From NCBI RefSeq assembly GCF_006345805.1, contig NW_021834931.1:1-58149 (forward strand): DNA of 58,149 nt, given 5' to 3'. The notes beneath the pieces are model-generated. The model was not told the origin of the DNA. It ran no database searches and saw only the letters and a program-made list of their open reading frames with translations. Within the stretch, counting starts at the first letter, position 1. Each line of letters opens with the position of its first letter. The stretch is from Octopus sinensis. Its lineage: Eukaryota. A program made the position numbers and the translations under genes. Shown here in pieces: positions 1 through 58,149 of this stretch.

Positions 1-144
1 GTACTTCCGCATCTTTTTGCATTCCACAGTTGTGACAATAGATCCAGGAGCGGATGCGGACATCAGCAGTCTCTGAGGCGAGAAAAAGTCCACATACTTA
101 AAAAGTATTTAAAATAATAAAAACTCCCAAAAGGGAATGCGCCC
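1..144. repeat. Direct repeat of 929-1072 (U2 3' tail, spacer and start of a CRE fragment)
   Basis: 1-144 is identical by eye to 929-1072 (offset 928); runs off the window start. Confidence 0.95.
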
Positions 145-420
145 GATTGTAGGAAAGAAAGTCAAGCGGAAAAAACGTCAAGTGGAAAAAAAGTCAAGTC
201 CGTAAGCGGAAAAAAAGTCAAGTCGTCTTTGTTTACTTTATATTGTATCTTTTTCGCAATAATAGCAACTTTTAATTTTTAACAATTTTTTTCAATACTT
301 GACTTTTTTTCCGCTTTACTTTTTTTCCATTTTTGAAATTTATTCCCTTATAAATTTTCGAAATTTAGCGCAAAACGGAAAAAAAGTCAAGTTCGTTAAC
401 GAATTACGGACTGTAATTCA
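145..420. mobile_element. Probable DNA-transposon end with AAAAGTCAAG subterminal repeats
   Basis: Several GAAAAAAAGTCAAG copies plus an inverted copy near 298-313; right end reads TA-CAGTCCG on the minus strand (Tc1/mariner-like terminus). No matching second TIR found. Confidence 0.35.
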
Positions 421-734
421 TTTAAATGTTCTGCCACAGCTAAGCAACACGTTGTGAAAATAAATTTTAAAAGCTTGGTTCAGAATATCGGTTTTTTAAA
501 ACTGATATCACTTGCAATTGTATGCGCAAACTTTTTTTCGTTCGCGTTAGCTTCTCGCCTGCCGAAATAGTTCGCTTCCTTTGTTTTATCTATTCTGTTT
601 CATTTCTTCCGGAAAATAAATCACATAAATTTTACAAAAATTCTTAGAGTAGTCCAGATTTGCAAAGGTTTTTGAAAGCGTGTCGAGAGGGAGACGATGC
701 TGAAATTGCTAAGATTGATGGCATTGTTGATTTC

Positions 735-1022
735 AATGGCGTTCAGAAAAATAAATGCGTCGTTTTTATCCGCAAATCCGCTTGAAAAACATCTTGATTC
801 GCGGGCGTCGCCTGTGATAGCAAACATGCGGGACCCGATCTCCTGAACGAAGCTGATTGCCTTACTGCCCAAGGAACCGGAAGTCTCAACCGCGATGGAA
901 GGAATCGGAACTTCTCCGTAAGTGAGGAGTACTTCCGCATCTTTTTGCATTCCACAGTTGTGACAATAGATCCAGGAGCGGATGCGGACATCAGCAGTCT
1001 CTGAGGCGAGAAAAAGTCCACA
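735..1022 (-). mobile_element. CRE-like non-LTR retrotransposon 3' fragment (restriction-like endonuclease region), frameshifted
   Basis: Joined frames read SAPGSIVTTVECKKMRKYSSLTEKF..IAVETSGSLGSKAISFVQEIGSRMFAITGDARES, matching the KY..L..F.P.A.ET.G..G..TGD.RE pattern of CRE C-termini. Confidence 0.8.
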
Positions 1023-1064
1023 TACTTAAAAAGTATTTAAAATAATAAAAACTCCCAAAAGGGA

Positions 1065-1249
1065 ATGCGCCCAACCCGGAAGTACTGCAATACCGGGAGG
1101 ACGCGTGGTATGGAGGAAGCAAGCTTCGCAACACATACCAAGGTACAAAAATAAGCATTATATCTTGCCCCGTGTAAGGGCGTCCCAGATATAAAGCTGG
1201 AAAGAACAGATACTACACTTTGATCTTAGCCAAAAGGCCGAGAAGCGAC
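1065..1249 (-). ncRNA. U2: U2 spliceosomal snRNA
   Basis: Minus strand GTCGCTTCTCGGCCTTTTGGCTAAGATCAAAGTGTAGTATCTGTTCTT; branch-recognition GTAGTA; Sm site ATTTTTG; stems IIa, IIb, III and IV (loop TATTGCAGTA) can all form. Confidence 0.97.
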
Positions 1250-1699
1250 AACATGTAATGATTTTCGATGAGCAATAATTATTCTAACAACTAAAAACAG
1301 GGTTGTTTGTTTTAGTGCACAGTAATAATTATTATAAATTTAAATTTTATAGTTATCAATTATATCTATCTTACAAAAGTATAAGAAAATTTACATTACT
1401 TTTATTTTTTTATATTTAATGATAATTGTTGAATCAGGACAGAGGACTCGAGATTCCGGTTCCCACTTCTTCTCAGAAGTACTAAGATACCATTTTGTGT
1501 AAGTCTTTTACAGATCTCTAGAATTTTTTTAACCAAACTTACTTGTTTAAGGAGTGATGCGCAGTCACAATTTGAAGCATTGATTAATGCTTGCTTACTT
1601 CTGTCGGTTAGTTGAAAACTTGATAACGACAGTTTAGGTGTTGGTATATGCCTACATCTATATGTTTGAAAATATGCTCTTGATATTAGATCACGTATG

Positions 1700-2230
1700 A
1701 AGAAATCAATTATGACTGTTATAAACGTTTATGCGACCCACGCGCAAAGATTATCGACTTGTATGAATGAGCTTGATGATTTCTATACGAAAAATATATA
1801 ATCAAATTGATAATATTTTGTGCAAGCAGTCGCAGAAGCGATTATTAGGCAACTCCCATTTGTATGGAGGATCCTTGACAAACAACGATCATAGGATCTT
1901 ACTCTGCAGATTAAATCTGAGAAGACTTTACGGAATTTTACATGGAAATCATGCACAGGGTAGACAAACGCAAAAATCAATAATTAATGTCAATACTGCT
2001 TATTGCATTGTCAAAATTGTTAAAAAAATCTAGCTATTATGTACTGGCTCGCAGGATTGAAAGACAATTCCCGCGTAAAGCAGCAAGCGAGATCCTCTGA
2101 ATAAGGAATATAAATTCCCTGGGATCTCTAGAGCGGTAGGTGCACAGGCGGCCAAGTTTCTTAAGATGAGCAAGCGTCTTGGCCCCAAAAACACAGGAAG
2201 TCTCGACGGCAATTGTCCAAAAGCGAAATC
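1700..2230 (+). mobile_element. Degenerate APE endonuclease region of a LINE
   Basis: INVYATHAQRLSTCMNELDDFYT resembles the INVYAPT...DxFY motif; multiple stops and frameshifts. Confidence 0.5.
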
Positions 2231-2239
2231 GATCGCGTA

Positions 2240-3145
2240 AATCCTCGAATTAATTACAATAAAATTACACGTTACAATGGTTTTTTGGATTATCTAAAAA
2301 AATGCTTTATAAAATTAAGATTTATAAAGATTCCACCTGTTTAGACAAAGAACTGGCAAAGAAAGAACGCTTTCTCGTCAGAAGTTTCTTGAATATCAGA
2401 AGAAGTTTTGACGGAGAAAAAGCTTTTATTTTTTAAAAGGGAAACTTTTGAGGTTCTTTGCAACTGACGAAGCTGAATTAAAGATGGAAACTATTGAGGT
2501 AAACTTATTGATTAAAATTTTAAGGCTGAGCACAATTCTAACTATTTTGGTAGAGATAAGCTTTTTATTTCATTAGCATCTAAACTATATGGAATAGAAA
2601 CACCAGAAGTTTGTAAAGTTATCGGACAGTGTACTTTTTGACAGGCAAGTTAAGTCATTTAATTTGTATTCTAAACTGTTAATAGCATCTAAACTTCTAA
2701 TTACACCTATAATTGATTACAAAGTCATTGAAAATCTTAAAAAGCGGGCGAAAAAATTACCAGAAGATGGAAATTTGATGAAGAAGACATCATTGTGGAA
2801 GAGTCAGCGAGATTAAGAAACGACATCGATGCAAATAGAAGAAAGTTCCTATTATATGACGGAATATCTGCAAAAACATGTACAGTCTTAGAAATAATGG
2901 TCATTTCTATTCTATCAAAAATGAGGAAACTCAGGAAGAACTCACAAATATACACATATCAAGATTATCTAAATTAAAAATAAATTATTAGTTTGCGTTG
3001 TATAAGTGGGATATTGGTATCTCATCGAGGAAAAAGTAAAATAGAGTTTAACAAAAAACGTATATTTTAGCGTACAATTTTAATTAAAGAAAAAATTAAA
3101 AAAGTTTTTTTGGGTTCCGTCTCCGGGGTGGTTCCGCCTCTTACC
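2240..3145 (+). mobile_element. Internally deleted Ginger2-like element
   Basis: LKMETIE|intron|AEHNSNYFG N-terminal fragment; C-terminal fragment 2720-2977 homologous to 47516-47900 and 56900-57170; GTTCCGCCTCTTAC at 3131-3144 is the inverse of the TGTAAGAGGCGGAAC end at 47217. Confidence 0.65.
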
Positions 3146-3369
3146 TTTGATAATTAATTTAAAATAATTCAATCTATAATATTTGATTTTTGATAAATCA
3201 ACACTTCCAATGTCGGTTCTCGACAATCAATCAAAAATTTCTTATAGCTTGAGAAGGGATAGGGTTTGGTGCTCCTGTTTATGTGGTATAGTTTTTATGT
3301 TACAAAAAGGACACTGCTCGATTAAAAGGAGATTTTTAAGAACTTATTTCTAATAAATTAAGACAAATT

Positions 3370-4583
3370 GCCGTTTCAGTGGCAGGGAGAGACCAAACGA
3401 GTTCTGAGAATGCCTCTCTTTTAATAATCAATGATTAAATGAAGCAAAAAGGAAAGAAAATGCATAGAGTCGTTAAAGAACGTCAAATAGACTCTAATAA
3501 CCTTAAAATGACTGTCCATCGGTTACAAAGTGAGGTTAATCAAATTAAAGAACAACAAAACGTGTCTCGTGAATCAAATGTGGGCTCAAATGGATTTTCA
3601 TGAGCAGCTTACTCATAAATTGGAAAGTTTATAAAGTGCCAAGGAACAGCTGCTAAAAATAGAACCTGAGCAAACAACGAATGCCAAATTAAAAGACCAA
3701 AATGCTTCTCTAGTTGCTCAGAATTTGACCCTGTTTGTGAGTCCAGAATGTCACAATCAAAGAATTAAAGAACAACATAACCAAGGAGAGAAACAATTTT
3801 GAACAAATCAATAGAGCAACTCTGATTGAGAGAACACATAGTCATCATTAAAAACCAAGTTTGAACATTTTCATTCCAAATTTGAAAAAGCAAAAAAGTT
3901 ATTTTGGAACGAAATGATCTCAAAAAAATTTAGAAATAACGAAAGCTGTCAGTTTACGGCACGATTATAAAATGAAATTCAAACACTCAAACAAAAATTG
4001 CGGAGTTGCACACAAACTCGTCCAAAGTGGATGAACTTGAGAGTGAGAACACTCAGTCCAAAAAATTAGATAGAAAGTCAATTTATGAGTCGAACAGCCG
4101 TTTAAATCCTGAGAAGGATGAAATTAGTGAGTGTGTTAATTCTCTACAACAGCAAAATATGGTTTTTTAATCTCATTTAAAAGCAGTTAACTAACAGCAA
4201 GTTCAGGATGCTCAAGTCCACTGTGATGTCCGGTTCTTGTGGGAAAAAATGACACCCTCAAGGCACAATTACATTTGACTGAGGTGTATTTCAGCACCAC
4301 AATGTTCTAATGCCTTCAGCTGAAATGTACAAATGACGAATTTTACTGCAAGATTAGAGAATTGGATTTATTAAGATCCCTTAACGCTGAACTTGAAAAC
4401 AATATATATTTTCTAAATCTTCAAAATTCGGAATATCTCTCTGTAATATCTCGACTCGAACAAGTGAATGTGGATAATTTAAGCGAGTTACATTCAAAAG
4501 AGTTTTATGAGGTGGAAGATGTTTTTTCTCACAATGAACCTGCAGAGAAGACAGAGAGAGCTCAAAAAAACGCGAAAGTTTAA
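3370..4583 (+). pseudogene. Degenerate coiled-coil protein sequence
   Basis: E/K/Q/L-rich heptad-like fragments (for example ORF 4362-4583) broken by stops and frameshifts; no family recognised. Confidence 0.35.
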
Positions 4584-4745
4584 AATTATATCGAATTCTT
4601 AAACTTTGTAAAATAATATATTTGAATTAGATTGTTCATTTTCGAGTAATTTCTTTAATTTCCATAAAATTGTTTATTCCTGAATTATTTATTGTTCATT
4701 GACCATAAATACTTGTTATTTAAACGCCTTTACAATTATTTGAAA

Positions 4746-5337
4746 ATGATTTTTACTCCTGTATTATTACTTTGGTCATTCGGCCGAATGTCAGTTCCCA
4801 GTATTATTATAAATACATCATAAAATTAATAGAATGTTTTAATTCTGCATGCTATACATATGTATCAACAGAAAAAACATATTTTCAAGCAAAAACGTAT
4901 TGCAAACAAAAAGGAGGCATCATTGCCGTAAGTGACAGTTTCAAGAAGGATGAATTTTTAAGTAGATACATTTCTAAATAATATTTGCAGATAAGATACG
5001 TCAAAGTTATGGAAATAATGACATTTTTATTGGTTATGATAATATACAAAATCATGATGTTTATATCAATTCTTATGGAACAACTCAAGTTATTTTTATA
5101 AAATTTTTTTTCGGGACTTCTACAGTTGGAGAGATTCAACAAATTCCAATATTAAGAACTGCGTAATTAAAGAAGGTATTTATGGACCGTGGGTGACCGA
5201 GTACTGTTCTACTAAGCATCAATTTATTTGTGAATTTAAAGGTTAATTATAATTTTTTCTTATTGAAAGATCATACAACATATGTGGGAACCCCATTAGA
5301 TGCCTCATATTCAAAAAACTTTATGAAGTGTAGTTAA
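4746..5337 (+). CDS. Secreted C-type lectin domain protein (third intron ends GG)
   Basis: Spliced: MIFTPVLLLWSFG..KCFNSACYTYVSTEKTYFQAKTYCKQKGGIIA..IFIGYDN..NCVI..GPWVTEYCSTKHQFICEFK; hydrophobic N-terminus and CTLD cysteine pattern; introns of about 26-32 nt. Confidence 0.75.
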
Positions 5338-6528
5338 AGCAAACTAATTACGCATTAACCAATCTTTCACTAATAAACGATTCAATCGAGTTAATTAAGC
5401 TAATGTCAGTCATAAATCTATTTTTCAACCCAATCTCTTGCAATATCATTATAAAATAAGATCAGATGTTTTTTGAAGCACAGTTGTATCTTAAAGACTC
5501 GGTTCAATTTGACGAAATGAATATTTTTTATAAAAATGAAAATTTCCATACAATTAATTAACTAAACAATCATCATTTGTTTCAATTTTTCCTATTGAAA
5601 GATCAGCTAATTGAGTTTGCTCTCGGCATCAACATTGTCCGTTTGTGGAGGAAGCCACACGCACAGATCCGAGAATATAAATTAATAATTCTTTTCCCCG
5701 ACTTAACGTCCATCTTTCTGGCTCGATTCTATTTTAGGTAAAAATTCAAGAATACTTGTGGTTTCCAACCTTAAAGTGTTTTCAGAACTTTTTCAGGTTA
5801 ATTTTTTTCCTCGGAACTTTTCCAGTTAAGTTATTAAAATTTTCATTTAAAACATAATTATTATAACCAAAAAGAATTTTAATATGAAAATTGAAGTGAA
5901 TCCCCTAACTTTCAACAATGAATCTCAAGACTAACTAACCTCTGCTCCCTACATAAAAATCGAGCGCATTCTCTGAAGAACTCGATTTCTCTAAGCTATC
6001 GTCTCTTCCTGTCTACCGTCTTAATCCTGTTGTTTCCTCTTTCTGTTTTACAATAAAAATTTATTTGTTTATTAGAAACCTTTTGTGAACGTGCAGAGAG
6101 CTATAGGCCTATTAGGCTCATCAGCTCAATTTTTTTTTAATTTTTCCTCTAATATTCAAATAAATTTTCATTAATTAATTTAGTGCCTATTTTCGTGATT
6201 CATGAAATAGAAAAGTACCCAATTTATTGAGCGAAGCACTTTCATATTTAGCCCAACTATTCATTCTTCAATAAACGAAAAACCATTTAAAAAAGAGGAA
6301 TTTCTGGCACAAACACAGTCATTCATGACTATAAAAGTTTTTCAATTTTTAAAAATTTTAAGAAAAGTGAAAGTTTAGATGATTTTTCTCGGCGCTCGAT
6401 CCCTCGTGGCGCAGGGATGAATAAACAAGTATCGTGAAGAAAAGTAGAATCTCATATTGCAAAAATAAAAGAATAGTGACATAATAGTGGTCTAAGTTTA
6501 TAAAGGGAAAAAACCACAGTCAGCTAGA

Positions 6529-6819
6529 TCACAACAGGCAAAAAAATAAATCAACCCGTGGATACGGGCGACATAAAAATTCCTGCGAAACTAAAATATC
6601 TTGGAGTATGTCAATCAAATTGGATTTTTCATCGAATGTATAGAGACGAGAAAACAAAAAGCAGCGGGTATGCTCAAGTAGCTGCTTTGTTTTTGCTCGG
6701 AACCTGAAAACGTTCTTATTTATATACTCTGCGTGCATCGAGCCGTTTTTAATATACAGATTCCAATGGTGGTATGACTCTGAAAATAAAAACAAAGTAC
6801 TTCTTCTTTTGACTTTCAT
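6529..6819 (-). CDS. Hypothetical short protein
   Basis: 96-codon ORF containing plausible 21-24 nt GT-AG introns; no recognisable motif. Confidence 0.25.
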   Translation of the reverse strand: MKVKRRSTLFLFSESYHHWNLYIKNGSMHAEYINKNVFRFRAKTKQLLEHTRCFLFSRLYTFDEKSNLIDILQDILVSQEFLCRPYPRVDLFFCLL

Positions 6820-6916
6820 ACTTACATTTAATTACCTTAAGGTTTATATGCAATAAAAGATAAGTCGGGATAAAACTATTTAAATTGATTGTTTTATTAG
6901 TTTATTTTTATTTGTT

Positions 6917-7480
6917 TCAACCATTTCTTACCTCTTTAACTGCAATCTTGTGTTCAGCATCACCAATCTGATCAGAATTGTTGTTCCATGAGAACGATTC
7001 CGTCATTTTCGACCAGTCGTAAAGATTTTCGTTGTAGGAAGTGAATGACTGCACTAACATCACTCGCTTAAAGTTAATCCCATTTCGGTGCTCCACTAAC
7101 ATACTTTCAAGGGTTTTCTTTAGTACAATAGATTGAGTATATGCTCTCGGAATTATATCCACATTCAAAACATCCATATATGACTTGTAGAACGTACAAT
7201 TCCGTCCCAAGTCAAAACAATAGGAATAATTTTAACTTTCGCGTTGTATATTTGAGACAACTCTCCAGCGATGAGGTCGTATTTGTGAAGTTTTTCTACC
7301 TCGACCATCTCAACATTCTCAGTTGTTATCATTGATTGAACTAAGTAAGTCTTCAGTTTCTTTGAATATGTGATTCCACATTTTATGACACAGGTTTAAA
7401 TGAAGATATCTCATCACCTCATTGTGGCTATAATAATAAGTCTTTGGGTAAATATCTTTTTTAATTAAAATGACGCTAAA
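6917..7480 (-). mobile_element. R4/NeSL-like non-LTR retrotransposon 3' fragment (RLE type)
   Basis: HNEVMRYLHLNLC..VEVEKLHKYDLIAGELSQIYNAKVKIIPIVLTWDG..RAYTQSIVLKKTLES across frameshifts; typical C-terminal RLE region. Confidence 0.75.
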
Positions 7481-7717
7481 CCTTTCTTATAATATATTGT
7501 AAATTATAACCTTAGTAGTTATAAAAACATATATTTATTTTCAATTTTAGAAGTGAGCCAATCTTTACAAACTTTATAAAATTAGAAAATTTTTATTTGT
7601 TAAAAATCTATTGCATTGGTCTTTAATGCAATAACCGACAAGACCTTCAAATAATTATTAAATTTATTTGCAGTGTTTGTCTAGTTTTAAAATTTCTAAC
7701 AACATTGAAAGTTAATG

Positions 7718-8932
7718 GGTACTGTTGCATTTCATCCTGCACGAAAATAACCTCTAAATGAATTAATGAAAATCTTTATGAATATTAGATCGAAAATTTA
7801 AAAAATTGAACTATGCCGATTTTGTAAATTTTATTCAAATTTTTTTAAAAAATTTGAATTTTTTACCGGCTTGTGGAGATGAATGATACAGTTGTCATGC
7901 GAAAATTGCAAAACTGAAGGACTATGAACTTCCCCGTACTGAAATGGAATCAGTTGCCTTCCTTCAAGAGGTTGGAATCTTTCCCAAAGAAAAAAAATGT
8001 CAAAAGACATTTTATGACCCTTCTCCAACAGCAGGAGAATACAACATGGTGTGCTATAAAAGTGGGTGTGAACATATAGTTCTATTAGAAACGGTTAAGA
8101 GAGTACTTTATTTTTAGGTACGTGGATCGAAGGCACGAAAGTGACCTTACAGTCATGTATTCGCTTTATGTACATGTTGAGTTTTGACAGACACAGTATT
8201 TTATGGTGTCGGCGTCAACTGGAATGGAGCAGCCATACAATTTGTAATTGGTCTCACTCCCTGCGAGAGGTTTGCGCATATTATTTAGCAAATCGTCCAA
8301 ACACACTGATTGGTATTAGATTGTTAGGTGGTATTGGCAAAGTTGTCCAAGTTGACGAATGCATATTTTCTAAACGGAAAAACAATGCAGGACGGATTCT
8401 CCCTCAACAATGGGTGTTTGGGGGAATCTGTCGTGGAAGTAAAGACTGTTTCATCAAGATGGTTCCAGATCGCTCCAAAAAAACTCTAACCGCCGCAATA
8501 CAGGAAAATATCGCACCGGGATCAGTGATACACACTGACAAATGGAAGTGTAATTCTACTTTATTCTTGCTAATAGGTTATTCAACGCCAGATCTCAATG
8601 CTCTTGCTTATGTGCACCTTACAGTTAATCACAAGTTGGCCATAATTCGTTTATAAATTTGCAGACGAAATTTTGTAGGTCCGAGCACAGGTGCACATAC
8701 ACAGAATGTTGAGAGGTTCAGATAATAATTATATATGAAAATATAGAATGTGGGGGTGCGCAAAATGGCGCAATAAGAGACAAAGGGGGACCCCGCGTCA
8801 CTTCATGGGTGCATATTTTGCAGGTATTAAATACTCCTAATACATTTATAGAATTTTTAGGAGAAGGCACATAAAAATTTTCATTAATTCATTTAGAGGC
8901 TATTTTCATGCAGGATGAAATGCAACAGTACC
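7718..8932 (+). mobile_element. Merlin (IS1016/ISXO2-like) DNA transposon, family A, transposase with 6 micro-introns, frameshifted
   Basis: TIR of about 55 bp starting GGTACTGTTGCATTTCATCCTGCA; 8-bp TSD AGTTAATG at 7710-7717 and 8933-8940; VQVDEC..WVFGG..HTD.W..HTQNVERMW. Confidence 0.95.
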
Positions 8933-9177
8933 AGTTAATGTTTCTTAATTTGGTAATAATAATTTTTTCTGTTATATCGGAACTTGTCGAATGTATATAA
9001 TGCACATACCTTCCGTTTAAAAATGTTTTCCTCATTTTTAGGACTATTTCTAGCCTACTTCTTTACATTTGGTTTATTTATGATAAATTAATATTTATCA
9101 GAATTACTTAAGAATCCAATAAATAGAATAGCATTTCCACCGATAGATAACAACGTTGATTTGTTGTCCATCTTTCC

Positions 9178-9366
9178 ATGTTCCAAAGCACAACTATCTT
9201 ATACTTTCCCCTGGGACAAAAAGGAGAGTGTCCTCACCATCAGAGCTGTCGAGGCAGTCAGGGACGGCTGGTATCTGTTCAGGACGCTCAAGACCAGAAC
9301 TCCATATTACATTGGGACACCCAAGAGCGTCCCTGGATCGGCTGGAAATGGAATTTACATTCATAA
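9178..9366 (+). pseudogene. Possible C-type lectin fragment
   Basis: SCRGSQGRLVSVQDAQDQNSILHWDTQERPWIG resembles the C...G.LVS....EQ.......WIG segment; locally GC-richer than the flanks. Confidence 0.3.
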
Positions 9367-10089
9367 GAGAAAATATGGATTGGAGGAAATTGTGGTTTTT
9401 AAACATGTTAATGAGACAAATGTACTGAATCAGTGTATTCGCATGACTGTAGAACTGAAGTGCCTTGAAATTATAAAAAATGCTTTTGTATTATGAAATA
9501 ATTTAATCTACACAAATTTGATATTACATAAATCAGTGATTACATTTTATTTTTTAAAATTATTTCTAAATGTATAATTTTATGCCCCATTCGACCCTAG
9601 TACCCAGAGATAACCTCTCTATCAACATATTAAACTCCCCCATTCTCTCCAAAGCATCAATTCTGTCCTCGATAGCAATTTGTCTTGACAATTTCGGTTT
9701 CTGCAAAATCAGTAAGATATTTTTTTTACTGTCCTTGAAATCGACGTATTGTATAAAACACGGTTCTATATCTTTAATGGATAGTGTATTCCTAGTAATG
9801 ATCTAGTAATAATTCGGATTTCGAATGATCTTTAACGAAAATGTTTTTTAAACAGACTAAATTGAATAGTCATTGGTGAATAATCTTATAAAAAGCCACA
9901 TGCTATTAAAGTTTCAAAATTTTAAATGCCATAAAAGTAGGCTACCAATCTCAATGAATTAAAAATTCAAAATATTCTGTTTGTTGAATTCAATCAATGT
10001 TTTCAGTGACCCCAATATGATAAAGGAACAAAATTTTTAATTAATTTTTCATAAGGAAACAAAATATTAAAAGAAAAATCATTTGTTTG

Positions 10090-10262
10090 CGGAATGAATT
10101 GCTTGAACGCTCCAGCGGAGAATGACAACTTTTCCATACCCACGAGCATTCACGTATTCACTTTCAAAGACGTAATGATGAGACACCCTCCTACGGCTGA
10201 GGTTTCGAACGCGACCAAAGCGACAAAATACTGGTGCTAGTGACTTATAATAAGTTTTTAAG
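10090..10262 (-). mobile_element. Old CRE-like 3' remnant (tentative)
   Basis: YKSLA/HQYFVALVAFETSAVGG..LERSS, loosely matching Y..L...F.P.A.ET.G..G..L.R.S. Confidence 0.4.
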
Positions 10263-10316
10263 ATTGAGGTTTATTGGAGAATGAAAAATCCAATGAAACA
10301 AACCAAGAAAAAACAA

Positions 10317-13044
10317 TCAGCCTGAACACGAGAAACAACCATTTCCAAGCAATTTACATGTTTCCATTTGCTGAATATCATCGCTGTCAGTCGGTAGTTG
10401 TGAACTAGATGACGAAGATTTATTTTCCGCAGCTAATTTGGATCTGATTCTTGCCTTATCGACAGTGAACTGTATTGCATTGGCAGCAGGCTTTGTCCGC
10501 AAGTAGTACATTCCCGTTTTAAGTCCCTATCAAGTTGTAGAAAGTAAGCTAACAAGTTTCCAAGCGTAGAAATGCATGCTCGTAATTTTCCCATAATTTG
10601 GCTCAGCAATGTGGAGGTTAATGGATTGACTCTGATCTATGAAAGGAGACCGATCAGCAGCCATTTTTAGGATTATCTTTTGAGGGATCTCCCACACCGT
10701 TTTATACAAATTTTTGAGTTCTTCGGGAATCGATGAAATGTTCTAAATTAAAAAACACAAAAAAACCCAACCTGTACAGACCCATTAAAGTGTAATAAAA
10801 CATTTTTCATGTCGTCATTCCAAAGACCAGCATCGACGAGATCCTTGAGGAGATACTTATTGACAATTTGGAACTCCCCCGACAGAACACGACGAGTGTA
10901 AAAATTGCTAGTAAAAGGCTCAATCGACTCGTTATTTCCAAAAATTTGAGCAGTCGTTGCCGTTGGCATTGGTGCGATAAGAAGAGAATTCCTCACTCCA
11001 TACTTAGCAATATCCGCTCGGAGGGTAGCCCAATCATGACGAGAACTATCAGAAACACCCCACATGTCATGCTGCAGTATTCCTTGACTTATTGGTGACC
11101 CGGGATATGACTCATATGGCCCATATTCTTGAGCAAGGAGACAGCTTTTTTTCAGTGCAGAATAGTAGATTGTTTCAAATATATTTATATTTACTTCTCT
11201 GGCTTCTTCGCTATCAAATGGGTATCTTAACATGCAAAAACAGTCAGCTAATCCTTGTACACCAATCCCGATTGGCCGGTGTCTTAAGTTTGACAATTTC
11301 GCCTCGGGGATTGGATAGTGGTTTATGTCAATCACTCGATTTAGATTTTTGACGGTGACACCCACAATATACTCTAATAAACCATAGTCGAAAACTCCAT
11401 TGACCACAAAAGCCGAAAGAGAAATAGAAGCAAGGTTGCACACCGCAGTCTAGTAGTAGAACAACATTTTCTCAAACCTCATCTGCATCACTGTATTGGA
11501 CAATTTCTGTGCACAGATTACTCGATTTGATAGTCCCGAGATTTTTTTGATTAGATTTAATATTTATAGCATCCTTATAAAGCATATAAGGCACGCCAGT
11601 CTCAATCTGAGCCTCAACTATAGCCCGCCAGAGATGTTGAGCCTTTACTTTTCTAACATACTTTCCGGTCCTCTCATATCTAAACAAATTCAAACAAATC
11701 CTTAAATTACTCTTCATAAAGTTTATCGAAATTGTCCCCGTAGCAATCAGAAAGGCCCGGGGCTTGGTCAGGCGTCATTAGACACCACATCAAATCATCT
11801 CTGACTCTTCTCATAAATAAATCAGGGATCCATAGACCCAGGAATAGATCTCGTGCCCTCATCTCTTCTTTTCCTGTGTTCTTTCTAAGTTCGATGAATT
11901 CGTAAATATCCGCATGCCACGGTTCGAGGTAAACGGCAAACGCCCCCGGCCTCTAATCATTTTTTATTCCAAAAAACTTTATTTCCGCCTTGGTCGACGT
12001 ACCTGGCTGTGGCATTGAACACTTTAAGCATCGGAATCAGTCCATTCGACCTCCCATTTGTCTAAAAATCATCAGAGCTCATTACCCCGGCAATAAAGCT
12101 TCCCGTAGATCTTATGCAATGTACGTGGATTCCGACTCCTCCAGCCCCTTTGGAAATGAGGGCACATTCCTTCACTGTATCATATATTCCCTCAATACTG
12201 TCTGCCTTCATTGCGACCAAAAAACAACTGATTTTACACTGACATTAAGCAAAAACCTCGAAAGGGAAGAGTTTTGAGTCCCTGCGTTGAAAAGAGTAGG
12301 AGAAGCGTGAGTGAAATACTGCTGAGACATCAAATTATAGGTTTCAAGAACGGAACAAATGTCTTCTCCGTGAATTCCAATGGCCACTCGCATGTACATG
12401 TATTGAGGTCTCTCAATGACTGAAATATAACGACAAAATTACCTTTCCCATCAATTTTAATCAAATAAGACCTTTCTAATGTCTTGAATCCAAAATAAGA
12501 AATGTTGAAATCTCTCTCATCTTTAATTGCGTCGTTAATGGTCTATTTTAATCACATCAATTATAAACTTGTTTATGGGTTTGGACTATATTATATAGAT
12601 TTTCAGACACAAGAGGGTATGGTCTCGATGTATCCTTGTGGATGTAATGGTAGAGCTCATCAACCGCATCTGATACATTTTAAGATAATATTTTGCCTGA
12701 AAATTGGCTTTTGGTTTCTTTTTGTAGATTAGATATTGCAATTCTCGAAGCTAATGTTGCGTAATCGGGGTGTTTTGTGGTCATAGTGGCAGCCGTCTCT
12801 GCAGCCAGATTGTCAAGTTCTTTGGTTTTTACACCGGAGTAAAGGCCATTGACCACTTTGAGAGTCACCTGAGCCTATTGGAAAATAAATTCGAGCAAAT
12901 AACCGGGTCTATATGGTCCTCGTTTAGACCATAGCAAAGCTTTGTGATTCGGCTTGTGATTTTATCAAGGAAAACTTTTTCTGTTCTTCCATCTAATTTA
13001 GAAAGGTTTTTTAAAACAGCAAAACCTCGTTTCTCAACAAACAT
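10317..13044 (-). CDS. RRM1: Ribonucleoside-diphosphate reductase large subunit (class Ia)
   Basis: MFVEKR|[16 protein letters not shown] cone; [13 protein letters not shown]; GGNK|[13 protein letters not shown]; SNLCTEI; AVCNLAS; [13 protein letters not shown]; C-terminal CFSCSG; introns about 23-33 nt. Confidence 0.98.
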
Positions 13045-13169
13045 TTTTCGACAGTTTATGATAATATAGAATTTTATTAAATTTAAAGACTTGTTCATAG
13101 ATATTCATTTTTTTAATTTTAAATAATAAAAATATTTAATGCATATTTTATGTCTTTTTGACTGCTGGC

Positions 13170-13370
13170 AGCAAAAAACAGATTTTCGAAAATCTATTTG
13201 TATCAGATGATGCGTCTTGGCGATATTTTTGTGATTTTTTGAAGACGAGAAAGCCCAACAAGGAAATGAATTCATGGGCTTTCATTCCGAGAATGCCTAT
13301 GTTGTCAAAAAATGGGAGTCAGCAAGAAGAACTCCCTGATGGCCATGTTTTAATGATTTTCAAATTTAAT
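13170..13370 (-). mobile_element. Very degenerate CRE-like 3' remnant (tentative)
   Basis: LPFFDNIGILGMKAHEFISLLG..NRFSKIC, loosely matching P.AVETSG.LG.KA..F...G..QRLSI. Confidence 0.3.
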
Positions 13371-13841
13371 CAAATTAGATCAAATTGAGAGATGTTAGTC
13401 ATATTTTGTTAGTCATCAGATTTAATAACAAAGTAATTTTGACATCTAGCATTAAATAAAAGTAATCTACATTAAAAAATTAATTTGTTGGTTGGCTTTC
13501 CTGACTCGTTTGACATTCGTTTTTGATAAAGAATTTGAATATAAGAAAGGAGAACGATTTTGTCATTGAGAAAGAACAATGAGAAAATAATTTTTTTAAA
13601 TAAAATAAAAAGTAGTTCTAATTGTTTTTCTTTCATAATATTTGCTTTGTACTTTCTTATTAAAAATTTATGTCTCTCTTAAAATAGTGTAAAAATTCCC
13701 TTTAAATTGTAATTAATTTAACTTCATAGAAAAATTAGAGAACAACAAAGTGAAAGAGCGTGCAGCAACTTTTATAACTTTTACAAGTTTTTTTTCAAAT
13801 ATATCTTTATTGGATAAGTTGGAGAGAACAGGGAATAAGTT

Positions 13842-13914
13842 TTTTTTTTTTATTAAAAATGTTAATTTTTTTTAAACTCTCTTGGATCGTGACGTGACTA
13901 GTCGACGGATTTAA
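13842..13914 (-). mobile_element. 73-bp CRE-derived micro-retroinsertion
   Basis: 12-bp TSD AGGGAATAAGTT at 13830-13841 and 13915-13926; poly(T) on the plus strand; core matches GACTAGTCACGATCCAAGAGAGTTT of the CRE copy at 43481. Confidence 0.8.
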
Positions 13915-14037
13915 AGGGAATAAGTTATTCACGAATTAATTAAGAGCCTGGAGGTCAGCTCACATTCGCCACTTTTACAAGTTATTCCGACGTAAATTTA
14001 TCATTTATCAACATTTAGGGTGAAGAAGAAATAAATT

Positions 14038-14155
14038 ATGTACAACACTGTTTGTTCCCAGGCGGTCACCCAGCCAAGTAATAGAACAGCCTGTAATCGC
14101 TTAACTGCCGTGTTCGGATGGGAACGGGTATTTACGACTAAGTATGATCGTACAT
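14038..14155 (-). rRNA. 5S: 5S rRNA (divergent)
   Basis: 118 nt; helix I ATGTACGA/TTGTACAT; CATAC, CCCATCCGAAC, box A-like AGTTAAGC and box C-like GGCTGGGTGACC, then GCCTGGGAAC. Confidence 0.92.
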
Positions 14156-14184
14156 TTTGAATGTTTTTTACCTTATTTGGGAAT

Positions 14185-14300
14185 TGTTAAATTCACGCCT
14201 CATGAGAGTTCTTTTTGCTTTTTCAACGCCTCTCCATTGCCGTAATCCGTGGCAACCTTTTCGCAATCCGTGAGCCTGGGAGAGCGTCCGATACTTTCTT
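14185..14300 (+). mobile_element. CRE-like 3' fragment
   Basis: FQRLSIAVIRGNLFAIREPGRASD. Confidence 0.8.
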
Positions 14301-15019
14301 TTTTTCAAACTGTCTTTTAGCCAACATTTAATTTCAATATCTATTTTGTCTGTATACCTTGTTTTTTAGATTTTTGTTTTCTATTTTCTAAATCTTCTGA
14401 TGAAATTAGATTTTCAATAAATTTTTTATTTCCGTTTATTCAATATTTAAAAAATCCGCTAATTTAAGAATATCGAAAATGCCCGTTTTTCTTCTCAATT
14501 TCAAGAATTTCTTTATTAGAGTTATTTAAAAACTTAGAACAATTCCCGATAGTATCTTCGAATACGTCTTCTCAAGCCATTTTTTTAAAAATGGCTGTGT
14601 CCTATAAATTCAGTATCTTGTAAGAATTATAAACAGAAATATTTTGTGTTTCCAATAATTCTGTCAAATACGATAACTTGGGTCTAATAAAAGTAATCTG
14701 AAAGATTCTATAATGCCAATATAAATTAATTGAAGTAACCCCGTAGTATTTGTTAAAAGAAAAAATATTTCTATTTATACCCAATTCGGCGGAATACAAT
14801 GCCCAGAGCAGCTGTCAATCAATAGTAAATATTGTTTTTTTTTTTTGAGCTGAATATCAAAATTAGTCAACGAATCCATAAATATAGACCAGGTCATCTA
14901 AACTCTTTGTGAAATATAGGAGGAGATAGAGCATCTATAGGCATAATTTCTAGATTTTTTGGCTTTGAAATCATCATTGGTTTCAATTTTTTTTCGCGTA
15001 ATTTTATTAATAAAAAGAC

Positions 15020-15140
15020 TAGAGAAAACTGGGCCTTGGCAGATAGCCAGAGTATTACCTTTGACTATGGCTATGGATATTGGTTTCAAATTATGCGTTC
15101 TGTTACTAAAGATTGCAACAGTTTCTGATTTCGCCTCATT
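15020..15140 (-). mobile_element. CRE-like 3' remnant
   Basis: PISIAIVKGNTLAI matches the LSIAVIRGNVFAI motif of the other copies. Confidence 0.55.
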
Positions 15141-15181
15141 TCAAAATATAAACAAATTTAATGTATTTATCAGAAATAAAA

Positions 15182-16266
<1,085 letters not shown>

Positions 16267-16550
16267 TTACAAAATAACATATAAATAAATTAATCGTGTA
16301 TAAACAAGCAATCACAAACAAGGAACAACAACGAAGTGTACTTATTAGAAATAAAATTAATTCAAAAAAAGTATTATAACTACAATTAAAAAAATCGATT
16401 TTATAATAATCCTTAATTAAAATAAACATTAATCTTTAAACTAATTCTCAAACAAAGACTAAATCTCTCGTTGTCACGTCTGTGTTTATTGGTTTATTCA
16501 TTAAGATGTTTTAATTCTTTTTAATTTGACTATTAGGTTGAAAATATTTC

Positions 16551-16613
16551 GACTAGCCACGACTAGCCACGATCCAAGAGAGTATTCTTGGCTGCTGGAA
16601 CGTCTGTCGATTG
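16551..16613 (+). mobile_element. CRE-like fragment fused to the 5' end of a LINE
   Basis: TSHDPREYSWLLERLSI, nearly identical to the 43481 copy; starts with a 10-bp tandem duplication GACTAGCCAC. Confidence 0.85.
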
Positions 16614-19600
16614 AAACAAAACCCGCCGCCCCGAAGGCGAGAGCAGTGAAGAAAACTGCAGTAGCAAAATCTGGAGTTCAGCTGCCAAGCCCTGAAGCCC
16701 GGCTGGAGGACGATGGGACGCCTCCAGAGCCGGCTGAAACCGGTGGCAAACGGAAAGCAGGCAGACCCCCTTTACCGAAAAAGGTGGCGCTCCCACGGGA
16801 GGTCAGCCACCCATGTCGGAAGGATTCCTTGCTCTGACAATTCTAAATGCCCGCTCGCTTGCGAGACGGGCATCGGAGCTGAGGCTCCTGCTGGCCACAG
16901 CGAAGTCTCACATATTGATTATCAATGAGACTAAGCTGAAGGAAGCTACGAGGGTGGAATTCGAAGGCTATAAGTCTATTAATATACCATGGAAAATAAA
17001 CTCAGTGGCGGGGACAGGAACCTCAGTCTACTACAGGGCGAACCTTAAGGTAAGAAACATCAGAATTGTGGAGGAGTCACTCTGTGAACTTATTGTGCTC
17101 GAGCTGCACACGACTGCTGGCTGGCTAACCGTCGGGGGAATGTACTCAAAGTCGCTAAGGCGCTATTCAAACGTTATTGGGACGTTCTTTGAGGGAAATT
17201 GCCTGTCAATCCTAGCAGGAGATCTTAATGCCAAAAATGTGAGTTATGGATGTGAAACTACGAATATGGATGGAACTGTCCTTGAGGACTTGGCCAGTAG
17301 CTTGGGTTTTTCGGTCTTTACATCGGAAGAACTGAATCATTATGCAGACAGAGGCAGGGCTGATCGCTTGGGTCTCTTTCTATGCTCGGCATCAATTAGT
17401 CCTATGTTACATACCGAGGTTGTAAGCGGACATTGGCTCTGACACGTGCCGCAAACGATGTTGATAAAGATGACTATGAATGTTACGGAGGACTTGTTCA
17501 TTGGTTACAACCTCGTGAACATGAACTGGAGTTTATTCGAATAATATGCGGGATTCTCTTCGAAATGTCGTGTCCCAGCCTCTGAGAAGCAGAGATGATA
17601 TTGACAATCTCGATGATCACCTTAGATCGTCAATCATAAAATTCCTGGATGTTTATCCATTAAAAAATGTATGGAAACCCAAAGGAACGCAAAAGCGGAT
17701 GAATTCGAAACTTGTCACTCTGATCAGAACGAAAGGTACCCTGGAAAATCGCAGGAGAAGATGTCGGGTTGAGTCAATCAAATGCCGCCTGAAATTGGAG
17801 ATCGACAAGATAAAATCTACTATTGCAAAAATGGCCAAGACTGAGGTCGAAAGTAAATGGAGGTCTGAATGCAGAAAACTGGATAAGCGAAACCCTAATT
17901 TCTGGAAAGCATATCAACGCCTTACCAGAAATGATGCAAAGGATTTGAAATTTCACTAAAAGAACCAGACGGGAAATATATCTCCTCTGATCGTATCCCG
18001 GAAGTACTCAGGAACCAACTTAGTCAGTTCAAGAGGTCGAATCTACCGTTCCACGAGGGACTTATGACCGAATTGTGAAGAAGCTTGCTATTCGCAATTA
18101 TCGGAGGGACCATTATGTGGGGCGATAACACAGGAAGAGGTTGAAAGGGCAATTGCTGGGTTGAAGAACAAGGCGCCTGGCTTCGACTACATCCCTCCGA
18201 AGTTGTTAAAGAAGGCCCCTGAAATCTTGATACGAGCATTGACTATGTTGTTTCACGCCAGCTGGACGTTCGGACACTCATTCCATCGCGTGGAAGCATA
18301 CGATTGTTCGAATGATTCCAAAATCTGGTAAATCGACACTGCTGGCACAGAACTACCGGCCAATTAGCCTCATTTGTGCTTTCTCTAAGACAATGGAAAA
18401 AGATTGTCTTTAACAGACTCTCTGGTCATATAGAATCACAAAATTTGCTTTTACCTGAACAATGGGGATTTCGTGGAGGAAGATCCACAGGGGACTGCCT
18501 CAGGGAGTTAGAGCACCAATTATCCCGTGCTGACAGAAATGAAGCATGGCTAACTGTGGTGTGTCTGGATCTGGCCAAAGCCTTCGATAGCGTGTGGCAC
18601 CTGGGCCTACTCTCCAGAATCCATGACATCGGAGCCGGGATAAAGACCTATCGATGGCTGGAGAGCTTCTTGTCAGGAAGACAATCATTTGTCCGCTGTG
18701 GAAACCGCCTATCGGGGTGTGTGGAACTTAGAAGGGGAGTCCCGCAGGGATCTATCTTGAGTCCACTTCTGTTCAACCTCTTCTTGGCGGACATTCCTCT
18801 GCCGTCGACACGTACTGGCAAGCTCGTTATCGGTACTTTTGTCGAAGTGGTCGCAGTTTTTTTTGAAGATAATTAAAATTAATTAATTTTTTTAGTGAAA
18901 AATAGATTATTTAATTTATAACCCTCTATCAATAATTTAAATGGTTATTAAAATTATTTAAAAATTTATTTAACCAATTTAGTCATTTTTAGTACGCGGC
19001 ATCCAAATTCCAGGACTGTAGAAGGAATTTATGTCTTTTACAATCTGTGCAAAAGATTCCTTATAGTTCTGTATTTGTTTTCGCCACATAAATTCTGAAA
19101 AAATAACTAACTAAAAAAACCGGTACTTTTGTCGAAGTGGTCGCAGTTTTTTTAGGCCTTTTAAAAATCTAATAATTTTTGAGGTGGAATATATTATATT
19201 TTATCACTTCGACAAAAGTACCTCGTTATCTATGCTGACGATATCCTGGTCATGGATACCTCGAAAAGGATATCGCAGTCTTGGAGACGACTGAAATCAT
19301 ACATTGCAACGCTAAAGATGTGGACTATAGAGAAGGGTTTGACCCTAGCACCGGAGAAGAGCACCATTTCATGGTTGCGGAGAGGGAGTCGCTATGCGGA
19401 GTCTTGTGCATATGCGATGAGTAGCTATGTGATGGATCTCTCGAAAAGAAAAAATCTTTCTTACCTGGGAGCAACCATTAACTGTCGTGGCTCGTACGTA
19501 GAGCATATAGCAAATCAGAGAAAGAGGAGTGTGAGGATCCTCAAAAGCTTAACCAGGTTCCATCTGGATCCGGAAACGTACATCTACGTATACAAAACGT

Positions 19601-19910
19601 GTGTGCAGCCAGTCCTCACATATGGCTACGAGGGCTGGTACGGTACGGAGGAGAGTGACTACCTGATCGAACAGTTGGAAAAGACAAGACGTTTCGCTAT
19701 GAAATTGGCTTACGGAGTACAACTTGACGGAAGGCTAAAAGACTCACAAGAATCCTCTGTGCCCACGATCCGGATGGTCTTGGAGAATTGTCGTCAAACA
19801 TGACTAGTATTGGGGATACGCATGGAAAGAGACACTTCGGTGCCTTGTTTTTATCTCCCCGCCGATGTTTTTCTTCCTTGTTTTTCTTTTTCTTTTCGCT
19901 CAATAAACAC
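16614..19910 (+). mobile_element. APE-RT LINE (I/Jockey-like), 5'-truncated and disrupted
   Basis: LNARSL..INETKL..AGDLNA endonuclease; YRPISL, QWGFR, DLAKAFD, GVPQGSILSP, YADD reverse transcriptase; frameshifts; interrupted by a Merlin derivative. Confidence 0.93.
18832..19222. mobile_element. Merlin family B non-autonomous composite with three TIRs
   Basis: 8-bp TSD TCGTTATC at 18824-18831 and 19223-19230; 18832-19121 is the reverse complement of 22028-22317; 19122-19222 is the left end plus a short right TIR. Confidence 0.93.
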
Positions 19911-20069
19911 TATTCTATTTTGTGTCGGCTTAGGTGTTTGGTTCGATTCATTTATTATATGAATTTTTTCAATGTCGAGGTGTTTACAGTGAACAAAAAT
20001 AAAAACTGAACATGTTTTTTTTATAAATTTACAATGGGGCAATAGTATGGTAGGTTTAAGTCTTTTAAT

Positions 20070-20300
20070 GTAGTCTCCAGATATACGACAATCAGCATAG
20101 GAGATAACAGATCCTTTTGATGTGTTCCGGATGCTGTTTCAAACCCTGATCGATAGATAGGTTACTGATAAGAGTTTCCTGATCATTCGGGTCAAAGATT
20201 CGTCAAGGAATTCTGTAAAGACATCCGTCAATTTCTGACGACTGATAAAGTCAAAAGCTTTTGACATATCGATTTCAAAAATGTTTGTCAAATTTTTGAA
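20070..20300 (-). mobile_element. Degenerate RTE-like reverse transcriptase fragment
   Basis: IDMSKAFDFISRQKL..LLSPMLIVVYLE; related to the element at 26170-30200. Confidence 0.65.
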
Positions 20301-20915
20301 TCTTTCAATAGTGGAACATCGCCAACCAATAACTTTATTATTTTACAAAATAAAATTAATACTAGAAAGAAAGTTTATTAATATTAGCAACCATAAAAAA
20401 CAATGAGCTTTCAAAAATGTTACTAGCGACAACGAATTAAGTATGAAAAATATATTTACTTTAAATTCCTAATCCAAATTTTAAAAACCTCTTATTACTT
20501 GTTAACATTTAATTGGGTCACTCTTCTGCAAACCAATTGTTAAAAAGACATCCTAAAAAGCTAGCTCGACTCCTTGGAGTCATAAGTTCTTTTTGAGATA
20601 AAAGAATCTACAAAAGAGAATAATTCACATGCCTTATAACAGCGCTTCCTGATTCGGGGTACTACAAATAATTTTGAAAATTTTCCGACACTGGATGAAA
20701 TCGCACTTGAATCCAGATCGAAATTCGATAAAAATATTAAAAAAGAAATCAACTATCATTTTGAATGCTTAAAACTTTTTTTATTGATGTTTTTCAAAAT
20801 ATCAAATTTGCAACAAAAGCACTGAAAGTTTTGGTTTCATTTTCATTAATTTTCTTTCAATGGAGATGAATTCTGTTTTGTCGATGTTAACGTTCAACAA
20901 CTATTTGCTAAGAAT

Positions 20916-22317
20916 TACTTTTGTCGAAGTGGTCGCAGTTTTTTTAGGCCTTTTAAAAAATCTAATAATTTTTGAGGTGGAATATATTATATTTTATTTA
21001 AGTCGCTCTATCAATAATTTAAAATATTATTAAATTTTTTACTAATTTATTTTCTAATTTTTTTAATATTATGGCGAGCATGTACCTAATATTGATATAA
21101 ACTGGCACTATAGGTCACATGGAAAATTCTGTTGTGGACTTATGCAACATCAAATTCCGACAGCTCCCAATAAGTAAGGAGGATGCAGTGCATTTTCTGC
21201 AAAATGTGGATATCCTTTCAAAATCACGTATATGTCCGAAGGGACATCAGATGGAATTAGTCTTGGGACCGAAGCTCAATTGGAAATGCTCAAGAGTTGG
21301 TTGTAGAGTCCAATGTTCTATTAAAAAGGTATAATTTCTCTCAAATAATTCTAGATACCTGGTTAGAGAATTGTAGATTGCCATTTGAGGATGTCATCGC
21401 CTACATATACTTATGGAGTTACGATAGGCATACCTTCAAATGGCTTCATCACGAATACAATTGGGGTGAACATACATATGTCGATTGGGCTATGTTTTTA
21501 CGTGAAGTCTGTGTGGACGCACTTGTTAAAAGATCTGACGGCAAAATTGGTATTATTAATGTTTATTTCAGGTGGTCCTGGTATGATTGTGGAGGTAGAC
21601 GAGAGTATGTTTTCCAAACGGAAAAACAACTCTGGAAGAGTTTTACCAAAACAGTGGGTCTTCGGTGGTATTTGTCGAGCCACCAAACAGTGTTTTCTGC
21701 AACCAGTCGCGGATAGGAGCAGAGAAACACTGCTCAGTCTAGTAATTCGATATGTCGAGGTGGGAAGCATTATTTATAGTGACTGCTGGAAAGGTTAGCA
21801 TTATTTGATTAACATTTAGGGTATTCAACTGATCAATTGGTTGAAAACGGCTACACACACGAAACCGTTAACCATAAGTAAGGAAATATAATATATTCAG
21901 AAAATTCTTTGTGGATCCAACGACGGGAGTGCACACCCAGACAGTAGAACGAATGTGGGGAAGTGCAAAATGCAAGAATAAAGCTCAAAGAGGAGCTGTA
22001 AGACATCATCTGGGATCTTATTTCGCAGGTTTTTTTAGTTAGTTATTTTTTCAGAATTTATGTGGCGAAAACAAATACAGAACTATAAGGAATCTTTTGC
22101 ACAGATTGTAAAAGACATAAATTCCTTCTACAGTCCTGGAATTTGGATGCCGCGTACTAAAAATGACTAAATTGGTTAAATAAATTTTTAAATAATTTTA
22201 ATAACCATTTAAATTATTGATAGAGGGTTATAAATTAAATAATCTATTTTTCACTAAAAAAATTAATTAATTTTAATTATCTTCTAAAAAAACTGCGACC
22301 ACTTCGACAAAAGTACC
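20916..22317 (+). mobile_element. Merlin DNA transposon, family B, nearly intact transposase with 5 micro-introns
   Basis: TIR (GG)TACTTTTGTCGAAGTGGTCGCAG, left end lacks the terminal GG; DDE in VEVDES, YSDCWKGY and TVERMW; ATG near 21119; only a 1-nt loss before intron 1 breaks the spliced frame. Confidence 0.93.
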
Positions 22318-22763
22318 GAATTTTTTTTGGTTTTGCACATTATTATGATTAAGAGCCCTGTGTTTTCAGGTATTGAGCTTACGACGTTTGCGTAGATTGT
22401 TTCTGTGATATCATTATAAAGTGATCAAAGCTTGTTGATGTCGAGAACATCTGTTGAAAATTTCAGCTATTATCAACAAAAGTGAGTAAGATGAATTTTT
22501 AAGAAGTTTGACTAAAACTTCGTCGTATCCCAGTGCGCCGTTGTTGTTTAGGCGATGGAACGAGTTGAAAACCTCCTCCTTTGCAATCATATTTTTTAAC
22601 AGACGTTATTCGTAATAAATGGTTGAATTTTATCTATTTTTACATGAAATTGATTTTAAAATTGACTTCAATATGATCCGTCTTGCATTCTTTATTTCCA
22701 ATAGAATGTCTCAGTTCAGTGGTAGGCAAACGCTGGCTTGCAAGTCTTTGCTTGCTCTTAAAG

Positions 22764-24221
22764 CAGGGGTGGCCAACCTTTTTCACCGGCGAGCTACTTT
22801 TCATTTTGCGATTTTTTGGAGATCGACTTATATATTTTAATATCAAAAATTTTATTTTACAATTAAAAATTAATGCGATTTTTGGCATTGTAATTCACTT
22901 GCGATTATTTCAAATTCTGGCTCGTATAAGCTTATTGCTATTCTCATGCAATCCCCAAGATGGTCATCCGTTAAACGTGTCCTGTATTGAGATTTTATCA
23001 TTTTCATACTTGAAATGATGTTTCGGATAAATATGTGCTTCTAAAGCATGAAAGAATTCGTTGATACGAATCAATCAAAATTGGATATTTTTCCTGAGAC
23101 ATAAATTTCCACATGTTGACATTTGAATGTAATTTTAAAGTGATGTCATTTTTTAGATTTATAATTTCTATTTGACTTTTTCTTCCATCAACGTCAAAAA
23201 TCTTGCTAAATTCTTCTGAAATATTTTCGATGTCTACATCCATGAACGGAGAAACAAAGAAACTGCATAATATAGTAATTTTCTTGAAATCGCTAAATCT
23301 GTTATTAAACTCGTTCATTATTTTTTCTAGTACCATAGCAAATTCATTGACATAATGATTTTTATTCACAAGTTGTTTTGTGAATTCATCTTCAATGTTA
23401 GGAAAATGGGTAAAATTTTCTTTTCTGATTTGAGATATCCATAATTCCAACTTCATTATGAAAGCATTTATTAACTGATCATATCGATAATATATCTATT
23501 CTTTCCCTGTAATTCTAAATTGAGAAAAACACGAACATGCGTAAAGATCCTTTTTTAACTGCGAAGAAGATTTTCAGAAATGCTTTCAGCCCTTCTGACA
23601 ATTGACTGTTTTGAGAGCTGAAGCTCTTTGATGCAATTTGAAATTTCCTGTTTAGTTTTCATACCATCAAATAGTGAATCGGCAGCTTCCAAAAAACAAG
23701 ATTTAAAATTTCCCCATCAGTGAAAGGTTTTTTGTGTTTTACGAGGAGACGAGTCACTCGCAATGATGCAATTGTTGCAGATCTGGACGAATTAATAAAC
23801 TTTTTCAAAATTGTATGTTGTGAAAAAAAGATTTTTTTAATTGTTCAACTTTCTCTTCCCGTAATAAGGAATTTAAAGGAAAGTGTTTGTTGAACTCGGG
23901 ATGTAAAGAATTAAAATGCCGACAAAGATTTCCCCTTTTTGGTAATGAAATGATTTTATTGCATAGCATACATGTGCATTTTTCCATGTGCATCGTAAAA
24001 ATATAGTCTTTTTCTTTCCCATTTGGCATTAATTTATATGATTTGGACTTTTTGTTACACCTCATAACAAGACACGTGAAAATACTTACTTTAATATTGA
24101 TAATTTTTTTTTAATATATTTAAATACAAAAAAATAATTAGCAATTTATATATCGAGCGATCGACCACGAAACATGCCGCGATCGACCAGTCGATCGCGA
24201 TCGAACCGTTGGCCACCCCTG
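22764..24221 (-). mobile_element. hAT transposon, GTF2IRD2/EPM2AIP1-like, internally deleted
   Basis: TIR CAGGGGTGGCCAAC; 8-bp TSD TCTTAAAG; CMLCNK..KRGNLCRHFNSLH and FRSTYLSET fragments. Confidence 0.92.
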
Positions 24222-25075
24222 TCTTAAAGTCTTAAGTAGACTCTTTTAATTGTGTTATTTTTATTTGCCTTTCAAAAAAAATTAATGGAAAAAATTATGA
24301 AAGGTTTCGACCTGAAAGATTGATATTAGTCGGATTTGACAGAGGAAGACGGAAAAAAATAATTATAAATATTGTTTCATTGAGTGTTGCACACGGAGCT
24401 ATACATTATGGCTTTTGTAAAAGTGCTATAATAATACAAATGGTAAAAAATGGCTCTTCAATTTGTCAAAATTTCCAAGAATGTCAAAATTGGATCTTGT
24501 CCAAAATTGATCATGGTTATAATCGCAAGCTATCCGTTTGGCCGGGACCTAACGGTCCTCTGTCAATGCTCGCAAATCAATTTCGTCTTTCTTTCCGGAC
24601 TTTCTTATTTTCTTGATTATAAAATAAACAAAATTCAATGATATTTGACATTGAATGACATTGAGTGAGTTTAATTAGTCGCGTCTAGCGCTCACGACAT
24701 ATTAGACGATCTAATGTTTTTCGAATTAATAATATTTGGATTTCTTGATCAAAATGCCACGAGATCGATGACAAAATTATAGATTGGATCAATTTTTTAG
24801 AATCTAAAGAAATTATTATTGACAATTTACCAATTCTCACAAAACCGAAGAAATTTGCAGAAATATACTTTTTAAAAATTGCACTGGAACTGACAAAATA
24901 AACTTCTTATGATTGGGAAATATTGAAACAAAGACTTACACTTATAAATACACTGATCGAATAAAAACTTTTACTCATTATTCGGTGTTAAAGAAATTTG
25001 TTTAAAGATCTAGAAATTTTTTTAATATTTGACCGCAATAAACGAATAAGCTAATACTTCAGCGATTACATAATT

Positions 25076-25140
25076 CAGAGGTTCCCAACCTTTTTGAACA
25101 GCGACGCATATTTTAAAAAACAAATTTTTCGCAAACTAAA
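25076..25140 (+). mobile_element. Isolated hAT-like terminus
   Basis: CAGAGGTTCCCAACCTTTT resembles the other hAT TIRs in the window; no partner end found. Confidence 0.4.
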
Positions 25141-25173
25141 AAGTGTGTGATGTAAATAATGGCAATAAAAGTA

Positions 25174-25850
25174 TGTCACCGGTTGAGAGTGATTGCAGGC
25201 TGAGAACGATCGCGCAAAGTCGATTTTGCCGTTAACGCCGTTGATACGCAATATCGATTTCGCCGTAAACGCCGTGCCGTTGCTACGCTAAACGAAACCT
25301 CAAAAATATAGATTATCAACAAATTAAATTAATATAATCACAAAAATCATCACTTTAGATTTTTTAGTTTAAAAAAGAAAGAAAATTTTAATTTTTTAGA
25401 ATGGCTGACCTCATATGAAAATCGAAATTTTCCGAACACGTTACATAATTTTTTGTTATGAAGTTCGTTTTATTGACCCTACAGAAAAAGTCGGAAATTA
25501 TAGCATTTCTTAAGGATGGTGAAATGCCAGATGAAGTGATTCAGAATCAGAATGAGTCAAATTTTAGGAGAACGGCATCATTATTTAGATTGTCGGACTC
25601 TAAAAATGACATTCTTTACTTCAAAACTTCGGGAATTTTACTACGTACCTTCGCTCTCGAGGAAGTAGAAGAAAAGAAACTTTTTATTAAAAATCCTCAT
25701 TTAAAAAATGGACATCCAGGTCGAGACAAGCTGCTTTTTCTCCTTAAAGATACTGTCTATGGGTCTTGTCGGAATGAGGTTATGTCAGTTCTCAAATCAT
25801 GCTGCCAATGTCAGGCGAGAAAGCTTATGACAAAGTATTTATTATAATTA
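25174..25850 (+). mobile_element. Ginger2-like element, left end and integrase N-terminus, truncated
   Basis: Starts TGTCACCGG like the ends at 55517 and 56271; ORF 25458-25847 ends HLKNGHPGRDKL..VLKSCCQCQ (H2C2 zinc-binding domain). Confidence 0.75.
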
Positions 25851-26514
25851 TCTAATGAGTAGATTCTTTTGAGATGGCTGAGTCTGTTTATTGTTAATAC
25901 TGATAGCATCATTGAAACCCACATCCATGCTTGATATTTTCGCCAGTAATAATTTGTTTCGGTACTTATTTTTGATTCCAAACATTTCTGAGAATCCAAC
26001 TTTGCATAAATATGAATTAGAAAATGATGGAAGCAATTTAATAACCTTGATATGGTTGATTAATAATTTTGTAAAATTGATATTTTCGTACGGGTTTTTA
26101 CCTTTTGGACATAAAACTAATATAAATAAACGAAGCATAAGATACAAACACGAAAAGTTTAAACAACAAAATGTAGTGTGTGTATTATTATTAATTGCAC
26201 ATCTGCAACAACAAGAAACAAAGTTACGATCTTCTTATCGTTTGTGCCACACCCCGTAAGATTTTGTCTGTTAGACACCTCCACGCTCTTCTTGAGATTG
26301 CGATTTTTCGGAGGCTGTTTAGATCGTCTGTATTTTCCAGTAGCAATCCAACATGCTTAAGGTCGTTACTTAAGATTAATGATAATGTTGTTCGTGGCCT
26401 TTCTCGAGAAATTCCAGAGCATTGAAAGTATGTTTCCATGATGTTACTGGCAGGAAATGAGGAATCCATTCTTATTATGTGGCCAGAGAGTCCCCATCGG
26501 CTCTTAGTAATAGC

Positions 26515-27382
26515 CAGTGTTCCCTCTAAGCTGCGCGCGTGCGCGGCCGCGCAGCAGTTTGCACCTTGCTGCGCAGCGAAATTTTTTTCTGCGCAGTAGA
26601 AAGTATAATATTAAAAATTGCTATTTTTTTTAATTTTTTATATGAATTTATATATTCTTATTTTCATTTCAAAACGAAAACGTGTCTATAATATTGATAT
26701 GAGACTTAAGAAAAATTCTCCTTCTTTTAAGCCGGAATGGTTGATAGAGTACGTCGAAACCTTAACACCAGATTCAAAAATTCCCCAACATGTGCAACTG
26801 GGTGATATTTTTAGTTTTTCCGAAGACTGCGGAGTTGTTTGTAAAATATGTGGCGACGCTAAAGCGACTTGTGATTTTGCGAGTGGAAAAACCTGGGATA
26901 TATGGAAATTGGATTATCTGAAGAGACATATTACCCATAAAATTCATTCAGATTCAATAATAAAATTAAGAAGAATTCGAGCAGGAACTGGAAAAAATTT
27001 TCAGCCACTGCAACATTTGTGGATATTTGTGGCACATTTCAAGCGTCGAGTGCTGATGCTGAACGTGGATTTAGTTTGATGAACTGTATCAAAACTAAAC
27101 TACGTAATAGACTTGAGATTGACCATTTGGAGATGATCATGCGAATCAAGTTCTATTTAACAAGTGGGAATACAGTGGATCTTGATCGAGTATACAAATT
27201 TTGGATACAAAATAAAAACAGAAGAGAATATCCAATTGACTAGACCTATTTTTTTAACCATTGGTTTTTTAATTGTAAAATTTTCCCCCCCCCCAAAAAT
27301 TTTTTGCACACGTCACTTTATAACGCTGCACAATGCAATGTGCCCAGCGCGCATAGCTACCACTCGCTTAGAGGGAACACTG
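26515..27382 (+). mobile_element. hAT transposon (ZNF862/Tip100-like), internally deleted
   Basis: TIR CAGTGTTCCCTCTAAG; 8-bp TSD GTAATAGC; CKICGDAK zinc-finger fragment and SSADAERGFSLMN dimerisation motif. Confidence 0.92.
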
Positions 27383-28451
27383 GTAATAGCTGCATATAAT
27401 TGTTCTGTTTTGAAAACGGAGTATAAGTCTTGGTTCTTGATTCAGTAATGATCTTAGTTGTTTTCTGTGAAAAGCATTGAGATTTTCTACACATTTCTGA
27501 TTCAATTCCCATCTTCCTGAGTTGTATAGTAAAATGATGCAGGATGAAAGCATTGTACAAACGTACTTTTACGGGATTTGTGAGATGCATATAGCTTAGC
27601 CATGTCGATTTGAGCCTCTTCAGTGCTAATATTGACAGTATGTTTCTTCGTTGGACATCTTCCTAGTCATCAAGTAGTGACCCGACTTTTCTTGATCTCC
27701 TCCATATCTCTTCATTAACTTTACTTTCTCGTTTGACTGTAATGAACTCAGTCTTTTGTTCCTTCATTTTCAAAAACCACTCTCCAAATACTTCAGGAGC
27801 GTGTAGTCAAGTGCAATTCTGATATCATTCATTTCTTCTGAAACAAAATCTATATCGTCCGCATATATTAATATTTTTACATGGCCAATTTTAGCTCTCA
27901 GATCATGAAAAGCAGCTTCCAAATAGATGACGATAAGATCGGAGATAAGGAGTCACCTTGCGGAGTGCCGAGCCAACCCACACTTCCAGATCAGTATTCG
28001 CAACTAGGACACGTGTCATTCTCAAACTGTCGTCATCCAACAATTTTCCTAATAGCTGAATAAGTTTTCCCTGCAAACAGTATCAAACGCCCTAAATAGA
28101 TCTATCCCCAGTACGTGAACCGCCTTCCTGAACCTCTGTGTAATGGCACACATCCATCTGTGTGTCCACACAATATCCGCCGTAGTCCTCCCTCTTCTGA
28201 ACCCACTCTGTCCCACAGACAAGAATTTGTCCATGGTAGGAGAAATTCTATGAAGGACAATCAACCACAGTAGTTTTCGTAATGATGTTAAAAGAATTAT
28301 AGGCCAGAGATTTTCTACCGGCCCAACCGGCTTCCCTGGTTTATGTACAGAAATTAGAACCCCTTGTCCAACTGGAACGTGGGTATGTGTTGTAAATATG
28401 CCGTTTAGTATGTCGCATGAGCGAGTGAGTTTGGTGAGTATTTTAAAAGTT

Positions 28452-29717
28452 GTTGTTGTTGTTGTTGTTGCATAACCCCGGTCTCACATTAGGGTATGAG
28501 ACCGGCAGCTAGCAGAAACAACAGCGCCTTCGCGGGTTGCTCCCAAAGGACCTCGGGGGAGTGGACAGCAAATTTCCTGCGGACAGGGAGGAGAACAGGG
28601 CAGCGGAAAAGGTGATCAGTTGAGTGATCTTCGGCACAGCAGAGGTTGCATACCGGGGAGATCACGACGTTCAATGAGTGAGCGTAGGAGTTTAGTGAGT
28701 GGTGGTGGCCCGAGCGGAAACGAGCAAGGTTGATCTGAGCGGAACGCTCCAGAAGCATTTCGGAGGGGTGAACTTCCGGAGGAAGTTTGTTGAGGACAGA
28801 GTTAGGCTTCAGCCTTAGAATGGACGACGTTGAAATGAAGTCGTGGATTTTTTTCATTGGCTGTGAACATTGGTTTAGGCCATTGATTTTGGCAAGTACC
28901 CGGGAGTATAGTTTGGCAGGCGTGTTCTTCAATGCACGGCCGTTGTCATTTAGCGTGTTTAGGGCAGTGCAAGGGTGGTAGAGTTTTCGCGAAGCGAATA
29001 GGAATTGTGCTCCTCTCATGTTTAGATGTTCCTCTATCGGGAGGAGGTTGGTTTCACAGTGCAGATGGTCGATGGGTGTTGATTTCAGGCACCCGGATAT
29101 GATGCGCATGGCTTTGTTTTGAATTGATTGGAGAGCCACAGAGGAGCTCATAGAAAGACAGGGAGCCCAACTCGGACTCGCGTAGCTTAGGACAGGGCGA
29201 ATGTATTGTTTATACACACGTTTGAGAAGTGGTTTCTGCGCACCAGTGATGCGACCACTTATTGCTTTCAGGATATTTGTACGCCTGTTAGCCTTGTCAG
29301 AGATCTTCGAGACATGTTTATTGAAGGACATCGTTGGGTCGAAGGTTAGTCCGAGAACAGTGGGGTGTTTTGATAGTGGGAGAACAGAGCCAAAGAGAGA
29401 TAGGTTGGGATGTATGTTTGATTGTCTTCTGTCGGAAGATAATAGGGTGACCGAGGACTTGGAGGACGAGGCCTCGAGCCTGTTTTCTCTGAGCCAATTC
29501 TCAACGGAGTGGAGTTGTTGCTGAAGGTTGAAGGAGGCAGCTTTGTAGTCTTCGTGTTTTGAGGCAATAATAATGTCGTCAGCGTAAGATAGTGTCAAGT
29601 TGTTAGGGTCGTTTGCCGGGAAGTCGTGCAAGTAAAGATTGAACAGGGATGGAGACAGCACGGAACCCTGCGGTACCCCGTTTGGAAGATAGCGATAGCG
29701 TTTTGGAAGATAACTTC
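28452..29717 (-). mobile_element. 5'-truncated I/Jockey-group LINE with (CAA)n tail
   Basis: Open 390-aa frame GVPQGS..YADD..FRSGHH..CNLC..HLFRCP; (CAA)n tail; TSD TATTTTAAAAG(TT) at 28439 and 29718. Confidence 0.93.
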
Positions 29718-30248
29718 TATTTTAAAAGTTCTCCATTAATACCATCAATACGCGGATTCCTACAATTGTTCAATTTCCGCAGGGCAGTTTGCATTTCAGT
29801 GATATTAATTAAAACAGTTAAACTTCTAGGATCTCCAACAAACTGAAATATGTGTTCATCTTCATTTTTGAAGAGGGACTCGAAGTAAGTAGCAATTTTG
29901 TCGGCCATCTCTTTTTTATCAAACATCCTCCTTCCATAGTCATCGTGTAGAATTAATTTTTTGGGCCTTTTCGTTCTGTTTAGCAATCGAATAGCTCTGA
30001 ACATTTTTGGGCCATAACTGAGCTTTTCAACTTCTTTGGCATACTGTTCAAGTGTTCTTAGATGGAGTAAGCGTACTCTTCTTTTAATATTCCGTAGAAT
30101 GGAATTCCTCTTGTATTTTAGTTCTATTTTAACGTCCATATGCTTTGAATTCTTTATACGAAGTCGAAGATTTTTCTGTATTCTGGAGTATGCGTATGTA
30201 AAAATATAAATATTTCAAAAAAGCTCATATGAATTAAATTAATTTTTT

Positions 30249-31170
30249 TTTGTTGTAAACGATATTTTGCAAAAGTGTTAAAAGATTAATCGATGGGAGA
30301 ACCAGCGGCATGACGGATCGCCAAACTGTTCCCCCAGATAACAGCGATCGAGAACCGATGAAAAAGCCAGTCCACCTCCCGAGGATCGTGAATGCGCATG
30401 GAGATTTTGGCCCTGAGCTTGTAGAGGAACTTTTACGTCTTTGGACCAAGAGCACCCGAAGTCTCCATCGCTATCGGCACCACAAAAAACTCCTCCGAAA
30501 GGGCAGAATATTTGGATAGCTTTAAATCTTCAGCCTTCTTAGCAGCAGATTTAGCCTCCGGAGCAAACGAAGTTAGATGTGAAGCAAAAATATATCCCAG
30601 CAGGTTGCTTCCCATACGAGGCCTTTTCCGCACTTAAAAGGGAAAAGGGTCATCCCATTAGGACGTTTCCCGTCACCGCGGTAAAGACCCGGTGGTTCGA
30701 GAACCGAAGGAAAGCCCGCCAAGTCGAAGGTTCTCCGTATGATGTCATTCATAGCAGAGTGCCTCAGGAAACGTCCGGCACTACTCCTGCACGATAATGG
30801 ATGCAGACCTAAAGGGTCAACAGTGCAGCCACAACGACATACGTGCGGGACATATTGCCTTAGTCCGAGGCGCAAAGAGATTCCGATCCTTACCGATTCA
30901 TCATCGCGAAGAGTGCCAGATGGGGCGTTCAAGAATGCACAAAGCCAAGCTCCACTGCCCGGGGATGCTGCCGAAAGAAAGCAAGCGCGGCGGTGTTGGT
31001 TGGACGACTCGAGCAGCAGATTGAAAGTTTGTTTGCATCCTATTTGATCCCAAACTCGTTGAGACATTCGATCTTCCGAAAAGTCAAGACATTGTTTCCT
31101 CCAGACTTCGCTAAAATAGCCACATTTGTGTCCACAGAAAATTCAGAAAAGGAGCGTAGAATTTCTTATT
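30249..31170 (-). mobile_element. CRE-like retrotransposon, 5'-truncated, longest copy in the window
   Basis: SGAWL, CRCG..HPLSC, RHSAMND, KRPNGMT, KY..L..PIAMETSG, FSIAVIWGN; A tail; TSD AATTAAATTAATTTTTT at 30232 and 31171. Confidence 0.92.
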
Positions 31171-31436
31171 AATTAAATTAATTTTTTATATTTAAAATTT
31201 TTTGTGACACATCAAAATGTAGCGACACATAGGTTTGAAACCTATGTCATAATTCGTGAAAAGGAAATACGAAATGAACAGATTTTTACTAAGTATTTTA
31301 GATTTCAGTAACTAGAATAGTCTATTTTAATAAAATAAAATTTAGTGTTTATTTAAATTTTTTTTTATAAAAATTTAAATTTTAAAAGCATTTAGTTGTT
31401 TGTGTGCATTCTACCAATATTTATTTATAAATAATA

Positions 31437-34400
31437 ATGGCACACACTTATCTCGTAACCAAACAAAAAAGATTTTTTATGCAGCAAACAGCCCCGCCAG
31501 GCTATGTCCCAGGTGTAGGAAGAGGGTATGAAATATTTTTATAATCCAACAAGAGCAACTGGCTTCACTACACGTTCTGACATTGGACCAGCACGAGCAA
31601 TGGAAGAAAAGTAAAATTTATTAATTCTAATAAACCAGTGCTGATTCTTTCCCTAAAATGCCTAGAATTGATAATGAAAATCTAAATGACTCAAACTACG
31701 ATGAAGTATAACGATACAAAATAGTATTTTTAGTTCACGGGATATGCAGAAGCCATATGTAGTAAAGATCCATACGAGAAAGACGACGAGGAAGCCGACA
31801 AAATATACGAATTGATCGACAAAAGAATGGACGAGAGAAGGAAAGAAAGAAGAGAACGTAGGTCTAAACAGGAAACTGAAAAGTATCGAATGCTTAATCC
31901 CAAAATCCAGCAAAATTTTTCCGATCTAAAAGTGACGGCTTGTCTAATCTTTAGAGACAATTGGCCACGCTTACTGCAGAGGAATGGAATTCTATATCTG
32001 AGGTGGGGGATTCCAGGAATAAACGTGTTCGGAATCCACGACCAGAACAGTATGATTGACTTGTCTAATGTATATCAGATATACACCTATTCCGGACAAT
32101 ATTATTGCCGATACCATTAATAATCTGGGAAATGTGGGGAGTGTGAACTACCTGGAACAGGTTATGCTTAATTTGAGGAAATGGATGTAGAAATACGGAG
32201 GAGTCACAACTCCGTTCACAGGTGGAATCACTACTCCTGGGGATTTGGATATCCGCAAGATTGGCCAAGCTCGTAACGTTCTTATGGACATTAAACTTAC
32301 TAAGGTTTGTGAACTTATTTTATCTTTGAAAAATATTTTCTTATGCCAACACTAATTAGGTGTCGGATTCGGTGACTGGACAGACTGTGGTGGACCCCAA
32401 AGGCTATTTGACGGATATGCAGTCAATGATACCAAATCATGGAAGTGGAAGAGGAGGGAACCCGACTGATGAGAAGAGGATTCGAGCATTGCTAAAATCC
32501 GTACGTGAAACAAACCCAAAAAACCCTCAAGGTAGTCGAATCTAATCTACAGCTCAGCCTGGATTGCTTCTGTCCAAATGGAAGAAGTGACTGGGAAGAT
32601 TCAGCAGGCAAGGAATCTAATAAACACTGCCTGTGAAATGTGTCCGACCAATCAGGACGTGTGGCTAGAGGCATGTCGTCTGATGGTGAGTCTGTCCCGT
32701 TACTTGGTAGCCCATCGAGGATGCAAAGGTAACTGTTGCCCGAGGAGTGCGAAATGTTCCCACCTCTGTTAGACTGTGGATCAAGGCAGCTAGTTTAGAG
32801 ACTGAGTTGTACAAGAAGAAGAGAGTTCTCAGACAAGGTTTTTTTGATTATCTGATGAACCAAAGCTCTCATTGCTGTTCCAAATTCAGTCAAATTGTGG
32901 AAATTCGCGGTAGAATTGGAAGAAGAGGAAGACGCCAGACTTATGCTCACTCGAGCTGTTGAATGTTGTCCTGATAGTTCAGAGGTTTGATTTTCTTAGT
33001 TTATTTCTTAGCTGTGGTTGGCACTTGCTAAATTGGAGGATTATGAGAACGCTAGAAAGGTCTTAAATAAAGCACGTGAAAATATTCCATCTGACCGTCA
33101 GATTTGGATCACTGCAGCCAAACTCGAGGAGGCTCACGGAAATGTTAATAATGTAAAGAAAATCATAGAAAAAGGTTTTCTTTTCGTTTTAATTGTAGCA
33201 ATAACCTCTCTACGAGCCAACATGGTGGAGATCAACAGAGCTCAGTGGATGAAGGACGCAGAAGAGTGTGAGAAGGCAGCAGGAAGTGTGATAACAGCAC
33301 AGGCCATTATGTAATCTTTGATTAATTTATTTAAAGAAAATGTGTCATTGCAATTGACGTGGAGCCCGAGTATCAAAAAAGTACGTGGATCGAAGACGCA
33401 GAGACGGTTTTGTTGAGATGTAATTATTTGATTAGTTTATTGAGAATGAAAGTTTTGAATGTGCACGTGCCGTCTATCAACATGCGGTTGAACATTTTCC
33501 TAATAAAAAATCCGTTTGGCTCAACGCAGCTTTCTTTGAAAAGAAGCATGGCACCACGTAAGTATTATTTGTATATTTGATAGAAAATATATGAAGGAGT
33601 TGTTAGCTAAGGCAGTTGTTGGTTGCCCGCAGACTGAGGTATTGTGGCTGATGTTTGCAAAGGCAGAATGGCTGGAGGTTATATATCTTACAAATATAAT
33701 AGGGAAATGTTCCAGAAGCAAGAAATATCCTCTCGAAGGCTTTCGAAGCTAATCCCAACAGTGAGGAGATTTGGTTGGCGGCAGTTAAGCTTGAAAGTAA
33801 GAACAGCGAGTTTGAGAAAGCGCGAAGCCTTTTGGAAAGAGCCAGAATATCTGTCTCTAATCCTCGAGTTGGTGTCTATTTGTACTATTGGTAAGATTTG
33901 GACAAAATCTGTGTCTTTGGAAAGACGTCTTGGTGAGTTGGAGAAGGCACGTGCTCTTGGTTTGGAAGGACTAAAGAAACATCCTGAATCCGCCAAACTC
34001 TATTTACTGATGGGTCGACTATGCGAAGAGCAGAATGACATTCAAGAGGCACGTCGATTTTACCAATGTGGAGTCCGAAAATGTCCAAATAGTCTACAAA
34101 TTTGGATTATGAGTGCTCAAATGGAACTTAGACTAAACGTAGCCACAAAGGCTCGCAACATTTTGGAGACAGCAAGACTAAAGAACCCAAAATCTCCCGA
34201 ATTGTGGCTAGAATCCGTTCGTTTGGAACGTATTCATGGAGAACAGAAGACTGCATCTTGGTTAATGTCAAAAGCACTTCAAGAATGTCCCCAATCTGGT
34301 GTTTTGTGGGCTGAGGCTGTTTATATGGAAGACAAACCGCAGAGAAGAGCTAAATTGGCGGATGCATTCAACCATTGCGAGCACGACCCTAACGTACTCT

Positions 34401-34693
34401 TGGCAGCTGGGCGAACTTTGTGGAGCATGGGTGTTACAGCTAAGCCAAGGACGTGGTTCCAGAGAGCAGTTAATGTGGATTCGAGTTTTGGCGATGCTTG
34501 GGCGACGTTGTATAAGTTTGAATTGAAGTATGGGACAGTGGAAGAGCAACTGAGAGTGTTTAGAGAGTGTGTGCGTAATGAACCAAGGCATGGAGAGTTT
34601 TGGAAGAGAATTTCAAAGAAACCTGAGAATTGGATGCTAAAAACTGAGGATATTCTACCTCTTGTTGCTACCTCTATACCTGAAATAATTTAA
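31437..34693 (+). CDS. PRPF6: Pre-mRNA-processing factor 6 (U5 102-kDa HAT/TPR protein)
   Basis: [12 protein letters not shown]|[14 protein letters not shown]; [12 protein letters not shown]; [10 protein letters not shown]; HAT repeats; [12 protein letters not shown]; about 17 short introns. Confidence 0.98.
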
Positions 34694-35379
34694 TTTTTGA
34701 TTAGTTGTAACTATTAGTTTTTTCACATTCTTAATAAATTGATAAGTAATTTGACATTTACTGCCTATTCGTTTTCCGTGATACGACTTAATCGTTGTAG
34801 TTTTCAATTTTTAGCTTTTCTATTTACTGGGATATTGTATGTTTTAGTGTTTATTTTATTGGTTTTGATTAGTGATTCAATCTTTGAGAAAGCTCGATGA
34901 TCACATCTAAGCTTTTGATGAAATATATTTTTAATAAGCACAACGCAACATAACGTTAGTAAAGTTATCTCGCTTGTGCCACCCTGTCCTGGATGCGTTT
35001 TGTTAATTACTTCCAAGTCCCTCTGTTCCTCGATAGTTCCCTCAGGTGCTCAAGATTGTCTGCTGATTTCAACTTTTTTCCAATCAAGGTGATGAAATAT
35101 ATGTTAGAATCTATTTAGATACAATTAAAAAATTGAGTTTCAAAATGTGTTTATAGAGTTCTTTTGCTTTACTCAAGTATATTTTAGTTCATTGTAACGG
35201 AAATGCATATGATTTTTTAATATATTCTTTTTTTGCCAATTTCCTCAAATTTTTCTTTACATGTTTCATAATCACCTAAGGATCCAAAAAATTAATAATA
35301 ACAAGGGATAAGATAAATTTTAGATGTTTTTAATGCCTTTTTTCATTGACTTAAACGATTTTACAATAAGCCAAGAATA

Positions 35380-35670
35380 TTATTTATTTTTAACAAAGTT
35401 TTTAAGAGAATTCCTTGTCTATATATTGTTGCACAAGTAGGCCTCTAAACATTGATATTAAGGGAGTCAGATGGAGACTTTTTGGGCATATTCTGCGTAT
35501 GGATATCGTTGCTCTAGCTTATGTGGCGATTGAGAATTATTTCATGTTCGGAGGGGAATGCTTTTGTGGTCGAACCAGGAAAAGCTAACAGGCGGGTGCA
35601 TTGAGATCAATTGCTCATGACCGTGGTAGATGGAAGAGAATAACTAATAACATTGTTTCCTGTGTCTCAC
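35380..35670 (+). mobile_element. RTE-like LINE 3' remnant
   Basis: RWRLFGHILRMD..AYVAIENYF..LRSIAHDRGRWK. Confidence 0.65.
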
Positions 35671-35759
35671 ATGCCTTGCTATAATTGTTATGGCAAGGGG
35701 AAAAGTGCTTAATAATAACGCATTTACAATGGTAAATCATATAATAGAAAGTTTTAATT

Positions 35760-36598
35760 CATAGATTACGTCGTTGCTGTCATTGAAGAGAGTGCTACTC
35801 TTAGCTCATTAGTCACTACTAAACGAGTTCGATATTTAGATTTCATTGCAGCTAGTGCAGAAAATTCAGTTTCGCATAAATGTGAGGTAGCAAATGGCAA
35901 CAAAACTTTCAGTGCTTTATCCGACAAAATTTCATATTCACCCAAAAATAAATTAGCGGTTCCTTCTCAAATTTTTGTTTCAATAATGTATCACATAACA
36001 ATTCTATAAATTGTTCTTTTTCAAAAGTTGTCAATGCAAATTCATTATCTTCATCAATAAATGGATTCTGTATCCATTCTAACGTTTTACAGTCGATATC
36101 TTTAAAATAATGAGCAAAATGCTTCAACAAACAATCCAAATGTTCAGCAAATATGTCTTTGTTTGCTTCAATGTTCACTATTGCGGAGAAGGTATTTGAA
36201 AGTGGAAACATGTCATAGATATTTTTTGTATATTTGATTTCCATAATACCAATTTTTTCATAAATGCTTTTATTTTGTCCTTTTGAGCGAATAAATGTAG
36301 TTGTGGTCCATGCATTGATTTATTCAATATACTCAATTTCCCAAAAATGTCAACCAAGTAGGCAAATTTGACAATACAGTCATCATCCCTGAACAATTTT
36401 GCATCTTCAATATCATTTTCATCAAGAAAATCTGCAACTTGATCTCACCCTTCGAATCACTTTTGCATGTGTTAAAATTATTTAAATTAAATAAATTTTT
36501 GATTTTCTAAAAAAATGTTTCTGATATGTTTTTCGAGCCTCCCTTGACACGAGTCAGCGCCCCCTAGGGAAGCGCGCCTCATCATTTTGAAATCTCTG
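35760..36598 (-). mobile_element. hAT transposon (ZBED5/Buster-like) remnant
   Basis: FAYLVDIFGKLSILN, WIQNPF and LPFATSHLCETEFS fragments; one CAGAGATTTCAAAA terminus at 36598; other end not found. Confidence 0.8.
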
Positions 36599-36701
36599 GA
36601 TTACAAAATGCCTACAGCACAGGAAATAGCATCACTACTGACCATAGTAGAAAATACCTAATTTAAATTTTAAACGACAAAAAATTATTTAAAAAAATCG
36701 T

Positions 36702-37101
36702 TCAAAAAACTCGATACTTTTTTTTAACACCAGCTGTTTCCAACTTGCGTTCAGTGCGAGATTTGTTGGAAATTACTTCTCGCTTTTTGCGTAATTCTTT
36801 TGTGAATTGATTAACACGATTAGAATTTTCTCGCATTTTTTGCATCATTTCCATAAAATCCAAATGTGAATCACTACAAAGTAAGATAGTAATAATACCG
36901 ATATAGACCATAATTTCTGAGAGTTCGTGATAAATGATCCCACGTTCTATACGGTGGGTAATAATTCACATATTGTTCCTCCTTATAAGGGGGTTTTGTT
37001 GCAAATAGCTTATATATTTTCTGATCACGTGGGTCACTAGAATAGTCTCCAAATATCTTTGCCGAGAGAGCTTTCATTTTTCGAGCATATCGAGAAGTCA
37101 T
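36702..37101 (-). CDS. MRPS33: Mitochondrial ribosomal protein mS33
   Basis: MTSRYARKMKALSAKIFG..YYP..LRNYGLYR|DSHLDFME matches the animal mS33 pattern; one 27-nt intron. Confidence 0.88.
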
Positions 37102-37499
37102 GAAATTGCCAACAAGAAATTAGATAATTCAAATAATTTCTATTTTTATTGGATTAACATATTTATAGACGATTAAAAAATAAAAGAGATGTGGAGACTG
37201 TGGTCAATTTATTGAGATAATAAACACAAATCATCAAACTTTGAAATCTTGAATGTTTTCAACCATTACTTTGCGTATTTTTTAGATTAATAACAATGAG
37301 ACAACGATGATATTTTTTTAATTAAGCTCTTATTACCCACGTATTCCATTTTTAAAATTCTGGTTTCTGATAATCTATAATCTTTACACATTTTATTTAT
37401 TCCAAACAACCAAATATTTAAGCGATATAACAATTTTTTAACGCGTTTAAGTATTTTTTGAAAAACCGGTTTTTAAAAATTGAATTTTGGTAACACTCT

Positions 37500-37727
37500 T
37501 CATAAAATATTCCTGTTCAATTTTTTTAAACAATATTCAAGTTCTGTTTCCAGTTCCGTCTGTTCCTCAATAGTTTTTTCAGGAGCCCAAGGTCGTCTGT
37601 CGATGTCAACCCTTTTCCAATCGAAGTTAGGTCTTGATGTAAAACTGATGGGAGGTCTTCCTCTGAAGGTCAATCCAAGATAAGGATCGTGGAAGTGCTT
37701 CATAGAGGTTAGTCGGAGTCCTTTCAA
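37500..37727 (-). CDS. Orphan short protein or terminal exon
   Basis: Open 75-codon frame, GC-richer than the flanks, preceded by an acceptor-like TTTTTGAAAG; no family recognised. Confidence 0.4.
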   Translation of the reverse strand: MKGLRLTSMKHFHDPYLGLTFRGRPPISFTSRPNFDWKRVDIDRRPWAPEKTIEEQTELETELEYCLKKLNRNIL

Positions 37728-38321
37728 AAATATTTTAAATTAAATTATATTTTGACTGTATGCATTATATGAAATAATTAATTTAATCATATTTTTTGAT
37801 TTTAAAAATGTCATTTTTGCTATTTTTCAATAAAATTTTCCGTTTTTTGAATTTGGCATTTTTGAATTTTTATTAGTTTATATAATATATAATTAAAAAT
37901 ATCGAAGATACTTATCCTTTACCATCGGAAACAAAATTTTACAGTTAAGTAAAAGAGATAGTGTATTTCTGTGGAAAAGTAGTTTTCATGATTATTGACG
38001 ATATGAAAATACATAAAACAAAATTTTAGTTTTTCTGACGAGATATATTGGCATTCCTTCAGCGAACTTTTTTGTTAGAACGGATGGAAACGAAAAGTCA
38101 TATTACTAGAAGATAAGAATTTGAAGTGTTAGTTGACTTGCCAGACGAGTCCGCTTCATGCTGGAATACAATGAGAATAAATGTCGAGACATGACGGGTC
38201 AACAATGTAGTTTTCCTAAAAAAAAAGAAATCTCAATCTTAATTAGTAACGTTAATTCTATTTTTTGGTCTTATTAAATTGATTTTTATTAAATCAAGAG
38301 AAAGTAAATGAATGACTAAAT

Positions 38322-40817
38322 CTAAACAAGGTTGTTGTCCACGGTCATTTTCCACCCTTGCTTTAATTCTTCAATAACAGAGTGGTCGTTGAGAGAAGAA
38401 AGGTCTCCAAATTCATTACTCCCACACACGATTTGACGCAGTATCCGTCTTATGATTTTACCCGAACGAGTCTTAGGCATATTGGAAGCATGCTGAACAT
38501 GTTCTGGAGTAGCAAATGGACCAATCGTATTTCTAACTACAACAACAAGTAAAAATACAACCTTCTTGTTTGATTTCTTTTTCAAGTTGAAGAGTAAATT
38601 GAGCGCCCTATAATGTCTTCTAAATGAAATAACCTGATGTAGTGAAACAAAGCAGTAAACACAACTTCCTCTCACTTCATGAGGAGCAATGATTGCTGCA
38701 GCCTCGACGACACTGGGATGTTGTATAACGGCAGATTCGATTTCTATCGTACTCAAGAGATGTCCCGAGACGTTGAGCATATCATCAATTCGTCCTGTAA
38801 TCCAGTAATACCCGTCTTTATCCCGAAAAACTCCTGGGAATATTCAGATTAGACATTACCATCTCCCGTTATATAATAGCCAGGTATTTTGTCAAAATAT
38901 GTCTCTCTAAATCGATCGTAGTCTCTGTAAATATTGCGACAAACGCCCGGCCAGGCTTGTTTGATAGCCTAAATGGAATTAAGTTGTAACTTTACCAAAT
39001 ATCCATCCGCTTCGCCTAAAATCTCGTTTCCGTGTTTGTCCAAAACTGCTGGGACAATTCCAAAAAACGGGAATGCCTGTAAATATTTCCAAACAAAATA
39101 TCTACAGCGGATCCTGGCTTGGTCGTGAAACATGGAAGTGGAGTCAAAACTGGGCCGGACTACAAAAATTACTTTTAATCACTCACTGTCTCTGTCTGCC
39201 AATATGTGTCTACTAGAGCACATCTTGATCTACCAACAACTCGATGATACCACTCCCAAACAATGGGGTTTATTGGTTCTCCAGCTGTACCGATTACTCT
39301 CAGGGACTCTCTTGTGCTTGTTCTATTCATAATAAGAGCAACTAACTCTGTGATGTATTTTTCGTCGTATCCCATTAGTGATCGTATAGCAGTAGGGGCA
39401 GTGTAAAATTGAGTAACTTTATATTTGTCAATTATTCTCCAATATCTGCTTACGTCGGGAAATGTCATGGCCCCTTCATACTATACGGTAAGAAAGAATT
39501 TATTTACCATTACACTCGTGGCACGGTTTAGAAGGGGGCCATAGCAGACGAAACTATGTCCTGTGATCCATCCAAGGTCGGCAGTACACCAAAAAATATC
39601 TTCAGGTCTGTAATCGAAACAAAATTTAAAAGTAGTAGATGCATAGAGCATATAACCACCCACAGTGTGCAGAATTGCTTTAGGAATGCCAGTTGATCCA
39701 CTAATTTATAAATATTTGGAGATTCCTTGTGTGAAGCATAAATAGAGGGTCTTCGGAATCCATCCAAACCGGCTCACAGCTCGTACTTGCGCTTTCCATT
39801 ACCTCGTCCCACGAAATATCCCTTTCTGGGTAGATTTTGTACTAATATTCACAGAATCCAAATTTTGTACGTCAATTGGAAATGGTCTACTTCCAACCTC
39901 CAGTTTGGTCTTATTATTGACGGTTGATGATAAATGTTGTTTCCATATTACCTTTGAAATTAAATATCCCCTAAAAAATAATTTTTGTAACTACTGTTTT
40001 CTACAAATATCAATTCCTTCGTCACATATATTTTTAAGATTGATGAGTTTGTTTCCTCTCCAGAATCCATCTAAATTAAATATTTTAATTATTTTTTAAC
40101 CTGCCGTTATGACGAGTTTGGGTTTGGCTGTAAGAAAGCGAACGGAAAGTGATTTGGATGAAAATCCAGCAAACTAAAACTAGAGACTTCATTAATTACA
40201 ATGATCGAATGTGTAACTCCCAGCCTGGCACAAGCCATCATTGCGATGATCAGCTCAGGAATCACAGGCATATAAATTGAAACCGTGTCATGCTGTTTGA
40301 CATCTAAAGGAATATAAATATATTCAAGGTGTGGCAATGTTGCACATAAAACCACAAATTGAAAATTGCATATTGCCTACCATTGTTCTTGAGCACATTT
40401 GCAAGTTGGCAGACTTTTTGATAAAGTTCAAAATACGTAAGACTAGATGTGTCATTTATGTCGTTCCCTTCCCTGAACAATGCGTATTAGGTATAACCAA
40501 TAATATGCAATTTGATCCCCATATCCTTCTATTATATGCTTATCCAAACAATTAAAAGATATGTTTGTCTGTGCTCCTTTGAACCATTCAATAAAAATTG
40601 GCCCATTCTTCACGTCGAAATTCCATTCAACTTTTTTATTATCTTCCAGAGATTTCCAATGGAATTGTTCTGCAATCCGCCCCCAAAAAATTTCTGGATG
40701 AGAAATGGATTCTGTGTACATTTTCTGATACTCTTCTATTTCAGATATGTGACTCTTGTTTCTCACTCGTTCTCCGGGGGAATACCAGTCTTGATTTGTG
40801 TGTACTTTGTTTAACAT
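38322..40817 (-). CDS. ACSS2: Acetyl-CoA synthetase, cytosolic type
   Basis: [35 protein letters not shown]|[31 protein letters not shown]; no obvious mitochondrial presequence; many short introns. Confidence 0.95.
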
Positions 40818-41408
40818 TTATTCCTGAACAATTTCTGATTGTATTTCTTTCAAAAAATTCGTTAATCTGTAAGATGAACTTAAGCAAATAAATAAATTGA
40901 ATACGCATGGACCACAAAATAACCTCAAATTAAGTGTTAGGTTTATTGTAATAAAAGAATGACCGATTAGATGTTAAAATTTAATAAGAGGTGATCTTTG
41001 TGTAGAGATCGGTTTTTTTATTCCTGTCGTATTAATTCGCAATTAATAATTTATAAAATCAAAAATATCTTTCCAAAAAAATAAATTTCATAGGAATTAA
41101 TTAAGATATTTTCTATTGACATGAGATTTCAATTATCTTGATGTTTATTTCATTTATTTGGTTAAAAATAAAAAAATATAATTAAGAACATATTAAGTTG
41201 AAGTCAATTTAATGCACAATTGAAATAACCCGCAATTTAAAATGTCCACAGTGTGTATATTGATAACCAGACAAAGATCCATTTTCCCCTCTCTGTCTGG
41301 TTCTAAAACATCCAACAAAACCATTCTCCAATAGAACTCCCACTATCCCAACCCAGTTACATGTCATGTATTATAATCTCTTGACTAAATACTGATCATT
41401 ATCTAACA

Positions 41409-42899
41409 CAGTGGTTCTCAACCTGGGGTCCGCGAAAGATTCCAGGGGGTCCGCGAGATTTTTCTGAAACTTTATTTAAATGTTTCTATTTAATGATAAC
41501 AATTTTAAATTAATATATAATAGAATTAAATCATAATTAATAATATCTCTTTTAGATATATTATAAATTAATATATTTTAATATTCAATAATACTGAGGA
41601 GGCTAAATTACTTTAAAGCTGAATGTAACTCAAATATTTATTTTTTGGTAAAAGTTAATAAAATTTTTAAGCACGCTATTGATATGAATTCCTCGAATGT
41701 TATTAAGATACGCAAATATAATCCTGATTATATAAAATATGGGTTTATTTGTATTGATAAAGATGGATTTGAAAGCCCAAAATGTGTTTTGTGCATGAAA
41801 ATTCTGTCACACAATAGCATGAAACCAACATCTCTTGTGAGACACTTGCGCACATGTCATCCCCATCTAATCCACAAAAATAAGGATTATTTTATTCTTT
41901 GCGTAAAATGATGAAAAATCAAGTATTGACTCGTTTCATACAAACTTTGCCTTCTGATAATTCCATGCTATTAGCATCTTACATGATCTCATTACGTATA
42001 GCGAAAGAAAAGAAACCTCATAATATTGCCGAAAAACTGATTCTTCCTTGTTGTAAAGACATAGTACGTACTCTTATTGGCACTCATGCTGAAAATATGA
42101 TTTCGGAAATACCATTATCGAATGATACTGTTCATCGACGAATTTCTGAAATGTCAGAAAATATTAAGTGTCAGGTTATTGATATTATATTATTTATTTC
42201 AGGTGGTAGAACAAATAAAAACTTCATGCCATCAAAATTTCGCTAAATAATTTTACTATGTTTGAATCTTTTGAAGAACAATCTGTAAATATAGATGCAT
42301 TTGAAATCAAAAAAATAACCGAACTTATTTATGCACATTTAACATATCTTCAACAAGAAGTAAATAAATACTTTCCAGAATTGAACGAAATTGATTTGAA
42401 ATTCATTCGTACACCATTCAGTGTTGATCCACGTTTGGTCGATGAAAATATCGAAGAGGCTTTTATTGACATGATCAATAATTCAAACGCAAAAGATTTG
42501 TATGAAAAACTTGCTTTATCAAGATTTTGGTGCGAAATGTGTAAGCATTATCCTTCCGTAAGCGCAAATGCATTAAATTTGTTGCTTATTTCCCGACAAC
42601 ATATTTATGCGAACATGGCTTCTCAGCACTTCTCAATATAAAAAATAATCATCGCACAAGACTGAATATTGAAGATGACATCAGGGTTTGCTTGTCGACA
42701 ACCGAGCCTCTTATTGAAAAATTGCCTCGAAAAAACAATATCAACCTTCTCACTAATTTTCTCTATTGATTTAATAATAAATTTTGTTTTTAGATAAGTA
42801 AAATTTTTTTGACAAAAAACTTAATAAATATATAGGGGGTCCGCGAAATTTTTCATTTACTCACAAGGGGTCCGCGGACAAAAAGGTTGAGAACCACTG
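41409..42899 (+). mobile_element. hAT transposon (ZBED5/ZBED8 Buster-like), internally deleted
   Basis: TIR CAGTGGTTCTCAACCT; 8-bp TSD ATCTAACA; YIKYGF..PKCVLC..SMKP..L.RHLRTCH and KPHNIAEKLILP. Confidence 0.93.
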
Positions 42900-42909
42900 A
42901 TCTAACACT

Positions 42910-43440
42910 ATCATCAGTTTATTTATTTACCCCCGGGCCCTTCAATTGAAGGAAACCGGTGGGTAACATGAACGAGATTATCAATGTCGGACGCTCCCAA
43001 AGATCCCCGATCGCAATCCGGTGTTTTGAGGAAGCAGAAGGTGGGTCTGGACACGAGAAAAGGTCACTAAGAGAGTGGGAATCCGTGGATTCGGCAAGGC
43101 CTATTCTTCGACAATAATTGCGTAGCCCAATATGATGGCCACAGCGGAGAAGGGCCAAGTTCACTCGGGCTTCTCTCGAGAGGGAGGATTCTTTGTTGTC
43201 TATCGGTGGCGGAATGCGTCCCAGAAGCTTGTTTATTCCAAGACATCTGATTGCCTTCGTAGCTACCAAGTCGTGAATTCTCTTCTGGTTAAATGGTTTA
43301 AGCATGCGGATTTTGTCCGCGAGGGTCGGAATTATTTTCCTGTTATTAGAGGAGTGCCAAAGAAAGTAGGCGGAGTGATTTGGCGTTCGGCATTTGTCAA
43401 TAATTTATTGTTATATATTTTAGCTCCAACTATTTTTATA
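42910..43440 (-). mobile_element. I/Jockey-group LINE 3' fragment with (TAAA)n-like tail
   Basis: LRCGHHIGLRNY..DLFSCP..DLWERP, homologous to the C-terminus of the 28452-29717 element. Confidence 0.8.
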
Positions 43441-43480
43441 ATGAAACCTTTGAAATTGATGATTTGAAACTAATTAGAAT

Positions 43481-43742
43481 ACAACAATTCCGGGATCTTC
43501 GGTCCCAGACACTCCGTTCCTTCGCTCGCTCGGTCGACGGATTTCAAGGACTAGTCACGATCCAAGAGAGTTTTCTTGGCTCCTGGAACGTCTGTCGATT
43601 GCTGTGATCCGAGGGAACGTCTTCGCCATTCGCGCGGCTGGTCGGGTGTCTCGTGAGGCCTTTAACTAACTTAGCTATCTGTAATTTTTGTCTTGTTTTA
43701 TTTCTATAAAAAAAAAAAATTAAAAAAAAAAAAAAAAAAAAA
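43481..43742 (+). mobile_element. Young 5'-truncated CRE-like insertion with poly(A) tail
   Basis: SGIFGP..LGRRISRTSHDPREFSWLLERLSIAVIRGNVFAI; long A tail; TSD AATTAGAAT at 43472 and 43743. Confidence 0.92.
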
Positions 43743-43957
43743 AATTAGAATTTTGAATTAAAGTAAAGTTTGAACAAATAATGCTTAATTATTTTTTTTC
43801 TTGGAATAAATTCATTTGGCTAAAAAAATTAAAAAATAATCGAAGAAAATATTAAGTTAAAGTCAAATATACAATTAAAATAACAGAAAATTTGAAATGT
43901 CCACAGTAACTTAAATTTACAAAATATGACACTTTTATTTAATAGAATCAATTTTAT

Positions 43958-45642
<1,685 letters not shown>

Positions 45643-46134
45643 TTTCAGAATCTACATAATAAAAAATTTTAATCATACAAATCTAGTTCAATTATTATGT
45701 TGCGAAGGAAACATAACGTGAATTAAGTAATTTATATATTTTCATTAAAACTAAATTAAATTTATTAATTATAAGGAATCTAGAGTTAAATAAAATTTTA
45801 ATGTATTTACAATTTTATTGATTTATCTAAATTTTGTAGAATCCACAGTTCGATTGAAGGCTAACAATTCATGTCAATACGAAAATTAATTATTAATTTT
45901 TTAATAAGTTATTAAAAATTAATTTTAAAATTTGTAAAATTGAACTTTTGTGACTTTGAAATTTATTTGGTAGTTTTCATTTTCATAAAATCGACTTGAA
46001 ACCTCGTATGAAATAATTATTGAATGTGGGGAATTGGTTCTCTTGAGAATTAATTTATAATTTATTTAATATAAGAGATTCTTTTATATTTATAAATGAA
46101 TAAGATATAAAATTTGCATAAATCTATTTGTAGC

Positions 46135-46806
46135 ATGGGTAATAAGCAAAGCGTTATTTCTGAAGAAAAAATGAATGATTATACGGTTTTTTTAAGCTTG
46201 ATTTTTAGAGTCTTACATACCTCACTGAATTTGAAATACTCCGTCTACATGAAAAGTTTCATAAAAACAGAATAAATGATAACCCAAAAGAATTGAAAAT
46301 TTCATACGAAGAATTTTCCCTTTTCCCGGAATTTGAAGTTACATAAATTATATTTTAAATAGAATAATCCATTCGTCAAAAGAATTTTTTCACTAATTAC
46401 GGGAAATAATAAATTTATGGATTTTGAAGACTTTATCAATCTTTATTCTATACTTTCCCCACGGAGCTCTACAAAACTTAAAGCATCTTTTGTATTTTCT
46501 TTGAACGGTTTATATAACTTAAATATATTTCAAGATTTTGACGAGGATAAATTAATTGGAAGAGACGATATTAGTGAAACAATTAATCTACTTTTTGGAA
46601 AATTTGTATCTAAAATTCAAAAAAATGAGATTATAGACAAAGTTATTATTTTTCGTGTTATATTTTAGGTACTAGGTGAATTAGATATGGACAAAAATGG
46701 AAATATAAATTTAGAAGAATTTCACATGGGAATGGAAAAAATTTCGAGCTTTAAAAAGTTTATTCATTTATTTAAAATATTTAGTGCGTATACTTTATTC
46801 CCTTAA
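46135..46806 (+). CDS. CIB2: Calcium- and integrin-binding (CIB2/3-like) EF-hand protein
   Basis: MGNKQSVISEEKMNDYT|SLTYLTEFEILRLHEKF myristoylation-type N-terminus; EF-hands DFDEDKLIGRDD and DMDKNGNINLEEF; paralog assignment uncertain. Confidence 0.85.
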
Positions 46807-46859
46807 TCTTATTTAAATAATAAACCGTTTGATTACCTTAAGATATCTTAACTGTTTTT

Positions 46860-48600
46860 TTAAATTATTCATTTATTATGACAATGAGTCCACTCCCACG
46901 GGTAGGAATCTTTCTTACGGAAGTGGTTTTTTAAGAAGCCTAAAAGGTTTCTCAAATATCGTTTAAGTAGAATTTAAGTCTACCAGAGGAAAATCAAATT
47001 TTTAATCAACTTTTGTAAAATTATAAAGCTTTACTGCATGTTTCAGGAATGTCTCTGGCTCTATTGATTTATCAATATTATGTACACTTTCAGGTTTTAT
47101 TTGTTACAGAATTTTTCTCAATGGTGTTGTAGTCGCTACGTTTAGACAAGTCCCCTGATTCTGTTGATCGACTTCAATTTCTATATTTTATAAGTTCTAT
47201 TACAGATAATATCACATGTAAGAGGCGGAACTACGCGGAGTCGGAACTCGAATTGTTATTTTTAATAAACAGGTTACAATAGTTTTTGTTGGACTATCAA
47301 AAGAAATGCTTTCAAAAATAAAGATTTATAAAGATTCCGCCTGTTTAGACGACAGACTGTAAAAAAAGAACGTATTTATTTTGTTTTTCCAGCTGACCAC
47401 TATTATTATTTAAAAAATAAATAATATTATTAAAAATAACATGTATTAATCTTAATACGACAAAATAAATATAATAGGTTCCTATACTAAACTTTTTTAC
47501 AGATACTAAATTTTTTTAAAAACTCAACCGATTTGCTCTAAAATTGCGGCTATGCGGGCCTCGTCCGAGAAGTAACCAACAAATTCTTAGTTGTATTTTG
47601 TTTAAAATCAAAAAATCAGTATTTTTTAATTTAGATAATCTTAATATGTGTATATTTTTGAGTTCTTCCTGAATTTCCTCATCTTTGAATGTATAGAAAT
47701 TGGCATTATTTCTGTGACGGTTCATGTTTTTGAAGATATTCCATCATATAATGAGAACTTTCTTTTATTTGCATCGATGTCGTTTCCTAGTATTACTGAA
47801 TCTTCCACATTGATGTCTTCTTCGTAAAATTTCCATCTTCTTCTTTTGGTCATTTTTTCTCCCGCTTTTTTGAGATTTTCAATGACTTAATAATCTCCGC
47901 GTTTTCATCATCCCCTCAAATTTATCAAGCGCTTCAATTTGATCCGCACTTTTCATAATGTTCAACTTTCATAAAAACTTCAAAAGGTTTATGTCGAGTT
48001 TTCTCATTTACGGCCATTTTATAGTCATAAACATTTTTTCAGGATTTTAAGATAATGTCAGAAGAGATTGTTTGATTCGCTATAGAATGATATCCATCTC
48101 TTTGTGGATTGGTTAAATCTTTAAAATTAAATAATTCCTAGGAGATTGCGGCCGACCAAAAAATAACATAGTTGATTTTGAAAAGTTTACACATATCATC
48201 CAAATAATAGTTTTAAACTCTGTTCCATTGACAGTGTGCAATATAATCGGCGGCCCAATTACACGGAAAATCCCCTTTAAGATATCTGAAGGTACTTGTG
48301 CATTTCATCCTGCACGAAAATAGATTCATAAAAAATTTCATTAATTCATTTAGAGGCTATTTCGTGCAGGATGAAATGCACAAGTACCTATCTGAAATTT
48401 CGATTTAGATTTGGCAGTTTCAACCACAGAAAATTTTGAGAAAGGGTCAATAAGTACGACAAACTTTCTATAAATATATTGAAAACCAAACTCATGAGAA
48501 CGAATCGTATATTTCCGAGTATCTTTGTAAATCCACAAAATCGACAATAGATCTGTCGCGTGGTGCGTAAGCAATTATAGGTGTTTTAAACAGAAAGAAT
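46860..48600 (-). mobile_element. Cluster of Ginger2-like integrase remnants
   Basis: Minus strand VVLIDPFSKF, IFRVIGPPIILHTVNGTEF, GRPQSP, KPFEVF and C-terminal fragments; a plus-strand left end TGTAAGAGGCGGAAC at 47217. Confidence 0.75.
48291..48388. mobile_element. 98-bp Merlin family A MITE
   Basis: TIRs GGTACTTGTGCATTTCATCCTGCACGAAA, close to the 7718 element; 8-bp TSD TATCTGAA; inserted in a Ginger integrase remnant. Confidence 0.93.
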
Positions 48601-50049
48601 CCTTATAAATCTTTTTTGAAACCATTTCTTTTGATAATCAAAATAATTAATTATTTTTAATCAAATTAATTAACGAATTATGATTTTTTCAATGAAAATT
48701 AAAACAGATCATTTCGACGTGTAGAGGAAATTTTTTTTGAAAAGAAAAGTCTCGAAATATAATTTTGTCGCAAAATTCAAAAATGAGCGAGAGTATTTCA
48801 GAAAAGATGTAAACTAAATTGTATCCCACTTTTTTGTGAACATTTATATTCGGAATTGTAACTGAAGAGTCTTTGAAGCTTTTGACCTGGATAATTATAC
48901 CGATTAATTAGAACTCATCAAATGAAAAATCTGAACTGGGTTTAATTAAATTTATTCCAAGAAAAATATTAATTATATATTATTCGGTCAAACTTTGAGA
49001 TCAATTTGTAGTTCTAGGTGAGATGGACAAATTATGTTATTCGTTAGTGTTGGTAGGCAATTGTTGCAAACTATTATTAAAAAACAGTTTTTTACTATAT
49101 GATTCTAAAATTTTTATTTTTGAATTAGACAGCCTAACAGTATGTTTTTTAAAAAGTATCATTGTCCGGTTTAAAGACACTAAGCTAAAATAAAATAATA
49201 AATTAAAACAAACCTAATCGGTTGTGCAGTATTTTCGAAGAGACAGAGATGTTGATCAGAAAACATATAAATTCTCAAAAAATTTCTTAAATATTTTTAT
49301 TTTACACAGGTTCTCACTTTTTAAAATTGAACGGAATAAAGATCAATTTTTTTGGCATATGTCTAAAAATCAAATTAATTATTTTGGTAAAACATTAATG
49401 TAACAGGAACGTCAGAAAAAGTATTGATATTGATGTATTTCAACTTTGAGCAGTTATACAGATTTCAATAAAATATAAATAAACAATATACATTTTCCAT
49501 AATGATTTGAGTTTTTTAAATGAATCGTCAACTAGTTTTTGTAAAGAGTGTCCATGGCATACACTATTATAATTTCCAAATTTTACAATATTTTAAGAGA
49601 AATCAAATTTGTAAATCTTGCATTTTCTGTAAATGTGACACCATTCAAAATTCGGATTATGTTCAATTTGTCATTTTTAAGAGTTTCATTATAGAAACAG
49701 TTAGATAACATTTTATTATGAGACACATCACAATCCAACTTGGCGATGAAAAAATGAAATAAGACTATGACTATGAAGATATGAATTTTAATCATTAAAA
49801 AAATTAGAACGTATTATTTTTATTTAAAATAAATTAATTTAATTAAATCTAAAATAAGTAAAACAAATTTATTTTATTTAAAGAGGAGGCGGCCAAAATG
49901 AAATTATATTTTATACGCTTATACTGAAAATTTATCTGTGACATGGGCAACTTGTTACTGTGGCAACTACTTGTCAAATTAATATTATGAGCTTTAAATA
50001 GACATATAGACATTTAATTGTTATTTTTTAACGGGTCATAAAACCGCTT

Positions 50050-50730
50050 TTTTCTCAGCACTTGGAAATTTGACATAAACCCTGAATTTTGAACTATATT
50101 TTTACGCGTGAATCGAACAACATTTTGGCTATCTTGGAAGTATCGGAATACTTGGATTTGAATTTATCTAACATTAAAACTGAATTTGTCCCGTAATACT
50201 TTCGATCATCAGCGACAGATTTGTTTTAGAATTCCTTGATAACGCTTGAATGGAGTCTCATTTGAAAATGAATGCATCTTTGAATTGTATCAATAGAGTG
50301 AATATTCGATAATTGAGACTCATTCATTTTCATTTGGATACTTCAACTTCGATAATGATTTTGTAATCGTTTGATTAAAGCGTTGAACTAATCCATTAAA
50401 AATAATTTATTATTTTATAAAATAACCTATGATCTAGGATTATTAGGTTTGCCGTGGATCTGTTGAAATTAGAACTTCTCGCAGAGAACCAGAATGTCGG
50501 TATTTTTGAATTTTGTCCTATTGTCGATTGCAGAATCTGACAGAAAGGGACTCGAGATTTTTTGAAACGTCGACTCCTGACTTATTCATTAGTGACCTAG
50601 CAAAAGCAAAAGTCAGATAATTTGTCGCGAACGATCGAGCGATGATGATAGGTGATTTAACAGGTTCAACAACTTTAGTGATAAATTGTAAATTACTCTT
50701 TGGTTGTAGAGAATTACCAATTGCTTCCAT
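50050..50730 (-). mobile_element. Degenerate retroviral-type integrase core (Ginger or gypsy-like)
   Basis: RSFATNYLTFAFARSLMNKSGVDV..NGLVQRFNQTITKSL..YNSKMHSFSNETPF. Confidence 0.6.
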
Positions 50731-50822
50731 TCGCAGTTGAAAGTCCGGTTTCTTGAGAGGAAAGGAAATCAGCTTCGTTTAGGAGATCGGGTCTCGGATG
50801 CCTACATTCACAGGCGAGATGG
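50728..50822 (+). mobile_element. CRE-like fragment
   Basis: Shares AATCAGCTTCGTT(T/C)AGGAGATCGGGTC with the minus-strand copy near 800-900. Confidence 0.7.
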
Positions 50823-50869
50823 TTTTTTGCGCGTATGTCGATAATGATATATTGGCATTTAATTTTAAA

Positions 50870-51500
50870 GAGAAAATCTGAAAGGTTGCCTCATCATACG
50901 TTTTGAAGACATTCACGTTGTTCATTTTGACCAAAATGCAAAAAATTATTTTTTGGCGGGAAGATTTTAAGGACCTCATCATGTGAGTCGACGACATGCT
51001 TGTTGTTCATTTTAACCAAAATAGAAAAAAATGTTTTTTAATTTGTGTTGGTGGGAAGGTTTTAAGGACCTCATTGTGTGAGTCGGGAAATTGTAGTTGT
51101 TTATTTTAACCAAAATGCAAAAAATTATTTTTGGCGGGAAGATTTTAAGGACCTCATCATGTGAGTCGACGACATGCTTGTTGTTCATTTTAACCAAAAT
51201 AGAAAAAAATGTTTTTAATTTTGTTGGTGGGAAGGTTTTAAGGACCTCATTGTGTGAGTCGGGACATTGTAGTTGTTTATTTTAACCAAAATCCAGGAAA
51301 TATATTTTTTATTTTTTTGCGAGAAGGTTTTAAGGACCTCATAATTGAGGATATTCTTGATATGTTAGTTTTTTAGGTGGAAGATTTTTGGCGAACCTCA
51401 TCATTTTGGGGGAAAAGGATTTTGACAATTTATCTGTATTTTGCCAATTTGAAGTATGCGCACACACAGACACATACAACATACCATTTTATTAATAAGT
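50870..51500. repeat. Tandem 83-95 bp monomers in a ~177-bp dimer, possibly inside a Helentron/DINE-like non-autonomous element
   Basis: GGACCTCA core at 50971, 51066, 51149, 51242, 51334 and a degenerate copy near 51391; ends with a CA-rich tract then TTTTATTAATAAG. Confidence 0.7.
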
Positions 51501-51589
51501 TTACATCAATTTTTGCTGGCGTACAATAATTTTTGACCATACAAACAATAAATTATCTCACTAATCACGTTGTTCTAATGCAAATAAGT

Positions 51590-51940
51590 TATCATAAAAA
51601 ATACTGAAAAGTACAACATAATAAAATTCATCCTCGAAAGACAAAAACTGAATATAGCTTCTCAGAAGTATAAACTAAAAAAAGAAGGATGAAAAATTTA
51701 TTTTAAAAGACGGAAAGTTCTATTTTCAAGATTCTTTATTTAATCACAGGCTTGTTATTGCCTCAACAAACACTCAGAAGATACAAACAACTGCAGATGA
51801 GATCTGCGACGCTAACCATGGTAGAAAAAATGTATTAGAAGTGTGGAAAATGATCTTATTATTGTAAAAGAGATGTTATTGGTCAGGTGATAAGAGACTG
51901 CGATATATACAGGTCTACCGTTCCACTGAACAAAGAATCC
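51590..51940 (+). mobile_element. Possible Ginger-like N-terminal remnant
   Basis: Broken frames ending KRDVIGQVIRDCDIY resemble the H2C2 region. Confidence 0.3.
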
Positions 51941-52059
51941 TCAGAGTCAGAGGATAATTCAAATTGGCGGCTTCGGAGGATAAAAAAGAGTGGATAAAAC
52001 ACATTTAAATGGCTATGTTTTTGTACAATTAAAGAGCTCATTTATTCACATGCAGGGAA

Positions 52060-52990
52060 CTTTCTTTCGAACTCTAATCCAATACAATGGGTCACTTATG
52101 TAGAAGAGGAGACAAAGGGGTGTCAAGTCTGGTCAATTTCTGGTATTTTGACGATGTCACCTTTGGTCGTTTGTTTGAATCTATACGTAACGATGTTGTT
52201 AATATTATCTCTGGTTTGGCCAAATTGGTCTATCCTTCAATGGTTTCATGTCTAAGTTCACTCTGCTTTTCCCCGACGATTCTCTATTTAATAAGATTTT
52301 CACATCTTTTTCTAAGAAGGTTGTCAATCTTAGATTGACAGATCCAGAAAGATCTGCTTGTCCTTAACTCGAAAAATCTCTGATAAGGAATGTCCATTGG
52401 TATTTCGGATAAGAAACGTGAGTTAGTTATTACCCTAGAACGAATCTCTAAACTTGGCGCACATTTGGCGCCGGTTAAGCGCTGTGCGTAGCACGAGACA
52501 CTCTATAGTTTAAACAACGTCGTCAAACTGGCTCTTAATGTCGCAGGCTTTCCTTAAGCCCACTGGTCTTGATTGTGGAGACAGCATGCTCCTGGACAGA
52601 ATGACGGTCTTTCCATTCAGCGAGAGAAAGTGTCTCGTATGAAATGTAATCTGTACGTGCACCTTTGCTCCAGGGACCGTTAATCAGTCTGCGTCGTGTC
52701 CTGGCTTCGCGTCTCACCGGACCAAAGAAACCGAACAGAGGAAGTATGCGTCTCTTTGTGACATATACAACTTCGTCCCAATTTCCGTTGAAATGAGTGG
52801 TTTGCTTGAGGCCGCTGGGAGGATTCTCTCCGTAATTTGGAAGCTCATCGGAAAGAAGACGAATGAATGCTGGGAAAACAACTGGGTGTACCAGAGAAAA
52901 TCTATAGAAATCTGGCGAGATAACTCGTTTGCTATCCGTGGTGCAGGGATTGGCGAATCCTAAATGTAACTTTCTTTTTTTTCATTTTCT
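52060..52990 (+). mobile_element. Degenerate CRE-like element (RT end to 3' end)
   Basis: NFWYFDDVT, DRMTVFPF, RKYASLCDIYNFVPISVEMSG, YQRKSIEIWRDN. Confidence 0.85.
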
Positions 52991-53062
52991 ATTAATTATT
53001 TGCATTAATAACGCCTAACTAAATATTAGAACTAATAAATATGTAATAATAGAGTCGGGTCA

Positions 53063-54772
53063 ATGAACATATCCCTCGTGGTTGGCCTAAGCGCACTTTT
53101 ATTTTTAAAGCTTCTCGTTGGTTCTGGTGGCTATTCTGGTAAGAAATGTTTAAATCATCTTCCAGGTTATGATTCACCACCAAAATATGGAGATTTCGAG
53201 GCTCAGCGACATTGGATGGAAATTACCACAAATCTCCCCGTTTCTGAATGGTCGTTCGATAAAAATTAAATTTTTTTAGGTATGTCAATTCTTCATATAA
53301 CGATTTAAACTATTGGGGAATCGACTATCCACCAATGTCTGCATATCATAGCTATATAATGGGACATATGTAAACTTTTGAAAATAAGTTTAGTGCCAAG
53401 CTGATGAATCCAAATTGGATGAGTCTTTTCTCTTCGAGGGGATTTGAATCAAAGAAATTAAAAATGTTTATGCGTTACACTGGTAAGTATTTATATCAAT
53501 GTATGTAGTCATTTTCGCGGATTTTGTAATTCTCGTTTCTGGTATTTTATATTTTTCGCGTAGAAATAAAGTATTTTAATACATTTAACGTTGATAGATA
53601 TTTTTATTATTCCCATTACTCTATCCTGGTTTATTGCTGATTGATCATGGTCATTTCCAATACAATTGTGTTGGTATTGGCCTGCTTGTGTGGGCTGTAG
53701 CAGTCATAGAGAATGGAAATCTGTGTTTAGGTAGTATATTTTATGTCTGTGCCCTGTTCTACAAGCAAACGATGCTTTATTTTGCTTTCCCTGTATTTTT
53801 AAGAATTTTACAACGTTCTATTGAACATGGATTTTTAATTGGGTATTTAAACTTAAATTAAAAAGTTTTTGGCGATTGGTCAAAGTGGGATTAACCAGTC
53901 TATTTTGTGCTGGAGTAATCTTACTACCATTTCTGGCTTCAGATCCTTCTTTGGAGTCTCTAATGGCTATTTATAGAAGGGTATTCCCATTTTGGAGAGG
54001 ATTATATGAGGCATATTAAATTATTAACTAAATCAAGGACAAAGTGGCCAACTTTGGTGCTCTCTTTCCATTTTAATAAAACCTGAAATAGTTTTTAAAG
54101 AAAATTTATTGTTTGTGTGGTATTCATTATTTTTTATCAAACTCAGTGCTGTCCTTACTGCTTTTTTTGGCGTTCTGCCTTGTATTGTTAATATGTACAA
54201 AACTCGGAAGTTTTTGGATGTTATGGTTGATTATGATCAATTTTTAACTATTAGACAGCATCTTCTCTCGCTTTTTATCTTTTTTCATTTCACGTCCACG
54301 AGAAAGCTATAATTTTCCCGTCAATGTATTATATTTTAAATATTTCCGCCTAATTAGGTTTGCCAGTCTATCAACTACTTCATATTGGCTTGTTCTTTGG
54401 TTTTTGGAAATATCTACAATAAGGTTGATTATAAATAATTAAAAATAGTTTATTTCCTCTTCTTAGAAGAGATGGGCAAACGTTGCAATTTATTGTGGTT
54501 ATTTTGATATTTCATTTATTGTGCACTTTGAGAAGCAAAATGCAGGAAAAAGGTGAAAGTCCTAAAGGAATTCTTCCTTTGAGCCATTCAAGGATGTATA
54601 AATTGGCGGTTTTTAATTAAATTTGTTATTTTAGATGCCCCTTGCAATTGTTTTGCTTCTGTGTGAAATGTTCCAGCTCCCTGTTCCAACGAAATATCCC
54701 TATTTGTGGAGTAGGCTTCTTTATTGTTATTGTTCAATTAATTTTATGATAATTTATGTCGCTCTTATTTAA
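53063..54772 (+). CDS. ALG6: Dolichyl-P-Glc:Man9GlcNAc2-PP-Dol alpha-1,3-glucosyltransferase
   Basis: PPKYGDFEAQRHWMEIT, YWGIDYPP, LLIDHGHFQYNC, YKQ, FPFWRGLYE|DKVANF, HVHEK, KYPYL; 3' end approximate. Confidence 0.93.
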
Positions 54773-55516
54773 ATTGAAAATTTTTTGATTGTCTTATGAA
54801 AGATTTAGCATAATTCTACTGGTTTCAGAGGCTAGTGATACGAACTCCACAATTGACAAAAGATAAAAGTACTTAGTCCTTGAGAATATCAGAGGGCATT
54901 CAAATTAGCATTTTTGTAAAGTTTAATAATAATAAATTAATTAGGTATCACATTTTATTAAAAGCAAGATTGCGATCCCACATGCGATAAAATATGAAAA
55001 TAAGAATTTTCAGCATTAAAAGAATAAGAAAATAGTTATTTCACAAATTTATTTAATTTTCGGCATAAAGAGACCAAACTATATTTATCTTGTCTAAAAG
55101 CAAGTCTACGAAAATTAGTATTGTTTTAATCATGTAATAAATCATGTCATTCAAGTGGTTAATTTAATCTAACAACAATTCAAAACATTTTTGAAAGATA
55201 TAGAGACACAATTTATTATTTTTTGTTTAAAACTTTAAAGAAATTGGCATATCAGAGTACACAATTTAAGAAAGTTGCATATCGCTACCTGATATTTACT
55301 TGCTGGATGCGTAGTAGGTTCTTTTCGGCAGGTTCAGATTTTGTTCGATTCTTCTGGAAAGGAGAGGGGCAAATTTGGCGTATAAAAGAAGGATAGTTGG
55401 AAGCAATGGCATTGCGCCTCCTTCGGAGTCACCAACATCACGGAGGATAGGATCTGACAAAAAGTAGTTGTGAGGTTTTTGGTAGTTTTTTATTTTATTT
55501 TTTTATGAAAATTAAT

Positions 55517-56268
55517 TGTCACCGGCCGTAGGATGGACGGCGCCGTTCGTTGGACACTTTCAAAATCTCATTTATTTCAATTTTGCTCAGAACAGAAATT
55601 GAATCCATTCACATTAGTAGACTCAAACAATTAGTTTAAATTTTTGGTTAATAAAATTTTAAAAATTGTATAAAAAGTTTTTCAACTTAAAAAAGAAGCA
55701 AAAACACACCGCGGCCGAAGGCCGCATAGGGGAATAGTTGGATTCAAAAAAAATCCGGCCGTAGGCCAATTGGTTTAGGTTGGACTTTAAAAACTACACA
55801 CGCGGCCGAAGGCCGCATAGGGGAATAGTTGGATTCCAAAAAAAATCCGGCCGTAGGCCAATTGGTTTAGGTTGGACTTACTACCTGAAAGCCTAAGGCT
55901 GGATAAGAAGTAATACGTGTGCAGCAATTAAGGTTTGGTTAGGGTTCCCTTTAGAAATCTGTACTGGTCATCTCTAAATTACTGTTAGGATACCAACGTC
56001 TATTTTATTTAATAAATTTTACAAATAAATTCGATTTTATAACTATTAAAAAGTATTATTTTAAAATGGTAAACCTCGAAATATAATAAACATTATGATT
56101 TTTAATCAATAATCGTAGAAAAAACGGTGTCGTTGGTTTTGTTAGCTCTCTTATTTTCTCAAAAGTCACCAAATTCATCGAAAATAGGCTTAAAATGGGA
56201 CTTGGAAAAAATTAAGGTATGTTTTATATGAGCAAAATTGAAATAAATGAGATTTTGAAAGTGTGACA
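55517..56268. mobile_element. Ginger-derived MITE built from two right ends
   Basis: Left 73 bp is the inverse of the right end at 57765-57837; right TIR is internally deleted (GTGT-GACA); non-coding interior identical to the right arm of the next element. Confidence 0.85.
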
Positions 56269-56270
56269 AT

Positions 56271-57837
56271 TGTCACCGGCCGTAGGATGGACGGCGCCGT
56301 TGAGTGGACACTAAGCAATATTTTTAATTAAAAATATTTTTACAATAATAATCTCCATTAAAAAATCAAAATTATTTAAATAATTTATTCAATATTCCTA
56401 ATTTTTGTTTAAATTAAGAATCGCGTGAGAATGGTTTTGTTGTATCTATTGCAATCCTTTGTTGAAAAATTAATTAATTATATTGAAACTGGCTTGATAG
56501 AAGATGAAACACCGAGGAAAGAACGTTTTAAAATACGTTCTTTCTCAAAAAATTTTATTTATGAGCAATCTGTGCTTTTCATTCTGAAAAATGGTAAAAA
56601 ACTAAGATTCTTCACTATCGAACAAAATGAATTTAAGATGAAAACGATTGAGGTAAATATAAAATCAATTTTGTAGGCTGAACACAATTTAAACCATTTT
56701 GGTCGTGATAGGCTTTATTCCAAACTCTGTGAAGAAATTTATCCGATTACGAGAAAAGAGGTCCTACTGTTGTTAGCCGGTGTGAAGTTTGCCAGGTTTA
56801 ATATTTATGAGCAATATAGGCGATGCGTTTGATGGCCACTAAACCAACTATTACTCCTATTATAGCTTATGAACCACGAGATCGTTATCTCATAGATCTA
56901 TGTAATGTAGTAGAAAATTTAGAAAAAGCAGGAGCGAAAATGTCTAACAAAGGAAATGGAAATTCGACGAAGAGGATATAAATGTCGGAGATTCTGTTAT
57001 TATCCGACATGATAGAGACGCAAATGTGAATAATAGGAAATATCCTCTTCACGATGAAATATCTTCAGAGAAATTTTATATCGTCGACAAAAAAATAATT
57101 TATGTGTGTTAAAAGATGAAAATGGAACAGAAATTGAATCCATTCACATTAGTAGACTCAAACAATTAGTTTAAATTTTTGGTTAATAAAATTTTAAAAA
57201 TTGTATAAAAAGTTTTTCAACTTAAAAAAAGAAGCAAACACACCGCGGCCGAAGGCCGCATAGGGGAATAGTTGGATTCCAAAAAAAATCCGGCCGTAGG
57301 CCAATTGGTTTAGGTTGGACTTTAAAAACTACACACCGCGGCCGAAGGCCGCATAGGGGAATAGTTGGATTCCAAAAAAATCCGGCCGTAGGCCAATTGG
57401 TTTAGGTTGGACTTACTACCTGAAAGCCTAAGGCTGGATAAGAAGTAATACGTGTGCAGCAATTAAGGTTTGGTTAGGGTTCCCTTTAGAAATCTGTACT
57501 GGTCATCTCTAAAATTACTGTTAGGATACCAACGTCTATTTTATTTAATAAATTTTACAAATAAATTCGATTTTATAACTATTAAAAAGTATTATTTTAA
57601 AATGGTAAACCTCGAAATATAATAAACATTATGATTTTTAATCAATAATCGTAGAAAAAACGGTGTCGTTGGTTTTGTTAGCTCTCTTATTTTCTCAAAA
57701 GTCACCAAATTCATCGAAAATAGGCTTAAAATGGGACTTGGAAAAAATTAAGGTATGTTTTATATGAGCAAAATTGAAATAAATGAGATTTTGAAAGTGT
57801 CCAACGAACGGCGCCGTCCAGTCTACGGCCGGTGACA
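56271..57837 (+). mobile_element. Internally deleted Ginger2-like transposon
   Basis: TGTCACCGGCCGTAG..CTACGGCCGGTGACA termini; KMKTIE|AEHNLNHFGRDRL, TPIIAYEPRDRYLIDL, and INVGDSVII..IHISRLKQLV. Confidence 0.88.
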
Positions 57838-58149
57838 TGTTATTATCCGACATGATAGAGACGCAAATGTGAATAATAGGAAATATCCTCTTCACGATGA
57901 AATATCTTCAGAGAAATTTTATATCGTCGACAAAAAAATAATTTATGTGTGTTAAAAGATGAAAATGGAACAGAAATTGAATCCATTCACATTAGTAGAC
58001 TCAAACAATTAGTTTAAATTTTTGGTTAATAAAATTTTAAAAATTGTATAAAAAGTTTTTCAACTTAAAAAAAGAAGCAAACACACCGCGGCCGAAGGCC
58101 GCATAGGGGAATAGTTGGATTCCAAAAAAAATCCGGCCGTAGGCCAATT
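57838..58149 (+). repeat. Tandem copy of 56995 onward (period 843 bp), running off the window
   Basis: Sequence after the ACA terminus restarts at the internal TGTTATTATCC of 56995; the hairpin at 57245 recurs at 58088. Confidence 0.93.

Follow-up and report, generated by a model that had tools for sequence, protein, structure and literature searches.

The 58,149-nt stretch of DNA analysed here (the window) carries two DNA transposons of the Merlin/IS1595 DDE type, one of family A and one of family B, along with short derivatives of both families (Table 1). In Pfam searches, both predicted transposases match PF12762 (DDE_Tnp_IS1595; cut-off of 27 bits), with 60.7 bits (E 2e-16) for A and 70.2 bits (E 2.5e-19) for B, and they do so only once a set of very short putative introns is taken out. 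The catalytic D, D and E residues are kept in A, B and five intron-less relatives, within the motifs VDE(S/C), (S/T)D and VER. The window also contains remnants of hAT transposons.

Table 1. Transposon features of the window, with the annotated relatives used for comparison
Feature	Position	Strand	Description
Merlin family A element	7718–8932	+	1215 bp; TIRs, TSD, PF12762 after splicing in silico
A intron 1	8094–8117	+	24 nt, phase 1, column 64; N-G/TW split; homologue is B intron 1
A intron 2	8313–8327	+	15 nt, phase 1, column 129; I-G/G split; homologue is B intron 2
A intron 3	8550–8576	+	27 nt, phase 1, column 203; directly 3' of second catalytic D motif; homologue is B intron 3
A intron 4	8635–8664	+	30 nt, phase 2, column 222; K codon of VNH-K; homologue is B intron 4
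A intron 5	8716–8746	+	31 nt, phase 2, column 239; R codon of VE-R/MWG, adjoins catalytic E
A intron 6	8824–8851	+	28 nt, phase 1, column 265; FA-E/F split; homologue is B intron 5
Merlin family B element	20916–22317	+	1402 bp, nearly complete; TIR, PF12762, tblastn exon blocks
B intron 1	21329–21354	+	26 nt, phase 1, column 64
B intron 2	21550–21571	+	22 nt, phase 1, column 129
B intron 3	21794–21819	+	26 nt, phase 1, column 203
B intron 4	21878–21900	+	23 nt, phase 2, column 222
B intron 5	22029–22054	+	26 nt, phase 1, column 265
Rearranged non-autonomous B derivative	18832–19222		391 bp, inside LINE reverse-transcriptase gene; perfect 8-bp TSD TCGTTATC
Family A miniature element (MITE)	48291–48388		98 bp; 8-bp TSD TATCTGAA
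Solo A-like right end	6157–6219	+	79% identity to A right end
Nilaparvata lugens relative	copy at L001		single-exon, 280 aa/843 nt
Strongyloides ratti relative	L002 1204–2486		single-exon, 275 aa/828 nt
Stegodyphus relative			single-exon, 244 aa/735 nt
Macrosiphum relative			single-exon, 287 aa/864 nt
Trichonephila relative			single-exon, 292 aa/879 nt

Ends, coding regions and state of the two copies

A repeat search of the window identified inverted ends (TIRs) of about 55–69 nt in A, which are 93% complementary, and a perfect 32-nt TIR in B. The A element is flanked by a perfect 8-bp target duplication (TSD), AGTTAATG, at positions 7710–7717 and 8933–8940, and 8-bp TSDs are also present in two further cases, the family A miniature element and the B derivative, in line with the 8–9 bp expected of the Merlin/IS1595 superfamily. 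No TSD was found at the ends of the B copy itself, and its left terminus lacks the GG. The GGTACT start occurs at both ends of A, at the right end of B, in both miniature elements and in the S. ratti relative. An earlier, sequence-only reading had described A and B as diverged Merlin families whose TIRs have only GGTACT in common. Direct inspection of the window reproduced its element coordinates and intron sequences, and the description holds, with xTTG as a small addition to the shared letters: the spliced proteins are 51% identical over 203 aligned amino acids, with zero gaps.

The coding region of B begins with an ATG at 21119 and reaches a stop near 22167 (about 309 codons), which, together with the PF12762 match, agrees with the earlier view that splicing yields a nearly complete DDE transposase. 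The 1-nt frame problem suspected before B intron 1 is real and lies at the exon 1/intron 1 boundary. A second frameshift, absent from the sequence-only reading, separates SGCEH from SSIRNG in A exon 1. The A element also has an internal deletion at its 3' side, and its last exon ends with EFLGEGT and a stop directly at the inverted end. An intact transposase frame is thus found after splicing in neither copy. Both copies in the window are dead and neither can be an active source; since both are frameshifted, neither proves the existence of an intact intron-bearing gene.

The rearranged B derivative is made up of an inverted copy of B 22028–22317 (at 18832–19121, 100% identical) and a 101-bp miniature element (at 19122–19222). 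Miniature derivatives with perfect TSDs, one of them 100% identical to the B end, suggest that mobilisation in trans took place recently. We also considered whether A and B could be domesticated genes, and rejected this given the TIRs at both loci, the TSD at one of them, the miniature derivatives of both families and the broken state of both copies.

Putative micro-introns and their shared positions

The 11 putative introns are 15–31 nt long and all have GT...YAG boundaries. Their GC content is 0.21–0.25, compared with 0.41–0.43 in the exons. When they are removed, the alignment is gapless across every junction, both with the partner element and with the five relatives. In the resulting multiple alignment of seven rows (A, B and the five intron-less relatives), every one of the five B introns coincides with an A intron in column and phase, at columns 64, 129, 203, 222 and 265 and in phases 1, 1, 1, 2 and 1. 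The claim that the five B introns occupy the same codons and phases as A introns is therefore upheld, far beyond chance: with random placement among about 615 codon-phase sites, a coincidence of five out of five would have a probability of ~1e-11. A tblastn search of B with an intron-less protein (P0003) as query recovered colinear exon blocks at query positions 6–59, 63–126, 126–200, 200–219 and 219–263. The remaining intron, A intron 5, is specific to A, and B and all five aligned relatives are continuous at column 239.

None of the B introns has a length that is a multiple of three, and in A, too, retention would disrupt the frame or bring in a stop for three or four introns. A intron 2 is in frame and stop-free, and is read through within an ORF at 8141–8656; it is shorter than every host intron verified in the window and may have lost its ability to be spliced. 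A blind ORF-maximising splice finder, applied to A and B, placed just two introns exactly, B introns 3 and 4. It took other paths elsewhere because in-frame introns and an alternative frame that is open by chance compete, so ORF length alone cannot serve as a test here and the case for introns is one of homology. A different candidate identity for these segments, ciliate IES, was rejected: they are bounded by GT..AG and not by TA, host ORFs obey the standard stop codons, and the genes are plainly those of an animal.

Relatives of the elements and introns of the host

All five of the annotated relatives checked are single-exon, consistent with the usual description of Merlins as single ORFs, and many further database matches are 290-aa ORFs on contigs of about 1 kb. 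To our knowledge, the superfamily is usually regarded as intron-less. The element of S. ratti measures 1283 bp and has a TIR (GGTACTTTT...) whose terminus is the same as that of B, and the length of B approximates the length of this element plus the 123 nt of B introns. The transposase tree joins A and B as sisters (SH-aLRT 96) and embeds the pair among animal Merlins that lack introns. Their branches are long (0.91 and 0.68), and long-branch attraction could contribute in part to the grouping. A protein database search with spliced B returned no match above 60% identity, and no spliced homologue above that level; it yielded no further copies, spliced transcripts or other sequences of the same host. 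A literature search for intron-bearing Merlins, or for transposons in micro-intron animals, gave nothing specific; Feschotte 2004 fell outside its scope, and an earlier description is possible.

A and B resemble Merlin relatives such as those of S. ratti and N. lugens in having PF12762, a transposase of about 290–310 aa, a compact element of 1.2–1.4 kb, a TIR that starts with GGTACT(TTT), 8-bp TSDs, and numerous derivatives that are miniature or have internal deletions. Unlike these relatives, which have one uninterrupted ORF, they contain six (A) and five (B) putative spliceosomal micro-introns at the density of host genes. Intron-containing DNA transposons with splicing-dependent or splicing-regulated activity include the P element, Ac, Tc1/Tc3 and Minos. 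Likewise, in A and B host splicing would be needed to produce transposase mRNA and retention would truncate the protein. Those transposons have one to a few introns of ordinary size, whereas A and B have five to six micro-introns, of a size not known to be spliced in most animals.

Host genes in the window, RNR1 among them, have introns of 24–31 nt with GT..AG boundaries; six of those in RNR1, with a GC content of 0.27, are confirmed by a gap-free alignment with Tachypleus RNR1. The transposon introns, at 22–31 nt with the exception of A intron 2, fall within about the same range and have the same composition, so they are indeed of host size, as the sequence-only reading had proposed. In a database search and tree, RNR1 puts the host with the bilaterians, close to spiralians, echinoderms and an acoel but apart from the cnidarian, on a long branch and with weak placement. 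The host is probably a dicyemid, with a myxobolid as the alternative; a dicyemid is preferred partly because no myxozoan protein was a closer match, which is a soft argument. With 5–6 introns in roughly 0.93 kb of CDS, the transposons are as rich in introns as the average gene of Dicyema japonicum, which has 6.2 introns in a CDS of 1155 nt (PMC6736024). The host micro-introns of dicyemids and myxobolid myxozoans share their length range (about 20–31 nt), GT..AG boundaries and AT-richness with the RNR1 introns verified in the window (PMC13644364; PMC6736024). However, host micro-introns are regarded as old introns that have shortened, which is established for dicyemids and has been described as convergent shortening (PMC13644364), whereas those of A and B are insertions relative to intron-less relatives, and so gains.

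Origin of the introns

Animals rarely gain introns, and such gains are difficult to demonstrate, since it is usually uncertain which state of a gene is ancestral. Merlins are descended from intron-less bacterial IS1595/IS1016-like elements. With relatives that are compact, single-ORF and derived from bacterial IS elements, the ancestral state is clear and the introns of A and B can be read as gains. Most likely they were gained once, ahead of the A/B split, as the sequence-only reading had suggested: this is the most parsimonious placement because A and B are sisters nested among intron-less Merlins and all five relatives are single-exon. In our view A and B are probably families of one Merlin lineage that gained at least five host-type introns before the split, in a micro-intron animal.

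Under this proposal, the ancestor would have been a compact single-ORF element like those of the arthropod and nematode relatives. The lineage would have become resident in an animal with spliceosomal introns of only about 20–31 nt, and would have gained five or more spliceosomal introns of the host type by the time A and B separated. A sixth intron would then have been gained by A, a loss from B being the less parsimonious alternative. The host spliceosome would remove all of the micro-introns from the pre-mRNA to give a transposase of roughly 300 aa, with a DDE core and, N-terminal to it, a zinc-finger-like CxxxH...C...C region. This enzyme would act on inverted ends of roughly 30–55 bp that start with GGTACT and would generate 8-bp target duplications. 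Short derivatives with intact ends and perfect duplications show that mobilisation in trans occurred in the families, recently so in B. We infer that the introns are actually spliced, and likewise the timing and mechanism of their gain and the dependence on the host. Reliance on the host spliceosome, a restricted host range and splicing control of transposition, all raised in the sequence-only reading, may reasonably be inferred.

That reading also had the introns shrink to host size. Gain at ordinary animal length, with later shortening alongside the host introns, would be in keeping with the view that the introns of micro-intron animals are themselves shortened old ones (dicyemids; PMC13644364), and the deep divergence of A and B, at 51% amino acid identity, means that residence may have been long. 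We nevertheless consider it unlikely and find no support for shrinkage: longer ancestral introns have left no trace, no related element among the database matches and the five annotated relatives has longer introns at these sites, and the A-specific intron, most parsimoniously a gain after the split, is already micro-sized at 31 nt. The transposon introns may instead have been born short.

Explanations that dispense with a single gain before the split fare worse. Introns ancestral to the Merlin clade and lost in all other animal lineages are very improbable; we found no direct support for them, exon structure having been checked in the five annotated relatives only, and they conflict with the position of A and B within a large clade whose members have a single ORF and with the intron-less bacterial origin of Merlins, so that many independent complete losses would be needed. 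A case for separate, parallel gains in the two families at favoured 'proto-splice' sites could draw on the fact that a Gly codon is split as G/GN at three of the six sites, and that G/GT already exists in intron-less relatives at two of these (for example ATTG/GTGG and GAAAG/GTTAC in N. lugens). However, two of the shared sites, CAxAA/A and GCAG/AA, are not G/GT, the tree has A and B as sisters, and the coincidence at five of five sites would be very unlikely even with a site preference, which makes parallel gain extremely improbable. It is scarcely credible that the interruptions are not introns at all but random insertions in dead pseudogenes: both copies are decaying, as the frameshifts, the deletion and the 'intron' of 15 nt show, yet all of the interruptions have GT..YAG boundaries and the size and composition of host introns, five pairs lie at identical positions despite the divergence of the proteins, and their removal restores perfect colinearity with the relatives.

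Beyond the single gain before the split, it is possible, though we lean slightly against it, that the micro-intron lineage is still creating host-sized introns, and that resident DNA transposons are driven to the intron density of host genes (5–6 per kb), become locked to a spliceosome able to process introns of 20–30 nt and are blocked from horizontal escape to ordinary animals. If intron gain is indeed still active, A and B, with outgroups that all lack introns, would document six or more intron gains with unusual clarity. The gains in A and B, which reach the density of introns in host genes and the size of host micro-introns, bear on how and when introns arise in genomes known for shrinking old ones, on whether expression in micro-intron genomes needs introns, and on whether a transposon can come to depend on an unusual spliceosome of its host, a dependence that would restrict horizontal transfer. 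Annotation pipelines for repeats and genes would miss or fragment transposases of this kind unless introns shorter than 30 nt are allowed.

Elements A and B and their micro-introns

Both Merlin transposons recognized in the sequence-only reading, elements A and B, are present (see table). Element A has a perfect 8-bp duplication, AGTTAATG, on both sides. In element B the terminal GG is missing at the left end, and no target duplication was found. With the proposed introns removed, B exons 2–6 and A exons 2–7 match PF12762 (DDE_Tnp_IS1595) in Pfam well over the cut-off; exon 1 and the downstream exons were searched as separate pieces, so no stop is read through. The domain, the catalytic motifs, terminal inverted repeats beginning with GG and 8-bp target site duplications (TSDs) identify the group as Merlin/IS1595. 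Both copies are non-autonomous. A carries a frameshift in exon 1 and is missing ~190 nt at its 3′ end, and a 1-nt frame break is present at exon 1/intron 1 of B, where a 1-nt loss had been proposed.

The claimed introns hold up. All 11 segments begin with GT and end with YAG, with lengths of 24, 15, 27, 30, 31 and 28 nt for A introns 1 to 6 and 26, 22, 26, 23 and 26 nt for B introns 1 to 5, and GC content is 0.21–0.25 in introns versus 0.41–0.43 in exons. Once they are removed, the A and B proteins align over 203 residues with 51% identity and zero gaps. In tblastn with P0003, an intron-less relative, B is matched in colinear blocks (q6–59, 63–126, 126–200, 200–219 and 219–263) whose breaks coincide with the proposed introns, and a seven-row alignment of A, B and five intron-less relatives has no gaps at the junctions. 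In this alignment the five B introns occupy columns 64, 129, 203, 222 and 265 in phases 1, 1, 1, 2 and 1. These are exactly the columns and phases of A introns 1, 2, 3, 4 and 6, in line with the sharing of codons and phases noted earlier for all five B introns; with ~615 possible codon-phase sites, the chance of five such coincidences out of five is of the order of 1e-11. Only A has an intron at column 239 (A intron 5; phase 2), next to the catalytic E.

An ORF-only splice finder working blind missed some of the introns, so it is homology rather than open reading frames that carries the case for the whole set. A introns 2 (8313–8327) and 3 (8550–8576) are in frame and stop-free, and an ORF at 8141–8656 reads straight through both. 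A intron 2 is shorter than every verified host intron in the window and may be a decayed intron.

Features located in the window
Feature	Position	Strand	Details
Element A	7718–8932		inverted ends ~55–69 nt, starting GGTACTGTTGCA
Element B	20916–22317		perfect 32-nt inverted repeat, (GG)TACTTTTGTCGAAGTGG...
Family A miniature element	48291–48388		98 bp; 8-bp TSD TATCTGAA
Solo A-like right end	6157–6219		79% identity to A right end
Rearranged B derivative	18832–19222		391 bp; within LINE RT gene; perfect TSD TCGTTATC
RNR large subunit (RNR1) gene	~13000–10320	−	many 20–31 nt GT..AG introns; junctions verified by homology
Acetyl-CoA synthetase gene	~40900–38200	−	many putative 20–31 nt GT..AG introns
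PRP6 gene	~31500–34700	+	many putative 20–31 nt GT..AG introns
Ser/Thr kinase gene	~16000–15200	−	many putative 20–31 nt GT..AG introns
U2 snRNA gene	1060–1249	−	full-length; 159 bits
5S rRNA gene	14037–14155	−	98 bits

The host of the window

The window DNA is from an animal. It contains RNR1, PRP6, acetyl-CoA synthetase and protein kinase genes, LINE elements, hAT remnants, and U2 snRNA and 5S rRNA genes. The host RNR1 shares 70% identity with bilaterian RNR1s; no match closer than these was found. Six of its introns (24, 25, 31, 28, 29 and 27 nt; GT..AG; GC 0.27) were confirmed in an alignment with horseshoe-crab RNR1 that is locally free of gaps. Within animals, such short introns have been reported only for dicyemids and myxobolid myxozoans (PMC13644364). 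The GC content (~0.27–0.46 per 2-kb window, mostly 0.30–0.40) and the richness in repeats and LINEs agree with Dicyema japonicum (36.7% GC, 49% repeats, expanded LINEs and 6.2 introns per 1155-nt CDS; PMC6736024). In a weak RNR1 tree the host groups with spiralians, echinoderms and an acoel, not with the cnidarian. The host is likely a dicyemid.

The U2 gene, of interest since the host splices 20–30 nt introns, overlaps the end of the second copy of a 144-nt exact repeat (1–144 and 929–1072).

Relatives and probable intron gain

The closest database relatives of B have only ~53% identity to it, and are either ~290-aa single ORFs on ~1-kb contigs or annotated nematode, spider and hemipteran proteins. 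Each of the five annotated relative genes retrieved has a single exon (N. lugens, 280 aa/843 nt; S. ratti, 275 aa/828 nt; Stegodyphus, 244 aa/735 nt; Macrosiphum, 287 aa/864 nt; Trichonephila, 292 aa/879 nt). The S. ratti element has ends GGTACTTTTCAG... with a terminus identical to that of B, and its 1283 bp plus the 123 nt of introns in B roughly make up the 1402 bp of B. A maximum-likelihood tree of 64 sequences recovers A and B, both on long branches, as sisters (SH-aLRT 96) nested in this intron-less animal clade. Introns in the transposase gene are familiar from other superfamilies (P, Ac, Tc1/Tc3 and Minos). In literature other than the founding Merlin paper, we found no paper on intron-bearing Merlins, or on transposons that had gained micro-introns, in dicyemids or myxozoans. 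The transposase gene of DDE transposons is commonly described as intron-less (bioRxiv 10.1101/2021.09.26.461848).

In the most parsimonious history, a Merlin without introns would have entered the host lineage, gained five introns there and split into families A and B, with a sixth intron gained in A. The resulting density, 5–6 introns per ~0.93 kb of CDS, is that of host genes. A Gly codon is split (G|GN) at three intron sites, and because some intron-less relatives already carry G|GT there, the gains lie at proto-splice-like sites. The earlier interpretation, that introns were gained before the A/B split and then shrank to host size, is partly supported: gain before the split is the most parsimonious reading, given the position of the two sisters, and later shrinkage is a possible one. 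The A-specific intron is likewise micro-sized, and we therefore lean towards introns that were born short. Because all B introns have lengths that are not multiples of three and several A introns contain stops or shift the frame, the transposase is predicted to depend on the host spliceosome. A and B offer a clean, datable record of several gains at host micro-intron size, albeit from defective copies and with splicing predicted.

Derivatives and other repeats

Both families also have short derivatives whose ends are intact and whose 8-bp duplications are perfect. The first 290 nt of the B derivative are an inverted copy, 100% identical, of the B 3′ end (22028–22317) 2.9 kb away, and a 101-bp miniature element makes up the rest; the copied block begins a single base ahead of B intron 5. 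The derivative stems either from a recent local transposition or from abortive gap repair, or else is an assembly artefact. If it is no artefact, it indicates recent trans-mobilisation and implies that a working B-type transposase, predicted to be necessarily spliced, exists or recently existed in the genome.

Other mobile remnants at 16813–19803 (+), 28489–30139 (−), 23004–23456 (−), 41899–42641 (+) and 25458–25847 (+) comprise two LINE-type elements (APE endonuclease domain, RT ORFs), hAT dimerisation-domain fragments and an LTR-type integrase zinc-binding domain. A tandem array of ~90-bp units lies at 50889–51345. The block at 55500–58140 consists of ~1.5-kb direct repeats, which contain GC-rich 84-nt units (ACACACCGCGGCCGAAGGCCGC...) spaced ~92 nt apart, and inverted repeats. 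Two members of a further repeat family occur 44 kb apart in inverted orientation (2281–3167 and 47195–47895), with 79–86% identity over their best-matching pieces (42–228 nt).
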